Virus record (IMG/VR): IMGVR_UViG_3300007511_001544
Location: 1 to 64,000 of that record
Reading direction: 5' to 3' (one strand)
From: an uncultured virus (IMG/VR IMGVR_UViG_3300007511_001544)
Taxonomy: Duplodnaviria; Heunggongvirae; Uroviricota; Caudoviricetes
Length of the DNA stretch: 64,000 nucleotides
Made by a program: the position numbers and the translations under genes. This document shows positions 1 to 64,000 of this stretch, piece by piece. The notes under the pieces are model-generated. The model saw only the letters and a program-made list of their open reading frames with translations, did not search any database and was not told where the DNA came from. Every line of letters begins with the position of its first letter. Position 1 is the stretch's first letter.

Positions 1-167
1 AAAATCGTACAGACCACAGTTGCGACAACCGAAGTCCAAACGACTGCTGAAAGGTAGTTGGTTTTTACTTTCTTGGCGGGTGGGGAGACATCAATAATCT
101 CAGGCTCGTACATAGAATTACGAGCGTCTTGTTCCATTTTTCTGTAGAAATCCCTTTCCCTACTCAT
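1..167 (-). CDS. Hypothetical protein, N-terminal part (runs off left edge); possible membrane protein
   Basis: Manual translation from ATG at 167 gives MSRERDFYRKMEQDARNSMYEPEIIDVSPPAKKVKNNYLSAVVWTSVVATVVCTI..., open to the window edge with a hydrophobic stretch at the end; preceded by the TATTTA-N4-ATG motif. Confidence 0.6.
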   Translation of the reverse strand, partial: MSRERDFYRKMEQDARNSMYEPEIIDVSPPAKKVKTNYLSAVVWTSVVATVVCTI

Positions 168-177
168 AAAGTAAATA
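168..177 (-). promoter_or_regulatory. Putative late promoter TATTTA, 4 nt before ATG
   Basis: Minus strand TATTTA-CTTT-ATG; same spacing at three other gene starts. Confidence 0.55.
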
Positions 178-191
178 GTTTGCGAAAGGGG

Positions 192-434
192 TTATTTCTT
201 TTTCTCGTCGTCCAGCGTTTTCTTGCTCTTTTTACTATCCGGCAAATGTTTCTCAATTCTAAAATTAAGTAATGGCTTGCCGTTGATGGTTGGTTGTCCG
301 AGTTCGTCAGTTCCGATTTCTTTTACGATTATTCTTTTGTTCTTGAATCTTCCGCCCAAAAGAACATCTCCAACTTTGATATCTAATTTCATTTCGTTTA
401 AATACTTCCGCCACTCTGTTAGTAGTTTTTTCAT
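192..434 (-). CDS. Small phage protein with shared N-terminal leader and SH3/KOW-like beta domain
   Basis: 80 aa; begins MKKLLTEWRKYLNE, followed by IKVGDVLLGGRFKNKRIIVKEIG; abuts the stop of the upstream gene. Confidence 0.75.
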   Translation of the reverse strand: MKKLLTEWRKYLNEMKLDIKVGDVLLGGRFKNKRIIVKEIGTDELGQPTINGKPLLNFRIEKHLPDSKKSKKTLDDEKKK

Positions 435-1028
435 TTACGGCACCTGATACTCTTTTGTATCAACAATATCTATTTGATCAGATTTAAACACGATATAGGA
501 ATCGCCACCACCCTCAAAGGTGTTTTCATATTTTATGGAATCAAATCCCAAGGAGGAAAACCATTCTATAAACTCTTCCATCTCTTCTACGGGCTGAAAT
601 GATAAATCTTTAATATTTTCCCCAGACGGAGAAGTCACCACATCATCATAATAATCATTCACCATCTCGTCTGGAATTGCTGGGTGGGGTTCGCCGCCAA
701 AGCCTTCAAACATAGCCTGTAATATTGAATTGACTGACCAAGTTCCTGACCTGTTTTCTGGTAACTCCATCGTCTTGCCGCTGTCTAAATTAACTGTGTA
801 GAGGTAAACGGAGTCACCGGAGTTTATTTTTCCGTCTTTTTGTAATTTATCAGCGACGGTCAGAGCCGTCTCTTTTGTCCCAAAGTGAAAACCAACATCC
901 GAAGATATGGCTGGGTCGGCGGCCATCTGCTGCTGGAACCTATCAAATTTGGCGGGCGAGAGGTGGTAGAATGTTCCACCTGTATTTTCTTTCAAAAACT
1001 TCCGCCACTCTGTTAGGAGTTTTTTCAT
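435..1028 (-). CDS. Leader-tagged ADP-ribosyltransferase-like protein (ART-PolyVal-like)
   Basis: Leader MKKLLTEWRKFLKE, then FYHLS..FDRF, GFHFGT, YTVNL, GFDSIKYEN..YIVFKSDQI, the pattern of phage polyvalent-protein ART domains. Confidence 0.6.
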   Translation of the reverse strand: MKKLLTEWRKFLKENTGGTFYHLSPAKFDRFQQQMAADPAISSDVGFHFGTKETALTVADKLQKDGKINSGDSVYLYTVNLDSGKTMELPENRSGTWSVNSILQAMFEGFGGEPHPAIPDEMVNDYYDDVVTSPSGENIKDLSFQPVEEMEEFIEWFSSLGFDSIKYENTFEGGGDSYIVFKSDQIDIVDTKEYQVP

Positions 1029-1846
1029 ATCCCTACAGCCTCTGGGTATTTTGTTTTAGCGAACGCAATATATTTATCACGCAGTTCATTGTAAAAGAAG
1101 TCTTTCAGTTCTTCTTCTGTGTATTTTACTCTATATTCGCCGGGAGTTTCTTTCTCGTCTTCGGCGTTTATCTTGTCTCGGCGGCGGCGGAACATATCAA
1201 AGAATTGCTTGATACGCATGTCCAACGCTTCTGTGTAGGGCACCTTGTAATACTTTGCTCTTTTGTAGACCTCTTTGGTGTAGGTGTCCGTTTCAGAGTC
1301 CGAAGCATAATATCCACGAATGCCATCTATTTTATTGTAGTCCCAATTAAGTGGATTGAGAGGTCCTTTGGGTGGGTGAGCGGTGCCCAATACATCAGTG
1401 GTTTGGCCGCCGTGCTGAATTTCGTGGATAGTGATTGCTTTGAGTTCGCCGAGGTAAGCGTTGAGGTCTTGCTCGTTAAATCCGATATCTAAGTAGCTGT
1501 TGATTTTTATGTAGTCGTCTCGGCGGTCAGAGGGGTCACTCATGTGCATTCCGCCTATTTGAAACTTGTCGCCTGTTTCTTCCGCTAGTTTTTTATCAAT
1601 ATGGAAAGTAAACTCTGCTTTGTACATTTTATCTTCAAGTTCTTTTGGGAGGGTTTTGCCTGCTGAAAATGTTTTACCAACAACAAGAATTAAATCCTTG
1701 CGTGAGTTCTGAACATTCTCACTGGGAATAACCTCGTCAATAATATATTTGACGTGAGGTATCACCTTGCGGGTCAATTCTGTTGTGGCTGCTTCGTACC
1801 TTCCCTCTTGGAGAAAGCCTCGCCACTGTTCCATAATCAACTTCAT
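1025..1846 (-). CDS. Leader-tagged zincin-like metallopeptidase
   Basis: Leader MKLIMEQWRGFLQE; HExxH motif HEIQH followed by YY..xxE (YYASDSE) as a plausible third-ligand helix. Confidence 0.6.
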   Translation of the reverse strand: MKLIMEQWRGFLQEGRYEAATTELTRKVIPHVKYIIDEVIPSENVQNSRKDLILVVGKTFSAGKTLPKELEDKMYKAEFTFHIDKKLAEETGDKFQIGGMHMSDPSDRRDDYIKINSYLDIGFNEQDLNAYLGELKAITIHEIQHGGQTTDVLGTAHPPKGPLNPLNWDYNKIDGIRGYYASDSETDTYTKEVYKRAKYYKVPYTEALDMRIKQFFDMFRRRRDKINAEDEKETPGEYRVKYTEEELKDFFYNELRDKYIAFAKTKYPEAVGI

Positions 1847-1847
1847 A

Positions 1848-2714
1848 TTACTTGTCTTTTGGGTTCCAGTTTACTTCGCCAGCTTTCATCGCCGCCATTT
1901 TTGCTGTCTCTTTTGATTTTCCTTTAGCTGCGGTCTGTGGCATGAGCCCACGTTCAGGTCCAGCAGCGGCCGCCACCTGAGTAGCAGCAAATAAAGACTC
2001 GGCGTTATCAGCAATTTTGTTAATAACCTCCTCTCGGGTCTTTACCTGATAATGGGGAGCCAGAACTGCCGCAAGCTCTTCTGAGACTACCTTGGGGTTA
2101 CTTAATATTTTTACAATTGCCTCTCGGTCCCCATTTGTTTGAAATATATCCGTAGCGGCATCGGCTGGAACAAGGGGAACTGCTTTATCTACCGCAGCGA
2201 TGGCCAAATGAGCTAGCTTCAAAACGCCTTTAGGGCTATCTAATTTTCCGCCAACTTGAAAGTTATAGACTGGGATGGTGGCATCAGGATTGATCAAATA
2301 TACCTGGGACCATCTGTGGTGACCATCTACTATATATTTTCCGTTTGCCGTAATAATTCGCCCACCTACATTGGCTGGCTTTACTGATCCTTTGGCGATG
2401 GCGGAGCCGCCTTGAGGCGCTTGAGTTGAAAGGTAACCAAGAGAATCCGCTAGTCCAATCTGGCTTTGAGTTGGCTGAAGGTCTTTCACGGGTATATCCG
2501 CCTCTTCTACTGCCACCACATCATCTTGTGCTGCTTGATCTTCAATGCCCATATTTAAGAATTCTTGAAATTTGGGATCTTTGATGCTGTTTGCCAATTT
2601 GCCAACAAACTCTTCATAAGGAGCATCAATTAAGTCTAATAAAACTTTTCTTTTACTTTTATCATACTCTGCCTCTTTCAAAAAATTTCGCCATTCTGTC
2701 ATTAATTTTTTCAT
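1848..2714 (-). CDS. Leader-tagged ParB/Srx-like domain protein
   Basis: Leader MKKLMTEWRNFLKE; IPVKDLQPTQ..I and YIVDGHHRW motifs of the ParB/sulfiredoxin fold. Confidence 0.7.
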   Translation of the reverse strand: MKKLMTEWRNFLKEAEYDKSKRKVLLDLIDAPYEEFVGKLANSIKDPKFQEFLNMGIEDQAAQDDVVAVEEADIPVKDLQPTQSQIGLADSLGYLSTQAPQGGSAIAKGSVKPANVGGRIITANGKYIVDGHHRWSQVYLINPDATIPVYNFQVGGKLDSPKGVLKLAHLAIAAVDKAVPLVPADAATDIFQTNGDREAIVKILSNPKVVSEELAAVLAPHYQVKTREEVINKIADNAESLFAATQVAAAAGPERGLMPQTAAKGKSKETAKMAAMKAGEVNWNPKDK

Positions 2715-3322
2715 CGTGATTGTACGGTGTAAGTTTTTTGCTCACCGCCTCCAAAATTATCTGTACGGAAATCATCTTTCCTCATTACTGTAATTACTTT
2801 TATGGTGTCCGGACCTTTTCGCATATCCAAAACGGCTATGACGTTGAGGGCTGGAACTTTACCTCTGCCCACCATACGAATATGGAAAGGCTCATCGTTC
2901 GCAAGTTCGCCGTTCGCAAAGTCTTGAATGATTTTGCCGATGGCCATCTCAATTGCTTGGATGATGGCTTGGTTGGAAATCTTTTCGTCGTGGCGGAACT
3001 GGCGTTCCTTGCTGTGTCGGGTTCCCTCAAGGTCAGTATCTTTAAGATTGATAATGACGTTGATGCCTTTGACTTTGGTACTGTAGGCTTGGTCTGCATT
3101 TATGTCAGACATTTTATCTTCTTTGATGGCTGCTCGTCCAACTGTAATAACGCTTGTTCTATCTCTCTTATCGGTTACTTCTACCTTATAAGACTCGCCA
3201 TCAAATGATAGGACTTTGCCTTTGTTGGCGGCAAATAATCCACGAGGAAGTTTTACTATTTTTCCTACTAGACTTTTGTCTTCATTCAGGTATTTCCGCC
3301 ACTGTTCCATTAATAGTTTCAT
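2711..3322 (-). CDS. Leader-tagged two-domain protein: KOW/SH3-like domain plus possible BECR/RelE-like RNase
   Basis: Leader MKLLMEQWRKYLNE; VGKIVKL..G..GKV..beta domain; C-terminal TRHSKER...ISNQAI...IKVITVMRK pattern resembles BECR-fold toxins. Confidence 0.45.
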   Translation of the reverse strand: MKLLMEQWRKYLNEDKSLVGKIVKLPRGLFAANKGKVLSFDGESYKVEVTDKRDRTSVITVGRAAIKEDKMSDINADQAYSTKVKGINVIINLKDTDLEGTRHSKERQFRHDEKISNQAIIQAIEMAIGKIIQDFANGELANDEPFHIRMVGRGKVPALNVIAVLDMRKGPDTIKVITVMRKDDFRTDNFGGGEQKTYTVQSR

Positions 3323-3331
3323 TAATGCTCC

Positions 3332-4279
3332 TCATGCCATCAAAGCAATCTTGAATAAATAGGCATCAGAATCAATAAACGGCGCTTTGTCTTTCCGCTC
3401 TTGGAATACATCTGGTGGCATTTCTCCAATATCTTTATAGCCTGACGTGTCCATCAATCGAACTTCTATATCATAAGCCAGCAAAGCCTTCACAAGTTTC
3501 ATGGCTTTTTTGTGTGCGTCGTTGTCTAACCCCAGCAGAACTGGTGTGTCGTTTTTTACGATCTTCCTGAAAAGTCTGCTGTCTTCTCGTAGGGTTGAGC
3601 CGAGGAGCGGGATGCTGTTCTCACCAGCAACGATAGCATCAAAGACGCCCTCAACCAGAGTGACCTCTCGTTCCCAATCAATCAACAGTTCGTTAAATAT
3701 AATGTCTTTGTTTCCGGGTCCGTTCAAATACGGAGGCCAAATGTTGGGGTCATATGTGCGGGATGTAAAAAAGTTACAATAACCGTCTTCGTCAAATGAT
3801 GGGAGGATTATTCTGTTTTTGTATTCGCCGGAAGCACAGTAGCCTATCTTCCAAAACAGAATGTCTTTCCCTACAACGTCACGTTTGCGGAGATAGTTTA
3901 GGGCTAATCTTGCAGTGGTCGAATGAGAGCGACCAGTTAGTGTTTGAAACTCATTTGGAAGGTCAATTCTCTGCGGAGAATCTTCTTCCTTGGCGAATAG
4001 GTTGTCTAGGTCGCCTAGCTCAACATCGGCGTCAAAGTCCTTCCATCTATGGATGTGACTTATATCCCCCCAGCGACGTACAAGTCGTCGTAAGTTTTTT
4101 GTTCGCCAATCACATGCCCAACATTTAGCCACATTTTTGTCAAAGTTGACTGATAGTTTTGGCTTATGATGTGAGCAACATCTGGATTCGTACAGATACT
4201 CCTTACCCTGACGAGATGGTCTTCCCAGGATCTCGTCAAGGATTTTCTTTTTCTTTACTGAGTTGGGATCACTAAACAA
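3332..4279 (-). CDS. DNA primase (DnaG-like, Zn finger plus TOPRIM)
   Basis: N-terminal C-x2-H/C-x2-C zinc finger (CCSHH...CWAC), YLRKR, IGY, RIILP, TOPRIM motifs VEGVFD and LDND, KDIGE. Confidence 0.85.
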   Translation of the reverse strand: MFSDPNSVKKKKILDEILGRPSRQGKEYLYESRCCSHHKPKLSVNFDKNVAKCWACDWRTKNLRRLVRRWGDISHIHRWKDFDADVELGDLDNLFAKEEDSPQRIDLPNEFQTLTGRSHSTTARLALNYLRKRDVVGKDILFWKIGYCASGEYKNRIILPSFDEDGYCNFFTSRTYDPNIWPPYLNGPGNKDIIFNELLIDWEREVTLVEGVFDAIVAGENSIPLLGSTLREDSRLFRKIVKNDTPVLLGLDNDAHKKAMKLVKALLAYDIEVRLMDTSGYKDIGEMPPDVFQERKDKAPFIDSDAYLFKIALMA

Positions 4280-4921
4280 TCAGAGTCCAAGTTCTTTGAG
4301 TTGTTCAATCGTTGCCGCAACATTGTCAGGGTCGTGCTTGATAGCGATGCCGCCACCCTCTCGGAACTCGTTGACGTACTTGTCTCGGTCGTCAATCAGA
4401 AGACCTTGTTTTCCGTTCCAGACTCCGTAGGGCTTCTTGCTGTCAGCCAAGTTGACTTTTTCCAGCGGAACACCCAGTTCCCGTTCAACCCACATCCGCT
4501 TGCCGACCTTAGAACCTTCAGCCATCGGGGCAGACAGAATCTCCAACCCTGGGATGTCTTTGATATAATCCCACAGTTCTTTGCCACCACGTTCCCAACC
4601 AAGGTTAGCCCACAACTCAACGTTGTCCTCTACCAGTCGGTACATGAAGTCTCGGATTCGCTTGTTGCGTCCAAGGCTTCCCTCTTGGTCAGAGCGGGCG
4701 ATGTGCCACCTGTTGATTTCTACGTCCCAGCCGCCAAGCTCTTTGGCTGCCGAGCGGGCAAGCTTGTAGAGCTTGTAATCAGGACTACCAGAGCCACGCA
4801 GGGCTTTGTACTCTTCCTGATTGCTCGCAATCTCTTGGAACTTTTCGTTCATATATTTTAGAACGCCGCCCTCAAAGTTGACGAGGACGCCATCCATATC
4901 ACTAAAGACTTGGTAACTCAT
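4280..4921 (-). CDS. HAD-family 5'(3')-deoxyribonucleotidase-like protein
   Basis: DMDGVLVNF motif I, ILSAP, GKRMW, LLIDDR motif IV. Start placed at ATG 4921 (MSYQ) because GGAGGTG precedes it; the ORF track start is 4939. Confidence 0.8.
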   Translation of the reverse strand: MSYQVFSDMDGVLVNFEGGVLKYMNEKFQEIASNQEEYKALRGSGSPDYKLYKLARSAAKELGGWDVEINRWHIARSDQEGSLGRNKRIRDFMYRLVEDNVELWANLGWERGGKELWDYIKDIPGLEILSAPMAEGSKVGKRMWVERELGVPLEKVNLADSKKPYGVWNGKQGLLIDDRDKYVNEFREGGGIAIKHDPDNVAATIEQLKELGL

Positions 4922-4940
4922 AGGAGCACCTCCCTCCATG

Positions 4941-4971
4941 AGTATAATACCATTTGTTTTTAAGAAGTCAA
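4941..4971 (-). promoter_or_regulatory. Sigma70-like (early/middle) promoter for the nucleotidase-primase genes
   Basis: TTGACT (4971-4966), 16 nt, then TATTAT preceded by TGG (extended -10-like), with an overlapping TATACT; followed by a strong SD. Confidence 0.65.
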
Positions 4972-4978
4972 GAAGTTT

Positions 4979-5164
4979 TTACTTCTTTTTTACGTCTGCC
5001 TTGCACATTTCTTCAGCTTCGGCTTTAGATAGTTTTGGCTTTCCTTTAAAGTTCTTGCGGGATTTGCCCGCTTGAGCACACGCCCATCGGCGTTGTTTTT
5101 CTGATTCTACTTCGTTAATAACTTCTTGTACCATTTGACGAAGCTGACTCATTGTAATCTTCAT
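4979..5164 (-). CDS. Small basic phage protein with amphipathic N-terminal leader
   Basis: 61 aa; MKITMSQLRQMVQEVINE, then SEKQRRWACAQ and a Lys-rich tail; preceded by TATTTA-N4-ATG. Confidence 0.7.
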   Translation of the reverse strand: MKITMSQLRQMVQEVINEVESEKQRRWACAQAGKSRKNFKGKPKLSKAEAEEMCKADVKKK

Positions 5165-5174
5165 ATAATAAATA
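5165..5174 (-). promoter_or_regulatory. Putative late promoter TATTTA, 4 nt before ATG
   Basis: Minus strand TATTTA-TTAT-ATG; no SD. Confidence 0.55.
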
Positions 5175-5179
5175 TGACA

Positions 5180-5749
5180 TCAATCAACTAAAACTATCTT
5201 TTCTGTTAAGAATCCCTTATTGTCTTTGTTCCGCAAAAGAAACTCACCAGCCCTGGCAATCACCACTGCATCCGCTCGATCATCGGTTCCCTTTTTGTAG
5301 TTTCTCCCGCCACGAGCCATCTCATACTTAAACGCTGTCTTCTCTTTCTCGATAACTGCTTCGATTACCATCTTTTTTCTTTTTGGTCCCTTTGTCCCTC
5401 TAGGAAAAGAAAGACCATAAAGAGAGCGGGCGGTATTGACATTGATGTAGGTGGGAGAAAAATCAAAACATTCGTAACAAATCCAAGAAATAATACCATT
5501 GAACTTGGCTAGCTTGATAATAGTGTCCGCACGAGACTTGCCGGGAAGAAACCTCTTCAAAGCTGTCTCGATAAAGACGTGCTCTATATTATATTCTGAC
5601 CGGAGAGAATAGAGTTCTGCTCCAATAAGCTCTGCCTTGTCGAAAGTTGTCTCGCATTTGGACAGATCCCAGTTCTCAGATTTTATCAGCTTAGGGTCCA
5701 AGACCGCACACCCAACCATGGTTGTTGATATGTCCAAACCTAAAATCAT
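5180..5749 (-). CDS. ruvC: RuvC-like Holliday junction resolvase
   Basis: MILGLDISTT..G (catalytic D), VFIE, LAKFNGII, DDRADA..IA C-terminal catalytic motif. Confidence 0.8.
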   Translation of the reverse strand: MILGLDISTTMVGCAVLDPKLIKSENWDLSKCETTFDKAELIGAELYSLRSEYNIEHVFIETALKRFLPGKSRADTIIKLAKFNGIISWICYECFDFSPTYINVNTARSLYGLSFPRGTKGPKRKKMVIEAVIEKEKTAFKYEMARGGRNYKKGTDDRADAVVIARAGEFLLRNKDNKGFLTEKIVLVD

Positions 5750-5760
5750 AATTTAGTTTA

Positions 5761-7656
5761 CTACAAATCAAGTTTAAGTTTAAGTGTATAGGAGTCTGTT
5801 TCTCTTTTCAAGACAGGGGTAGCTAATTTTGCTATTCCAAGAAGGTTTTTGTCTTTGTCATAAATTCCAACTTTACTAATGAAAGTTTGTTTCTGAAAAT
5901 TGCCTTCGTGGTTGCTGTAATCGCTCTTGACTGTGTTCTTGATTTTCATAAGGTGAGGCTCAATATAAGAAGAGCTATCGAAATGTATTTGTTCTTTCCA
6001 AGATGAATTAGAGGAAGATATCCATGTTGGGTTTTGTGAATTGTTTAGCGAACCGAAAGGCGCATTTGCAAACATAGTAATTGTTGGAACAATATTTTTT
6101 CCTCTAAAGGATAAAGAAAAATGGCTGGCGCTTGGGAAGTATCCATAGTTTGCATCTGTTCTAACTGCGCCGCCTGGGGAGTGGTCACCAGACCCGGTTG
6201 CAATTCCTTGGCTACCCGATGATCCTGTGAGATGAGACATGAAATAAGTCCAGTTAGCCTGAAACCCTTTGCCTGCACCGGCTGAACCTGTTCCTGTATA
6301 GGAATCAATAGCACCGCTATCGATGGTTCTCTCGTTGTATAATAATATAAACCCTTCGTCATAAAGAACAACCCCAACTGTTGACCCACTAACTGATGAC
6401 CCCGATTTAGTAGAGATAAGTTCTCCATTTCTTTTTTCGTCTTTTGCTTGATCCAGCAGAGATCCTGTATAATAGAATTTTAAATCAACACTACCCTTTT
6501 CAATTTGAGATCCATAAAATATGGCTGGAACGCTAATAAGATTAATAGCTCCCGTAAGATAAGGGGGAATTGTCGGGTCGGCTGTTTTACTCCCCGAAAA
6601 AGTAAACGCTGGACTTTGAATCCTATACTTGTCTATTATATTTCTTAGGGCGAGCACAGGTCTACTTTGACTAAAATATGTATCAGTTGAGTGGAACCCT
6701 GGGTCGGCAGGATCTGTAGCTCCTTTGTTGTTTGGAGCAAACTTCCTATAAGGCAGCACACGACCGCCGTAAATATAGTTTCTATCAATGCTCGATGTTA
6801 GAGGGTATGCTCCCGTTAAAAGTGTGCCGTAATCTGCTTCATTATAAGTTCCTGTTGCAATACTCTTAAAAGACGACATGTTGCCATCTTTCACAACATA
6901 TGTGTGAATACTATTTTTGGCTGCACCGCCGCCAAAACCGACAGAACTTGCGCTCAAAGTTAAGTGGCACCCACTGCTGCTGTTTGCAATTAAGATAGGG
7001 GTGTTGCCCAAAATTCCAGGGTTGGAAGGAACAGCGTTTTGCATTGTGTATTTGCCCCTGGACTGTGTTAGGCTTAAAACATTTCCGTTCCTATGTACAT
7101 CAATTGCAAGGTCTGGGATAAGCTGCCCGGCACCCACAGAGTAGTCGATGGCGGGGGCTCTTCTGGTTCCGTTAGCTAGCGAAATGGCGTTAAATACAGC
7201 AATGGCATGGTCCGCATCGGTAGAATATCCGCCTTGGCAGCCTATCTTATACCAGGCAATAGCCCCATATCCCTTGACAAAATTAGAAGATGATATTGTT
7301 TCGTCCCCAAGATATTTAGTTGGTTTGGCTGCGGTATAATTCTCATCATATTGAAAGATTACTTTGCGCCCACCTCCATCCTCTAATACAATAGTTCCAC
7401 TGAGCACGGAAGCTGCTGAAATATCTAACAGAGTCAATGACCCCGTGGCTGATCTGTTTTCATCGGCACCAGAGATAGGAGTGCGATCAATATTTAATTC
7501 ATTTAAATTTACAGTGCCGGTTACAAGATTGTTTGCGGTAGGTTTTCCGTTGTTAAAATACAGGCTTCCGCTATATCCGACAAACTCATACTGCGGAGCC
7601 GTCTCAAGGCGATTAATGAATATGTCGTCTGGACCAAACTCGTGGAGGAATGGCAT
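5761..7656 (-). CDS. Virion structural protein (baseplate/tail-collar-like C-terminus)
   Basis: C-terminal ISKVGIYDKDKNLLGIAKLATPVLK..LKLDL is paralogous to the 7669-8808 product; Ser/Gly/Thr-rich; in the baseplate module. Confidence 0.65.
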   Translation of the reverse strand: MPFLHEFGPDDIFINRLETAPQYEFVGYSGSLYFNNGKPTANNLVTGTVNLNELNIDRTPISGADENRSATGSLTLLDISAASVLSGTIVLEDGGGRKVIFQYDENYTAAKPTKYLGDETISSSNFVKGYGAIAWYKIGCQGGYSTDADHAIAVFNAISLANGTRRAPAIDYSVGAGQLIPDLAIDVHRNGNVLSLTQSRGKYTMQNAVPSNPGILGNTPILIANSSSGCHLTLSASSVGFGGGAAKNSIHTYVVKDGNMSSFKSIATGTYNEADYGTLLTGAYPLTSSIDRNYIYGGRVLPYRKFAPNNKGATDPADPGFHSTDTYFSQSRPVLALRNIIDKYRIQSPAFTFSGSKTADPTIPPYLTGAINLISVPAIFYGSQIEKGSVDLKFYYTGSLLDQAKDEKRNGELISTKSGSSVSGSTVGVVLYDEGFILLYNERTIDSGAIDSYTGTGSAGAGKGFQANWTYFMSHLTGSSGSQGIATGSGDHSPGGAVRTDANYGYFPSASHFSLSFRGKNIVPTITMFANAPFGSLNNSQNPTWISSSNSSWKEQIHFDSSSYIEPHLMKIKNTVKSDYSNHEGNFQKQTFISKVGIYDKDKNLLGIAKLATPVLKRETDSYTLKLKLDL

Positions 7657-7668
7657 TTTCCACCTCCA

Positions 7669-8808
7669 CTAATAGTCTAATCTAACCCGCAATGTAAACT
7701 CGTTTGATGGGGTTTTCTTGAGAGGTTCGCTGAGTTTGGCAACGGCTAAAAGCTCATTGTTTGCCCCATAGAGCCCAACAGTGGTAATGTAAGAAACAGG
7801 ACTATCCTCTCTTGTTTCCTTAACCCTAATTTGACTCTTGGATAAATATGTTGGGTTGCTGGAGTAATTAAACTCTCCGGCATTACCACGGCAGAAATAA
7901 ATTGTAGAATTTAGTTCTGTGGTGTTGGTAAAGTAAATATCCTGTAGTCTGTTTCTAAGATCGTCGCAAGTGCCACTAATAGATGCACTTACAATATCAT
8001 CATCGACTCCAAAGTTTGATGCACTGTTCATAGTCATCTTGCCGCCAGTATTTGCAGCAAGGTTTTCGCCCCAACCATAAAGTCCTCGACTAAGAAGACC
8101 ACCACTAGCAACAGTCTTGAATAACGATGAAGTCAAGACAACAATACCTGCTTGGTAATAAATCAGTCCGCAAGGAAGTCCTTGGTTGTCTGTTAGTATA
8201 GTCTCAAAGGTTCCACTATTAGAGGAAGTGGCATAAAGAATATTATATTCTCCAGCGGGAGAATTTGTCTTAAAGGAAGTTGAGCCGCTTGAATCTTGGA
8301 CCTTAATTACGTTGGTTGTTAAGGCAGCCTGGGAATAAGAGCTTGTAGGATTAACGCTAAAGTTCATTCGGAAAGTTCCTTTTTGGAACTCGTCTTTGGT
8401 CAGCAGGCGAGAGAAGTTAAAGAAGATAGCATCATCGAATTTATCACCACCTGTCAGGTCTCCATCTTTATCAAACTGCCTAATACTACCAGTCGCATCA
8501 TGACCGGCAAGTATTTGTGCCATTTGATTATATATTTGTAATTTTTGCTTCCCCTGGACTACTCCGGAACCAGAAAGAGCCGAGTTGGCACTAAGACCCA
8601 AAGTTATGTCAAAAATATGGTTAGCAGAAGAACTGAGGTACGGATAATCATAAACACTCTGGAACATACCATGAGTGTAATTTTTGATATTCAGTGTTGG
8701 TAAGTAAGTTCCAGAAACGATTGTACCAGTAATCGGAATCGCCTCGTGAAGCTTTGTCCTTGTTGACTGAATGTCCGATGTTTGTAGTGTTTTAAAAGAA
8801 GTAGCCAT
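7669..8808 (-). CDS. Virion structural protein (baseplate/tail-collar-like)
   Basis: EFNYSSNPTY and YITTVGLYGANNELLAVAKLSEPLKK..LRVRLDY, typical of large-phage baseplate/tail-collar proteins; SD AAGGA upstream. Confidence 0.7.
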   Translation of the reverse strand: MATSFKTLQTSDIQSTRTKLHEAIPITGTIVSGTYLPTLNIKNYTHGMFQSVYDYPYLSSSANHIFDITLGLSANSALSGSGVVQGKQKLQIYNQMAQILAGHDATGSIRQFDKDGDLTGGDKFDDAIFFNFSRLLTKDEFQKGTFRMNFSVNPTSSYSQAALTTNVIKVQDSSGSTSFKTNSPAGEYNILYATSSNSGTFETILTDNQGLPCGLIYYQAGIVVLTSSLFKTVASGGLLSRGLYGWGENLAANTGGKMTMNSASNFGVDDDIVSASISGTCDDLRNRLQDIYFTNTTELNSTIYFCRGNAGEFNYSSNPTYLSKSQIRVKETREDSPVSYITTVGLYGANNELLAVAKLSEPLKKTPSNEFTLRVRLDY

Positions 8809-8820
8809 GGTTATTCCTTA

Positions 8821-9867
8821 TCAAGTCTGCTTCAAATACCGAACAGGAATATCTACTCGGTATCCTGTCGTGAAGCCTGTGACTCTAATTGTGGAGTCAA
8901 TATATCTAAATGTGGTTCCCGTAGCGTTTACATAACTTGCGGCAGTTGTACCGCCAAGCTTGGTAAATAATACGTTGCTTGTTTGTAGGTTTTCTGCGGC
9001 CAGTATTCTGAACGACAGACGAGTTCCATATCGACCGCCGTTTGTGTTTCCGATAACAGAGAATGTATCTGCTGGATTGTCCTTGTTAGTTGAAACATTA
9101 AATTCTGCTACCCCTGGAGCATTTCCATCAGGGGCAGAAAAATAGTTTGCATTTGAGTTCAGAGAGAAGTAATAACTTGCAATGTTATCATCATCGACAA
9201 ATGACGGTCTAGCTACGGTAGTTCCGTCCATTGAGAGAATCTGCCCAAGGCGGTTGTCCATCTCTATCAAATATTGTGTTTCTCTAAGAGGGTCCGCAGC
9301 ATCTAATTTTTCAATTGACAGGTCCGTATTGTCAATCCCTTGATCAATACAAACGAATTGTCCTGCCGTAGCAAATGTTCTGTTTCCACGCAGTAGTCCA
9401 ATAAATGTTCTAAATGGGGACGTTGTTGCTGCGCTCGTTTTATAAGTATCAGGATTAGCCGTCGTGTAATCGGCTGCTATCAAATACCCTCCAGTAGGGA
9501 TATCGGTAAATGCCGTTGTGTTTTTATCAACAGTCTGCGACACTGTATCATTTATCTTGAGAACAGGAAGATACAAAAGATCTTCACGGGTATACGAAAC
9601 AAGTTTGTGGTTCAAGATCGAAGTATTATTTGTAAAAGCCTCTAAGACTGGTGTCTGTAAGATGTTTATATCATAATATGCTGAACCGCTAGGGTGAGCA
9701 CCTTCGGACGCATTACTGTTTCTATATAAACTGTAGTCTATTTCGTCATCACCAAAAGCAAATTTTGCTATACGAAAACTGCCGTCGCCGGCAGCAAGAC
9801 GCTTGCGTCCAGTATCCGTCAAAACTGCGTCCAAAATAATGTCACCGCTGTTGTCTAAAAATGCCAT
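8821..9867 (-). CDS. Virion structural protein (baseplate/tail)
   Basis: N-terminus MAFLDNSGDIILDAVLTDTGRKRLA..FRIAKFAFGDDEIDY resembles tail-collar N-terminal domains; SD GAGG upstream. Confidence 0.7.
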   Translation of the reverse strand: MAFLDNSGDIILDAVLTDTGRKRLAAGDGSFRIAKFAFGDDEIDYSLYRNSNASEGAHPSGSAYYDINILQTPVLEAFTNNTSILNHKLVSYTREDLLYLPVLKINDTVSQTVDKNTTAFTDIPTGGYLIAADYTTANPDTYKTSAATTSPFRTFIGLLRGNRTFATAGQFVCIDQGIDNTDLSIEKLDAADPLRETQYLIEMDNRLGQILSMDGTTVARPSFVDDDNIASYYFSLNSNANYFSAPDGNAPGVAEFNVSTNKDNPADTFSVIGNTNGGRYGTRLSFRILAAENLQTSNVLFTKLGGTTAASYVNATGTTFRYIDSTIRVTGFTTGYRVDIPVRYLKQT

Positions 9868-9917
9868 GTTATCTTCCTCTTTGTGTAACTATTGTTTTGA
9901 GATTTTTTGGCTCTTAG

Positions 9918-9923
9918 TAAATA
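9918..9923 (-). promoter_or_regulatory. Putative late promoter TATTTA in the intergenic gap, upstream of an SD-led gene
   Basis: CTATTTAC in the 9868-9943 gap; SD GAGG precedes ATG 9867. Confidence 0.45.
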
Positions 9924-9943
9924 GTCGCATTTTATTGTTTTTG

Positions 9944-12900
9944 TTAGTTTCTGGTTTTTTCGCTGCTCTCAAACTCAATTGCAATATCAATTTTCCTTCC
10001 TGTATCACGGGAAGTGAGCCTGACAACAAACTTGTTGTTCAGTATTCCGTTGGTTCCCGCTTGGTTGATCAAACTCTTAAAAGATGAAAAATACCCAGTA
10101 CGAGTATCTATAGCCCCAAGTGCTTGACTTGTTTCTTGATAGGGCAGTGATTGTATATCTGCTGCCTTTATCTCTACCTTTTTCACCATCTTTTTAGAGG
10201 GTGCTTTAGCAGTTGATATCGGCGGAACATACTCTTGAATTACTGCTGTTTTAAATCCTTCGTCCGACTGAAGCTCTACTTCGTATATCGGAGAAGGGTT
10301 TGACATTTGTTTTGCAAAGTTCATTGTTCTAAATGTATAATAATACTTTTTGTTCGGCTGCAAATCGTCTATAAAGTCGTAAGCTTTTGCTCGGCGGATC
10401 ATAGGAGCGTGAGGGTCTGGATCTAAAAGCTTATGTGGTGGACCAGCAAAACTCTCGTACAGTTGTTTATAGTTGGCAACATTTGGGTTTATTTTGTCAG
10501 TCCTGTAGATCATCATGATGACGTCATTCGTCGGGGTTTCTCTAAACTGCACTTTGTTTGGTGGCACCAGTGAGTTGCCAGTTCTTTGATCTTCTGAGAT
10601 GCTCCTAAAATAAGCCCTCTCTGCGTTACTAAAGGCTGTATAGTTTAAGGCATCTGCATCAAGATACTCTCCTGGCGTGGGTGCAAGATTTATAAGCAGC
10701 TTATCGTCTCGCCCTTTATAGGAAAACAAGGTGACTTGCGGGGGCAGCGGAGGATACGCTTGGACCCTGACTCTCGGGTAATTAACTCCTCCAACGATTT
10801 CGTCCGGACGTCCGCCCGGAAGCGGGCTTGCTTGGTTACTTGCATACGTCCCGCCCCGACCCGTGGCTGTGCTGACTTTCCACCTGTCCGAGTTAATAGG
10901 GTATTCAATTATTTTCACATTTGGTTTTGTGTCAACATTAAAAGAGAAAAAGCAAGCCTGCTTATTTGGCTCTGGGGCTTCGGGGCGGCCGCCACGAGGT
11001 CGAGGTCGAACGGGCGGATAAACCCCAACCCGAGTCCTAAACTCAAATTTCGAACCATAAACTACATCATAGGCGTACAATTCATAATGATAGTACTTAT
11101 CGTATTTAACCTGGGTGTCTACAAAATCAATCATATCGACCGTCGAGATGTTGGCGAAAAAATAGTTTTGTAATATGGTTTTCCTAAAGGGTCCTTGTGG
11201 GCGGGCTCTGTTTACGGGAACCATTTCGTATTTTACCAATTTAAACAAGATAGTTTCTGAATCGCTAAAAACTTTTTGCCCTCTGAGTAGTTCTTTGTAT
11301 GTTACCATCCTGTCTCTTGCGTGACTCAAGATGGCTCTTTTTGTGATGTTAAACCATGCTGTGGCAGTAGTGGGGCCGCCGTTCTGATCAAGAACTGGTC
11401 CCCTCGTAGTAATATCTGTGAGTCCGCCGTTGTTGTTTATATTTCTTAGAACGCTTTCACTCCAGCGGTCAAAATTAAATATTTTTAGATTTGCTCGCTG
11501 TCTAACGACCTCTGGTTGTCTTTGTCTTGTGTCATCCTCTTCTTCGCCAATACGGTCAGTGCCTTGGGGCGCAATTATTCCATAAGATGTTATTTTAAAA
11601 CTTTTTGCATTAGGGTTCATATTGGTCACAGAATTAACGAGACCTGTTGTAGTCAAAGTGTTGCTCACTAAATCTCCAAAAGTTCCTGTTGTTATCATGG
11701 GTATACCAAGCTCAACGTACCATGGAAAATCATATTTCTTGTGGTTCAGTTCAGAATATAAATCCATAGATCCCGCATCAGTTGCTATGTTGTAATAACG
11801 ACGAGCGAGTTCAGAGGTTAGGTCAACGGTTAAGTTTTTGTTTTGCATAACTCTTCCGTATTGCGTGAAATATGCTCTCATACCACCCTCATTAATTCTT
11901 GGTAGCGAGCCTGTTATAAATTCTCCTAACCTAATCAAGCGATCATAATTTCCCTGAAGTTCTCTGCCGTTAGGGGAATCATCCCACCCACGGCCGCCTA
12001 TGCGCTGCTCTAGTTGACGAACTTGTCTGCCCGCAGCTAGCTGATAAACATACATGTTGGGCAACGCCGCTTCGGGTATAATAAATTGTGCTAATGCATT
12101 TTGATATCCTCGGACTGCATAATTATACTCCGATGTAACATAGGCTCCTCTTTGTACACTGGCCTCAAAAGATTGGCGGGTCCCTGGAAGCTCGTTAAGA
12201 ACTCTTGTATATGGATCGTTCACAAACTTTGTTGTTGTTTGAAAATCGTAAAATTCATACGTTATGGGCGGCTTCCCTGTAACCAAGGCAATTCTTTCAG
12301 ATGGCAACAAACACTTTTCTGCTATGTCTAAAATTTCATCTAACTCTAGTTCTTCAGCCAGTTCCTTAAATACTGCATGAAGAGTGTGATTATAGCCCAC
12401 ATAAGGAGTTCCAACTGGGCGGTCATTGTCGTCAAGGTAATTGTTATTTCTGCCCCGTCGAGGATGCATAACTTTGTCGGGATCCGTATTCCCGCCCCCT
12501 CTTTCCATTAGGAAATTTTCATGATCATTATAAAAATTAGTAAACTGTGTCCACGGAGTGCCACCCTCTACGTCAAGCTCATTAAGAATAATTTTCATCC
12601 TAGCAGATGGTTCTGAGATTCTGGTATATCCTCCTCGCATACCTGGCCTCCAGATTGTCCCTTGTTGTCCTGGGGTGTTCCACGAAACAAAGTTTTGGCG
12701 ATACTTTTGGATTAACATTGTCTTGTGCCAGTCGCCCTGCGTTATGTCATTACCTGTTGATTGATCTGTGTCCCGTGCAAAAAAATCAAGAACCTCGTCA
12801 AGATCTTCGAAAGCTCGCAGTTGCCCTTGTTTTGCCAAGCGAACCAACTCTTTGGCAAAGTTAAATGGGTTAGAGTCTGTTGACCCACTTGGGTACCCTG

Positions 12901-13558
12901 CTGCAAATACGAGACTTTTGTGAGCCCCTTTGGCATCTCCAATGTTGCGAGGGGTTGCCGCAGGGTTTTGGTCGTACACTCGTGAATCTTCTTCTCCTGC
13001 TGGTGGTTTCTTTCCGGCATGGAAAGCGTCCCGCCACTCTTCTGCCTGTTTTACGGAGATGCCACGAGGCTTATATGTGGCCGCTTGTCTCATGTACCCC
13101 CCAAGGTTAAAGTTTATATTAACAGATGTTTGTCTTTCGAGAGTCAACCTTCGAAGAGTGCCCGGAGCATCATCATCTGTTTCCAGAGGGGTGTCAGAAA
13201 GCAGTTTAAAATTCTTATCCATACCCATAGAATAGAAACGATTTAAAGGGTCTAAATACTTGACATCTCTTTGTACAACTATATCTCTCGCTTCAAAGTT
13301 TGGGCTTCGGTCACCATACAAAACATCAAATGAATTAAATTTCTTTGCGCCCTGAGCCGGGGTGTAATCCTCCCTATCAATTTCATAAAAGTATCGGTTA
13401 CTTCCAACATAAGATCCAGTTTCATCTGCTGCTAATGTTAGGTCGTTAACAAAATCCTTTCGCCTATCCGCTAAAGTTGCCGGATTTACAACTACTTCAC
13501 CTCGTTGGTTTGGTCGTCGATATTGTCGTTCGTTCCTGTTGTTATCACCTGCTGCCAA
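9944..13558 (-). CDS. Large hypothetical virion protein with C-terminal FN3/Ig-like motifs
   Basis: 1204 aa; TTG start with GAGG SD; FVDTQVKYDKYYHYELYA and DDLQPNKKYYYTFRT..SNPS are FN3-like signatures; in the structural module. Confidence 0.6.
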   Translation of the reverse strand: MAAGDNNRNERQYRRPNQRGEVVVNPATLADRRKDFVNDLTLAADETGSYVGSNRYFYEIDREDYTPAQGAKKFNSFDVLYGDRSPNFEARDIVVQRDVKYLDPLNRFYSMGMDKNFKLLSDTPLETDDDAPGTLRRLTLERQTSVNINFNLGGYMRQAATYKPRGISVKQAEEWRDAFHAGKKPPAGEEDSRVYDQNPAATPRNIGDAKGAHKSLVFAAGYPSGSTDSNPFNFAKELVRLAKQGQLRAFEDLDEVLDFFARDTDQSTGNDITQGDWHKTMLIQKYRQNFVSWNTPGQQGTIWRPGMRGGYTRISEPSARMKIILNELDVEGGTPWTQFTNFYNDHENFLMERGGGNTDPDKVMHPRRGRNNNYLDDNDRPVGTPYVGYNHTLHAVFKELAEELELDEILDIAEKCLLPSERIALVTGKPPITYEFYDFQTTTKFVNDPYTRVLNELPGTRQSFEASVQRGAYVTSEYNYAVRGYQNALAQFIIPEAALPNMYVYQLAAGRQVRQLEQRIGGRGWDDSPNGRELQGNYDRLIRLGEFITGSLPRINEGGMRAYFTQYGRVMQNKNLTVDLTSELARRYYNIATDAGSMDLYSELNHKKYDFPWYVELGIPMITTGTFGDLVSNTLTTTGLVNSVTNMNPNAKSFKITSYGIIAPQGTDRIGEEEDDTRQRQPEVVRQRANLKIFNFDRWSESVLRNINNNGGLTDITTRGPVLDQNGGPTTATAWFNITKRAILSHARDRMVTYKELLRGQKVFSDSETILFKLVKYEMVPVNRARPQGPFRKTILQNYFFANISTVDMIDFVDTQVKYDKYYHYELYAYDVVYGSKFEFRTRVGVYPPVRPRPRGGRPEAPEPNKQACFFSFNVDTKPNVKIIEYPINSDRWKVSTATGRGGTYASNQASPLPGGRPDEIVGGVNYPRVRVQAYPPLPPQVTLFSYKGRDDKLLINLAPTPGEYLDADALNYTAFSNAERAYFRSISEDQRTGNSLVPPNKVQFRETPTNDVIMMIYRTDKINPNVANYKQLYESFAGPPHKLLDPDPHAPMIRRAKAYDFIDDLQPNKKYYYTFRTMNFAKQMSNPSPIYEVELQSDEGFKTAVIQEYVPPISTAKAPSKKMVKKVEIKAADIQSLPYQETSQALGAIDTRTGYFSSFKSLINQAGTNGILNNKFVVRLTSRDTGRKIDIAIEFESSEKTRN

Positions 13559-13562
13559 CTGT

Positions 13563-16500
13563 TTATCCTCTCAGTACAAAATATCTATTGTATATAGGTA
13601 AATCAAATAAATCTTTGTAAGCTACGTCTACCCCGCTATTGATATTATTTGCCTTTCCGGCAGCAGGAGTTTCATCGGATCCTGCTTCATCTTGTACCAA
13701 CACAGGGACATCATCTTTGACAAACGTCCTAACCCTGCACAACAAACTTCCTCCGGAGGTATTTTGGTAATCTTGTAATGTGAATTTTCTCCAAACAGGC
13801 AGGAGGGGTTTGGCGGTAAAAACGGGGTTATTTTCATCTATATCTACGCCACGATCAGCAAAGGGTCTCACCTCAAGATTATTAAATCCTGATAAATATT
13901 CAATGACCCCTAGTTGTTTGTAGTTCATCCAAAAGGCTAAAAACTTAGAGTATATCTTCATAGGATCACGGGTTGTTTTATATGGCGGGAATTCGTCGTC
14001 TTCTGAAATATATGAGATCGACTCGGCAAAGGGAGCTTTGTCTACATCTTCAAGCTGAAACCTAACTGCGTCAAGATTTCCTGTAAGCTGTTTCTTGGCT
14101 TGTGAAGCAGCAACCACGAACATCGACTTTAGTTGATTTGGCATTTGTCTATATAAATTTTGCACAGAGGCGGCAACACTCTGGTCATCAAGTCCCAGAG
14201 AATTTATATTGTTAACCATAGAGTTAAACATTTCCTTTTGATAGGTCACTTGATCTATTATTGGATTTAGTTCCAACTCTCCAATAATTCCAAACGTAAG
14301 TTTTATGGGAGGTAAACCAACATCATCAAATTGAATATCAATGTCCTTGTCTTTAAATGATGGATCAACAACAGACCCATAAGACCCTGTGGCGGACGGA
14401 TTAAGTTCTGAGTCGGTATTTTTTAAGAAAGCCTTCACTGATTCTTCGGGGTCAGAATTTCCCCCCAGGATAGCTCCAACTAAGCCGTCACCCTTCATTA
14501 GATCTTTATCATGTCCTTCTTGCCCTACTTTAATAACCCTTCCCTTGACATTACTTGGGGAGGGAACCCCGAAAGGAGACTTTATACCTTCTGTTATTTG
14601 GCACGCATGAAATTGTAAGGACTCGCCTAGTGAATTAAAAAGCTGTCTCGTTGTTTGTGTTTTTGCTTGAATACTGTAAAAGGGGAGATTCTGTTTTACA
14701 GAAATATTTTTTCTTTTCACGAGGTCTGAAAACAACTCTCCGTAACGATTTAAGTCGTAGGCGGCGATGTTCTGTCCAATTGCTTTATAATCTGTCTGTA
14801 CAAGCGGTTCCTTTCCAAATATTTTTATTGCTTTGGGAGAAAAATATTGATAGCTAGAGTCTTGGAACGTTGTTCCTTGGGGGTCCACTTCATTAGATAC
14901 TGAATTCCCTTCCGTATAAGGAGAAAAATATTTGTTAAATTCTTCCTGTACTCTGTTACTAAAAAATTGTCTCGAATAGGTTGGCAGCCCGAATCTGTTT
15001 TCTATATCTCCCTGTGCCTGTCTAGAAAGATATAAATACCCCACCTCATAATCTTGACCAAATTCAAACAATTGACTAAAGTATTTTTTAGTACTTAAAA
15101 CAGGGAGGTCTTTTCCAACAGGATGTTCATCAATTTTGGCAGGTAATGTTGTGCCCTCCCCAAAGGGGTCTTTTGGCATCCACGAATCCAAAACTCTGTC
15201 TATACTCTGTTTAAAGAGTGCCACTATCTCTGAAAAACTTTTTATTCCGTCGGGATCTTTATCACCAACTAGCCCCGATAACATAGTCCCTATAGCATCA
15301 TAACTAAGACTTGTGACGGTTATTACTCTTGCATATAGAGAGATAAAAGTCTGTATGTCCTGCTCTAAGATTGTTTCTGCTGTTGATCCGGCTATAGCAA
15401 TCTTGTTTAAAGGAACCAGCACCTTATCATTTAATCTATCATATAATCCAACGCCATCCTTTATTTGTCCCTTGGGGCGAGGAAGGTCGGGATCGCTTGG
15501 TGGAGAATTTATGATCATGTCGTGTATCTCCATGGCATTTCTCTGCACCTTTCTTAATCTTAGTGACATTTTCCTAAGATAAAGAATGCTTGGATCTAAA
15601 ACATCAACAGAAACACCATATTGGTAAGTTCCTTGAGTTTGTGTCTTTGCGTCATCCGCATAAGTGTCGTATCCTTCGTAAAAGTTTAGCCGAGAAGTGT
15701 CCTGAGTATTTTGTGGGAATTGCATATTCGAGACAAACTGCGGTGGATCAACAACTTCTTCTGGTCTATAATATGTGCTTTCGTCGTGATCAGACCGCCC
15801 AAACGTAAGATCGTTGACAGCTATTGTACGATGTTCTTTTATTTGTCTTTTTGTCATTGAAACATTTAATACCTTTGCGGTTTCTCCAGAGGATATTTCC
15901 AGCATACCGCCGCCGTTAAACATTTCATTAACAATTAAAGGATTCGAATAGAGCCAGGGAAATCTACTATTTTTTATTAAAAACCCCAGTTTATCAAAAA
16001 CAAACCCGTACCTGGCATTATCATTTTCGCACTTTGTTACCCAAAAATTGGAAAAGTAATTTTCATCCTTTATAATATCTCCAACCCTAGCTTCGCCACC
16101 AAGACGCCTTAAAACTTTGCTGTAATCTTTGTACAATTGCTCCTTTACATCAACAAGTTTAAGGTTTCCATATTGTCTTCTGTCCCGTACATTTTTTTCA
16201 AGCGGTGCCGTGCGAGCAACTCTAAGAACCCTCGGGGGTGTGACTAATGGTGCCGCCTCTTGTTTCTTAAAAATGTTTTGTTCTCCTTTAAAGATACCAG
16301 GCGAAATAAATCCAACTCCTGTAGAAATTAAAGGTTTCTCTATTCTGGCTGTGCCAGAGTTTGCCCTCATTCCTCTACTCTCCATGAAGGCACCATAATC
16401 CATATAAGTGAACGCATAAAATCTTATATTTTCAAGACGGGTGTCAGAGTAAGTTTCATTCTTTCCAAAGCTAAAAGTTATCGGGTTTAATAATATCTTT

Positions 16501-17192
16501 TGATTAAAAAATCTAGGAAAATCTTCCGCACCATTAGCAGAGTTGTTTTTGGCTACTGGTGATAATCTCTCTCCTAAGAGGACTGCTCCGGCTGAATTTC
16601 TCCTAAGAACATCACCAATTGGTACATCATAAACCACAATATCAGATAAAGGGCTAAACGAATTGGGGCTATAGAAAACCCTGTCCGAGTTGTTCTTAAA
16701 TGAATCCAGCAACTCTTCTGCACCAAAAGGACCAATTGGTGACAACAAATTAGAGTCGTCACCAAGGCTTGTTCTCAAATTAGAATAAAAATCAACCTCT
16801 GCATTTTCGTCATTATAGCTTGCTAATCCGGCTTGGTATTCGTTCATTCTCTGGGAAATAAAATCCAAGTCGAACGAGTTTCTATTGCTGAAACATCCTA
16901 TGACACGGATCCTTATGTTCGAGAAGTAATCTGGGGTGTTGTACCATCGAGTAAACTCTTGATCTGCTGCCAATTCTCTTCTAATGGCTTCGTTCAGTGT
17001 GATATTGAGCGTGACCGAAATAGTTTCACTTTGAGCGTCACCGGAATTTTCTAGGTCTGTAGCAATATCCAAAGATTCATACTGAACTGACGGGTATGGT
17101 GATGACAAGTAAACCAAACCTGATTGTGTTTGTAGTGCCCTGTTGTTAACGGGGAAAAAATTTGTTCTGTCTGGTGTTATCTCTTGCGGCAT
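13563..17192 (-). CDS. Large hypothetical virion protein
   Basis: 1209-aa uninterrupted ORF, translationally coupled within the structural module; no recognised motif. Confidence 0.6.
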   Translation of the reverse strand: MPQEITPDRTNFFPVNNRALQTQSGLVYLSSPYPSVQYESLDIATDLENSGDAQSETISVTLNITLNEAIRRELAADQEFTRWYNTPDYFSNIRIRVIGCFSNRNSFDLDFISQRMNEYQAGLASYNDENAEVDFYSNLRTSLGDDSNLLSPIGPFGAEELLDSFKNNSDRVFYSPNSFSPLSDIVVYDVPIGDVLRRNSAGAVLLGERLSPVAKNNSANGAEDFPRFFNQKILLNPITFSFGKNETYSDTRLENIRFYAFTYMDYGAFMESRGMRANSGTARIEKPLISTGVGFISPGIFKGEQNIFKKQEAAPLVTPPRVLRVARTAPLEKNVRDRRQYGNLKLVDVKEQLYKDYSKVLRRLGGEARVGDIIKDENYFSNFWVTKCENDNARYGFVFDKLGFLIKNSRFPWLYSNPLIVNEMFNGGGMLEISSGETAKVLNVSMTKRQIKEHRTIAVNDLTFGRSDHDESTYYRPEEVVDPPQFVSNMQFPQNTQDTSRLNFYEGYDTYADDAKTQTQGTYQYGVSVDVLDPSILYLRKMSLRLRKVQRNAMEIHDMIINSPPSDPDLPRPKGQIKDGVGLYDRLNDKVLVPLNKIAIAGSTAETILEQDIQTFISLYARVITVTSLSYDAIGTMLSGLVGDKDPDGIKSFSEIVALFKQSIDRVLDSWMPKDPFGEGTTLPAKIDEHPVGKDLPVLSTKKYFSQLFEFGQDYEVGYLYLSRQAQGDIENRFGLPTYSRQFFSNRVQEEFNKYFSPYTEGNSVSNEVDPQGTTFQDSSYQYFSPKAIKIFGKEPLVQTDYKAIGQNIAAYDLNRYGELFSDLVKRKNISVKQNLPFYSIQAKTQTTRQLFNSLGESLQFHACQITEGIKSPFGVPSPSNVKGRVIKVGQEGHDKDLMKGDGLVGAILGGNSDPEESVKAFLKNTDSELNPSATGSYGSVVDPSFKDKDIDIQFDDVGLPPIKLTFGIIGELELNPIIDQVTYQKEMFNSMVNNINSLGLDDQSVAASVQNLYRQMPNQLKSMFVVAASQAKKQLTGNLDAVRFQLEDVDKAPFAESISYISEDDEFPPYKTTRDPMKIYSKFLAFWMNYKQLGVIEYLSGFNNLEVRPFADRGVDIDENNPVFTAKPLLPVWRKFTLQDYQNTSGGSLLCRVRTFVKDDVPVLVQDEAGSDETPAAGKANNINSGVDVAYKDLFDLPIYNRYFVLRG

Positions 17193-18215
17193 TTATGGTT
17201 CCTCGCACGGGTCGATTAGATCAGCAGGTTCATCACCAGAATACAAAGGAGTTCGTTCAGTTCGTCTGCCAAGATCATCAATCTCATCATCAGTCCTAAT
17301 AGACAAATAATATTCTACATAAGTTTCATCTATGAAGGGAACGGCTCTGTCGTACAATTTTTCGTTACCTGCGAGTAAGTGGTAATAATCATCCGGATTT
17401 GTTTGAACTTTTAGATTATCAGAGTGTTTGTACTCGTCATTGATAAACATTAGCTTAGTCATTGTTTTTTGGTTTCCCTCTTCGCTGGTGGGTGCCTTAA
17501 ACACTTCAATATCAAAATTCCCATTTCCCTTAAAATAGGTATTCGTTTCCTCTACGTCTAATAAAAGTCTTGCATCTTCTGTGAGTTCCCACACAAACCC
17601 TGGTGTTATCACGCCACCTTGTTGGACCACTTGACCGTCTTCGTTTACACGAACTCTGACTGTAAATTTATCATACTTTAAAGGCAAACTAGCCGAAATA
17701 CAAGGAACAATCACCTCTGAGCCAGACGCCCCGGTACGATGCGGAAATTCTTCTGTGCCTGAAACTCTCAAAGGTTCGCTGCCGTCCATAGTTTTTATTC
17801 GCCAAGAAGGGGCGTACACCTTAGAAGGATCACTGATCCCCAGGGTTCTTAGAAATTTGCTAGTTGAGGGCGTGGATTGGTTAGGGTTTGGATCGGCAAT
17901 ATTGGCTATTTGTGCGGGGGTTTCCCCAGAGGCTTCCCAGGATTTGTAGTTTTTTGCCCACCCTGTGTCGCTGAATATTTCCAATCGAGGGGTTTCTTTT
18001 ATACGATCAACGATATCATTTTGTTTCTCTTCTGAAACTTTTGGATTAGCATACTGAATACTTCCGCTTGGTCCAAATTCTTGATCATATAAAATATCAT
18101 CATCATAGAAAGCGTAATATTGAGGCGCAAATTTCCCTTGGGAAAATACTTTTTTTCCGTGAGGAGTAAGCTCTATTTGAATAACCTCTTCTTGTCTATT
18201 TATAAACTTTGCCAT
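17193..18215 (-). CDS. Virion structural protein, N-terminus paralogous to 8821-9867
   Basis: IQIELTPHGKKVFSQG..YYAFYDDDILYD aligns with ILDAVLTDTGRKRLA..FAFGDDEIDY; preceded by TATTTA-N4-ATG. Confidence 0.65.
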   Translation of the reverse strand: MAKFINRQEEVIQIELTPHGKKVFSQGKFAPQYYAFYDDDILYDQEFGPSGSIQYANPKVSEEKQNDIVDRIKETPRLEIFSDTGWAKNYKSWEASGETPAQIANIADPNPNQSTPSTSKFLRTLGISDPSKVYAPSWRIKTMDGSEPLRVSGTEEFPHRTGASGSEVIVPCISASLPLKYDKFTVRVRVNEDGQVVQQGGVITPGFVWELTEDARLLLDVEETNTYFKGNGNFDIEVFKAPTSEEGNQKTMTKLMFINDEYKHSDNLKVQTNPDDYYHLLAGNEKLYDRAVPFIDETYVEYYLSIRTDDEIDDLGRRTERTPLYSGDEPADLIDPCEEP

Positions 18216-18225
18216 AAACTAAATA
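18216..18225 (-). promoter_or_regulatory. Putative late promoter TATTTA, 4 nt before ATG
   Basis: Minus strand TATTTA-GTTT-ATG; no SD. Confidence 0.55.
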
Positions 18226-18252
18226 TCTTTTTTATAATTTAAATGCAACATT

Positions 18253-21200
18253 TCAATATCCGCCCCCAGTACCACCGCCGTCGCCGGAACCTGCACCGCC
18301 TCGGCGTCCATTTGCCGGCATGAGTGGTATGGGCGGTTGCTCTGGCGGCAGCCCTTCAGGAGTTCTCATATTTGGATTTTGTCTGACATACTCTGCCGGA
18401 CTCATTGGCGGTTGTTGATTTGTAAACTCTGGCGGAAGAACCTGGCTTGTTCTGAAGACTGGGGGAGGAGGTTGTACCATAGAAAATTCCATCTGAGCAC
18501 GCAATGTTGGGTTGTTTGCCATTTCCTGTGGTGAAGCCGGCATCCCAGGAGGTGGTGTCATCCCAGGAGGTGGTGTCATCCCAGGAGGTGGTGTCATCCC
18601 AGGAGGTGGTGTCATCCCAGGAGGTGGTGCCATGCCAGGAGGTGGTGCCATGCCAGGAGGTAGCTGAGTAGCTTTGGCTTGTGCTGCCACTAGCTGCTCC
18701 TGTTGTAGTGCTTGTTGTTCTTTTACAGCCCGCTCGCCTCGACTTCGGGCGTCTTTTTCTTGACCTTCTGAAATATCTTCCATCTCTCGGGCAAGTTCTG
18801 GGCGGAAGCCTGTTTTCATTGTCAGTTTTCCAAGCTCTATAAGAGAACAGTAATCATAAGGCCAGTTATAGGTGTTTCCGGCTTCGCCAAGCTTTTCACT
18901 AGACCAAAGGCGCTTGGTATATTCCACTTTTTTATTCTTTAAGAATTCTTTTTGTTCTTGTGGTAAATCTTCTGAAATATACCCAAATATACTGTTATAA
19001 GACAGGGACCCAGGACCACCGTTTAACTCTTCTAGGATCAGTTTTGAAAATTTATCTATCCCACGCTCTTTGACTTTAAATACCATCCATTTTATGTCGG
19101 GCTTAAAGCCATCTTGAGAACCCAGGGCTGCAATATCCAACATGTCAACTCGTGGGTGACCGTTTCTTGGAATACCCAACTCTAATTCCTTGAGAATTAA
19201 TTCTGGGAATACTGTTTTGCCATTTTTTGTCTCGACTGCTTCACCGGGCATATAGTGATCAATAGCTGAAACACTGGTCTTCATGGTGGCGGCAATATCT
19301 GGCATAATGCCTTGCCATATATCAGCCAAATCTTGACGTGAAAGTGCTACGCTATGCTCCATCAAATATACAATGGGAATACTGATCTCTTCCTTCGATG
19401 GGAGTACTTCATCATACTCATCTCCACCGAAAGGGTTAATGAAAGAAGGCACCTTTGGATAATTCGGTGGTAGCAAATTTTCTAAAGATTTCTTCAAGGC
19501 TGGCGGCAGCGAGTATTTTATAAACGCTTTTCTAAATTCTTTGAGCTTAGGCCCCAAAGCACTTGGGTTGGCTTTTAGAGTCATAACCTTCATAGATTGC
19601 GTGGTTTTGTCCATATAATAAGGCATCGCCACGATAGCTTCTGATATTGTTTTTTCATTGTCTTCCGCAATTTGTCCGAGCTTTCTCGCTCTTTCGGATA
19701 TGAAAGCTCCAGGCGGCTGGATATCCTCTTCCTTAAAGCCTACTAATCTAGCTAGTGAATCAACAGTCCTACCAGAATCAAACACAAACTTAGGAACTTT
19801 TCTCACAGCAACTACCTCGCCAGATCCTGTCATGTTGACACCTTGAGCAAAACTGCTTGGAGTTCCATTCTTGTGAGCGACAGTTCCAGTCGGGTTCCCG
19901 AGAAGTCTAAATTCTGTGGTGTCTACAGAAACATCCGAGATATACATAAAGACACCTTCGGCTGAAGATGACGGCATCACTCCGTATTGGTGCCACATAC
20001 CCGTTACGAATGGGTCGTGATCGCCGGACCCGGTAGAAGTAGAAAAGTCGTATCTGTCATAAACACGAGTAACTGCGCTAGCGCCCGCAACAACTGGTTT
20101 TTCTGTAGCATTGGTCGGAAAATCCAAAATTGGACATTCCCACTTGGGCATAATCACCCACTTGTTTTTGTCTCTGGGGGATATGTTTGCTCCATCCGTT
20201 GGGAACAAGTTGTCAATAACAATTGACGCATCAATATCCTGTCTGTTTTGCCAAGCACGATTCCAACCATAAGCCGGCATCCCATCAATGCTCTTAACTC
20301 GACCATCGTCGCCCATAAAAGACCCAGAATCAAAATCATAGTAATGCCCGTTCTCGTTAACAAACTCTATATACAAATCTTCGCCAGAGAGAATTTCCTC
20401 AAGAGACACTTCTTTATTTTCTTTCGGCACATAAGTTATTCGACATATTGCAGGTCCATAATAATATGCAGGTGTAAATGGAGCAAATTCAGCACGAGTA
20501 TATGGCCAACGGCGTCCTGCTGGTATGCTTCCTGTGGTTCCCAATTCAAGAGAAGCTTCTTGATAAAATGGTTTTGTTTGACCGCCAAAGAACGGTCCTT
20601 GCGGAACACCAACAGAATCGTCGGGGGAGCCGACTCTTGTTATAATATTTCCGTTTGAAGCACTTGTCAGAATATCATGAGTAAGAATAAGTGTGTCATC
20701 AGAACCAATAGTGGCGTATATGTCAGTATCGCCATTAGCATACGCTAAGTTGATGGAGGCGGTAATCCTACCAATACGGTGACTCACCGCTGCTAATGTG
20801 TCAGCTTCTTTATATCCAATCTCGTAAGTACCACTTCCACCTTCAGTCAAACCCTGAAGTCTTGATGGTGTGGTTTCGTCGGCGCTATACTTGAATATAA
20901 TCACAGAGGATCCTTGACTTGCGGTATTGAAAAATGATTGTCCCCAGATGTTCGATCCTGAATTTCCACTTATATCTCTGCCTGTGGTCGGATTCAAGCC
21001 GCCAGTCAATGCAAAACTGCTGCTCTTAACTATGTTTGGATCACTTGGAAGATTTTCCATACTTGCAGTTGCTCCGACTCCATAAGCGCCGACACCCTTC
21101 ACATTGGTACTTTTCATCTCGTTCCAGTCAGATGACCCTGTTGCAGTAGCATTACCAAAAGCAGCAGGGTTGCTATACATCATGTGTCTATCAGATTGTT

Positions 21201-24200
21201 TTAATCCAATTTCCATAATGTAAGCTTTTTCTTTTGAGACGGCGACTTTTCTTGCTTCGGTTTGTCCCGCTGGGGATGCGCCGGCTGGAGAGTCGGGGTT
21301 TGCTTTGGCAGGAATTTCTGCCACAAACTTGGACATGAAACCGCCGTCTTCTTGCTGTCTTAGGAAGAACTTCGGAATATTTGCCATAAAGTTTGACATA
21401 CCCAACTTATAAAGCTCATCGTCATAAAGCTTCATGGTGGTAGTTGTTGTGGTCCCGCCGGTCTCGGGGTCGGTTGTTGATGTTGTCTCAATCGAAGCTG
21501 ACGTATTTACAGACCCGGTTACTATACCAAAAAGGATAGGGTTGTGATCGCCCAGGATAATAGGTCTTACTTGGTCGCCGATATAATCTATGGGATTAAA
21601 TATACCCTCAAATGGAACAGTGTCCGAATAAAAGAAATTAGCTGGTCCGGCGGTTAACCTTGTTTCAGAGGCACCGAAAGCTAGCGTATCGTCGAAAAAC
21701 TCAAAGTTGGCTGCGCCACCTTCATTCCTTCTTCTTCGTCCGCCAGGAATGGTAATCGCTGCGTTGGTGGAACCTGTTGCTGTAGCCGTCATACCGCCTA
21801 CAGCGGGAGCATAGTAAGCACTAACCGCACCACTAAGAGGTCCTCCGGTCGGGTGCTCAATTGTGCCCCAGCGAAAATCTTCAACTGCATTTTTTCTCAA
21901 AATTGGGTAGGAAACACCCAAGCCAGATTTTATTGAGTTATAGACAATACCTGGGGCGAAGAAGGGTCTCGACAGTGCTCTAAACTGAGCGGATGCCATA
22001 CGGTATGAACCAGTGGTAGTATAAGGTGCTCCACCAACAGTATCTTGCCATTCATCTGCCGCTTTTCGGGGATAGAATTCATTAGGTTCGCCAGTGAATG
22101 TTGCATATTCTGCATATGATTTAGAAAATTGAGTCGCTAACTCTAAAGTTCTCAACACAGGGTAAAAACCCTCGTAGGGTAAAAGCTTTAGCGTTGCTTC
22201 TGATTTTAATTCTAGGTGCCTTGGGCTTTTATTAAATTGAGAATCTTTTGACTCCCTACTCATGAACACCTTGAGGTATTCTGCAACATCGGAAGTCCCA
22301 TACCTTGGTAAAAACTCTCTATTTTTTGTATTAAATGCAGCTTGACTATTGACATCGTTTGTTGCGCCTGTTATATCCAAAGCCGCAGAAAGAACCGTCG
22401 TAAAGTTACCAAGATCCTTATATTCATTCATCAAAGTGCTTATTCTAAACTCTGGTATGATTGTCTGGTCTTTTCCGGCTAAACGAACTTCTTGTGCCCA
22501 GTCTTCGTAGTTATTATACCAGGGGTATCTAGCTGGGGCAAGGTCTCCCTTCTTGGGTCCGTCCACAAACCTTCTTTGTTCTCCAGCCGTCCAGGCGGGT
22601 CGTGTTATGGGACCCCCAATAGCATTAAACTCAGCAACAAATTTCTTCTTACCGCCATCGCCGGTCTGGCGTAGAACCTCTGTTGGTACAGAATAAACAT
22701 ATTGACAAGAATTTAAACTTGAGGTATTCCAACGGATACCGCCCGTGCTTGTATCGCCTGCGCTGCCTGTGTTGTCCCCCGCCCCACTGAGGACAACTCC
22801 ATAGTGCGGCATCATCAATTCGCCCGCTGGTAACGTTGATGCCATACAAGCCAACAACTTGGTTGTTGGGGACGTTACGGCAGCCGATAGTGCCACCCCT
22901 GTAAGGTACGCCTGCAAGTGAGGGTGAGCATAATAAAAAGAATCCAAAGGCCATGTTGACGCAGACCCATAGTTGGAGAAAGACGGCTGTCCTCCCCCTG
23001 GAGCATTAACATACATTCCAAATTTCTTAGCATATCCCACAGTTCCTGAAGCAACTTTCCAAGATTCATTTGGTGATTCTTGATTGCTCCATGTAAATGA
23101 TCCAGTCGGAAACTGCTCATCCATTCTAACAAAATACCCAAACGAAGAACTGTATCCTTGTCCCTCTAATTGTCGATCATCTACTCTGCGGTTCCATGCA
23201 CGGTTCCAATCTTGAATATTCGCATCACTAATGAGTGACTCAAGAGTTGTGACCCCCTGTTTTAAAGTAAAAAGACTGCCTGTGTTTTCTATATCGCTGC
23301 GCCAAAAGCTATTTCTATAGTATTCTCTGGCACGGGAGGCGGAAGAATATGTATATATTTCTCGTGGGTATACTGTTTCTTCGTAAGTCATCATTTTTAT
23401 GAGTTCTACACCGTCCACTGATGGGTCCACATTGGCTACAAAATTATCTCTAAGAATTTCATAGGGTCTTTTTAATTGCCCAAGCTTAAATGATTGCTTG
23501 TTTCCAAGATCTACATTTAATCCTCGATTAGCAAATCCTTGCAATTCGTTACCATAAGAATATTTCATAGTTACATCAACAAATTCCTTCTCAGTTTTTG
23601 ATGGTGTCCCTCTTGGAGTCTTGATATGATGTATCAGGGGTTTATATCGAGAAGTTACAGCAGGCTCTTTATATCTTTTGCCTATGAAAAACGTGACGTT
23701 ATTACCGCCAAGAGGATTTGCAAAAGTCAGTGCTCTATCCTGATATTGGGTATTTGCCTTCAATTGGTCGGAAACGTCCTGCCCCCTTCTTTTTGATTGC
23801 ATCTTGTCACCATCAATTTGCTCAACCTTTTGGGCTTCATATGTTATTGTCGGAGCGTCTATAATGTAATAATTCTGTTTTGCGTTATATCTCCCCAAGG
23901 TGGTGTATTGCCCAAATCGTGTTTGAGTCCAGGGTACCCACCCATAGGGACCATTAACTTCCCAGAGATACTGTATTTGTCCCGCTGAGTTACTAAAGAC
24001 ACCGTTAGATTGCACACCAAATCCACCTGGGTATAATTTCCATTTTTCGGCGTTTGCAACAGAAGAAGTATGAAGAGTAATATTTTCTGGGAATCTTGAC
24101 GAAGATAGTATAAACTTATGAAAATTATCCGCATAATTTTGTCCCGGCCAATCCCCAATAGCCCCTTGAGAGTGAGACATTCTCATGAACCATGCGATTC

Positions 24201-27200
24201 TGTCTCCGTCGGGAATAGGTCTTGTAATATAAGCGTTATCTCTCAAAGAGCCCGTCGCCATAATCTCCACCAAAGGAGAATTTAAATTTCCAGAAACTAA
24301 CCTTGGTCGTAAAATCGTGTTTCTTTGTGTTTTGTGTATGGCCACCAACGAAGCAGTTGCATCAGAAACATCATCTCCATATACAGCAGGAAATGCTCCC
24401 GACGGAGTAACAACACCTTCATTAAAAGAGGGCATGTCTATCGAATCAAAACGAGTTAACAATGTATTGAGAGATGCGGTTTGGAACCCTCCCCATCCCG
24501 TATGTCTTTTGAGCAGTGTTTGTAGTTTTTGCCGCACAACAATATTTCTAAATGGTAATGCATTGTTCGGCGCAAACTGGTCGGACGGGCGGTCCCTGAA
24601 CATTTGCGTTGAATCAAACTTACTGCCCGGCGCAGCAAATCTCTCTGCAATAATTGCTTTATTCACTTTTACATTGGATCGTTGCCTTGGGGCATCATAA
24701 TCTACGGAACCTGTGTCGCCTGAAGTTCTTCTAGCGGGCGTCGTTACAAAAGGAGTGGGCATAGAACCACTTGTAAAGGTGGGGTTTTTAAAATAGGTTT
24801 CTGTGTTCAAAGCAAAATCTAAATTCGTCTTTGATCGATCTTGCGTTTGATATATCTCATAAGTTTTAGTATAATTACCTATAGCAGAAGCGCCGCCGTC
24901 AGGAGCCAGTGTTCCCGTAGGTGTTTTTATATTTTCAATATTTACAGGTCGAGATGTGCCAGGACCTCTTGTATACTGTCCTTTTGGTGTTTCATCTGTT
25001 TTATGTGTACTAAATGATCCGCCACCAGTTACCAAGTCTAGCTTAAATGATTCTTTTCTTTCATTTCTAGATGGAACTTTTTGTGCAGCAGGAGGAACAG
25101 ATCGAGCTTGTTGTCCGCCTACATGTTGTTTTGTAAATGGGGTTTGTATACTTTCTTGACGATGATGTAGGTTAGCAAAATCTACATTCGTAATCCCTTT
25201 GTCTTGTAGTTGTTTCTGGTAGCCCGTATCGACAGTAGAACTAACAGGCGTGAACGGAATGAGTTTCTCTCCCTGCATGTCTCCTGAACCAGGGAGAGAT
25301 GCGCTAAGGCTTCTTTTTATTTTCTTAATTTCGTTTGGAATTATTTCCTCATCTATGTCTTTTTCTGCTACTAGTCCACCAAAATTTATTTCCGCAAGCC
25401 CGACTTGTTTTACTTTCTCCCTCATTTTTTCTTCTAATTTAGACATTTGAGGCGCAAACGCACTAATCGAAACAAGACCGATTGGGTTATAGCTTCTTTG
25501 TGCCGCAGCAAATATTGCTTCTCTAGATTCCATCACCCCAGGGTTCGATTGGGAAATTACAGGATTGTCTCTTTCGGCTCTAGATTGCCACCAGAAAGCA
25601 TTTTGGTTTTCCTTTTGCGGCGAAGAAGGAAGAGGGGCGTGAGAGAACTTCCACCCAAAAGGTTGAATGAGTCCTTCTTTGGAAATATTACTTCCTTTTC
25701 CTTTCTGGCGGACTGCCTTAATTGGTTGACCACCCTTGTTGCTAAGTTCTGGATTGATTCTGGCCTGGTCTGGTGGTGGTGTGGGAATAATTTGTGCGCC
25801 GTTACCACCCTCAGAAGCTGGTAAAGACTGTTGTCTGTTACCCATAAAATTGTATTCAAGCTTTGGTCTTTCAAGAAGGTGGTTCTCAATCATCGTGCGA
25901 ACACCTGGGGCAAACCTTGCACTAGCTGGGAACAACTGCTCTAACATGTGTCCCAGGGCAGAATCTACCCATTTATAATATTTCAGGTATTTCTCTAGGT
26001 CTGGTGTATTCCCCACTTTTGAAAAGAATATTTGCCTCAATTTCTCCATGGATTTATATTTTGGACGAAAGCGATTTACTGGCTCGCCTATCATATTGTT
26101 AAGGTCATCAATAGAGGCAAAAAGATTTAACATCTTTTGAGAAATGCTTCTATACATGCTTTTCTCAATTGCATAATAGAACCTTTCCGGGCGCATCATA
26201 GGGGCGAAAGCTTCGTCGTCTATATCCTTCAAAGTCACCATCTCACTACTCAAAGCATATTCTGGCAATTGTATGCGATCAGTATATACAAATTCTTTTC
26301 TTATAGGGGCTGAAGAGGTTGGGAAGAAATCTCCTCGACCAGTATGAAATCTGTAACTTATGTGCTGAGGGGATTCCTGATATAAACTTCCACGAGAACC
26401 TGATGCGAGCGAACCAGAAGAAAAATCTGACACGTTGAATCGACCGCTTGGATCACTACCTGTAACATCTGCAAAATCCCAGTTTAAAGCAAGGGTGTCT
26501 ATTTGCGGAATGTAAACAGAGGGATTGTATGTCTGGAACAGATAAGAATTTCTGGTGGGGTGGAGTCTTCCGTAACTATCGACTTCTCTGGAGTGTAGAT
26601 CAATGGTTCCGGTCGGAAGAACATCGGTCCAATAACGAAGACTAGAAGCCCTAACATCACTTGCAGTCAACAACGATCCAGTGAAATTTGTCCTACGAGC
26701 ACCAACATAAAATCTTTTTGCAGAGGATACAATATCTGATCCTGATTTATATGTCAGAGATGCTGTGGTATAAAAGCTATTTCTTTGTATCCCAGAGTCA
26801 TAATTTACAGCATAGAATTTAAGGTCGTAGCCTTCCGAAATATCAGCCAACGACGCTGAATTCTGTGCGAACGGAAAATCTTTTGGAGCAACCGTTAATG
26901 AAATATTCCATTTTTGATTGTCATAAACGTTTGTAAAAACAGAAGAAGTAAGCAGAACATTGTTATGCCTGTCTAAAACTTTAAAGAAAGCGTCCCTTAC
27001 TTCGTCAATTGGGGACTCTACCTCTGCCATTAGGGACGCTGACTTAATTGCTACAACTTGTAACCCAGAGTCATAGTGGGGTCCCCACCAAGTTGTATCC
27101 GTAGATGATGATAGAATATCTTTTGGTGTGTGCCACCCAAACAAAGATGAAGTAGACACCTGGCGTGGAGTATAATCGAGTTTATCCACATGTATTTTAT

Positions 27201-29274
27201 TTGGGAACACGAACTCGCATTCCGCTGTAAACCCAAATTCCAACAAAGAAAGGCTTCCGCTACTGCCGCTTATAATCCCATATGATTCGGGCAAATCTGG
27301 ATTGGGATATTGATATATTGTAGCTGCGGAGGAAGACTGGTCTATTAGTCCCGTAAAATCTGCATATTTTTTATTACTAACATCTGCTCTATAATTCGTA
27401 CTTAATTTATAGTCGGAATTTGAACTATACATGTTTAAGTGAAGTATTTCTTCATCTATTCCAAAACAACGTATAAAATTTCGTACCGCCTTTTCGTTGC
27501 CTTTGGATTTAAAAATATGAGTAATGTTATTATATAAGTTTTTGTAGATTGTGTTCTTTACGGAACTTAAATCTTGTTCAAAATTTATGTCTTCGTCTCG
27601 TTTTAAGAACTGTGCCAAAAGGCTTGCATTAGCAAACAATTCTGGTGCCTCAAAACCCAAACTCTCCAAGACACGATCATTGTAAGGAAATTCATTTATG
27701 CTACCAGTCGAACTACCGCTCAAATAGCGCATGTCTTTAATCTTTGTTAGTTGTGAGATTTGTGCATGTAAAGTATCAAAATAATTTGCGATTACTTGTG
27801 ATACATTTTTAAGCTCGTCTCCAGAATTTGCATCTTCTTCTGTAATCCATGCCGGCAATGTATTTAAAATATAAGAAGAGTTTCCATAGTCGTACTGCCG
27901 ACCAAGATCGGTCAATTCTTCCTTTCTAACTGTCATAGTAGAAGCAGAGGGGATAACAATGGGATCCTCGGGTTCTGTCCTAGAGTCAACAGAAGACGTC
28001 AAAGACTGTTGGGTTATTGCGGAACCTGTGTTTCTTGCACCGGCAGCATATCCCGTCCAAGTACCATTGGAAATTCTTCCTGAGTAATCTAGTACTAAAT
28101 TATCAACACTACTTGTTCCTGTAACCCCTTCGTTAAACTTATAATAAACACCTAGATCAACATTGGCATCTTGTGTATTTGTGCCGCCGTGTACATGGGA
28201 AAACCAATACCTTCCGACTTGCTGTCCCGTTCTGGCTGATTTCCAGAACCTGAATTCATCTAAAGATGCTGATAATTTTCCATACCCTTCGAGCGGATCT
28301 TTTGTTCCGGAGGGCGGATTACGGAGGGCACCAATGTTACCTATCATTGAGCCCGTAACCAGGCTAATTTGACCTGCTTGATGTCCACTAGCGGTTATGT
28401 TTGATTCGTGGCAAGCTCCATTAATATAGAAGTCAATTGCGGGCGTAGTTCCTGAAGTATTAAAAACAAACGAAAAATGATTCCAGCCGCTTCCAGTGAT
28501 GTATTTTCCAACACCGCCGGTTGTTGGAATGGATTGTGTCACATAGCCAGTTGTGCCCGAAAGCATCGTGACCAAAAATCGATCCTCTAAGCTTTTAGAA
28601 AGTTCAATTCGAAGATTTCCGAAACACCCATTTGTTACATCGCTTTCGACAGATCCTGTCCTAACCCCATTCCACAGGTCAAAAACAACCTGTATTGGAG
28701 ATTGGGTGTCGGTGCCAGGGTCTCCAGGGATTGCCGACTTTGATAGGAAGAACTCGACAGTGGAACCACTTGGTCCACCAAATTCTAGGTTGTTTTGCCT
28801 ATATTTAGTAGAGAAAAGTGTTCCAGAGTGCGGACCACCCTTGATTTGAATATACTCTGTTTTGCTACCGGGAGTGTAATAGTGAGAGCTTTTTGACACT
28901 GGTGTGCCGTATGCCGTACCAAGACTGACGAACCCTGTTGACTTAGGGTATCTTTCATCTAAAATATATTTTTCTAACGGATTTAATTCGTTATAAAACT
29001 TTTCTTTTTCGTACTTTGATCCGTCATATGGGTAGTTGTTCGTAATATAGTTAAAAGCATTTTCGTAATATTTTTCTGCGGAACCATATTTTGCAAATTC
29101 TTCAGGATTTCCATAATCCAAAGGAGGAATAAATGCATCACGTCTTTTGATGCTCTCGCTTAAATGATGTGCAGATTCTATGCCTCCACTTAGAGTACCG
29201 GCGGCGCTCTTGGCAAGATATTTGCCGACGACCTCTCCTGTGCTATTTTGTTGAAATAACTTTTTTATGCTCAT
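18253..29274 (-). CDS. Giant baseplate/tail protein with LamG (concanavalin-like) domains and a Pro-rich repeat tail
   Basis: 3673 aa; WNHFSFVF..FYING..SLDEFRFWKSART..YYKFNEG..DYSG is a LamG signature; IFKSKGNEKAVRNFIRCFG resembles baseplate wedge (gpI/gp7-like) segments; C-terminal PPPGM repeats. Confidence 0.7.
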   Translation of the reverse strand: MSIKKLFQQNSTGEVVGKYLAKSAAGTLSGGIESAHHLSESIKRRDAFIPPLDYGNPEEFAKYGSAEKYYENAFNYITNNYPYDGSKYEKEKFYNELNPLEKYILDERYPKSTGFVSLGTAYGTPVSKSSHYYTPGSKTEYIQIKGGPHSGTLFSTKYRQNNLEFGGPSGSTVEFFLSKSAIPGDPGTDTQSPIQVVFDLWNGVRTGSVESDVTNGCFGNLRIELSKSLEDRFLVTMLSGTTGYVTQSIPTTGGVGKYITGSGWNHFSFVFNTSGTTPAIDFYINGACHESNITASGHQAGQISLVTGSMIGNIGALRNPPSGTKDPLEGYGKLSASLDEFRFWKSARTGQQVGRYWFSHVHGGTNTQDANVDLGVYYKFNEGVTGTSSVDNLVLDYSGRISNGTWTGYAAGARNTGSAITQQSLTSSVDSRTEPEDPIVIPSASTMTVRKEELTDLGRQYDYGNSSYILNTLPAWITEEDANSGDELKNVSQVIANYFDTLHAQISQLTKIKDMRYLSGSSTGSINEFPYNDRVLESLGFEAPELFANASLLAQFLKRDEDINFEQDLSSVKNTIYKNLYNNITHIFKSKGNEKAVRNFIRCFGIDEEILHLNMYSSNSDYKLSTNYRADVSNKKYADFTGLIDQSSSAATIYQYPNPDLPESYGIISGSSGSLSLLEFGFTAECEFVFPNKIHVDKLDYTPRQVSTSSLFGWHTPKDILSSSTDTTWWGPHYDSGLQVVAIKSASLMAEVESPIDEVRDAFFKVLDRHNNVLLTSSVFTNVYDNQKWNISLTVAPKDFPFAQNSASLADISEGYDLKFYAVNYDSGIQRNSFYTTASLTYKSGSDIVSSAKRFYVGARRTNFTGSLLTASDVRASSLRYWTDVLPTGTIDLHSREVDSYGRLHPTRNSYLFQTYNPSVYIPQIDTLALNWDFADVTGSDPSGRFNVSDFSSGSLASGSRGSLYQESPQHISYRFHTGRGDFFPTSSAPIRKEFVYTDRIQLPEYALSSEMVTLKDIDDEAFAPMMRPERFYYAIEKSMYRSISQKMLNLFASIDDLNNMIGEPVNRFRPKYKSMEKLRQIFFSKVGNTPDLEKYLKYYKWVDSALGHMLEQLFPASARFAPGVRTMIENHLLERPKLEYNFMGNRQQSLPASEGGNGAQIIPTPPPDQARINPELSNKGGQPIKAVRQKGKGSNISKEGLIQPFGWKFSHAPLPSSPQKENQNAFWWQSRAERDNPVISQSNPGVMESREAIFAAAQRSYNPIGLVSISAFAPQMSKLEEKMREKVKQVGLAEINFGGLVAEKDIDEEIIPNEIKKIKRSLSASLPGSGDMQGEKLIPFTPVSSTVDTGYQKQLQDKGITNVDFANLHHRQESIQTPFTKQHVGGQQARSVPPAAQKVPSRNERKESFKLDLVTGGGSFSTHKTDETPKGQYTRGPGTSRPVNIENIKTPTGTLAPDGGASAIGNYTKTYEIYQTQDRSKTNLDFALNTETYFKNPTFTSGSMPTPFVTTPARRTSGDTGSVDYDAPRQRSNVKVNKAIIAERFAAPGSKFDSTQMFRDRPSDQFAPNNALPFRNIVVRQKLQTLLKRHTGWGGFQTASLNTLLTRFDSIDMPSFNEGVVTPSGAFPAVYGDDVSDATASLVAIHKTQRNTILRPRLVSGNLNSPLVEIMATGSLRDNAYITRPIPDGDRIAWFMRMSHSQGAIGDWPGQNYADNFHKFILSSSRFPENITLHTSSVANAEKWKLYPGGFGVQSNGVFSNSAGQIQYLWEVNGPYGWVPWTQTRFGQYTTLGRYNAKQNYYIIDAPTITYEAQKVEQIDGDKMQSKRRGQDVSDQLKANTQYQDRALTFANPLGGNNVTFFIGKRYKEPAVTSRYKPLIHHIKTPRGTPSKTEKEFVDVTMKYSYGNELQGFANRGLNVDLGNKQSFKLGQLKRPYEILRDNFVANVDPSVDGVELIKMMTYEETVYPREIYTYSSASRAREYYRNSFWRSDIENTGSLFTLKQGVTTLESLISDANIQDWNRAWNRRVDDRQLEGQGYSSSFGYFVRMDEQFPTGSFTWSNQESPNESWKVASGTVGYAKKFGMYVNAPGGGQPSFSNYGSASTWPLDSFYYAHPHLQAYLTGVALSAAVTSPTTKLLACMASTLPAGELMMPHYGVVLSGAGDNTGSAGDTSTGGIRWNTSSLNSCQYVYSVPTEVLRQTGDGGKKKFVAEFNAIGGPITRPAWTAGEQRRFVDGPKKGDLAPARYPWYNNYEDWAQEVRLAGKDQTIIPEFRISTLMNEYKDLGNFTTVLSAALDITGATNDVNSQAAFNTKNREFLPRYGTSDVAEYLKVFMSRESKDSQFNKSPRHLELKSEATLKLLPYEGFYPVLRTLELATQFSKSYAEYATFTGEPNEFYPRKAADEWQDTVGGAPYTTTGSYRMASAQFRALSRPFFAPGIVYNSIKSGLGVSYPILRKNAVEDFRWGTIEHPTGGPLSGAVSAYYAPAVGGMTATATGSTNAAITIPGGRRRRNEGGAANFEFFDDTLAFGASETRLTAGPANFFYSDTVPFEGIFNPIDYIGDQVRPIILGDHNPILFGIVTGSVNTSASIETTSTTDPETGGTTTTTTMKLYDDELYKLGMSNFMANIPKFFLRQQEDGGFMSKFVAEIPAKANPDSPAGASPAGQTEARKVAVSKEKAYIMEIGLKQSDRHMMYSNPAAFGNATATGSSDWNEMKSTNVKGVGAYGVGATASMENLPSDPNIVKSSSFALTGGLNPTTGRDISGNSGSNIWGQSFFNTASQGSSVIIFKYSADETTPSRLQGLTEGGSGTYEIGYKEADTLAAVSHRIGRITASINLAYANGDTDIYATIGSDDTLILTHDILTSASNGNIITRVGSPDDSVGVPQGPFFGGQTKPFYQEASLELGTTGSIPAGRRWPYTRAEFAPFTPAYYYGPAICRITYVPKENKEVSLEEILSGEDLYIEFVNENGHYYDFDSGSFMGDDGRVKSIDGMPAYGWNRAWQNRQDIDASIVIDNLFPTDGANISPRDKNKWVIMPKWECPILDFPTNATEKPVVAGASAVTRVYDRYDFSTSTGSGDHDPFVTGMWHQYGVMPSSSAEGVFMYISDVSVDTTEFRLLGNPTGTVAHKNGTPSSFAQGVNMTGSGEVVAVRKVPKFVFDSGRTVDSLARLVGFKEEDIQPPGAFISERARKLGQIAEDNEKTISEAIVAMPYYMDKTTQSMKVMTLKANPSALGPKLKEFRKAFIKYSLPPALKKSLENLLPPNYPKVPSFINPFGGDEYDEVLPSKEEISIPIVYLMEHSVALSRQDLADIWQGIMPDIAATMKTSVSAIDHYMPGEAVETKNGKTVFPELILKELELGIPRNGHPRVDMLDIAALGSQDGFKPDIKWMVFKVKERGIDKFSKLILEELNGGPGSLSYNSIFGYISEDLPQEQKEFLKNKKVEYTKRLWSSEKLGEAGNTYNWPYDYCSLIELGKLTMKTGFRPELAREMEDISEGQEKDARSRGERAVKEQQALQQEQLVAAQAKATQLPPGMAPPPGMAPPPGMTPPPGMTPPPGMTPPPGMTPPPGMPASPQEMANNPTLRAQMEFSMVQPPPPVFRTSQVLPPEFTNQQPPMSPAEYVRQNPNMRTPEGLPPEQPPIPLMPANGRRGGAGSGDGGGTGGGY
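18541..18660. repeat. 18-bp tandem repeat, six full copies plus a partial, encoding (T/A)PPPGM
   Basis: Unit CATCCCAGGAGGTGGTGT on the + strand, with variants CATGCCAGGAGGTGGTGC; in frame within the 3673-aa CDS. Confidence 0.95.
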
Positions 29275-30764
29275 GGGGCTTCTTCATCTACCCTAAACTT
29301 AAATACTTCGGGTTGTTCTCTGTATTTACCCTCAAGGTAATATACAAATTGTAAACCATAAGCATAGCCGGGCTCCAACCACTGCGTGTCTATTTCGAAA
29401 TAATTTCCACTAACATCATACGACATTTTTGTCTCATTGAACGACCCTGTACCATAAGAGACTATTTCCATACTGTCAACAACCCTAAACAATTTCCAGT
29501 ATGCATCTTCGATAATTTCAGAAGGCGGTGCCGAATTAGCTACGCTATAAATGTTCGGATTCCAATTTTTCTCTCGTGCGTAAACTCGAAATGTTGGTTT
29601 TTGACCCTTAACGTAGGAACTTTGAAGATTTGTTATGTCCGAAATATATTGTTTCTCATATTGCAGAAAACTTGCTGTTAAACCTGTTAAATCTATTGAC
29701 CCCGTGAAATATTCTGTTGATCCAGAGTGCCACATATCATGAACAGTTTCTAAAGAACCAGTAATAACAAACGAACAACTGTAAATACCAGTGTGCGCTG
29801 CGCCATTTTCAACCAAAATACCGCCCGTTATTTCTTGTTGTACAGCCCCGGCTGAATCTAAAACGTGTAGTCTGTGTCCTGCTGGCAAGTTGTCATTACT
29901 ACTACTAAAAAAGCTGACATATATTTTTTGTTCTGTGCCAACAAGGCTGGGGATGTTTTTTAACTGTCCACGGATTCTGTTATAGAGGTAAATAGTGTTT
30001 ACATTATCAGAGGATGGAGCTAACGCACTAGAAATAAAGCACTGCCCTCTGTGGTCTTTTCTTGATGAGTCCCAACTGGCTTCGATATAAGGTCTCTTGT
30101 GGAAATAGTCGCTTGTTCTTCCAAAAAACTTTTTCGTATAAAAAGATCCTGAACTACCCGAAATTACCGAATCTTCGTGTCTTAATATAAGTCCGTAATT
30201 TGAAGCGGTGCCGATGCCATCAGTTCGCCACAAATCGACAGCGAACGATACATCCATATCAATATCTTCTAAACCACCAGAAAAGTAGACACTGGAAGAG
30301 TAGCTGCTACTATTGATATAATAATCTCCGCCTGCTACTAGCCAGGCTGTTCCGTCGGCCCCAGAAACCCAGTTACTAACTCCAGCATCAGTATAATTAT
30401 CCATATCAAGTCCACGACCTTCTGTCCAAGACTTGCTCATCATTGATACCTTTAATGTGTAAGCATAAGGAACACTTTCGGCATGAGGGGCATTAAACAT
30501 CTTCAGTCTATATTGGACACTGGATGACGGAATGGTGCCGTCAGATATGTCTGATACAATAGAATCAATAGGAAATTGAACTAATATTCTTGCCTGTTCG
30601 GCGTTAGTTGCATTAATAGAAGCAGAAGTCTGCCCATGAATAACGAATGTTTCTAATATATCGGACGCCCCCATGTTAGAGCCCGTACCACGAGTCAAGA
30701 GATTTTCCTCAAAAGCATTGGTAATAGTGTTATCTTTGGTGGCGTAATATCTTTTAATTCCCAT
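29271..30764 (-). CDS. Baseplate-associated protein with DNRLRE/CBM96-like domain
   Basis: ATKDNTI, ARILVQF, W.EG.G, W..AGGD, NYGLIL, FFGR..RPYIEASWD pattern; adjacent to gp6-like gene. Confidence 0.6.
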   Translation of the reverse strand: MGIKRYYATKDNTITNAFEENLLTRGTGSNMGASDILETFVIHGQTSASINATNAEQARILVQFPIDSIVSDISDGTIPSSSVQYRLKMFNAPHAESVPYAYTLKVSMMSKSWTEGRGLDMDNYTDAGVSNWVSGADGTAWLVAGGDYYINSSSYSSSVYFSGGLEDIDMDVSFAVDLWRTDGIGTASNYGLILRHEDSVISGSSGSFYTKKFFGRTSDYFHKRPYIEASWDSSRKDHRGQCFISSALAPSSDNVNTIYLYNRIRGQLKNIPSLVGTEQKIYVSFFSSSNDNLPAGHRLHVLDSAGAVQQEITGGILVENGAAHTGIYSCSFVITGSLETVHDMWHSGSTEYFTGSIDLTGLTASFLQYEKQYISDITNLQSSYVKGQKPTFRVYAREKNWNPNIYSVANSAPPSEIIEDAYWKLFRVVDSMEIVSYGTGSFNETKMSYDVSGNYFEIDTQWLEPGYAYGLQFVYYLEGKYREQPEVFKFRVDEEAP

Positions 30765-32557
30765 TATCTAACAACTCCCGTAATATCATTTTCTGGATTA
30801 AGAACGTCTGCTACCGCATTCTGAGGTATTATCAGAAATCTGCCGTCATCTGAAAGGTTTTTTTCCATGTCATACCTAAAGTCGCTATACCCTCCGCCAA
30901 CTTTGTTTGTCAGTTTTACCGAGACCGTATCGACAACCCCTCCAACATCATTTAGGTGCTTGTATATGTCTGTCAAAAATACTGGTTCGCCCATCTGCTT
31001 TTTAACGTTAAATAACTTATCTATCAACCTTCGTGTGCAGGCATTTAACACTTCAAATTTATTGGAGTTCAGATCTACAATAATCTCAAAACTAACCCCA
31101 AAATTTATTATCTTTCCATCTAAAATATCAACCGTATCATTTATCATGCGATATCTATCTAGCCACACTTTAAGGTTATTTTTTAACTGAGGTGTAGCCT
31201 GGGTAAAGTCCCCATTCGTATTTTCCGAAAGAACATACATGTTTAAGTTTCTTTTTGTTGACCTGGGGTCTTGTGTTATGTTTGCTCGTTTAACTTTGCC
31301 AAATCCTGACGGCATACGATAAGATAAAGCAATGTAGTCTGTTCTTGTTACTGCCCTATTTTGGGAAGCAAAAGTTGCATAAGCACGAGTCTTTATCTCT
31401 TCGGCTGTTGGGTCCGAAGTGTCCCCAAGAAGTGGCAAAACATTCTCAACTTCCAAAGAAGCCTCAACATCAGTAACTTTTTCTCTGGTTAGGTCGTTCC
31501 TGTTTGCAAAAGTAAACAAAGGCAAAACAACACTATTAACGGTTCCAACAGGGGCACTAACGTTGTCTGTGCTGTTTGCTCTGTATTTTATAGTTAGTGT
31601 TGTGTTTTCAGGCACAACTCCAAATTTATCTGACTTAATTAAGTTTGTTGGATCAAAAGTTGTGTCGGAGATATATTCTCTCCCTGTGACATCCAAAACA
31701 ACATCGGCAGGATCTGCCACTAAATCACCAGTTAAATTATCGGAAGACCCGTACCCAAATTGGATAAAAGTATTTCCGTCAGCATCAAATTCGGTAACAA
31801 ACCTTCTGGGAACTGGTCTTGTTTTCATTATAAAAGGAACTAAATCTCTATTTGTTCCTCTGTTTGGTTCTTTTACCATGACAACATCTTGTGTTAGATA
31901 ATCTACTTGATAATATTCATTTCCTTGAGTATCTACTATTGAGATGACTTCTGTGAGATTTGAAGCTTTCATTCTTAGTCGAAGAAATCTTTGATAATTT
32001 TCCACCTCTATATCTTCTAGAAGAATTTGCCCCGAGGCAACAATCCCTTGCCCCTTTATTGCAAAAAAGGTAGGCACACCAGTATCTGAATCTACTCTTG
32101 CTACTGTGATTTCATTATTAGCCGCAGTAAAATCTACGTCCTGAAGTAAAGTAAAAACTCCGCCGCCATCTCCTGAAATAATAGTTCCTCTCTTTAATAT
32201 CGGAATGTAGTCAGTGTCAGGTCCGCCAACAGTGGTTGACGCTGGGACTATAACATAAAAATTACAAGGACCTGTGGAAGAAGGAGTTCCTGTCTGGCGG
32301 TATCCTAGTTGTTTTGCTAATCTGTTAACATTTTCAATTTCCATCGCAGTGTCAAGAAAGCTTTCGTTTGCCTGATAGTCCGTATAGAACGAAAGTTGGT
32401 CGCCGACGTAGGAGACAAGATCAAGCATCATGGCACCAAAAGATGCCTCATTAAAATCTTGATATGTGTTGGCATAATAACGTTTTGCGTAGTTTACTAA
32501 CGAGTTTTTGATGCTCTCAAAATCTCGGCTCGTATATGAGATTGGTCGTTTGGACAT
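30764..32557 (-). CDS. Baseplate wedge protein (T4 gp6 / baseplate J-like)
   Basis: SYTSRDFESIKNSL, DFNEAS.G, YVGDQLSFYTD, IQFGYG, QNRAVTRTDY motifs. Confidence 0.9.
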   Translation of the reverse strand: MSKRPISYTSRDFESIKNSLVNYAKRYYANTYQDFNEASFGAMMLDLVSYVGDQLSFYTDYQANESFLDTAMEIENVNRLAKQLGYRQTGTPSSTGPCNFYVIVPASTTVGGPDTDYIPILKRGTIISGDGGGVFTLLQDVDFTAANNEITVARVDSDTGVPTFFAIKGQGIVASGQILLEDIEVENYQRFLRLRMKASNLTEVISIVDTQGNEYYQVDYLTQDVVMVKEPNRGTNRDLVPFIMKTRPVPRRFVTEFDADGNTFIQFGYGSSDNLTGDLVADPADVVLDVTGREYISDTTFDPTNLIKSDKFGVVPENTTLTIKYRANSTDNVSAPVGTVNSVVLPLFTFANRNDLTREKVTDVEASLEVENVLPLLGDTSDPTAEEIKTRAYATFASQNRAVTRTDYIALSYRMPSGFGKVKRANITQDPRSTKRNLNMYVLSENTNGDFTQATPQLKNNLKVWLDRYRMINDTVDILDGKIINFGVSFEIIVDLNSNKFEVLNACTRRLIDKLFNVKKQMGEPVFLTDIYKHLNDVGGVVDTVSVKLTNKVGGGYSDFRYDMEKNLSDDGRFLIIPQNAVADVLNPENDITGVVR

Positions 32558-32583
32558 TTTTATTCCTCAGATTGCTTCAATAA

Positions 32584-32988
32584 TTAGTCATTCGCCTGAG
32601 TTATTATCAAGGTATCATTCTCATCAATAGAGCCAATGTTGTATTGCAGTATCATACGAACACCATTTGCGGTTAAATCTGGATCGTCGTTCGAAGTTAT
32701 AACATTGAAATTAACCACATTAACGAAAGGCATATATCTTGCTATTTGTGACATGATTCTTGCCCTGGCTTCAGAAAATGTGTTAGAATTATAAGGCTCA
32801 AAAAACAGTTCTCTGATCCCTGCACCAAAATCTGGTATCATTATTCTTTCGCCGGGAGAAGTTAGAATAAGATTTTTTAGATTTTGTTTAACAACATCTT
32901 TCAGCGTCTTGTTTAGGCGGTAAGGCCCATCTACTGAATCATACTCAAGCGGAAGTGCAACCGATATTCCATACATTTTGTTTGCCAT
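32584..32988 (-). CDS. Baseplate wedge protein (T4 gp25 / GPW-like)
   Basis: QNLKNLILTSPGERIMIPDFGAGI..LFFEP signature; immediately upstream of gp6-like gene. Confidence 0.9.
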   Translation of the reverse strand: MANKMYGISVALPLEYDSVDGPYRLNKTLKDVVKQNLKNLILTSPGERIMIPDFGAGIRELFFEPYNSNTFSEARARIMSQIARYMPFVNVVNFNVITSNDDPDLTANGVRMILQYNIGSIDENDTLIITQAND

Positions 32989-32989
32989 T

Positions 32990-35900
32990 TTATGTTCTTC
33001 CCTCTATAGCTAGTCGTAACTGTTCTATAAGTGACTCAATTCGCTGCCGCTTGTTCACATCCCAAGTGCCGTATTCCTCTACCATTATATTTAATTGATC
33101 TAATTGTCTTGTTTTTAGCGATATATTTGCTAATATACCTATGATGTTGCTGTCAGATTCAGCAACTCTCTGCCTTGATCTTATAGCATATTCCGAATTG
33201 CTTGACAGGCGGCGGGTTGGCGGTGTTCTCTCGAAGGTTCCCCAGAATTTTTCAATAGCGGCAATGAGATTCTGATAATATATAAGGTCGCCGGTATCTC
33301 TCATGCCGCCTGATTGCGCCATAAATCCTTGCTCCATCAAGGAGACGAATGCCCATAGTTTTCTGTTTCCTTCGACAGCTTGTGTTCGATTAATAAGCCT
33401 ACCTTGGTGGTATGCTTCCCCAACTCTAAAGTCTGCGCTAGTAATACTGTCTGCTCCTCTAACTTTCAAATCCGTTTCGGGATTATATTCACTATTACCT
33501 CCTGCGCCTCCATAATTAGAAATATTTAAAGAGGTGTTTTGGTTAATAATGCGAATAATTTGTTGCAACTTTCCACGCATAGCCTCTCTGTTGCTTATCC
33601 TAAATCGATCATAAGGTGCGCCGCCTTTTGCTTCCTCGGCTTGATTTAAATAAGAGCCCATACTCTCAAGCCTTCGCTGAAGATTAAGCTTCAAATTCTT
33701 TAGTGTTAGAGTTTTATCTCTAACTTGAGTTAGGTATCTGTGCCTGGCTTGGAGTTCGTCTAAGCTTCTATATGTTCTTCCGCCAATAGTAACAGGATAA
33801 GGTGATGGTCCAGGCGGCGGCATTTCACGAGCTTCTGGCTCGACGTCAGAGGGGGGCGGCAAACGTCGGGGAGGCGGTGGAGGCGGTGCGGGATCTTCTT
33901 GTGGCGGCGGCAACCGTGGCGGTGGTGGAGGCGGTGGGGGCGGGGGCTGCTGGCGGCCGCCTTGTTGTTCTTGTTGTTGTTCGTCTTCTCTTTGCTGTTG
34001 TTGCTGCTCTTGTTGTTGCTCTTGTTGTTCTCTCTGTTCTGGTTGGTTTTGTTGCTCTTGTTGCTCTTGCTCTTGTTGCTCTTGTTGCTCTCCCTCTTGG
34101 CGAGCAACTCTTTGCCGGTCTCGTATATCTTGCTGTTCTCGTTCAGCTTGTTGGCGCTGTTGTTCTTGGTTTTGCCGGCGCTCACTTTCTTTCCAGGGTT
34201 TCATTATAGCATCGTTTTGGTCTGCCTCGATATTCCTCGAACCGGCTAGAACACTGTCTGATCTTTTAAGTTCCTTCTTTAAATCATAGTCAGTGTATTC
34301 GGAAGACAACGCAGGAGGAAAATATTCTGGATCTAGGGATTGCATTGCTTGAATGTCAGCCATTCGAACTTTTGTCCTTTCTTGGAACGCTAGATTGGGG
34401 GTGTTTTGGGTAATGTTTACAACCTTATCAATATAGATGTACTGGAGACCGACAAGTAGCGGTATCGGCATATAAGCTAAATACCTTTCGTTTATAAAAT
34501 CTTCGTCAGACATGTTTCTGACATCTTCTAGTCTATTAAACCCAAGTTGTTCACGGTTCCCTCCACCCAAAGTGAGCCAACCACCAAGAGAAATGTGGTC
34601 GCCCTGGTTCTCTCTTGTATACCCTTTTTTCAGATATCTTGCCAAAAGCTTATATCTATCTCCAAAGCCAGAAAGAGGTCCCCCAAGTTCTTCCCCCGCA
34701 TTATCCTCGACGATTTTAAAATAATTTCTCTTGGTTGTTACATATCCTTGAAATTCTAGGTCATCTCCATCTAATGTTTCTGTTATGGCTGATCCAGCAG
34801 AAACATTCAGAAGCATTCTTTTTAACATCTGCCTAATGATATAATGAAACATCCCAGGCAAGTCTGTTCCGGTGTCTTGTTCAGACAAATTATCAAATCT
34901 AAACTCAACTTTGTCATCTTCTGTATCTTCTTTGAGCGGCAATGGGTTTCCGGCATCATCTGTTTCGTTCCCATATAGGGTGCATGTTTTAGATATTATC
35001 TCAACCCCTTCCCATATTTTTTGCATAGAGATTGACCCTTGACTGTCTTTTTCATACAGGTCGTTTAAGATCTTATTACTTAAATAAGATCCTAACATAT
35101 TAATCGTATCCGGCGTCATCAAACTATAACCGTTATTAAACCACGGCAACCCGTTCATTATGAACGATATAAGTCTTACCTGAAACATGTTGAGGACTGT
35201 TCTGGCTTTAAATTCTTCTGTTGGTAAATTGCAAGGGTCTGAGTTGGGGCCAAAAACAGGCACAGAAGCTCGGATCAAAGTGTCCGTTAGTCTTCTTTGA
35301 AGGTCTCGTCTTTGTGATCCGTATGTAACCTTGACAACAGTATCAGGTATGTTATAATAATTATTTACAGTCGGATAAGCGAGCGCATGGACATCCACCC
35401 AAGCCTTGTCTGATGGGTTTCGCCCTTCTCCAAGGTTATATCTTTGAGCAATTTGTCTGGCTCCGCCGAGTGCTCCGCCTCTACCACCAATCGGCATTTC
35501 TTGTTCTCCCCGTTCTGGGGCGTAGCCCATATAAAGAAGTGCTTTAATATATCTGTTGAGCCTGGTGCGCTGGGCTGTGTCAAAATGAGATGGGTCAACT
35601 CTCGAAAGATGGTTTTTAATTGAATAGTTTGCCAACTGAGATTCTGGGAGATTATCCTCAGCTAGGTGAAACTCTGCCAAAACTCGCTCTGGCTCATATA
35701 AAGGTGGGAATTTAAGCTGATTTATTCGCCGCTGCGACATACCTCCCTGCCGCAACAAGCGTTCTTGCCCTTCGGTCATGGGACCTCGGACGCCGACTGT
35801 GCGATTAAAAACCACCTTACATGTTCCTCTAGGAGAACCAGATAAACTGGGGTCGCCTGGAATATATACAAGCTCTACTTCTCCACGAGCGACGTTGTAT

Positions 35901-38900
35901 TTAGCATCTTGGGTTCCCACTACCCATCTAGGTGATCTTACTTGATTCTCTCTATCGCTTCGCTCGACCATTCTTACCGTGCTGGCTAATTGTAGTCCGG
36001 GGTCATCGTTACTGCCGCCACCCCAGAAACGATAAAAATATCTTCCTACTTCCGTATCTTCTGGACGGACTGGGTTGATTTGATTATTTGCATCTAATTC
36101 TGCCTCGTCGTCTTCAGCCTGCGACTTAATCCGAATGCCGTATTTTACTGCTCCCTCTGCTTGCATACGAAGAACATTTTGCATCAAACCTCGAATCATA
36201 CCCAATAATTTAAGGAAAAACGCAGGAAACGGAATTAGGTCCCAAAAATTTTGCACATCTGCTATAAAATCAAAATCGCTGGCGTTCAGGTCGCACAAAG
36301 AGGTAATTCTTCTCGTATCGCTATCAATCTGTCCCCTTATTTGTTTTAATATTTGTTTTTTTGATAACCCGCCAGCAACAACAGCATCGTCGTCTTCGCC
36401 CTCACTCAAAGAATCAATATCTACAGCGGCTCCTAGTCCATACCCTAGAATATCTCCCCTTTCACAAAGGTCCAATTTTGGATCTAGTTGTTCTTCAAGT
36501 CCAAGAACAACTTCTGCGCCGAGAAGCTGCCCCAGTCTTTTAAAGTACTTCCTTATGTTCCTTCTGTCTAAATTAAGACTTCCATATCTTGTATCTCCCG
36601 CTCTTGCGGACTCCTGAAATTCCCCTACAATCGCCTTGGCGAACTTAGCTTTTATTTGGTTGTTTTCTATTTGCCTTCTTAAAGAAGTATCAATAGAATT
36701 TAAATCAATGGGTCCCATATTGAACGTTCGATACAACAAATTGATAGTTTCCGACGGGGCTGTACCCTGAAGTAGTGCTGTCAAATCTATATCTACTAGA
36801 ACCTCGGAAGCGTCGTCATTCAATTGTCGTAATTGCTCTTCTGTCGCAGGGCTTATTTTTAGATTATCTTCTCTGTATAGGGTGTTGTATAAATTTAATT
36901 CGGCAGCCATTTCCTCTAAATCAATCCCCTTATAGTCAACGAGTTCATTAATGTTTATCGCATTATATCGAGAAGGGGCGAAGTTCGCAGCAGAAGCTCC
37001 ACTTCTTTTTTTAGGACCTTTTGAAGAATCAACTACTGTCTGTCCGCCGCAGCCAGCAGAAGCGAGTAAAAGCTCTTTAAATGCTGATAATATTAGCTGT
37101 TTTATAAATTCCAAAACCAGCATCTTGATCATCTCTCGCCATATTTTAGCAAGATCTGGTATTGAAATTGATGTAAAATTTATGCCACGAGGAGGTGTTA
37201 GTCCGGCTTTCACAAGTTTTGTCACTTCAGGAGGTACGCCGCCAGGGTCTAAAACTTCGTTTTCCAAAATATCACCCAATAAACCAAAGAGGCACATTAT
37301 CTCTTGGTTTATTTGAGATTCTATTTGTTTCCAAAGAAGATCTGGGTTATCAGTATACCCTGCGCCGAGAAGCAACAACTGTTCTTGTTGTTTGCTTATC
37401 ATAATATCTTCTTTAATCAACCTTAAAACTGTCGCCACCAACTCTTTAAAGGAGCATTTACCACCCATAAGTTGAAACAAAAGAAATGCGTCATTTAAAT
37501 ACTTTGCCAAAGGCGACTCACAGCCAGCATTATTTAAGACCCCAATGTAGCCGCCCATAAATTGCTTTCCTCGTGCAAGCCTTTTATCAAATTCTTTTTG
37601 AACTTCAGACTCTGTCTTGAACGAGGGGTTTTCATTTTCTGGTGGAGCAGATCTGCCAAAACTATTTGACCCCAGGGCAGCACCAGTTGGTTCAGAGGGG
37701 TATTTATTTTCTTCTAAGTTTTTTTCTTTTTTGGCAGCAATTTCAGTAGGTCTTATAATCGGACTTGGGTAAATAAATCGTGTAACAAACTCGGTTGCCG
37801 GGGGTCTCTCGCTTTTTCTCATTCTCCTGATTTGAGTGATTTTTTCCCCGAAGAAGACAAGGGCAAATGTTACCGACCACACACCTTCAAACTCTGGGTC
37901 TGGTAAAATATCGATACTTCCGTCGTCATACATTTCGTGCGAGACTTTATGTACTGCGCCATTATAATAAATCAACTGTAGGGTAAACTCTTCAGTTAAA
38001 AGAAACTCTATCCGATCACTGTCGCTAATGGTTATATTTCTATTCTGTGTCCATGTCTCTATCTTATTGTAGAAGGTATTAATATGTTCTGCTTCTTCTA
38101 ATAGATTAACACCCTCCATCATCGAAGGAGTAATGCCATCGTTTGCCAACTCGGCGTATGTTGCTTCTAACATCTTAGAAATGTTTCTTAAATTTGTTTT
38201 AAGCTTTGATATAGTAAAAGGCGCACGTCGTGCGGGCACTTCTAAATTCATAATCGCTTTGGACACAACAAGGGGGTCTGGCTCATCTTCCTCTTTTCCT
38301 ATTGAGCCGTCGTCGTCGAATCGCCGAAGGATCCAATCGTCTATCCTTGTAGAAATCAACCAAACATCAGTACCAGCGGGTATCGGCTGTGGTCTACCTG
38401 GGTGTCCGTAGTGGCTGGCGAAAAATATTTCAACCGAAGAGTCGTCAGTATTGTGTTCTCTTATTATTTGATTATAATTGTCCTCAGAATATTTGTCTGC
38501 TGCTTTTAGTATCTCCTCTGTTGAAATTTTCATCCACTCATAAGCATTGCCACCAGTTATTACACCCGCATCGTCATCTTCTTGATTGGCTATGTCAAAT
38601 GCTTGGGGATTCCTTGCCATTGTGGTTGCCACGCAATACCATGACTTATCTGAAGAATTATAATATACTTTTCTCGGTATTTTCTTTAACTGACTGGGTA
38701 GTTGCCAAACCATGTTGTTTGTGGTCATTAAAGCCTCTAGAGCGGTGGCTGGAGGCTTTATCTGCGGACAATTACCCCAGGGAGAATTTAGGTCAACTCC
38801 ACGGTCGGCTGATCTAACTGATGGTGTTGGTGCCTCTAATAAAGTTGCGCCTCCACCCGAATTAGGTCCCGGCGGAATCTCTGACGCAATATCATACTCT

Positions 38901-39817
38901 TTTTTTCTTACCTTGCTAACGGTTGGCGTTACCGAGGGCATCCTAGAAACAGCCACCGAGCTTGGCAATGTTACTATATCGCCAGGATATATCCAATGAC
39001 CATTTTCTGATCTTTTTCGCCCTTGATCGTCTGTTGGGGCTCCAATTATGTATGAATTTTGTGGTATTTCCAAAATTTTAGCAACGGTAGTGTCATGGCG
39101 GGTTGCTATCCTTGATAGCCAATCACCCTTCTTAACAACATATTTGCCTACGGGAAGTGGGGTTGACAGCGATCCTCTGTCGTTTGCTTCCGGTGTTTGA
39201 TTCGATGGCTTTTGAGCGTCATCTGTTGTAACAGTTTCTAATGCTGTTTTGTTTTCTGGGGACTCTCTCTTGACATCTTTTACTACTTTTTTTAATGTTT
39301 GTGCTTTTTCTATAGAACTCAAAGGAACAAGTGCAATAATATATCCACCTATTCTTGGGTTATCTTTTCCGTTGGGAGTTCCGGATGCTGTCATTACAAC
39401 TTTGGCGTTTTGTGGATATAGAGCGGCATAGGCCAACAGATCGTTAATTGTAATAAATGAATTATCAGCGTTAAGTCCATTGTTTTCGTTCCAAAGCCTT
39501 TCGATGACCCTGTTTCCCATCGGAGGAAAATCTTTTCCTTTTTTAAACGTTTCGTGAAGCCAGCCAATGAACCACTTATTTCTTTTACTGCTATAGTCGT
39601 AATCTAAACCACGCCGTTCTCCTTCAGTTGTTTTACCCCAGTTTTGGGGCACACCTCTCCATTCAAGCACAGCATCACGAATTGTCCCCGCTTCGTAGCC
39701 AAAGAGCGTTTTTTTTCTATACGGTCGGGGGCCCCTTCTGGCTTGGGGGACCGCAGAAGTGTATCGTTCTGGGTTAGGATTTACAATGTCTCTTTTGTCT
39801 TGCTTGTTTTCAGCCAT
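32990..39817 (-). CDS. Very large LysM-containing baseplate/tail-associated protein
   Basis: 2275 aa; LysM YVVKKGDWLSRIATRHDTTVAKIL...IYPGDIVTLP (~38964-39147); Gln/Glu-rich then poly-Pro segment near the C-terminus; lies between spike and gp25. Confidence 0.65.
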   Translation of the reverse strand: MAENKQDKRDIVNPNPERYTSAVPQARRGPRPYRKKTLFGYEAGTIRDAVLEWRGVPQNWGKTTEGERRGLDYDYSSKRNKWFIGWLHETFKKGKDFPPMGNRVIERLWNENNGLNADNSFITINDLLAYAALYPQNAKVVMTASGTPNGKDNPRIGGYIIALVPLSSIEKAQTLKKVVKDVKRESPENKTALETVTTDDAQKPSNQTPEANDRGSLSTPLPVGKYVVKKGDWLSRIATRHDTTVAKILEIPQNSYIIGAPTDDQGRKRSENGHWIYPGDIVTLPSSVAVSRMPSVTPTVSKVRKKEYDIASEIPPGPNSGGGATLLEAPTPSVRSADRGVDLNSPWGNCPQIKPPATALEALMTTNNMVWQLPSQLKKIPRKVYYNSSDKSWYCVATTMARNPQAFDIANQEDDDAGVITGGNAYEWMKISTEEILKAADKYSEDNYNQIIREHNTDDSSVEIFFASHYGHPGRPQPIPAGTDVWLISTRIDDWILRRFDDDGSIGKEEDEPDPLVVSKAIMNLEVPARRAPFTISKLKTNLRNISKMLEATYAELANDGITPSMMEGVNLLEEAEHINTFYNKIETWTQNRNITISDSDRIEFLLTEEFTLQLIYYNGAVHKVSHEMYDDGSIDILPDPEFEGVWSVTFALVFFGEKITQIRRMRKSERPPATEFVTRFIYPSPIIRPTEIAAKKEKNLEENKYPSEPTGAALGSNSFGRSAPPENENPSFKTESEVQKEFDKRLARGKQFMGGYIGVLNNAGCESPLAKYLNDAFLLFQLMGGKCSFKELVATVLRLIKEDIMISKQQEQLLLLGAGYTDNPDLLWKQIESQINQEIMCLFGLLGDILENEVLDPGGVPPEVTKLVKAGLTPPRGINFTSISIPDLAKIWREMIKMLVLEFIKQLILSAFKELLLASAGCGGQTVVDSSKGPKKRSGASAANFAPSRYNAININELVDYKGIDLEEMAAELNLYNTLYREDNLKISPATEEQLRQLNDDASEVLVDIDLTALLQGTAPSETINLLYRTFNMGPIDLNSIDTSLRRQIENNQIKAKFAKAIVGEFQESARAGDTRYGSLNLDRRNIRKYFKRLGQLLGAEVVLGLEEQLDPKLDLCERGDILGYGLGAAVDIDSLSEGEDDDAVVAGGLSKKQILKQIRGQIDSDTRRITSLCDLNASDFDFIADVQNFWDLIPFPAFFLKLLGMIRGLMQNVLRMQAEGAVKYGIRIKSQAEDDEAELDANNQINPVRPEDTEVGRYFYRFWGGGSNDDPGLQLASTVRMVERSDRENQVRSPRWVVGTQDAKYNVARGEVELVYIPGDPSLSGSPRGTCKVVFNRTVGVRGPMTEGQERLLRQGGMSQRRINQLKFPPLYEPERVLAEFHLAEDNLPESQLANYSIKNHLSRVDPSHFDTAQRTRLNRYIKALLYMGYAPERGEQEMPIGGRGGALGGARQIAQRYNLGEGRNPSDKAWVDVHALAYPTVNNYYNIPDTVVKVTYGSQRRDLQRRLTDTLIRASVPVFGPNSDPCNLPTEEFKARTVLNMFQVRLISFIMNGLPWFNNGYSLMTPDTINMLGSYLSNKILNDLYEKDSQGSISMQKIWEGVEIISKTCTLYGNETDDAGNPLPLKEDTEDDKVEFRFDNLSEQDTGTDLPGMFHYIIRQMLKRMLLNVSAGSAITETLDGDDLEFQGYVTTKRNYFKIVEDNAGEELGGPLSGFGDRYKLLARYLKKGYTRENQGDHISLGGWLTLGGGNREQLGFNRLEDVRNMSDEDFINERYLAYMPIPLLVGLQYIYIDKVVNITQNTPNLAFQERTKVRMADIQAMQSLDPEYFPPALSSEYTDYDLKKELKRSDSVLAGSRNIEADQNDAIMKPWKESERRQNQEQQRQQAEREQQDIRDRQRVARQEGEQQEQQEQEQQEQQNQPEQREQQEQQQEQQQQQREDEQQQEQQGGRQQPPPPPPPPPPRLPPPQEDPAPPPPPPRRLPPPSDVEPEAREMPPPGPSPYPVTIGGRTYRSLDELQARHRYLTQVRDKTLTLKNLKLNLQRRLESMGSYLNQAEEAKGGAPYDRFRISNREAMRGKLQQIIRIINQNTSLNISNYGGAGGNSEYNPETDLKVRGADSITSADFRVGEAYHQGRLINRTQAVEGNRKLWAFVSLMEQGFMAQSGGMRDTGDLIYYQNLIAAIEKFWGTFERTPPTRRLSSNSEYAIRSRQRVAESDSNIIGILANISLKTRQLDQLNIMVEEYGTWDVNKRQRIESLIEQLRLAIEGRT
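33800..34190. repeat. Low-complexity Gln/Glu-rich and poly-Pro coding tract
   Basis: Imperfect TTGTTGCTC/TTGCTC repeats then GGCGGT/GGAGGC runs on the + strand; encodes EQQEQQ...QQPPPPPPPPPPRLPPP. Confidence 0.85.
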
Positions 39818-39827
39818 AAGATAAATA
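39818..39827 (-). promoter_or_regulatory. Putative late promoter TATTTA, 4 nt before ATG
   Basis: Minus strand TATTTA-TCTT-ATG; no SD. Confidence 0.55.
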
Positions 39828-39828
39828 C

Positions 39829-40812
39829 TTAGTTGGTGTTATTATGCACACTGAGGATGTATTTTGCACCAAATCCTCTTGCTCCTTTTTTAACTTTCTG
39901 TATGCCAGGGATTCCATCGTCTGGGTCTACATAAGTAAAATTCCATCCTACCGTATTTTTACTTGTCATTAGAGCTTTTCCGGCAGCGAAACCAAAGGCT
40001 CCGGCGGCGGAGGCGCAGGCTGGCGCACAAATTATAAAATCAGGGGCAGTTGGTCCTCCCGTAGGGGACGAAATATGGAAGTGTGCAGCCAGGGCCGAAC
40101 AAAAGGCTATCATGGTTCTTGATATAAATCCAACATTGTCACTAACTTCGTTAACAAGTTTTGATAAATCAGCCAAAGCATGGCACAGATTATTACCCTT
40201 GACCAAGGGCTGAAGGTCTTCATCACTGTTTCCAGCGATTAAGTCAATCCCAGATTGTATTCCAATTCGAACACCCCTAGAGTCGTAGGTGTCTGTTCCT
40301 GTAACAAGTTTTATTCCGTCACGAGCAATAATTCTAACTCCGTCGGCTTTAACAGCAACGGCAGATTTTGCCGGCTCATTACCTACCACTCCTTCTGGAA
40401 GTTTAAAATACTTGTCAATGTCGGCTCGTTGAGAAATATAAATTCTGGCAGAATCCAAAAACGGATCTTTGTCGGTTGTAACCATGACCCCTGTTTCTGG
40501 GTCTTCTTCTCTTGCTAAAGGTCCTCCCATGCCGGCGATAATATCAATACAGGCAGCGTGGGAATGACCTGCGCCACCGTAACCGCTTGCTGGTCCTCGG
40601 GGTCGATCACGTCCTATAATTATGAATTGATTGTTCTTCCCTTGGATTACCCTTTCTGGGATTGTTTTATTGTATTTTGGATGGGCTTCTGCCATATAGT
40701 CATTAAAAATTCCGTCGTTCAGCCACTTTTTTTCTTTATGAGATATTTCTGCAAGACGTTTTTTGTCTGCTTTCTTCATCCCTACTCTTTCAACGTCTTT
40801 TTTAAGAACCAT
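39829..40812 (-). CDS. Baseplate central spike protein (gp5 C-terminal / gpV-like)
   Basis: Beta-rich repeats (VIQGKNNQFIIIG, SARIYISQ, AVKADGVRIIARDGIKL), QPLVKGNNL, and HxH motif HFH followed by GPT, as at metal-binding spike tips. Confidence 0.65.
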   Translation of the reverse strand: MVLKKDVERVGMKKADKKRLAEISHKEKKWLNDGIFNDYMAEAHPKYNKTIPERVIQGKNNQFIIIGRDRPRGPASGYGGAGHSHAACIDIIAGMGGPLAREEDPETGVMVTTDKDPFLDSARIYISQRADIDKYFKLPEGVVGNEPAKSAVAVKADGVRIIARDGIKLVTGTDTYDSRGVRIGIQSGIDLIAGNSDEDLQPLVKGNNLCHALADLSKLVNEVSDNVGFISRTMIAFCSALAAHFHISSPTGGPTAPDFIICAPACASAAGAFGFAAGKALMTSKNTVGWNFTYVDPDDGIPGIQKVKKGARGFGAKYILSVHNNTN

Positions 40813-40824
40813 GGTGCTTTCCTC

Positions 40825-42390
40825 TTATCTTCTTATTCCATCTAAGTCTGGATAAATATAATTTCTGGGTCCGCTGGGTCTAGACGGATCAAAAGGACCC
40901 ACTTTGGCTTGTTTCGGATCTTCAACAGTCTTGCCTGCCATAACTCGTCGGTACATGTCCCTAGTCCTTGTGACTCCAATCTGAAAGTGGGGTCCGTCAA
41001 AGAAACCTCGAAATTCACCCCCCCACTCAAAGCCATGTTCCTTGCCCATTCTACCAATATCATGCCATCGTTTCTTGGGGTACCGCTCATCAAACCCGAA
41101 TGGAATTCCACGCTGAGGGTTTTCTACCACATCGAACGCTATTCCGTAATTGTGATAACTTTGACCGCCCCTGGCTTTAGAAACACCTCGCCTACGCATT
41201 TGGTCTTGTTCGGGAAATGTCCTATATGTAGCAGTAATCTTAATATTATAGCCACGACTGCGAGCATCTCTAATAAAATCTGCCGTTTGTTTTCTGATAT
41301 CTGGGTGTAACTGTTTGATCAATTGATCTGTGAGTCTGTGTCCTGTCTTTGGAATGGACTGAGGTTGTGCCATTTTAGCAGTACTATCTGGTTCGGAGGA
41401 TTTTTTTTGTTTTGGTTGTTTTTTTCCAGATGCTCCGGCTTCGCCGTCACCGCCAGTAAAATCTCTGTTCGTATAAATTACGTCGCACTCAACACACGAA
41501 GACGGTGTTGAATTAGATCCACGAGGGGCGGCGGCGAAGGGGGGATGTCCTACCAAATTTGGGCCCGGTGGAGCGGGATCTCTATCTTTCGCTGTCGGTC
41601 TAGAAGGAGCACTGGTGTCTCCTGCTGGTTGTCTTGTAACAGGGTCGATTCCCTGGTCATCTGTCGGGTTGTTTAATTGTCTAGGATTATTAGATCCCTG
41701 TGTTAAATCATCAAGTAATCCTTTGATCAGTCCGCCAAAAGATGGCTTTACTGTAGTCTCAACACTTTTCTTTAGGCTTTCACATGCGGAAAGCCTGTCC
41801 GTAACACCCGCTTTACTAAAATGAGAACGAACAGCAGCTTCTCTTGCTGCGATGGCTCCTTCGGTTCCCTCAACAACTTTTGTTACAGACTCTCCAAGCG
41901 CAACAATTATACCATTGCCGATAATTTTGGACTTAATATCAGGATTCTTAAAGCTGACCTTTATTATGTCGCCAACCTTTGGCTCGGTGCCTCCGATATC
42001 ATCTAAAAATCCTACAAATTCGGGATGAAGATTAATAAGATGTTGGTCGTTCTCGTCTTTTGGTCTCGGGAACGGATGAGCGGCCGCCAATTCTGAATCT
42101 TTTATTCTTGCTCTTACCCTGACCGGGTTTTTTTCATACCACTTAAACCAATCCCATGATTTTTTAGATCTCGAATTTGCATTGGCTTGCGAATCAATCC
42201 TAAGCACCTCTGCGTAATAAAACGCTTGTTCTTTATCTGCTGTGGAAGAAAATTGTTTTCGGATCTGTTGTGATATTTGATCTTCACGGGTTGACATGCC
42301 CGGTTGGAAAGATGGCTTTCTTTTTTTATATGAAGGTCTAGATACGCTAAAATCTGCTGGTTTCTTTTTTCCGTTGATTTTTCTTGTCAT
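40825..42390 (-). CDS. Baseplate hub protein: gp5-like OB-fold plus M15 (L-Ala-D-Glu) peptidase
   Basis: N-terminal AEVLRID..VRVRARI..PKVGDIIKVSF; C-terminal TYRT..EQ, GGQSYHNYGIAFD, WGG.F..FDGPHFQ (SxH-x6-D...DxxH zinc motif of Ply500/CwlK-type peptidases). Confidence 0.8.
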   Translation of the reverse strand: MTRKINGKKKPADFSVSRPSYKKRKPSFQPGMSTREDQISQQIRKQFSSTADKEQAFYYAEVLRIDSQANANSRSKKSWDWFKWYEKNPVRVRARIKDSELAAAHPFPRPKDENDQHLINLHPEFVGFLDDIGGTEPKVGDIIKVSFKNPDIKSKIIGNGIIVALGESVTKVVEGTEGAIAAREAAVRSHFSKAGVTDRLSACESLKKSVETTVKPSFGGLIKGLLDDLTQGSNNPRQLNNPTDDQGIDPVTRQPAGDTSAPSRPTAKDRDPAPPGPNLVGHPPFAAAPRGSNSTPSSCVECDVIYTNRDFTGGDGEAGASGKKQPKQKKSSEPDSTAKMAQPQSIPKTGHRLTDQLIKQLHPDIRKQTADFIRDARSRGYNIKITATYRTFPEQDQMRRRGVSKARGGQSYHNYGIAFDVVENPQRGIPFGFDERYPKKRWHDIGRMGKEHGFEWGGEFRGFFDGPHFQIGVTRTRDMYRRVMAGKTVEDPKQAKVGPFDPSRPSGPRNYIYPDLDGIRR

Positions 42391-42400
42391 TTTGTATGCC

Positions 42401-42697
42401 TTATTTATCTTTTATTAAGTCAAACAATTCCGCTTTATCTGAATCGGATAACCCATCATTTGATTTAAGTGCTTCTTTTTTGTGAACCAAGGTGGCTAAC
42501 TTGACCAGTTGTTCATTACTTCTTTGTAGTGTTTCGACAAATTTTGCAGCAATAGGCCCGGAATCCGAATAACGATCTTGGTTACCCGGAACAGCCATGT
42601 ATTCCCGAAGTTGACTCAGAAGAATTTCTGTTGTCTGTCGGTCGTTATTTATATTATCTAGGGCTTGCTCGATAAGAGAGTTGAGATCCTTTTTCAT
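42401..42697 (-). CDS. Hypothetical helical phage protein
   Basis: 98 aa with GAGG SD and an upstream TATTTA motif; no recognised domain. Confidence 0.65.
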   Translation of the reverse strand: MKKDLNSLIEQALDNINNDRQTTEILLSQLREYMAVPGNQDRYSDSGPIAAKFVETLQRSNEQLVKLATLVHKKEALKSNDGLSDSDKAELFDLIKDK

Positions 42698-42716
42698 ACT
42701 TTGTCCTCGTTAAGTA

Positions 42717-42726
42717 TAAATAAATA
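42717..42726 (-). promoter_or_regulatory. Putative late promoter (overlapping TATTTA x2) at the head of the baseplate module
   Basis: CTATTTATTTA immediately after the sigma-factor stop and before the SD of the 42697 gene. Confidence 0.5.
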
Positions 42727-42731
42727 GGTTC

Positions 42732-43412
42732 TCACATAATTTCTCCGCTATCCCATTTTTCTCTAAATATCTTATATCTTGACCTCATTTTATTCAAGCA
42801 GCTTACAATTTGCTTGGTATTGAGTCCCGTAATTTCTCGGAGATATAAGTATATTGCTTTTTTATTAAAGATTTCTATTTGCTCAATGTTTTCCATTAGT
42901 AACAAAACAGCATCTAAAACCTTTTTTTCATTCTCTTTTAATTTAAGGTTTTGCCAGTTTTCAACCTCGGTCAAAAGCAACGACCAAAATTGCTTCTCTT
43001 CTTGGTCGTCCAAAAAATCGCTATCAGAGGTTCCAATCGCCTCAACCTCTCGATACATTTCATCATAATTTATTTCTCTTTTGTTTTTTATGTTTTGTTT
43101 TTTTGCCTTGTGTGTAAACCAGTTTTTTGTTACAACAGAAAAATATGAAAAGGCTTTGGTGCCCTTGTTCGGATTAAATTTGCCGAGAATTGTTGTGAGC
43201 CAAATTTTACAATCATCCTTTAAGCTGTCTATATTACTCAAGGAAGTAAATTTATAGGTGTAAACAATTTTATCAACCATTTCGTTAAACGCCGGCTGGA
43301 TATGTTTTACATACAAATCCGTCCGTATAGTATGGCACTCGGTAGCGCAATAATTGACTATTGCCTGTTCTGTTTCCGAAGTGAAATAATGTTTACCCTT
43401 CGGTTTCTTCAT
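42732..43412 (-). CDS. Phage RNA polymerase sigma factor (T4 gp55-like, late transcription)
   Basis: KHYFT.ETEQAIV.Y, MVDKIVYTYKF, KFNPNKGTKAFSYFSVVTKNW is sigma region 2-like; start at ATG 43412 or GTG 43439. Confidence 0.7.
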   Translation of the reverse strand: MKKPKGKHYFTSETEQAIVNYCATECHTIRTDLYVKHIQPAFNEMVDKIVYTYKFTSLSNIDSLKDDCKIWLTTILGKFNPNKGTKAFSYFSVVTKNWFTHKAKKQNIKNKREINYDEMYREVEAIGTSDSDFLDDQEEKQFWSLLLTEVENWQNLKLKENEKKVLDAVLLLMENIEQIEIFNKKAIYLYLREITGLNTKQIVSCLNKMRSRYKIFREKWDSGEIM

Positions 43413-43710
43413 GTATTTTTTCTCCTCTATTTTCTTCACCCAAATAAAATATTTCGCTAAGATCGTCTAAGTCTTGAGCTAAATCTTTTGTATGTTGTAG
43501 TAATCCTCGCAGGGTGTCATCGCCGTAAAACATCGGTAGGTCGTAAACCTTTTGCAAATGATCTTTATAATTTTTAATGATCTCTAGTAAACTAGAACTA
43601 TTTTCGCTAATATATCTGAACCTTTGTAGAAGTTGCGAGGCGTACCAAACCATTAATAGAAAACACGCAAAAGACGCAACAAACAAGAGTGCTAAAATCC
43701 AGACCATCAT
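43393..43710 (-). CDS. Small membrane-anchored protein
   Basis: N-terminal hydrophobic helix WILALLFVASFACFLLMVWYA followed by a helical region. Confidence 0.6.
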   Translation of the reverse strand: MMVWILALLFVASFACFLLMVWYASQLLQRFRYISENSSSLLEIIKNYKDHLQKVYDLPMFYGDDTLRGLLQHTKDLAQDLDDLSEIFYLGEENRGEKIHEETEG

Positions 43711-43964
43711 TTGTTCTCTCTTTTCTTCAGCTTTTCTTTTTCTTGTTTGATTTCGTTTTTTATTTCTTCTATTGTTGTATGGACAACTGCACCTGTCTTT
43801 GTCTGGTTGTTGGTTTTTTTAGACAATATTTTCACAGGAGTGTTCAGTATTTTAATTAGCGTTGGCTTTTTACACTCTGTGCAATCTGTTTTTAGCTCTT
43901 TGTAGGAATGACGAAATTCTAAAATCGCATCACAGCTTTGACACTTATAACAATAGGTAGGCAC
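43707..43964 (-). CDS. FmdB-family zinc-ribbon protein
   Basis: MPTYCYKCQSC...CTEC matches the MPxYxYxCxxC...CxxC pattern. Confidence 0.8.
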   Translation of the reverse strand: MPTYCYKCQSCDAILEFRHSYKELKTDCTECKKPTLIKILNTPVKILSKKTNNQTKTGAVVHTTIEEIKNEIKQEKEKLKKRENK

Positions 43965-44170
43965 TATTCTGTCTCGAAAACTCTTTTTTCAGTTCCAGCT
44001 TCAGTGTCTGTATGGGGGGTATATACAGGTGGCGGATTGTCTACATATAATTCATCACCCTTCAGGGACAAGTCCCAATTTGCCAAAAGTTCAGTTATGT
44101 CGGTTTCTTCCGCCAGACATTTTTGTAATGTCATTAGAAGTGCTCCAACTGCTTGTTTCGAAAGTTTCAT
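43964..44170 (-). CDS. Hypothetical protein
   Basis: 68 aa, GGAG SD, coupled to its neighbours. Confidence 0.6.
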   Translation of the reverse strand: MKLSKQAVGALLMTLQKCLAEETDITELLANWDLSLKGDELYVDNPPPVYTPHTDTEAGTEKRVFETE

Positions 44171-44171
44171 T

Positions 44172-44477
44172 TTATTCTCCTTCTTTAAAGAAATCTGCTG
44201 TATTTACAGCCTTGTCACATATAAAAATATCATAGGGAGGCTTCCACATTTTTATTTCGTGGTATTTGGCTCCCCACACATTAAGTTGCTCGTGCGTGAG
44301 GGCTGTCCAATCTATTCCCGTTGTCCCGCCACGAGCCGTCCAGTACACAATAGTATCACCACTATCGTACATTTGGTTTATCTTTTCGATGTTCTTCATG
44401 ATCGGTATCGCAGAGGGATAATGTCTTTCCCCCTCATAAGTACATATTGTATCATCTATGTCAACGTAAACTAAAAT
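44172..44477 (-). CDS. HAD phosphatase (capsule biosynthesis BcbF/EcbF-like), probable ATT start
   Basis: In-frame extension upstream of ATG 44399 reads ILVYVDIDDTIC (DxD motif I); downstream WTARG and KP..D.FICDKA; GGAG lies 8 nt before ATT at 44477. Confidence 0.7.
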   Translation of the reverse strand: MLVYVDIDDTICTYEGERHYPSAIPIMKNIEKINQMYDSGDTIVYWTARGGTTGIDWTALTHEQLNVWGAKYHEIKMWKPPYDIFICDKAVNTADFFKEGE

Positions 44478-44866
44478 TTCTGTTTCTCCAGTATTTTTGT
44501 GGTAGAATAATTGCCGATCCTGTCAAAGAAATCAACCCTGCCTGCATACTGACTGCCGACAACCTCTTTGCCTCTCCAGTCAGATCCTACAACTAGAATA
44601 TCAGGTTTTGTTAATTTTATTAAGTTCTCTAATTCTTTTCTAGACCCAAAATCATATACTTCGTCAACATACCTTATGGAAGATACTAAAAACATTCTAT
44701 CCCCCAAGCTGTTAAAAGGTCGGTCATTACCCTTTACAGCTTTGACTTTTTCATCAGTATCAATTCCAACAATCAGCGTATCTCCAAGAGATTTTGCATA
44801 TTTAAACATCTCAATGTGCCCTCTATGTAAAACATCAAAGCACCCATTTGTCCAAACTGTAGTCAT
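44471..44866 (-). CDS. Heptose-1-phosphate adenylyltransferase / cytidylyltransferase-like (RfaE domain II, HldC-like)
   Basis: WTNGCFDVLHRGH (HxGH), LIVGIDTD, KG.DRP, VGSDW, YSTT; start at ATG 44866 overlaps the upstream stop. Confidence 0.85.
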   Translation of the reverse strand: MTTVWTNGCFDVLHRGHIEMFKYAKSLGDTLIVGIDTDEKVKAVKGNDRPFNSLGDRMFLVSSIRYVDEVYDFGSRKELENLIKLTKPDILVVGSDWRGKEVVGSQYAGRVDFFDRIGNYSTTKILEKQKF

Positions 44867-45609
44867 ACGATACTTACACCCCTCTTTTGGACAACTTTTG
44901 TAGCACACTCATTGGCGAACTTGATAGCTTCCTTAATATCGTTTGTTTCCAAATATTTTGCCACAAGTCCTGCTATAAATGTATCACCACCACCTGAAGA
45001 GTCTTTGATTTCCACCTTTGGAACAGGAAATACTTCGTCACGATATTTACATCCTTCAGAGCCGAGCGTAATAATCAACTTGTCATATATGTTTTGGTTA
45101 AGTAAGTGTTTTGTCCGATTATGCTCATAGTAGTTTATCTTTATAAATTCTATATTATCACACCAGGGTCCCAACAATCTCTTAGTATCCAGAAACACAT
45201 TCTGGTTGAGAAGAGATATTTGTTTCATTGATTTTTCCGTCAAAAACCCCTTACAGTAGTCAGATATGATTACTGCGTCATATTCTCTTATCGCCTCTTC
45301 TTTTAGCAAAAATGCGTCAAAAGGTTGGGAAACTTCGTCATTTTCATCTATGCGGAGGAGCATTTGGTTGGTTTTGTCATCAATATAACGACTTTTTTTA
45401 GATTTTTCCCAACCATCGTTCGTGAGAATATCAACCGCTACCCCTAGAGATGTGATATTTTGAGCAACATTCATCGCCATACCGTTAGTCTCTACTGTGT
45501 TGATTCCGTTGAAAACAGGAACAGGTGCGTCGGGGCATAACCTGTCGCAGTTACCATAGTTAAATATATCTTTGCAGCTTTCGCCTATTATCAAAACCTT
45601 CTTAGACAT
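44863..45609 (-). CDS. PfkB-family heptose-7-phosphate kinase (RfaE domain I, HldA-like)
   Basis: IIGESCKD, RLCPDAPVPV, AMNVAQN, ISDYCKG, ITLGSEG, DSSGGGDTF anion-hole motif. Confidence 0.8.
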   Translation of the reverse strand: MSKKVLIIGESCKDIFNYGNCDRLCPDAPVPVFNGINTVETNGMAMNVAQNITSLGVAVDILTNDGWEKSKKSRYIDDKTNQMLLRIDENDEVSQPFDAFLLKEEAIREYDAVIISDYCKGFLTEKSMKQISLLNQNVFLDTKRLLGPWCDNIEFIKINYYEHNRTKHLLNQNIYDKLIITLGSEGCKYRDEVFPVPKVEIKDSSGGGDTFIAGLVAKYLETNDIKEAIKFANECATKVVQKRGVSIV

Positions 45610-46619
45610 TACCTCGCCAAAAACTCCCTACCATTTTGCACTCTTTCTCGCCAATAATTAAGCAAATCATTCATAGTTTTTTCAAATGAGATTTCAGGGC
45701 ACCAGCCTGTGTGGGATTTAAATTTGGTTGCATCGGGAACCTGTAGGTCTGCGTCGATTGGTCTCAATCTATCAGGGTCAACCTCAACCTTAATATTTTT
45801 CACTGTTGACTGAGATAAGAGGTAATCAAGCATCTCCTTTACGGTGCAGCTAAAAGTCCCTCCAATGTTGTAATATTCCCCCGCTATTGGATTTTTTGTA
45901 ACAAGCATATAGTAAGCCCTTACTGCATCTCTAACATCAGACCAAGTTCTTAGAGAATCAAGGTTTCCTACTTTTAGAACAGGTGGCAACATTCCTGCTT
46001 CAATCATCGCAATCTGTTTAGCAAAGGTTGACTCTGCGAAAACATCTCCACGGCGTGGTCCTGTGTGAGTAAACATTCTAGTTGTCATAACAGTTAATCC
46101 GTAAGCCTCCGCATAGAATCTACCAACAAGATCTGTACCAACCTTGGAAATAGCATACGGGGACGCTGGGTGAAATTTGACTTCTTCGTGTATTGGTAAA
46201 AATTCTTTTGGTACTCTCCCAAAAACTTCCGACGAAGCACAAACATGGATAACTGGTTTTTTCTTCAGAACCCTTATGGCTTCCAAAAGTTTTGCAGTTC
46301 CAAGAATGTTTGTCTCAAATGTTTCAAGAGGGGCGTCGAAACTTGTCCTCGGATAGCTTTGTGCCGCAAGATGAAAAACATAATCCGGGTCACTGTTTTC
46401 GACAGTCGTCAACAAAGAGGGAAGATCGTTAAGGTCGCCGTATATAAGTTGGACCCTATCTTTGGAATTTATTCTCCCAAATAGATGTTCTAAATTCTCA
46501 AAGTTGTCGTTCCAGCGGCAAAAGCCATAAATGTCCCAGTCTGTATTTTCTAAAAGAAAGTCCGCCAAATGCGAGCCAACCATTCCTGTTATACCAGTTA
46601 CCAGGGCACGTTTGGTCAT
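45609..46619 (-). CDS. GDP-mannose/GDP-heptose 4,6-dehydratase (Gmd family, WcbK/DmhA-like)
   Basis: ITGMVGSHLADFLLENTDW, FHLAAQSYP, SSEVFG, SPYAISK, FTHTGPRRGDVFAESTFAKQIA; from recall, closely resembles Burkholderia WcbK. Confidence 0.8.
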   Translation of the reverse strand: MTKRALVTGITGMVGSHLADFLLENTDWDIYGFCRWNDNFENLEHLFGRINSKDRVQLIYGDLNDLPSLLTTVENSDPDYVFHLAAQSYPRTSFDAPLETFETNILGTAKLLEAIRVLKKKPVIHVCASSEVFGRVPKEFLPIHEEVKFHPASPYAISKVGTDLVGRFYAEAYGLTVMTTRMFTHTGPRRGDVFAESTFAKQIAMIEAGMLPPVLKVGNLDSLRTWSDVRDAVRAYYMLVTKNPIAGEYYNIGGTFSCTVKEMLDYLLSQSTVKNIKVEVDPDRLRPIDADLQVPDATKFKSHTGWCPEISFEKTMNDLLNYWRERVQNGREFLAR

Positions 46620-47563
46620 TTTATATTTTCCTTATACCAGTTCAGAGTTTTTTCAATTCCCTCTTCTAAGCTTATTTCTGGTTTCCACCCCAGTTCTCGC
46701 ACCGCTTTACTCCAGTTTAAAAACAAGCTTGTTTTGATAGTTGGTTTAGATAAGTCATTTTCAATTACCAAATCTTTTCCAGAGGCATCAATAATTTTCT
46801 GAACAAGATCACGGACGGCGACAGCCTCCCCTAACCCAACGTTGTATAGCTCATAACTTGTTTTTTGTTTTTGTGTGGCAGCCTCTACGAATTTACATAA
46901 ATCCTCAACATGAAGAAGATCTCTCTTCTCTTCTCCTGTTCCCCACATTACCACTTTATTTTCTGCTGTCATAACTTTTGTAACTGTAGCACCAAAGACA
47001 TGGCTTCTCTCTAAATCATATTTATCATAGGGTCCATAAATATTTGAGTGCCTTAAAACCGTATGCTTAGTTCTTCCAAGTCGTGAATAAAATTCACACA
47101 TTTTTTCGATATAAACCTTGGTGTTTCCCACGCCAAAATATTTTGAGTGAATCTCATCGCTGCCATCAAAGTCCTCTTCAGTTAAAGCTATATCACTTGG
47201 TTGGTACATTACTGTACAACTTGGGAAAACAAAATGTTCTACTCCATTTTCGTATGCAGATCTTAACAGCAACGAGTTCATAACAGCATTATCTGTCACA
47301 TGAATATAGGGCTTGGTTGTAATATCTTTGGCTCCGGAGGTGGTTGCAGCAAACTGAAGGATAATATCGACATCTTGCATTACCCTCTCTACATCATGTG
47401 GATTATTCAAGTCAGCATAGCACCACTCTACATCATATTCAGTAAGTGCTTCCTTCTTGTGGTAAATTGCACGAATACTGTAAAAGGGATTGCCATAAAA
47501 GTGTTCCAAGAGATTCCTGCCAATAAATCCAGTGGCTCCGCACAAAAGTATTTTCTTACTCAT
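46616..47563 (-). CDS. NAD-dependent epimerase/reductase (GDP-L-fucose synthase-like)
   Basis: GATGFIG, DN..MN..LL, SNIYGPYD, WGTG..KRDLLHVED. Confidence 0.75.
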   Translation of the reverse strand: MSKKILLCGATGFIGRNLLEHFYGNPFYSIRAIYHKKEALTEYDVEWCYADLNNPHDVERVMQDVDIILQFAATTSGAKDITTKPYIHVTDNAVMNSLLLRSAYENGVEHFVFPSCTVMYQPSDIALTEEDFDGSDEIHSKYFGVGNTKVYIEKMCEFYSRLGRTKHTVLRHSNIYGPYDKYDLERSHVFGATVTKVMTAENKVVMWGTGEEKRDLLHVEDLCKFVEAATQKQKTSYELYNVGLGEAVAVRDLVQKIIDASGKDLVIENDLSKPTIKTSLFLNWSKAVRELGWKPEISLEEGIEKTLNWYKENIK

Positions 47564-48296
47564 TTCTATTCCTCAAATATCTTCGAATATTATCTTCTGA
47601 CGACAAGGCAGCCGTTGGAAAAACCTCTACCAACTCTTGGTTAGGTAGGTTTGGTGTTTTGTAGGTGTATTTTCCAAACTTGACCTCTTTCTTTAAAAGA
47701 TCAGCTACCTGCTTAAAATCAACATTTCCCGACGATATAAAGTCAACAATTCCATTATATTTGCTCATATAGGACATCTTTATAAAACTGAGAATATCTT
47801 CTTGTAGAATATAATTGAAAGTGGATTTTCCTGATAAAGAGACTTCTGGGTTTTCGTCCTCGATGATCTTTCGAAAATTGTTTTTTCTCATCGTTTCTCC
47901 AAGAATAGCTCCGCAACGAAGGATAAGAGTTCTAGTTGTTAACCTTTTAACAATAGACTCTGCCATTAATTTTGTTGTTTTATATAAGCTGCTTTCATCA
48001 CGATATACATCAATAGAGGATAAAAATACAAATTTATGATGAGGTAACAATGATACACTTCTCGTTAGAAAAACATTATCCTCAAGCAATCCATAATAAT
48101 CATTCGTATCTTTGGTCGAATTAAAGGCACAATGAATAATGAGATCGAACGGCTTTGTTTTGTACTTGGATAAAATCTCTTGGCAGTTTTCTCGTGTCAT
48201 TGCCACACATTCTATCTGTGATGCAATATATTTACCAAGTCCGCTTCCTGCTCCCGTTACTAAAACTCTACTTCCTGAAAGCGTTGTGTCTGTCAT
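47556..48296 (-). CDS. Extended SDR NAD-dependent epimerase/dehydratase
   Basis: VTGAGSGLG, IIHCA, SSIDVY, YKTTK (YxxxK). Confidence 0.7.
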   Translation of the reverse strand: MTDTTLSGSRVLVTGAGSGLGKYIASQIECVAMTRENCQEILSKYKTKPFDLIIHCAFNSTKDTNDYYGLLEDNVFLTRSVSLLPHHKFVFLSSIDVYRDESSLYKTTKLMAESIVKRLTTRTLILRCGAILGETMRKNNFRKIIEDENPEVSLSGKSTFNYILQEDILSFIKMSYMSKYNGIVDFISSGNVDFKQVADLLKKEVKFGKYTYKTPNLPNQELVEVFPTAALSSEDNIRRYLRNRNE

Positions 48297-49245
48297 CGAT
48301 TACACTCCTATTTTTCTCAAACCATTCAATAGTTTCTTCAATTCCGTCAGACAGGCTAATGGTTGTCTCGAATCCGACCTCTTTCGCACGAGTGGAATCA
48401 AGAATCCTTCTCTTGTCCCCCGTCGGTTTCGTGGTGTCCCAAACAACTTCAATATCCTTCGGACATTTCTCTACCACGATATCAACAATTTCTTTAATGG
48501 TTACCCCTTCTCCAGAGCCAAGATTGACTGGGACGTTTACCTCATTTTCTACCATGTGCAACATCCCAAGTGCTACATCTCTGGAGTGAATAAAATCCCT
48601 TATCGGGGACCCGTCACCCCAAACTTCCAGCTTATCGTTTTCATATGCTTTCCTGATTAGAGATGGGATAACCATGGCGTTTTCTGGGTCGAAATTGTCA
48701 TATGGTCCGTATACGTTTGCTGGGCGCACGATGGAAACACGGTCCCAACCATATTGAATTTTATAAGCTTCAGCCTGAAGCTCTCCTATCCTTTTTGCCC
48801 ATCCTGCAAATCTGTCATTCTCAGACGGGAAAGTGGACCAAACATCGTCTTCTTTAAAAACTTCTGCTGGGTGATAAACTCCCACACTACTTGTATAAAG
48901 ATACCAGTCAACACCTGCCAACCTTGCAGCTTCCATCATATTGGTATTGAATTGTAACATTGGAACCATAAAATCGGCTGGCTGCTCCTTGCACATCTTT
49001 GGGGACCCCTTTACGCCAACTAGATTGAAAACGTAATCCATACCCTCACATAAACTCTTACACACAGCAAACTCTGTAAGATTGCCGTGGACAAATTTTA
49101 CTGACTGAGGCAGTCCTGCTGGAGGGTCCAAGGATACCACTGATACTTCTGCACCACGCTCAACTAAAAGATCCACGAGTTGGCGACCAATCATACCTGT
49201 GCCGCCGGTAACTAAAACTTTTTTATCTCTATAATCAACAAACAT
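48268..49245 (-). CDS. NAD-dependent epimerase/reductase (GDP-L-fucose/colitose synthase-like)
   Basis: VTGGTGMIG, SSVGVY, AGWAKR, RPANVYGPYDNF, VWGDGSPIRDFIH. Confidence 0.8.
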   Translation of the reverse strand: MFVDYRDKKVLVTGGTGMIGRQLVDLLVERGAEVSVVSLDPPAGLPQSVKFVHGNLTEFAVCKSLCEGMDYVFNLVGVKGSPKMCKEQPADFMVPMLQFNTNMMEAARLAGVDWYLYTSSVGVYHPAEVFKEDDVWSTFPSENDRFAGWAKRIGELQAEAYKIQYGWDRVSIVRPANVYGPYDNFDPENAMVIPSLIRKAYENDKLEVWGDGSPIRDFIHSRDVALGMLHMVENEVNVPVNLGSGEGVTIKEIVDIVVEKCPKDIEVVWDTTKPTGDKRRILDSTRAKEVGFETTISLSDGIEETIEWFEKNRSVIDDRHNAFRK

Positions 49246-50410
49246 TCAAAGCCTCACATAGTTCTCTAATTTGTGTTTCCGTTAGATCTGTATGGTTACC
49301 CACATAAAGACCGAAATCATGAATATGATCTGCATTTTTAAGGTCGCCAACAACTCTATGTCTATATCCCTCCAGATATGGTTGACGGGCTTGGTTTCCC
49401 CCGCCTGCTGTTCCTATCCTATATTCGACACCCATAGTGCGAAGGGTTTTTTCCACATTTTTCATTCTATTTTTGTCCTTGTCTAACAAGATGAGCGGTA
49501 GTGCGAAATTACTGTTTCCATCAAACTTGAAATCGGTATAATACTTTTTACTATCCAAAAACTCCAACCATATACCAAGATTGAAAGACCTTATTTTACA
49601 CGCCTGATCTAAACGCTTTATTTGTTGCAACCCCAATACAGCATTAAACTCAGTATTTCTTAAATTATAACCAGGGACAGCAAATGTAAACAGCGGATTT
49701 AAATCGGGATACTTTTTTTCATAATATTCTTGTAATTTAGTGTCAGCTTCTCTAATCATACCATGAGATCTAAACATTTTTGCAAGCTCATAAACTTTCT
49801 CATCGTTAGTGCAAACAACTCCTCCCTCTACGGTAGTGATGTGGTGCCCAAAATAAAATGAAAAGTTTGACATCAACCCATGAGAACCAACAAGTCTTCC
49901 ATTATGGGTTGCGCCATGTGACTCACAACAATCCTCAATAAGAATTAAATCGTGTTCTTTTGCTATTTTTACAAGCTCATCTGTAAGTCCATCAAACCCC
50001 AGAGCGTGAACCAAAGTAATGCCAATCGTCCTGTCGGTTATAGCATTTTTAATATTCTCAGCAGTAATAGCCATACTGCTCATGTCAACATCAACAAAGA
50101 CTGGCGTCATGCCAAGATTTACAATAGGGGCAATATCAGACACCCAACCTATGGGCGGAACAATAACTTCCCCTCTACCTTTCATTTCTTTGAGGATAGA
50201 TGCCATAATATAATTGGCGGACGCTCCGGAGTTGACAAATACAGTATATTTTACGCCAAGCCATTTTGACCACTCTTCCTCAAACTTTCGCACATATTTT
50301 GACTGAGTGAAGCGAACGTTTGGTTCTTTTAACCAGTCAATAAGTGCGTATTTATCTGATTCTGTAATATTGTCGTTTATTAGAGGCCATGTGAATTTAC
50401 TTTGTCCCAT
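49235..50410 (-). CDS. DegT/DnrJ-family PLP enzyme, ColD-like 3-dehydratase
   Basis: VNSGASAN, IEDCCESHGA, SFYFGHHITTVEGG with His in place of the usual Schiff-base Lys; lacks the Cys cluster of RfbH/E1. Confidence 0.75.
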   Translation of the reverse strand: MGQSKFTWPLINDNITESDKYALIDWLKEPNVRFTQSKYVRKFEEEWSKWLGVKYTVFVNSGASANYIMASILKEMKGRGEVIVPPIGWVSDIAPIVNLGMTPVFVDVDMSSMAITAENIKNAITDRTIGITLVHALGFDGLTDELVKIAKEHDLILIEDCCESHGATHNGRLVGSHGLMSNFSFYFGHHITTVEGGVVCTNDEKVYELAKMFRSHGMIREADTKLQEYYEKKYPDLNPLFTFAVPGYNLRNTEFNAVLGLQQIKRLDQACKIRSFNLGIWLEFLDSKKYYTDFKFDGNSNFALPLILLDKDKNRMKNVEKTLRTMGVEYRIGTAGGGNQARQPYLEGYRHRVVGDLKNADHIHDFGLYVGNHTDLTETQIRELCEALNVC

Positions 50411-50933
50411 AGAATTCTCCATATTCTACAAGAAGTGTTGATTTTGAATCTAATCGCTCGTAAGCGTTCTTAAATTCTGCGAATATATCCTCTGCCTCAT
50501 AAAGTTCTACGACCTCTACCTCTGTTAACATTTTACGAAGGGCTTCAGTGTGGTTCTGGGTGTGCTGTGGACCTGCATCAATTGGATTCTTTGACCCTAT
50601 AGCAACCCGAATAATAACACGAGGTGTCATATCACCCTTTGACATGTCCCTCATTTTATCTAAATGGTTAACCAATTGATTACAGGCAAGAATAAAGAAA
50701 TCGAAGCGAGGATACATTGTTATGGGTACATAACCCTCCAGGGCCATTCCGGTTGAAATACCCATCTGTGTTTCTTCAAAAACTGGTAATTCAATTCTTT
50801 TTTCGTCTGGGACTTTTTCTAAAGTGCTGGAGATTGCGTGTCCGCTAACCTTGCAGGCTTGTCCTAAAAAGATTGTATCTTCTTTCCGAGATAACCACTC
50901 CATCGACCTAATAAGTTCACTCTTATAACTCAT
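50397..50933 (-). CDS. ThDP enzyme beta subunit (transketolase/PDH E1-beta pyrimidine-binding domain only)
   Basis: IFLGQ, ELPVFEETQMG.STGMALEG, FDF..LACNQLVN, GPQHTQ; 178 aa, lacks the C-terminal domain. Confidence 0.75.
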   Translation of the reverse strand: MSYKSELIRSMEWLSRKEDTIFLGQACKVSGHAISSTLEKVPDEKRIELPVFEETQMGISTGMALEGYVPITMYPRFDFFILACNQLVNHLDKMRDMSKGDMTPRVIIRVAIGSKNPIDAGPQHTQNHTEALRKMLTEVEVVELYEAEDIFAEFKNAYERLDSKSTLLVEYGEFYGTK

Positions 50934-51560
50934 TTAAAAATTGACCCACTTTCCTGTCCCGTGATGGGGGTACTCCATTTCATACTTGTAATAAATGACA
51001 CCATCAGGTGCTTCTTGTTTTTTGCCCCATGCCATCTCGGTTGGTGTATGAACACTCATATTGTTATCTTCGACCACCCACTGAAGGGGGAGATTGAAAT
51101 TTTTTGCGTACTTGTATGCCTCGTGAAACACACCAGTTTCCATCGTCATATCGCCTACAAAACACCAAACCCTTTTATTGGACCCCTTTGTTTTTAGCGC
51201 AAGAGCGGTACCTAAAGCTAGAGGTATAATGCCACCCACAATAGAAGAGGCATAAAAGTTTGGCTTTATGTTGTTTGTCCCCATGCTTCTACCTTCTACA
51301 ATAGAATTAAACAGCTTTTCTGGATCAACTCCATGTAAAAGAGCGTGGTAGTGATTTCTCCAGGGGACAAAAACCCAATCATCTGGACTTATGTACTGAA
51401 ATATTTCTATCAGTTGTTCTTCGTTATTCTTGGCGAGGTGGATTGGTCCCTTGACTTTTCCCGCCTCATAAGTATCTCTAACTTTAGACTCAAAATCAAT
51501 AAGTTCTTGAGGACTCAAAGAAACCTTTCTAACTTTTTTAAGATGATTTGGAATGTTCAT
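50934..51560 (-). CDS. ThDP enzyme alpha subunit (PDH E1-alpha-like, short)
   Basis: GPIHL, WRNHYHAL, SIVGG, ThDP motif GD...EDNN. Confidence 0.75.
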   Translation of the reverse strand: MNIPNHLKKVRKVSLSPQELIDFESKVRDTYEAGKVKGPIHLAKNNEEQLIEIFQYISPDDWVFVPWRNHYHALLHGVDPEKLFNSIVEGRSMGTNNIKPNFYASSIVGGIIPLALGTALALKTKGSNKRVWCFVGDMTMETGVFHEAYKYAKNFNLPLQWVVEDNNMSVHTPTEMAWGKKQEAPDGVIYYKYEMEYPHHGTGKWVNF

Positions 51561-52060
51561 TTGTCTCTCGCTTGTAATATTGGATTACTGGTTGGCCAGT
51601 CTATGTTAACACGAGGATCGTTCCATTTTAAGGTAAATTGTTGATCAACGTCAGAATACTCTCCATCGTATGCGAGCTTATAACTGAAAACGGCTGTATC
51701 GCTCATCACACAAAACCCATTTCCGAAGCCGGGCGGAAGTAAAACTTGTTTTCTTTCTTTGTCGTCAAGTATCATCCAATCCCACTGGAGGTATGTTTCT
51801 GAGTCGGGGCGGTTATCAACCACAACAAAATAAATCTCTCCGTGTATACAACTAACCATCTTCCAAGTTTTATAATCTCCGTGGATTCCACGAATCACAC
51901 TCTTCCTAGAAGATGAAAATTTATCATGAATAAAATCTAGTTTTATTGCGGATGTTTTCTTTTTATAAGTTGTCCAAATATCGCCCCGATAGTCTCGGAA
52001 CATGTCAGAATCAAAAACTCCAACTTCTGGGAATGTGTTGTTTACCAACTGATGTCCCAA
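51557..52060 (-). CDS. rmlC: dTDP-4-dehydrorhamnose 3,5-epimerase-like cupin (RmlC family)
   Basis: DYRG, VIRGIH, VVVDNR.DS, LLPPGFGNGF, WNDP..IDWP. Confidence 0.75.
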   Translation of the reverse strand: MGHQLVNNTFPEVGVFDSDMFRDYRGDIWTTYKKKTSAIKLDFIHDKFSSSRKSVIRGIHGDYKTWKMVSCIHGEIYFVVVDNRPDSETYLQWDWMILDDKERKQVLLPPGFGNGFCVMSDTAVFSYKLAYDGEYSDVDQQFTLKWNDPRVNIDWPTSNPILQARDK

Positions 52061-52440
52061 TCTTTAAACTCAGCCGCTAAACAATCGATCTTATAATCTT
52101 TTCTTCCGCCTGCAAGTTCTTGAATTTTATTTTTCGCCGTGTTTCTGATTCCGTTTAGCCCATGTGTTAGTTCGAGATTGTTACCGTCCTTGATTCCCTT
52201 CCTATAATTTGATTCATTGTGCCAAATATGTAAATTCATTTGAGCAAGAACAACGATAGCACGAATAGTATCCGCATCAATAACATCAGCTTTATCTAAA
52301 ATTAGCTGGATGTCGTGACAGATATCGGAAATTTCTTTTGCGTATTCTTCTTTATGATCGGTTATGAACACTTCTTTTAGTTGGGCAATGGATAGCCTAT
52401 CGATCAATTCGGATAAGGTAGGCAAATATTTTCTAGTCAT
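52042..52440 (-). CDS. Hypothetical helical protein of sugar clusters (DUF4254-like)
   Basis: LSELIDRLSI..LK, N..IW..E...R, N..RN..K..I pattern. Confidence 0.5.
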   Translation of the reverse strand: MTRKYLPTLSELIDRLSIAQLKEVFITDHKEEYAKEISDICHDIQLILDKADVIDADTIRAIVVLAQMNLHIWHNESNYRKGIKDGNNLELTHGLNGIRNTAKNKIQELAGGRKDYKIDCLAAEFKDWDISW

Positions 52441-53356
52441 CTAAAAGCTCCGGTATAGTTTTTATTAAATTCTCCGCAAACGTATCGTCCATAGACACAT
52501 ATTTTTTTGCAATTTCAAAATTTTCCTTGACGTATTTTAGTTTACTGTTATATAAATCTTCTGATAGGTTATCGAGTATTTCTACCAACTGTTGCCCTGT
52601 GTCAAATTGTAGAATTCCCTTCTCGTTAAAAAACTCTCCCACATTTGGGCAGCCCCAGAATATAGGAATAGTGCCGTGGCGAAAAACATCAACGAGTGTT
52701 TCTGTAAAATAGTTTTCCTCTTTTGAATTCATCACTGTGATACTAAAGCGATAATCTTTTAGGGGCTCGGTCTTTCCTTCTCGAATAGCTCCGGCGGTCA
52801 GTCCTATGTTGCCTTTTCCAAAAGGCTTATATGCTCCTCCCCACAGGTCAACATCGTATTTATCCTTTATAGCATTTGCTATTTTGTGTCGAAGGCGGTG
52901 GCCACGGGTCATTGTCTGTTTTGAGGCAATAAGTGATAACATCTTGTTCTTCTTGTGTAGTCCCGCATCCTCGTCAGAAACACGAGAAGTTGCAATCAAA
53001 TTCCTAACATATTTCGGGCTGCTTTCTAAAAGCTCCCTGTCAAAGGTAAAAACATGATCAAACTTGTGTTCCACAAATTTTATGTGGTCATATGCAAACG
53101 AGTGAACACCTCTGCATTCCACAATCCAGGCAACCCTGTATTTACTTTTTACATTATCAACCCAGGGGGACAATAAATCTTTGTCTGTAAATACAGTTAC
53201 TCCATCAAATTCTGGGTGTCCGAGCCCTGTTCCTTGTTTAAGCCACTCAATCTTTGTTGGTTCAAATTCACTAGAGAAATTTTGACAGCCCCAATATTCA
53301 TCGTAGTGGGGTGGTGCGAGGCTATCAAACAAATTTACTTTTATCTTTTTAGTCAC
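52433..53356 (-). CDS. GT10 (alpha-1,3-fucosyltransferase-like) glycosyltransferase
   Basis: LKDYRFSITVMNS..NYFTET..D.F..GTIPIFWG is a variant of the GT10 motif YxFxxxxENS..YxTEK..GxxPxYWG. Confidence 0.7.
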   Translation of the reverse strand: MTKKIKVNLFDSLAPPHYDEYWGCQNFSSEFEPTKIEWLKQGTGLGHPEFDGVTVFTDKDLLSPWVDNVKSKYRVAWIVECRGVHSFAYDHIKFVEHKFDHVFTFDRELLESSPKYVRNLIATSRVSDEDAGLHKKNKMLSLIASKQTMTRGHRLRHKIANAIKDKYDVDLWGGAYKPFGKGNIGLTAGAIREGKTEPLKDYRFSITVMNSKEENYFTETLVDVFRHGTIPIFWGCPNVGEFFNEKGILQFDTGQQLVEILDNLSEDLYNSKLKYVKENFEIAKKYVSMDDTFAENLIKTIPELLDD

Positions 53357-53702
53357 CTTTCACCACCCTATAACTGTCGCTGTCAAAATGCTGTGTTGAA
53401 AACTCAAAAAGTTCTGAGTCTTCTAAGGCGATCATCTGATGTCTAAGCCCTCTATATACATGAAAATTGTCACCTGCATTAAGGATAAGCTCGTTCGCAT
53501 CCTCCAAGCTGTCATCATCACCATATTTGATCAACATCTTACCGGACTGAAGATAGAATACTTCGTCCTTTAGTTTGTGATAGTGCCAAGAACATCGCTT
53601 GTCTTTATTGAAGAATAGAAGTTTTCCGCAATACTCCTCTTTGTTGACGATCCATCTTTCCCAGCCCCAGCCTTTATCAACATGTGTCATCTCTAATGTC
53701 AT
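53349..53702 (-). CDS. Cupin, mannose-6-phosphate isomerase type II C-terminal-like
   Basis: VDKGWGWE, CSWHYHKLKDEVFY, HQM, EFST..DSYR; start at ATG 53702. Confidence 0.75.
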   Translation of the reverse strand: MTLEMTHVDKGWGWERWIVNKEEYCGKLLFFNKDKRCSWHYHKLKDEVFYLQSGKMLIKYGDDDSLEDANELILNAGDNFHVYRGLRHQMIALEDSELFEFSTQHFDSDSYRVVKGD

Positions 53703-53703
53703 T

Positions 53704-54453
53704 TTATAACCCCTTTGCGGTCCAGCCGCCGTCAACATAAATGTCTTGTCCTGTAATATAAGAAGAGGCGTCAGATGCTAGGAATAATACAGTCCCTGCA
53801 ATATCTGTTGGTGTCCCCCAGCGATTAAGAAAAGTTTTCTTTTTCCTCTCTTCGTGGATTGTATCATTTGACCAACTCTTCTTTGTCATTTCTGTTTTGA
53901 TATAGCCAGGACCAACGTTGTTTACTCTAATATTTTTTCTCCCCAACTCAAGGGCTAAAGTTTTTGTTAAACCCTTTAAGCCATGTTTTGTGGTAACATA
54001 AGCTGGATTATTGGGAAAGGCTAGTTCGGCATTTAGGCTCGTTATATTTATAATAGAGCCCCCGAGCATATTTTTAGCCAAACTCCTTGAGAGTAAATAT
54101 GGGGCTAGTAAATTAACCTTATATGTCATGTCCCAATCTTCGTTAGAGTAGTTAAAAAAATCATTAGTAAACGTAACTCCGGCACAATTGACCAAAATGT
54201 CTGCCCCACGAGGGTGCTTCAGACTAACTTGTTCGGCAAAATTATTAATCTGATTTTCGTCTCGCAGGTCTATGGAAAAGTTCTCAATGTTACTATTTGG
54301 CCATTCGGCATTGCTTTCCAAATCTAGTGCGTAAACCTTGCTGGCTCCTGCTTCCGCAAGAGATAAGGTTATTGCTTGCCCAATACCTCCGTTGGCACCA
54401 GTAACAACAGCCACCTTACCAGATAAGGAGAATACGCTATCCAAATAACTCAA
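53704..54453 (-). CDS. Classical SDR oxidoreductase
   Basis: VTGANGGIG, LVNCAG, YVTTK, NNVGPG, YITGQDIYVDGG. Confidence 0.85.
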   Translation of the reverse strand: MSYLDSVFSLSGKVAVVTGANGGIGQAITLSLAEAGASKVYALDLESNAEWPNSNIENFSIDLRDENQINNFAEQVSLKHPRGADILVNCAGVTFTNDFFNYSNEDWDMTYKVNLLAPYLLSRSLAKNMLGGSIINITSLNAELAFPNNPAYVTTKHGLKGLTKTLALELGRKNIRVNNVGPGYIKTEMTKKSWSNDTIHEERKKKTFLNRWGTPTDIAGTVLFLASDASSYITGQDIYVDGGWTAKGL

Positions 54454-54881
54454 CGCAGTTCCTCTACTAGTTCTATTAGACTGCCATCAGGATCTTTACA
54501 AAATGTAACTTTAGCAAACCCATCAGGAGATAACTGGGGTGGGCTGTTAAAATAAACTCCTGCCTCCACTAATCTTTCATAGGTTTCATCTAAATTTTTT
54601 ACTGTCATCGCAAAATGAGAACATCCGATTCTGGTTATTGGTCGGCTCATATCAGGCTCTTCTGGGTGTGTTTCGTACCAGAGAAGTTCTACCATATCAT
54701 CATTCTCTAGCGTCATTTTTATTGTGCGAACCCTGACGTTCTTGAGGGCAGAAAAATTATCAATATAATCTCCCGACTCCATCATATCCTTCTTGATTCT
54801 AAATCCCAAAAGGTTAGTGTAGAAATCTATTGACTTCTCTGCGTCACTAACAACAATACCAGTGTGTCGTATATTAAGCAT
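54450..54881 (-). CDS. VOC/glyoxalase-family protein
   Basis: IRHTGIVVSD..KSIDFY..LLG, VELL, HFAMTV, DPDGSLIELVE. Confidence 0.85.
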   Translation of the reverse strand: MLNIRHTGIVVSDAEKSIDFYTNLLGFRIKKDMMESGDYIDNFSALKNVRVRTIKMTLENDDMVELLWYETHPEEPDMSRPITRIGCSHFAMTVKNLDETYERLVEAGVYFNSPPQLSPDGFAKVTFCKDPDGSLIELVEELR

Positions 54882-55665
54882 TCTTTTCACCAATCACAAT
54901 AAATTCATCTTCTAATAAGTCGTCATCCTTATTCCAGCTTTCAAATATTTGGATATTATCAAATCCAGCTAAGAACAGTAAATGAAGTATATCAGAGCGT
55001 TGATAATTTTTTAATACCACATTACTTTTTGATGTCTCTGAGAGGTTTCTCTTTATGAATGTTTTATTCAAGGTTAGGTGATTATTCTTTAGGTTACAGT
55101 CCCAAAGAAGATATTGCCAAGGATCTGGTTCTTTAAATTCTTGCCATGTTTTTATTTTTCCGTCTTCCATTTTATTAACAAGTCTTTCGTGACAGTCAAG
55201 CTCTAATACTACTTTGCCACCGTTTTTTAAGCGACCATAAATCGACTTTAGAATTTTTAAATCGCCCTCTGATTCAATTGGTTCCAAAAACTGAAAGGCT
55301 AGATCTACACAATAAACGAGATCAAAAGTTGGTAATCTGTCAAACCTTGTTTTTAAAATGTCCTCTTTGATGTTATGAACATTTTCAATCCCCAAATCCC
55401 GTTTCCACTCATCGGCGAACCTATTTCTGCTTTTACTCACCTCAAATCCATACCCTTCATCTAGCATGTTTTCTATTTCTAGGGCGTATAAGAATTTTGA
55501 GTTTCCGGACCCTATCTCAAGCACTCTTAACTTTTTGTCAAAGTTGTTTTTTATGAAAGAGATATTCTTCCGAACTCCCTTCAATTTTGAGGCTCGATAA
55601 ACAGAGATGTTCTCTTTAGAATCAAAAACCTCATGGTCGTCATAAGCCAAAAGATTCGGGTGCAT
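54874..55665 (-). CDS. Class I SAM-dependent methyltransferase
   Basis: VLEIGSGNS motif I, FDLVYC, LKNGGKVVL. Confidence 0.75.
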   Translation of the reverse strand: MHPNLLAYDDHEVFDSKENISVYRASKLKGVRKNISFIKNNFDKKLRVLEIGSGNSKFLYALEIENMLDEGYGFEVSKSRNRFADEWKRDLGIENVHNIKEDILKTRFDRLPTFDLVYCVDLAFQFLEPIESEGDLKILKSIYGRLKNGGKVVLELDCHERLVNKMEDGKIKTWQEFKEPDPWQYLLWDCNLKNNHLTLNKTFIKRNLSETSKSNVVLKNYQRSDILHLLFLAGFDNIQIFESWNKDDDLLEDEFIVIGEKNA

Positions 55666-56924
55666 TACTGGTTCCTTTGGATGCACTCTTCTATAACATC
55701 AAAAGCTTCATGAATAGCATCTACTGGTATCGTTAGTGGTGGACCAAGCTTAATTGATTCTCTAAATGTGCAAACAGGAAGCACTCCATGCTCAATACAG
55801 TCAAACACTATTTTGTTTGTTCTTTCTGTTGTGTCAAATACAATACCTGCGACGATGCCCCTGGCGTTGATAGCCTCCACGCATTGATATTTTAACAGGT
55901 CTTGACTTCTTCTCTCAAATGCGTTAACTCTTTCTTTTAATTCCCTTTGAAACTCTTCGTCGGTTAATATATCAAGGTTTGCCAAGCAAGCAGCAGACCC
56001 TAGCGCATTACCAGCATGAGTTCCGCTCAAGTTTGCGTTTAAATCAACATCAATAATCTCCTCTGTACCAAGGACAGCAGCCATCGGCAAAGAGGATGAA
56101 ATACCCTTCCCTAAACATATCAGATCAGGCTTGATGTTTTCTCCATAAGTCATATAGCCGTACATTTTACCCATGCGGTAAAACCCTGCCTGAACTTCAT
56201 CAAAACAAATAAGGGCTCCGTTATCTCTGGCAAATTTATAGAGCGCCTGGATATATTGAGGAGGGTACATCCACGCTGCCCACCCTTGGTATGTTTCAAT
56301 CATAAATGCAGCAATATTAGCGGGATCTCCCAATATTGTGGGATCAAACTCGGCACCCTGGTCTGTCGGGAAATCTATAAATATAACATCGTCATCAACT
56401 ACCGAAGACCAATCTGCTGCCCCCTTTGATCCGCACACTAAAGCAGACCCAAGAACCCGCCCGTGGTAACTTCCATTGAAAGTAACAATATATTTCTTGT
56501 TGTTTTTCTTTGCCCATAACTTGATCAGTTTATAGGCTACGTCCGTGGCTTCTGAGCCTGTATTCATCAGGATGGTTTTATCAAAATGATCTGGGGAGCT
56601 ATCCAAAAGCTTTTCGACAAACTGCTGTCTTATCTCCGTTATATATTGATAAGCGAAAATAAGGTTTTTATCCAGTTGGTTCTGAATAGCTTCTTTAATC
56701 TTTGGGTTGGAGTGTCCTGCGTTTGCCGCAAAGATGCCGGCAGTCATATCAATCCATTTATTACCCTGCTTGTCGAAAACGTTATAGTCGATAGCACTAT
56801 CCCAAACGACAGGGACTTGGTGTCCGTTGGCTTTTGTTTCTAACTCGTGGCGGCGGTCATTGAGTTCTGTTTCTTCTAGCTTATATCCAGCATTAATTTT
56901 TCTATGTTTTGTCTCAATGCTCAT
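55665..56924 (-). CDS. Class III PLP aminotransferase
   Basis: WIDMTAG..N.GH, NTGSEA, YHGR, FDEVQAGFYRMG, PDLICLGKG, THAGN. Confidence 0.85.
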   Translation of the reverse strand: MSIETKHRKINAGYKLEETELNDRRHELETKANGHQVPVVWDSAIDYNVFDKQGNKWIDMTAGIFAANAGHSNPKIKEAIQNQLDKNLIFAYQYITEIRQQFVEKLLDSSPDHFDKTILMNTGSEATDVAYKLIKLWAKKNNKKYIVTFNGSYHGRVLGSALVCGSKGAADWSSVVDDDVIFIDFPTDQGAEFDPTILGDPANIAAFMIETYQGWAAWMYPPQYIQALYKFARDNGALICFDEVQAGFYRMGKMYGYMTYGENIKPDLICLGKGISSSLPMAAVLGTEEIIDVDLNANLSGTHAGNALGSAACLANLDILTDEEFQRELKERVNAFERRSQDLLKYQCVEAINARGIVAGIVFDTTERTNKIVFDCIEHGVLPVCTFRESIKLGPPLTIPVDAIHEAFDVIEECIQRNQ

Positions 56925-57639
56925 TTTTTAATTCACCCAATAAAACATGACCCTTTGAATTAAGTTGACTCTCAAGAAGTTCGAATTGAAATGGTGTATC
57001 AACCTCTATGACAAACTCCGTCACAATGGGCAAAATGTTATCTCCGAACGTATCGCCAACATCAAGAGTGGCTCTTTTAACAATATCCAAATACCCATTT
57101 GGTTGATATGCTTTCGGAAATATTTGTCTCGGTAAGTTTGTGTAGTTTTTTATCCCATCGAAATCATCAAAAAAACCACGGCAATAACCATTTTTGTCTA
57201 TTTGGAACATCTTGTGCGGCGATTCTGGCAATTCATGCATGGACCGAACCCCCGTTGAGCACAATATTTTTGTATGAAAATATTCTCTAATATTCTCATC
57301 AATAAATTTTGGATCTCTCAAGGGCGTTGTTGGTCTAATGTATGCAACATCTGCATCGCCAGTTACATCAAAATAGTGTTTAATGACTTCCATGTCCCTC
57401 GACTTGTCGGTTGCCAATTCAGCGGGTCGCATAAATGGCACTTCTGCTCCGTATTTCAGCGCCACCTCGGCTATTTCTTCATCATCGGTAGATACTATAA
57501 TTCTACCAATCATATCCGACATTTTACAAGCGATTATAGAATAGGCTATTAGAGGATGCCCATGTAATAGCTTTATATTCTTTTTGTGTATTCCCTTGCT
57601 TCCACCTCTTGCAGGAATGAGGGCAGAAATTTGTCTCAC
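56914..57639 (-). CDS. neuA: CMP-nonulosonate synthetase (acylneuraminate cytidylyltransferase)
   Basis: IPARGGSKGI.KKN, VSTDD, RP.ELA.D, PTTPLR, PRQ, PNG. Confidence 0.85.
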   Translation of the reverse strand: MRQISALIPARGGSKGIHKKNIKLLHGHPLIAYSIIACKMSDMIGRIIVSTDDEEIAEVALKYGAEVPFMRPAELATDKSRDMEVIKHYFDVTGDADVAYIRPTTPLRDPKFIDENIREYFHTKILCSTGVRSMHELPESPHKMFQIDKNGYCRGFFDDFDGIKNYTNLPRQIFPKAYQPNGYLDIVKRATLDVGDTFGDNILPIVTEFVIEVDTPFQFELLESQLNSKGHVLLGELKNEH

Positions 57640-58472
57640 AGGGTGTCAAACTTTCTGAGTTTTTCGGCAATGTCCACCTCTGTCCTCATCACTCTTTTTT
57701 CCGGTGAGCCCATAGATTTTGTAATATCTCTGACATACTCCATCAATTTATTCAGTCCTCCAATTTCCAGAGAAGCTGACTGATCCGATCCATACATTGC
57801 TCTATCAAGTGTGATGTGGCGCTCAAGAGATGAGGCACCCATAGCAACTGCCGCACAACTAACGATAACACCACTCTCATGACCACTATATCCAACGTTA
57901 CAATTATAGCGTTCCTGAAGAGTGTGCATAACCTTTAAATTTGCATCTTCGACCGGCATTGGGTAGGTACTATTGCAGTGCATGAGTTCATACGAACAAT
58001 CAGCGTCCTCAAAGATCTGTACAGCCTTATCAATCTGTTCCAGGGTGCTCATTCCAGTCGAAATGAACGTATGTTTCTTCTCCGAAGCAATCGTTTTTAA
58101 CAATTCTCTATGTGTCAACATTGCTGACGCCACTTTATTATATTTGCAATCAAACTGACGTAGAAACTTCTGACTTTCTACATCCCATGCAGATGCAAGC
58201 CACTCGATGCCCGCATTTTTACAATATTGATCGATCTCTTGGTAATCTTCCTTGGTAAACTCCAGTCCATATTTTTGTTGACGGTTTGTAGTTCCCCACG
58301 GACTCTCCCTCGGCTTGTCTAACTCCTCCTTGGTGTATACAACATCCACCGTTCTCTTTTGAAACTTAACAGCATCACAGCCAGCCTCGACGGCGGCATC
58401 AATTAGCTGCTTCGCAATATCAAGACTCCCGTTGTGGTTAATTCCAACCTCAGCAATCACAAAAACACTCAT
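57636..58472 (-). CDS. neuB: N-acetylneuraminate/nonulosonate synthase (NeuB family, no C-terminal SAF domain)
   Basis: IAEVGINHNG, AVKFQKR, ISTGMS, MHCNSTYP, VGYSGHE, ERHITLDR..GSDQ; only 278 aa. Confidence 0.9.
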   Translation of the reverse strand: MSVFVIAEVGINHNGSLDIAKQLIDAAVEAGCDAVKFQKRTVDVVYTKEELDKPRESPWGTTNRQQKYGLEFTKEDYQEIDQYCKNAGIEWLASAWDVESQKFLRQFDCKYNKVASAMLTHRELLKTIASEKKHTFISTGMSTLEQIDKAVQIFEDADCSYELMHCNSTYPMPVEDANLKVMHTLQERYNCNVGYSGHESGVIVSCAAVAMGASSLERHITLDRAMYGSDQSASLEIGGLNKLMEYVRDITKSMGSPEKRVMRTEVDIAEKLRKFDTL

Positions 58473-59407
58473 AGACCTAAGTCTCCTTTCTTAAACACAT
58501 CATACCATGCGTTTTTATTAAGGTTAATAATTTCTATACCATTTAAATCTGCACTCTCACGCAAAATCCTCATATCATCTGTTAGAAATTCTTGGAAGAC
58601 GTGACGCCAGTGTCCAACGTTACCTGGGTTAGGAACATAATAGGGCTTGTCGGCACCTTCAGCATACCCAAGCGTATAGTCTAAATCAAGTCCGGTAACA
58701 TATATTGGATTACACCCCATCATAACAGCAAACATAACACAAAACAATCCTACCGTCTGTCCAACGCCCATATGTTGGGGGTGTCCAGTTATCTCTTGTA
58801 ATTTTTCTTGTATAGTTGTTTCCTGCATCAAATGACAACACTTTCCAAAGCGTGACCAGCCGCCCGCAACGACCCCATGTACCTGAGCACAGTGTGGGTT
58901 TACACTTCTTGTATCTGGGAGTTGCCACATTTGGGCATTATTCCCGTACATTCTAAAATCTAGATTCCTGTTTTCATCGTGATATTTTTTAAAGTTTTTC
59001 AAAATGTCCAGACACTTATGTCCTTTAAAGTGTCTATTATCGAACGGAAGATAATCACACTTTAAGTTCTTATCTACAAAATCTGGATCTGTCAAATCGG
59101 CTGTTCTGTTATATAATAGAGGTACCCCCTGAGTATTAAAAACATCTGGTGGGTATCCTCTCATTTTCCAAATGTTCTCGTTTAATACTGAGTCCCTAAT
59201 ATTAAGCTCGGCATTGGAAATTACCCAATAATCTGGCTTTTCTTTAAAGAAATCAAACCACTCATTTACAGAAATTCTTATTATTTTATCCTGTTTTTGG
59301 AGGTTTTGAATTTCATCTATGTGTGGTGATAAACTGGGTCCATGGAGAGCAACCACACACGGCTTTCCTTTGTGTTTATTAATAATATCTTTGTAATCTA
59401 ATCTCAT
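58469..59407 (-). CDS. Maf/DUF115-like putative nonulosonate glycosyltransferase
   Basis: HKGKPCVV..HGPSL, ISVN, PDYWV, A..MGCNPIYVTGLD, IINL; directly upstream of neuB-neuA. Confidence 0.6.
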   Translation of the reverse strand: MRLDYKDIINKHKGKPCVVALHGPSLSPHIDEIQNLQKQDKIIRISVNEWFDFFKEKPDYWVISNAELNIRDSVLNENIWKMRGYPPDVFNTQGVPLLYNRTADLTDPDFVDKNLKCDYLPFDNRHFKGHKCLDILKNFKKYHDENRNLDFRMYGNNAQMWQLPDTRSVNPHCAQVHGVVAGGWSRFGKCCHLMQETTIQEKLQEITGHPQHMGVGQTVGLFCVMFAVMMGCNPIYVTGLDLDYTLGYAEGADKPYYVPNPGNVGHWRHVFQEFLTDDMRILRESADLNGIEIINLNKNAWYDVFKKGDLGL

Positions 59408-59411
59408 TTTC

Positions 59412-60362
59412 TTACCATATAAAATTTTTCTTATAAAAAGAAACTATTTCGTCTATTTCTTCATCAAATATCTTCTTAGGTGTCCAACCAAGAGATCTTA
59501 TTTTGTTGTCATCTAAACAATATCTCATATCCTGACCTTCTCTCTCATATGAATAATCAACATACTTTTCCCAGTCGTCATCTGTTCCATAGAATGACTT
59601 GATAATCTTTCGGACAGTTTCTGCGTTTGTTTGCTCAAAATCGCCGGCAATGTTGAAAATATCATTTGTTACCCCAGAATCAATAAGAGTCATGATTGCT
59701 TCAGCCGTGTCATCTGCGTGAAGCCAGTTCCTTACAGGTGTTCCGTTGTTGTGGAGCCAAATCTTCCTGTCACGCAACAGATTCTTCACACTGAGAGGTA
59801 TAAGCTTTTCTGGATATTGTCTCATACCGTAATTGTTTGTTGGTCTGGCTATCAAATATTTAATACCATAAGTTCTTGCCCAGGCAAAGACCAGCATATC
59901 TGCTGCTGCTTTGGCTGCCGAATATGGATTGCTTGGGTGTAACAAGTCTGTCTCTTTGTGAGACCCTTCTTCTATATCTCCGTAAACCTCGTCAGTACTT
60001 ACATGTAAAAAGATTGGTCTCTCTCCACAGTTTATTGGTTTAAACCTAACTAAGTCTAAAAGGTTTTTTGTACCCACGATGTTAGTGTTTATAAATTCAT
60101 CGCTGTTTATAATACTGTTACCAACATGTGATTCTGCTGCAAAGTTGACAACATAATCGCAATCGTATAAAACATCCAGATCTTTAATATCTTCCTGTTT
60201 AAACCTAAAGTTTTCATAAGTCTGGAACTCTTTTAGAATTTTTGTATTTGCGGCGTAAGTAACTTTATCTACACCATAAACCATCCATCCTCTTTCTAGG
60301 CACTTTTTCGTAAAATACGATGGAATAAAACCAAGACAACCAGTAATATATACTATTTTCAT
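59412..60362 (-). CDS. rmlB: dTDP-glucose 4,6-dehydratase
   Basis: ITGCLGFI, DKVTYAA, NFAAESHV, VSTDEVYG, PSNPYSAAKA, NNYG.RQYPEKLIP; start at ATG 60362. Confidence 0.85.
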   Translation of the reverse strand: MKIVYITGCLGFIPSYFTKKCLERGWMVYGVDKVTYAANTKILKEFQTYENFRFKQEDIKDLDVLYDCDYVVNFAAESHVGNSIINSDEFINTNIVGTKNLLDLVRFKPINCGERPIFLHVSTDEVYGDIEEGSHKETDLLHPSNPYSAAKAAADMLVFAWARTYGIKYLIARPTNNYGMRQYPEKLIPLSVKNLLRDRKIWLHNNGTPVRNWLHADDTAEAIMTLIDSGVTNDIFNIAGDFEQTNAETVRKIIKSFYGTDDDWEKYVDYSYEREGQDMRYCLDDNKIRSLGWTPKKIFDEEIDEIVSFYKKNFIW

Positions 60363-60363
60363 A

Positions 60364-61707
60364 TTACACCCTCTCGAAGAAGTTGTCAACAACTTTTTCA
60401 ATATAATCCAACTTTTGGTCGGTTATCCCAATGAAGGTTCCCATAAAAAAAGTATCAACGGTAGCAACGTGAGCGTTTGGAAATCTTTCTATAAGGTTTT
60501 CATATTTAGAAGCATATTCCTTATATGCTGGGTGGTATAAGCAGTTACCTGTGAAATATGATCTTGTCTGGATCTTGTGTTCTTCCAGATACTCAACCAA
60601 ATCCTGTTTTGTGAACTTGTTGTTTTGTTTTACTGTCGTCATAAACCCAAACCAACAGGGATCTGATTTTGGAGTTGCAGTTGGAAGCATAAAATATTCG
60701 TTATATTTTGAAAATATTTCCTTGAGGCGAAGAAAGTTCTTGCGCCGAGCAGAATCCATTGATGGAAGTTTTTCTATTTGTTCAAGTCCTATTGCTGACT
60801 GAAGCTCTAATGGTTTTAGATTAAAGCCTACCTCATCAAACACATATCGATGATCATAAACAAAACTCTGATTGCCATCTCTTAACCACTCTCTAAATCT
60901 GTTTCCACAGGCTGTGCCGTCTGTAACATCTCCTGGCTTTTTCTCGTTGCAGTAACAAGCACGACCCCAATCTCTAAAGCTTGCCAGAACCCTTCGGATT
61001 CTTGGGTCATCTGTTGCTACAAAACCTCCTTCCCCCATTGTCATATGGTGCGCTGGATAAAACGAACACGAAGAGGCATGGCCAAAAGACCCCAAAGGTT
61101 TTCCGTCATAAAAAGACCCCAAGGCATCGCACGAATCTTCTAGAAATATTAGATCATATTTCTCAACCAAACTCATAACCCTGTCCATATCTGGTGGGTT
61201 TCCTAAAACGTGAGCGAACATTAGTCCTTTTATGTCTTTGTCTGTTTCTAATAATCTTTCTACTTCGTCTAAATTTAGATTAAGAGATGGTAAGTCAACA
61301 TCAACAAATACTGGCTCGAATCCTGCCTGAATAATAGGATTAATCGTAGTAGGGAAACAAACTACAGGCGTGATGATTTTACTCCCCTTTGGGAGGTGAT
61401 ATTTCTTCATAAACTTTTGCTTGCTTGTAAAGGCATGTACCATTACAAGATTAGCAGAACTGCCAGAATTTGTCAGAATTCCGTACCTCTTGCCCAGGTG
61501 CGATGGAAATCTATTCTCAAATTCCCTAGATCTTTTTCCTATAACAAGCCATCCGTCCAGTAGTGTTTCTACGGCGGCCGCATACTCATCCGAAGAAAAA
61601 TTAGGACCAGAATAATTAATCCAATCACCCTCCTCCCATGATTTTTTGAGGAGATTTTCTTCTGCGTACTCTCTTACAAGTGAAAGTATCTCTTCTAGCT
61701 TATTCAC
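60364..61707 (-). CDS. rfbH: NDP-4-keto-6-deoxyglucose 3-dehydrase (RfbH/DdhC/E1)
   Basis: NSGSSAN, AHVLGNP, EDSCDALG, SFYPAHHMTMGEGG, RDWGRACYC...CG Fe-S Cys cluster, YDHRY. Confidence 0.85.
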   Translation of the reverse strand: MNKLEEILSLVREYAEENLLKKSWEEGDWINYSGPNFSSDEYAAAVETLLDGWLVIGKRSREFENRFPSHLGKRYGILTNSGSSANLVMVHAFTSKQKFMKKYHLPKGSKIITPVVCFPTTINPIIQAGFEPVFVDVDLPSLNLNLDEVERLLETDKDIKGLMFAHVLGNPPDMDRVMSLVEKYDLIFLEDSCDALGSFYDGKPLGSFGHASSCSFYPAHHMTMGEGGFVATDDPRIRRVLASFRDWGRACYCNEKKPGDVTDGTACGNRFREWLRDGNQSFVYDHRYVFDEVGFNLKPLELQSAIGLEQIEKLPSMDSARRKNFLRLKEIFSKYNEYFMLPTATPKSDPCWFGFMTTVKQNNKFTKQDLVEYLEEHKIQTRSYFTGNCLYHPAYKEYASKYENLIERFPNAHVATVDTFFMGTFIGITDQKLDYIEKVVDNFFERV

Positions 61708-62530
61708 TTAATCTTTCCGTCAAATTTCTCAACCCTACAACAAGACCCTGTAGGTCAAGACCAAGAGTTTCCAATTTATCACTACACCCAGTATAGGTGT
61801 TTGCAAACCCATCTTCTTCTAATATTATATCAGAACTAGAATTTGTTAAAGTTACAATCTCTGCTGCTATATTCCTTAATGTATGTTTTTCTTTGTAGCA
61901 TATGTTGATATTTTCATAATCTTTCCCTGGATCATTTTCCAAATAGTGACGAACAACAGTTGCCACGTCATCTGATGAAACAAAATCCATCATCTTATTT
62001 TTATGAATTAATATTGGCTCTCCTTTTAAAGCCCTTAAAATGGAAGATTTTATAAACCTAGTTTTTGCTTCATGAAACCCAAAGCACCCGAACAACCTAA
62101 GATTATAAACATCAAACAATTTATCGCACTCACGGGCGATTATGTTTTTCGACATCCCATAATAATCAGAGGGTGTAAATGAGTAAATTCTGTTTTCTTG
62201 GTATTTGTATATATCAGCATTTTTTCCGAAAGCTGCCCCAGAACAGAAGTTGATTAGTTTTCCAAAAGAATGCCTGTTTGCTACCAAATTATTAAACATC
62301 GAAATGTTGTCAACAAAGGTTTGGAGAGTATCTGTTTCGTTTCTTCTGCCTCCGATTATGGCAGTGTGTACGACGGCATCAAACCTGTTTTGTTGCAAGA
62401 ATATTCTTACAGACTGACTGTCCGTTAAGTTTACTTCTTTTCTTCCGGCACAAGTTATATCAAGATCGTCAAATTTCTCGTATAACTCTTTTGCTAAAAA
62501 ACCGTTTCGCCCAGTTATTAGGACCTTCAT
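61700..62530 (-). CDS. NAD-dependent epimerase/reductase (dideoxysugar synthase-like)
   Basis: ITGRNGFLA, VVHTA, YGMSK, LRLFGCFG. Confidence 0.75.
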   Translation of the reverse strand: MKVLITGRNGFLAKELYEKFDDLDITCAGRKEVNLTDSQSVRIFLQQNRFDAVVHTAIIGGRRNETDTLQTFVDNISMFNNLVANRHSFGKLINFCSGAAFGKNADIYKYQENRIYSFTPSDYYGMSKNIIARECDKLFDVYNLRLFGCFGFHEAKTRFIKSSILRALKGEPILIHKNKMMDFVSSDDVATVVRHYLENDPGKDYENINICYKEKHTLRNIAAEIVTLTNSSSDIILEEDGFANTYTGCSDKLETLGLDLQGLVVGLRNLTERLSE

Positions 62531-63465
62531 TTTTTATTATTGAAAATATCTTCTTTAGGGGTTACTGTGTTTGGAGTTGGACTATGGTTAGTTGGAAATC
62601 CTTGATCGGTTTCATACTTCCATTTTGCATTAGAAAGAAGTTTCTCAAGCTCCTCATCTTTAATTTCATAGAAGTTTTCTTCTGAGGGAAACACTCCATT
62701 GCGAACTTCTTCGGCATATTGTTCCAAAGCCGTTTGAATAATGGCTCCAGCCTCGCAGTATCTCTTAACAAACTTGGACTTAAACTCCCAAAATAACCCA
62801 ACCAAGTCGTGCATAATAACAAGCTGACCATCCACCAAATCCCCAGCGCCAATACCATACACCGGGATGCTCAACTCTTTCGCTACTGCTTGTGCTGATT
62901 CTCTTGGCATCGCCTCTAACAGAAGGAAGGCACATCCGGCCTCTTGTAGTTCGAGTGCTTGATTAAGAATAATTTCTGTGCTCTCCGCAGTTTTTCCCTG
63001 AACTCTATAGCCACCTAACTTTGCTCTTGTGTGAGGGGTGAGACCTAAGTGACTCTGAACGAGAATTCCGGCATCAGCAATTGCTTTGATACGATCCACC
63101 ATCGCTCCCTCGACTTTGACAGAATCCATGCCAGCCCGAATAAACCGACCAGCATTATGTACTGCTTCGCTGTTTGAAGCTTGATAAGACATGTAAGGCA
63201 TGTCTCCCACCAGAAAAGCACTCTTGGCTCCACGGGCAACTGCTTCGGCGTGCAGAATCATAGCGTCCATTGTAACTGGTATAGTTGTTTTATGACCCAA
63301 GGTGGTCATCCCTAAAGAATCGCCAACAAGTATCCCATCAACTCCCGCCTTGTCAGCGAGTAGTGCCTGTGGATAATCATAGGCGGTCACAAATACAGAT
63401 TTCTTTTCTTGTCTCTTGTGCCTCCTTAGTGTTAAAATAGTTGTCTTTTTTGGGTCGGTTGCCAT
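62527..63465 (-). CDS. panB: Ketopantoate hydroxymethyltransferase-like protein
   Basis: TAYDY, LVGDSLG, GDMPYMSY, VKVEG, HLGLTP, GIGAG..DGQ.V..HD. Confidence 0.85.
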   Translation of the reverse strand: MATDPKKTTILTLRRHKRQEKKSVFVTAYDYPQALLADKAGVDGILVGDSLGMTTLGHKTTIPVTMDAMILHAEAVARGAKSAFLVGDMPYMSYQASNSEAVHNAGRFIRAGMDSVKVEGAMVDRIKAIADAGILVQSHLGLTPHTRAKLGGYRVQGKTAESTEIILNQALELQEAGCAFLLLEAMPRESAQAVAKELSIPVYGIGAGDLVDGQLVIMHDLVGLFWEFKSKFVKRYCEAGAIIQTALEQYAEEVRNGVFPSEENFYEIKDEELEKLLSNAKWKYETDQGFPTNHSPTPNTVTPKEDIFNNKK

Positions 63466-63468
63466 TTT

Positions 63469-64000
63469 TTATTCCTCATAGTTTATAGGCTCGATAATCA
63501 TGTTATCGTAAAATTCTTCTCTAGTTAAGAGCGGATACATATCTTCGAATGGTCTAGACACGATTCTTCCGTCTTTTGTCTTTGTCGATATAAGCGTTGG
63601 AACAACTTCTTGCCATTTTTGACACATCACCTCACACACAACTGGACCATCATAATTCAGAACCTTTTGTATGCCATCTTCCAACCCCTCAACAGTTTCA
63701 ATCTTAAAATACTTCAGCCCGTAGGCGTCGGTAATTTTTTCTATGTTTGGAAGTGACACTCCAGAATCGCCGTCAACACCTATAAATCTGCCATCAAAAA
63801 ACTTTCTCTGTGTTGTTCTGATAGACAAATATCCGTGATTGTTCCACACGAAAAGTTTTATCGGTAGGTTATAATGTTTTATTGTCTGAAGTTCTTGGAT
63901 GTTTGTTTGGAAAGATCCATCGCCTGTAATTCCTATAACCTCTTTATCTCCCCTTGCAACACTAACCCCAATGGCGGCGGGGATCGTAAACCCCATGTCT
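63469..64000 (-). CDS. Acetolactate synthase-like ThDP enzyme (YerE-like), C-terminal part; runs off right edge
   Basis: MGFTIPAAIG, GDGS...NN ThDP motif, GYLSIR, S.P.EDM.P C-terminus. Confidence 0.8.
   Translation of the reverse strand, partial: DMGFTIPAAIGVSVARGDKEVIGITGDGSFQTNIQELQTIKHYNLPIKLFVWNNHGYLSIRTTQRKFFDGRFIGVDGDSGVSLPNIEKITDAYGLKYFKIETVEGLEDGIQKVLNYDGPVVCEVMCQKWQEVVPTLISTKTKDGRIVSRPFEDMYPLLTREEFYDNMIIEPINYEE

Follow-up and report, generated by a model that had tools for sequence, protein, structure and literature searches.

A leader peptide common to adjacent cargo genes of an uncultured tailed virus: a possible expanded form of the T4 internal-protein system

Proteins injected by phages act before phage gene expression. 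They supply many anti-defence factors, but they are hard to predict. In T4, the internal proteins IPI-III and Alt carry a capsid-targeting sequence (CTS) that is removed by the prohead protease gp21 (parts of PMC9026906, PMC9958956 and PMC5694885). This sequence is MKTYQEFIAE in IPII and IPIII, and the part of PMC9026906 drawn on here assigns targeting to residues 4 and 7 and guidance of the cut to residues 8 and 10. A second point of reference is provided by the polyvalent proteins, in which, according to the sections cited, ART, metallopeptidase, ParB and BECR nuclease domains recur (Iyer et al. 2017, PMC5512222) and GNAT, 2H and HD domains have also been placed (Iyer 2017, PMC5512222; Iyer 2021). 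The same part of the 2017 work reports solo versions of these domains and proposes accretion from them (PMC5512222).

The window analysed here is a stretch of 64,000 nucleotides (positions 1 to 64,000 of IMG/VR record IMGVR_UViG_3300007511_001544) from an uncultured, T4-related virus of the Caudoviricetes. A first-pass annotation had seen in it a set of polyvalent-type domains kept as separate genes, with a common leader replacing fusion. In our reading, to which we give a probability of about 0.7, the cluster is an expanded system of T4-type internal proteins, with cargo that undergoes both fusion and splitting. The literature searched, with most subscription papers outside the search, gave no description of the leader or of tag-linked fusion.

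The leader peptide and its genomic setting

Five adjacent minus-strand genes (192-3322) with unrelated cargo have in common a 14-residue N-terminal leader, M-K-[KL]-[LI]-[LM]-[TE]-[EQ]-W-R-x-[FY]-L-x-E, which thus ends in W-x-x-[FY]-L-x-E. The features of the region are:

192..434, minus strand: fifth tagged gene, 80 aa, a small basic module (leader 393-434)
435..1028, minus strand: tagged ART-PolyVal-like protein, 197 aa (leader 987-1028; His22, His48, Glu172)
1025..1846, minus strand: tagged zincin-like putative metallopeptidase, 273 aa (leader 1805-1846; HEIQH at 1412-1426)
1848..2714, minus strand: tagged protein with a predicted ParB/Srx fold, 288 aa (leader 2673-2714; DGHHRW at 2310-2327)
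2711..3322, minus strand: tagged two-module gene, 203 aa (leader 3281-3322)
3119..3280, minus strand: small first module of the 203-aa gene, aa 15-68, ending I-K-E
2714..3118, minus strand: BECR-like second module of the 203-aa gene, aa 69-203 (His103 and Thr178)
3355..3362, minus strand: candidate late promoter CTATTTAT, 40 nt upstream of the first tagged gene
4979..5164, minus strand: 61-aa gene with a second leader type, MKIT..QLR.[MI][IV].E (PSSM score 34.9; shuffled maximum 11.8)

The strict leader pattern is matched five times in the window and eight times in the 118,568-nt contig, and in none of 100 triplet shuffles; about ten tagged genes are present in this partial contig altogether. 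A PSSM was trained on 60 leaders, all ending in phi-x-E by selection. In G001, a near-complete relative, 22 of 240 gene rows scored at least 16, the shuffled maximum being 11.8 (n=720), and all 22 leaders are N-terminal with none on a replication gene. The leader is an amphipathic helix that is found at C-termini and internally as well, and in relatives the first and second leader types both occur on the same cargo families. The fifth tagged gene falls just outside the stretch originally noted (435-3322). It gave no match in Pfam or PHROG searches, and its small basic module recurs internally after phi-x-E in relatives.

The spacing of the leader, W8-x-x-F/Y11-L12-x-E14, is that of Y4, F7, I8 and E10 in the T4 CTS, as a pattern match only, and the leader has the form of a T4-type CTS, a 10-19-residue N-terminal propeptide common to unrelated proteins. 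The partial contig itself contains no head genes; these are supplied by an overlapping record (G006, 99.91% identical over 21,359 nt), in which the genes for terminase, portal, protease, scaffold and capsid protein follow 12-24 kb past the window start. Its protease matches T4 gp21 (32%, E 1e-23) and its capsid protein T4 gp23 (E 6e-27), and LL-x-E58, near the T4 cut site, is kept in all six capsid proteins aligned, so that a gp21-type protease accompanies a gp23-type capsid protein with a like site. The leader has T4 CTS spacing and the phage encodes a T4-type head protease, and for these reasons we do not regard the leader as a new device. By analogy with T4, it is likely to be a label for head loading that is then removed. 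A predicted complex between the 80-aa tagged protein and the capsid protein of G006 scored 0.00 and was counted neither for nor against. By eye the leader also resembles the N-terminal helices of the capsid protein and the C-terminal helix of the scaffold; the PSSM scan did not place these stretches among its ranked matches, and mimicry of them is a lead.

The candidate promoter CTATTTAT sits within the 3' end of the primase gene. In three genomes 8 of 13, 16 of 31 and 18 of 30 CTAWTTAY sites lie no more than 100 nt upstream of called gene starts (random expectation 6%), and genes that follow the motif include those for scaffold, neck, sheath and baseplate as well as tagged ones. Its placement suggests that CTAWTTAY may be a late promoter and that the tagged cluster may be transcribed late.

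The tagged cargo proteins

All four motif sets of the first-pass annotation are present in the translated minus-strand reading frames, and the putative catalytic residues proved invariant or nearly so in the alignments of all four families. Its superfamily guesses survive at different strengths, and none of the proteins concerned matches the Pfam families for polyvalent MPTase, DdrB-ParB or PBECR.

The ART-PolyVal-like fold of the 435-1028 protein is well supported by sequence comparison. Its translation contains YHLSPAKFDRF, GFHFG and SYIVFKSDQI, and it matches PF18760 at E 2.8e-4 (22 bits, below the curated cut-off of 31.2). Of the 18 members of its family, 16 match the same profile at E <= 0.01, the best of them at 5e-16. 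A PHROG search also linked it to two large phage protein families (1,664 and 2,564 positions). The ART-PolyVal triad consists of His in strand 1, Tyr in strand 2 and Asp in strand 5. In this family His22, His48 and Glu172 are invariant (18/18), His48 occupies the strand-2 position of the Tyr in every member, and the strand-5 acid (Asp176 position) varies, being D or E in 12 of 18 by a strand mapping made by eye. The protein thus appears to be a His-His-Glu variant with a non-canonical triad. This replacement of Tyr by His had been overlooked, as had the two-module build of 2711-3322. A profile search against sequences of solved structures gave nothing significant, and tblastn found no homologues in cultured phages.

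For the 1025-1846 protein a zincin assignment is moderately supported. HEIQH lies at aa 141-145 with Glu185 as putative third ligand, and His141, Glu142, His145 and Glu185 are invariant in 24 of 24 family sequences. The model (pLDDT 92) is predicted to follow the order that defines a zincin-like MPTase, namely an N-terminal helix, a three-stranded sheet, the HExxH helix and a Glu-bearing helix. Foldseek returned a weak match to the 'Zincin protease' of phage AR9 in BFVD (E 5.8e-3) and nothing in the PDB at E <= 0.001, VIA gave helical bundles with no clear PDB match, and Pfam gave scattered weak peptidase matches, with LPD23 as a lead at 0.88. The profile found nothing significant among solved-structure sequences, nor did tblastn find homologues in cultured phages. 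A zincin paralog is present in a second cluster of the contig.

The ParB/Srx assignment of the 1848-2714 protein is likewise moderately supported. DGHHRW (aa 130-135), at least 90% conserved in 30 homologues, would supply the conserved Arg-containing active-site motif of this fold. The window protein matches phrog_2859 (E 5e-7) and, below the cut-off, ParBc_2 (E 0.008), which is weakly matched by 13 of 30 family members; none of them matches the DdrB-like ParB Pfam family. Against solved-structure sequences the profile gave nothing significant, its one point of contact being the DGHHRW of SerK-type proteins, at E about 1. A homologue is encoded by the cultured Microcystis phage Mel-JY01 (E 1e-18), the one cultured relative that carries a cargo homologue; this protein (WWT39393.1) begins with a short leader whose end is L-K-E.

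The gene at 2711-3322, with two modules joined at I-K-E, shows that the cargo set is not wholly unfused as first described. Homologues of the 203-aa protein lack the first module or have others, with boundaries directly after phi-x-E. Support for a BECR RNase in the second module is weak to moderate. TRHSKER (aa 101-107) and VITV (aa 176-179) contain His103 and Thr178, which are invariant in 17 of 17 homologues and correspond to the PBECR arrangement of His in an N-terminal helix and Thr/Ser in a C-terminal strand, the helix of His103 being of low confidence. VIA comparison of the model (pLDDT 70) gave many RelE/ParE/HigB/CdiA rows at Z 3-5.6, including CdiA 7vmc (Z 5.1, rmsd 3.8, 88 aligned) and HigB2 (Z 4.8); all fall below Z 6 and the top rows are tied with unrelated folds. 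Foldseek found nothing in the PDB at E <= 0.001 (best E 0.016), the PBECR Pfam families gave no match, and tblastn matched one uncultured record.

Cargo turnover and joints between modules in relatives

In the loci fetched, 150 tagged sequences form 73 cargo families. Seven of 42 tagged cargo proteins of relatives exceed Pfam cut-offs (ART-PolyVal twice, GNAT, HD, 2H-type, Nudix and SAM lyase) and 31 gave no Pfam match; many of those behind the second leader type are short and charged, resembling core filler more than enzymes. The claim of polyvalent-like cargo gains GNAT, 2H and HD from relatives. The zincin, ParB and BECR domains of the cluster are placed with the polyvalent clades at the level of the superfamily. 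Among ParB-family homologues, 104 of 120 match one of four tag patterns at the N- or the C-terminus, compared with 14 of 280 untagged genes; the patterns were drawn up after part of the homologue data had been seen, and they include a T4-like KTF[EK]QF and a scaffold-tail-like RW..LAG. No pattern was found on 11 of 25 ART and 10 of 23 zincin homologues, some of which look truncated or have a diverged helix. Within one cargo family, unrelated tag types take each other's place, and cargo sets vary at the same locus between close relatives, with turnover behind the leader.

A polyvalent protein has 2-15 domains per polypeptide, and four of the five tagged genes are single-domain. The idea that a leader simply replaces fusion is only partly supported, since fused and separate forms coexist in the clade, with their joints marked by a leader or cut motif. 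Modules that open one tagged protein also turn up inside other proteins, and phi-x-E then marks the boundary in 41 of 50 contexts and in 14 of 19 junction types, against a background of 11%. Fusions of 980-1,040 aa account for seven of 20 BECR-domain loci, and six of 46 zincin relatives have 405-1,010 aa, four of them with a whole leader-like helix immediately preceding the zincin. In relatives, zincin and BECR domains are in this way built into proteins of 400-1,000 residues, a leader or cut motif standing where the parts meet. The ART, ParB and BECR homologue searches covered 0.55-1.75 times the query length. The phi-x-E motif is also found at the edges of C-terminal tags and of internal modules, and it is common, occurring within the first 40 aa of 161 of 280 untagged genes. 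Its presence at joints could reflect inheritance of a neighbouring leader or microhomology recombination and not selection for cutting; in P0163 half a zincin is joined to the BECR domain at a shared E-D-K-M.

Proposed mechanism and relation to known systems

If the cluster is an expanded T4-type system, tagged proteins would be made late in infection and loaded by their leader into the forming head, a gp21-type protease would trim the leader after [FY]L-x-E, and the trimmed cargo would be injected along with the DNA. The predicted ADP-ribosyltransferase, metallopeptidase, ParB-fold NTPase/nuclease and BECR RNase would then act early on the host. For the tagged cargo we infer late transcription and packaging, then cleavage and injection, and finally enzymatic activity on host targets. 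Since the head protease would also cut internal joints, fusion is likely to be close to neutral, and it is therefore likely that separate tagged genes and polyvalent-like, multi-enzyme chains represent two states of a single delivery system, each able to give rise to the other. The presence of both forms within one clade suggests that domains are freed by the head protease and not by a built-in peptidase.

Other explanations are less probable. Leader-packaged proteins may serve head assembly or be dispensable passengers like T4 IPII and IPIII, the zincin processing head proteins and the others being partly decayed. The many small, charged cargo proteins with no known domain would fit this, as would the non-canonical ART triad, a second-type leader on a conserved gene that follows the protease in the head module, and the effect of T4 IPIII on head assembly described in the part of PMC9026906 cited. 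We nevertheless consider it unlikely, given that catalytic-looking residues are invariant across 20-30% identity, that SAM lyase, Nudix, GNAT and canonical ART-PolyVal domains are tagged in relatives, and that cargo varies between close relatives at one locus as host conflict predicts. Somewhat less probable again is a localisation or oligomerisation helix, for example for docking at viral assembly sites, with enzymes that act late in the producing cell and not in the next host. An amphipathic leader that is also C-terminal and internal agrees with this, and late expression is compatible with either use; however, phi-x-E at the bounds of C-terminal tags and internal modules fits removal by a head protease, and variants of the tag look like the T4 CTS and like the C-terminal helix of the scaffold.

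The leader might also be a cassette at the DNA level, providing a translational-coupling start and a recombination handle with no function as protein. Start and stop codons of the genes overlap, recombination occurs at the leader, and one leader pair is identical at 38 of 42 nt. Other pairs are identical at just 21-34 of 42 nt with 2-5 synonymous codon differences, and therefore it is the peptide and not the DNA that is conserved. C-terminal tags exist, moreover, and unrelated tag types swap on one cargo family, which makes this explanation very improbable.

We return to the expanded T4-type system, from which a wider proposal may tentatively be drawn. Throughout a large T4-related clade, any enzyme with a leader at either end might be loaded into the head, and cargo genes might fuse and split freely because the head protease cuts at the last three residues of the leader. 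If this open cargo library is real, it would let the origin of polyvalent proteins be followed in the genomes, and injected anti-defence enzymes could be sought by their leader sequence, with four new families here (the His-His-Glu ART variant, zincin, ParB and BECR RNase). Leader marking would give a direct list of candidate injected proteins, most with no known domain, and the occurrence of fused and separate forms within one clade makes the solo-domain origin of polyvalent proteins testable.

In comparison with known systems, and within the parts of the sources cited, the locus resembles T4 IPI-III and Alt in having a short N-terminal propeptide with aromatic-x-x-aromatic-aliphatic-x-Glu spacing on unrelated, variable cargo, together with a gp21-type protease, a gp23-type capsid protein and an ART among the cargo. 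It differs in that the leader has 14 residues with a Trp, whereas the T4 CTS has 10, in the number of tagged genes (four in T4, about 10 in the partial contig and 22 in the near-complete relative) and in its several interchangeable tag types, C-terminal and internal ones included. The window ART is of an H-Y-D-like clade and T4 Alt of the R-S-E clade, and packaging is here a prediction. With polyvalent proteins, so far as the cited sections of PMC5512222 describe them, the locus has in common ART, zincin MPTase, ParB/Srx and BECR domains, with GNAT, 2H and HD in relatives, and predicted virion delivery and early action; of the window cargo only the ART matches a polyvalent Pfam family, below its cut-off. 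Unlike polyvalent proteins as described there, with their built-in MPTase, release is proposed here to be by a head serine protease at phi-x-E joints. Finally, the combination of a constant N-terminal address with variable enzymatic cargo recalls the MuF- and portal-fused head effectors (parts of PMC9503650 and PMC5512222), except that the address here is a 14-residue peptide and not a folded head protein.

A common leader on adjacent genes

The four ORFs proposed by the first-pass annotation, and every motif quoted for them, were confirmed in the sequence. They share one orientation and abut, a fifth gene prolongs the run, and a leader of 14 residues ending W-x-x-[FY]-L-x-E opens all five, a tag behind which the cargo follows.

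Tagged genes and associated elements
192-434, minus strand: leader and 80-aa module
435-1028, minus strand: leader and ART-like cargo
1025-1846, minus strand: leader and zincin-like cargo
1848-2714, minus strand: leader and ParB-like cargo
2711-3322, minus strand: leader and BECR-like cargo; BECR domain at aa 69-203, with His103 and Thr178 invariant (17/17)
Contig 95.1-99.3 kb (G000:C1:95130-99330, L092), minus strand: second tagged cluster, about eight genes with the same leader and a second leader type
CTAWTTAY motif: 40 nt before the tagged run begins, and also ahead of scaffold, neck, sheath and baseplate genes

The strict leader pattern occurs eight times in the contig, against none in 100 shuffles, and the copies differ from each other by two to five synonymous codons. 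Genes called with a simple purpose-made caller were scored with position-specific matrices built from 60 and 27 leaders of other loci. Leader scores were found in 10 of the 148 genes of this contig (score >=20) and, at >=16, in 22/240 rows of the related record G001 and 12/164 of G004 (one a duplicate), always at the N-terminus; the maximum among 720 shuffled sequences was 11.8.

The second cluster encodes a zincin paralog and a 2H-like protein, with CTATTTAT lying upstream, at 99478 and 97186, and includes a 376-aa protein with an ART-like start (by eye). The second leader type is also seen just past the window's left end, on about ten short genes in a run (G006:C1:22511-30737; L001:11604-19830) flanking on either side a 1,050-aa gene that is repair-nuclease-like by eye. 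The 80-aa module recurs in a different phage group (L008-L014), where its neighbours share another, MNKxAFYxGY-like leader. In the cultured Microcystis phage Mel-JY01 (L090:11947-13933), a homolog of the ParB cargo and its neighbour each have a short leader ending L-x-E; this phage could serve as an experimental system.

Predicted folds of the cargo

The ART-like domain was borne out: the window's protein falls under the cut-off against ART-PolyVal (E 2.8e-4), 16 of the 18 family members match it (best 5e-16), and we have little doubt about the fold. The published triad is His, Tyr and Asp (PMC5512222, section 9), whereas the strand-2 position holds His in all 18 members. Since His22 and Glu172 are invariant but Asp176 is variable, the product is, on this alignment, an ART-fold variant with putative catalysis.

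The other three assignments stood, at differing strengths. A ParB fold is highly likely for 1848-2714, given weak ParBc_2 matches in 13/30 members, a match to phrog_2859 (E 5e-7) and conservation of DGHHRW in the family. A zincin fold is likely for 1025-1846: HExxH and Glu185 are invariant (24/24, with distant rows at 18-30% identity), and the elements of the predicted structure (pLDDT 92) follow one another as published for MPTases. Foldseek returned the phage AR9 zincin (E 5.8e-3), but there was no clear PDB match. The BECR fold is favoured with more reserve. Conserved His and Thr of this kind are described for PBECR in PMC5512222. The model is moderate (pLDDT 70), and VIA gave CdiA, HigB2, RelE, ParE, YoeB, BrnT and RegB (Z 3-5.6), which we take to be the BECR group, but with unrelated folds tied at the top. 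None of the cargo matched the Pfam families for polyvalent MPTase, DdrB-ParB or PBECR.

The fetched loci hold 150 tagged sequences in 73 cargo families, no unbiased census because the loci were found via these cargo and overlap. Among 42 tagged cargo scanned with Pfam, seven exceeded the cut-off (ART-PolyVal twice, GNAT, HD, 2H-type, Nudix and SAM lyase), four matched under it and 31 had no match. SAM lyases counter restriction; the tagged family member lies in G004 (L021:17018-17602, E 5e-14). At the same locus, close relatives differ in cargo.

Likeness to capsid targeting

The window makes up the first 64 kb of a linear phage contig of 118,568 nt. The contig encodes baseplate, endolysin, primase, RuvC-like and late-sigma genes; no capsid gene was found in it. 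Record G006, 99.91% identical across 21,359 nt, extends further than the window's left end and there carries genes for terminase, portal, protease, scaffold, capsid, neck and sheath. Its protease resembles T4 gp21 (E 1e-23; Peptidase_S77 over cut-off) and its capsid protein T4 gp23 (E 6e-27). The terminase, portal, scaffold, neck and sheath names follow gene order and inspection by eye. Near-complete relatives are 175-190 kb. An island of lower G+C spans window 44471-64000 and continues to about contig position 69400; judged by eye on the starts of the ORFs, it holds about 25 genes of sugar-nucleotide, glycosyltransferase and related kinds. Three genes that presumably resemble the PrkA/SpoVR/YeaH set and a pilin-like protein (G000:C1:90655-95101 and 99489-99893) may hint at the host group.

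T4 IPII and IPIII begin MKTYQEFIAE, and PMC9026906 assigns targeting to CTS residues 4 and 7 and cutting to 8 and 10; W8, F/Y11, L12 and E14 of the leader have the same spacing. All six aligned capsid proteins keep L-L-x-E58, close to the cut position of T4 gp23, which loses its first 65 residues (PMC9958956); cleavage motifs of related phages are given in PMC5694885. CTAWTTAY, a candidate late promoter, has a gene start no more than 100 nt away at 8/13, 16/31 and 18/30 sites in three genomes, against 6% at random. A tag pattern at either end marks 104/120 ParB-cargo homologs against 14/280 untagged genes, a contrast that is only descriptive because the patterns were written after the sequences were seen. 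Among these homologs the T4-like KTF/KTY type is N-terminal in seven and C-terminal in 28, and five have a type resembling the scaffold's last helix.

The leader has a phi-phi-x-x-W spacing in common with two other helices, the last of the scaffold (NRWATLAG) and the first of the capsid protein (LLSKWE) (L095:479-1483, 1501-3276), and G001 has a separate gene with a scaffold-tail-like start behind a CTATTTAC site (L037, G001:57847). The leader PSSM did not rank these helix stretches; leader mimicry of them is possible.

Taken jointly, the most likely reading (probability roughly 0.7) is that tagged proteins would be synthesised late, loaded into the prohead in dependence on the leader, trimmed of it by a gp21-type protease and injected, the cargo then acting early on the host. 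That most of the four cargo act on the host is a prediction to which we give about even odds.

Fusion, splitting and known systems

The suggestion that the leader replaces fusion did not hold. Gene 2711-3322 itself runs from leader through a module and I-K-E to the BECR domain; in homologs the module is absent or replaced by others, with boundaries directly after phi-x-E, the leader's predicted cut motif. In 7/20 loci the BECR domain ends a protein of 980-1,040 aa that also has a (weak) nucleotidyltransferase-like part and, in at least four of the seven, a second DGHHRW domain. Zincin relatives reach 405-1,010 aa in 6/46 cases, four with a complete leader-like helix directly before the zincin. 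A 657-aa protein (G000:C1:73571-75544, L093) combines a ligase-like N-terminal part (by eye) with a weak nucleotidyltransferase match; its counterparts in relatives (L080, L082-L087) are lengthened by ParB-like and BECR-like domains.

Counting every case in which the opening module of a tagged protein sits inside another protein, phi-x-E lies no more than two residues from the joint in 41/50 contexts and 14/19 junction types, against a background of 11%; a low-complexity ParB linker is among the five types without it, as is a distant phage whose tag differs. Inheritance from a neighbour's leader, or microhomology recombination, as the shared E-D-K-M at the joint of the fused relative P0163 suggests, could also give this enrichment, which therefore shows compatibility with cutting at joints rather than cutting itself.

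Neither this leader nor tag-linked fusion was described in the literature searched, and the available portions of PMC7824862 and PMC13573597 gave nothing on such leaders. By definition the tagged genes are not polyvalent proteins, for which Iyer et al. (PMC5512222) already report solo versions and propose accretion from them. Head-packaged ARTs are a stated theme in PMC9503650. Judged by sequence, the system would work like the T4 CTS, with which it agreed in every sequence-level test.
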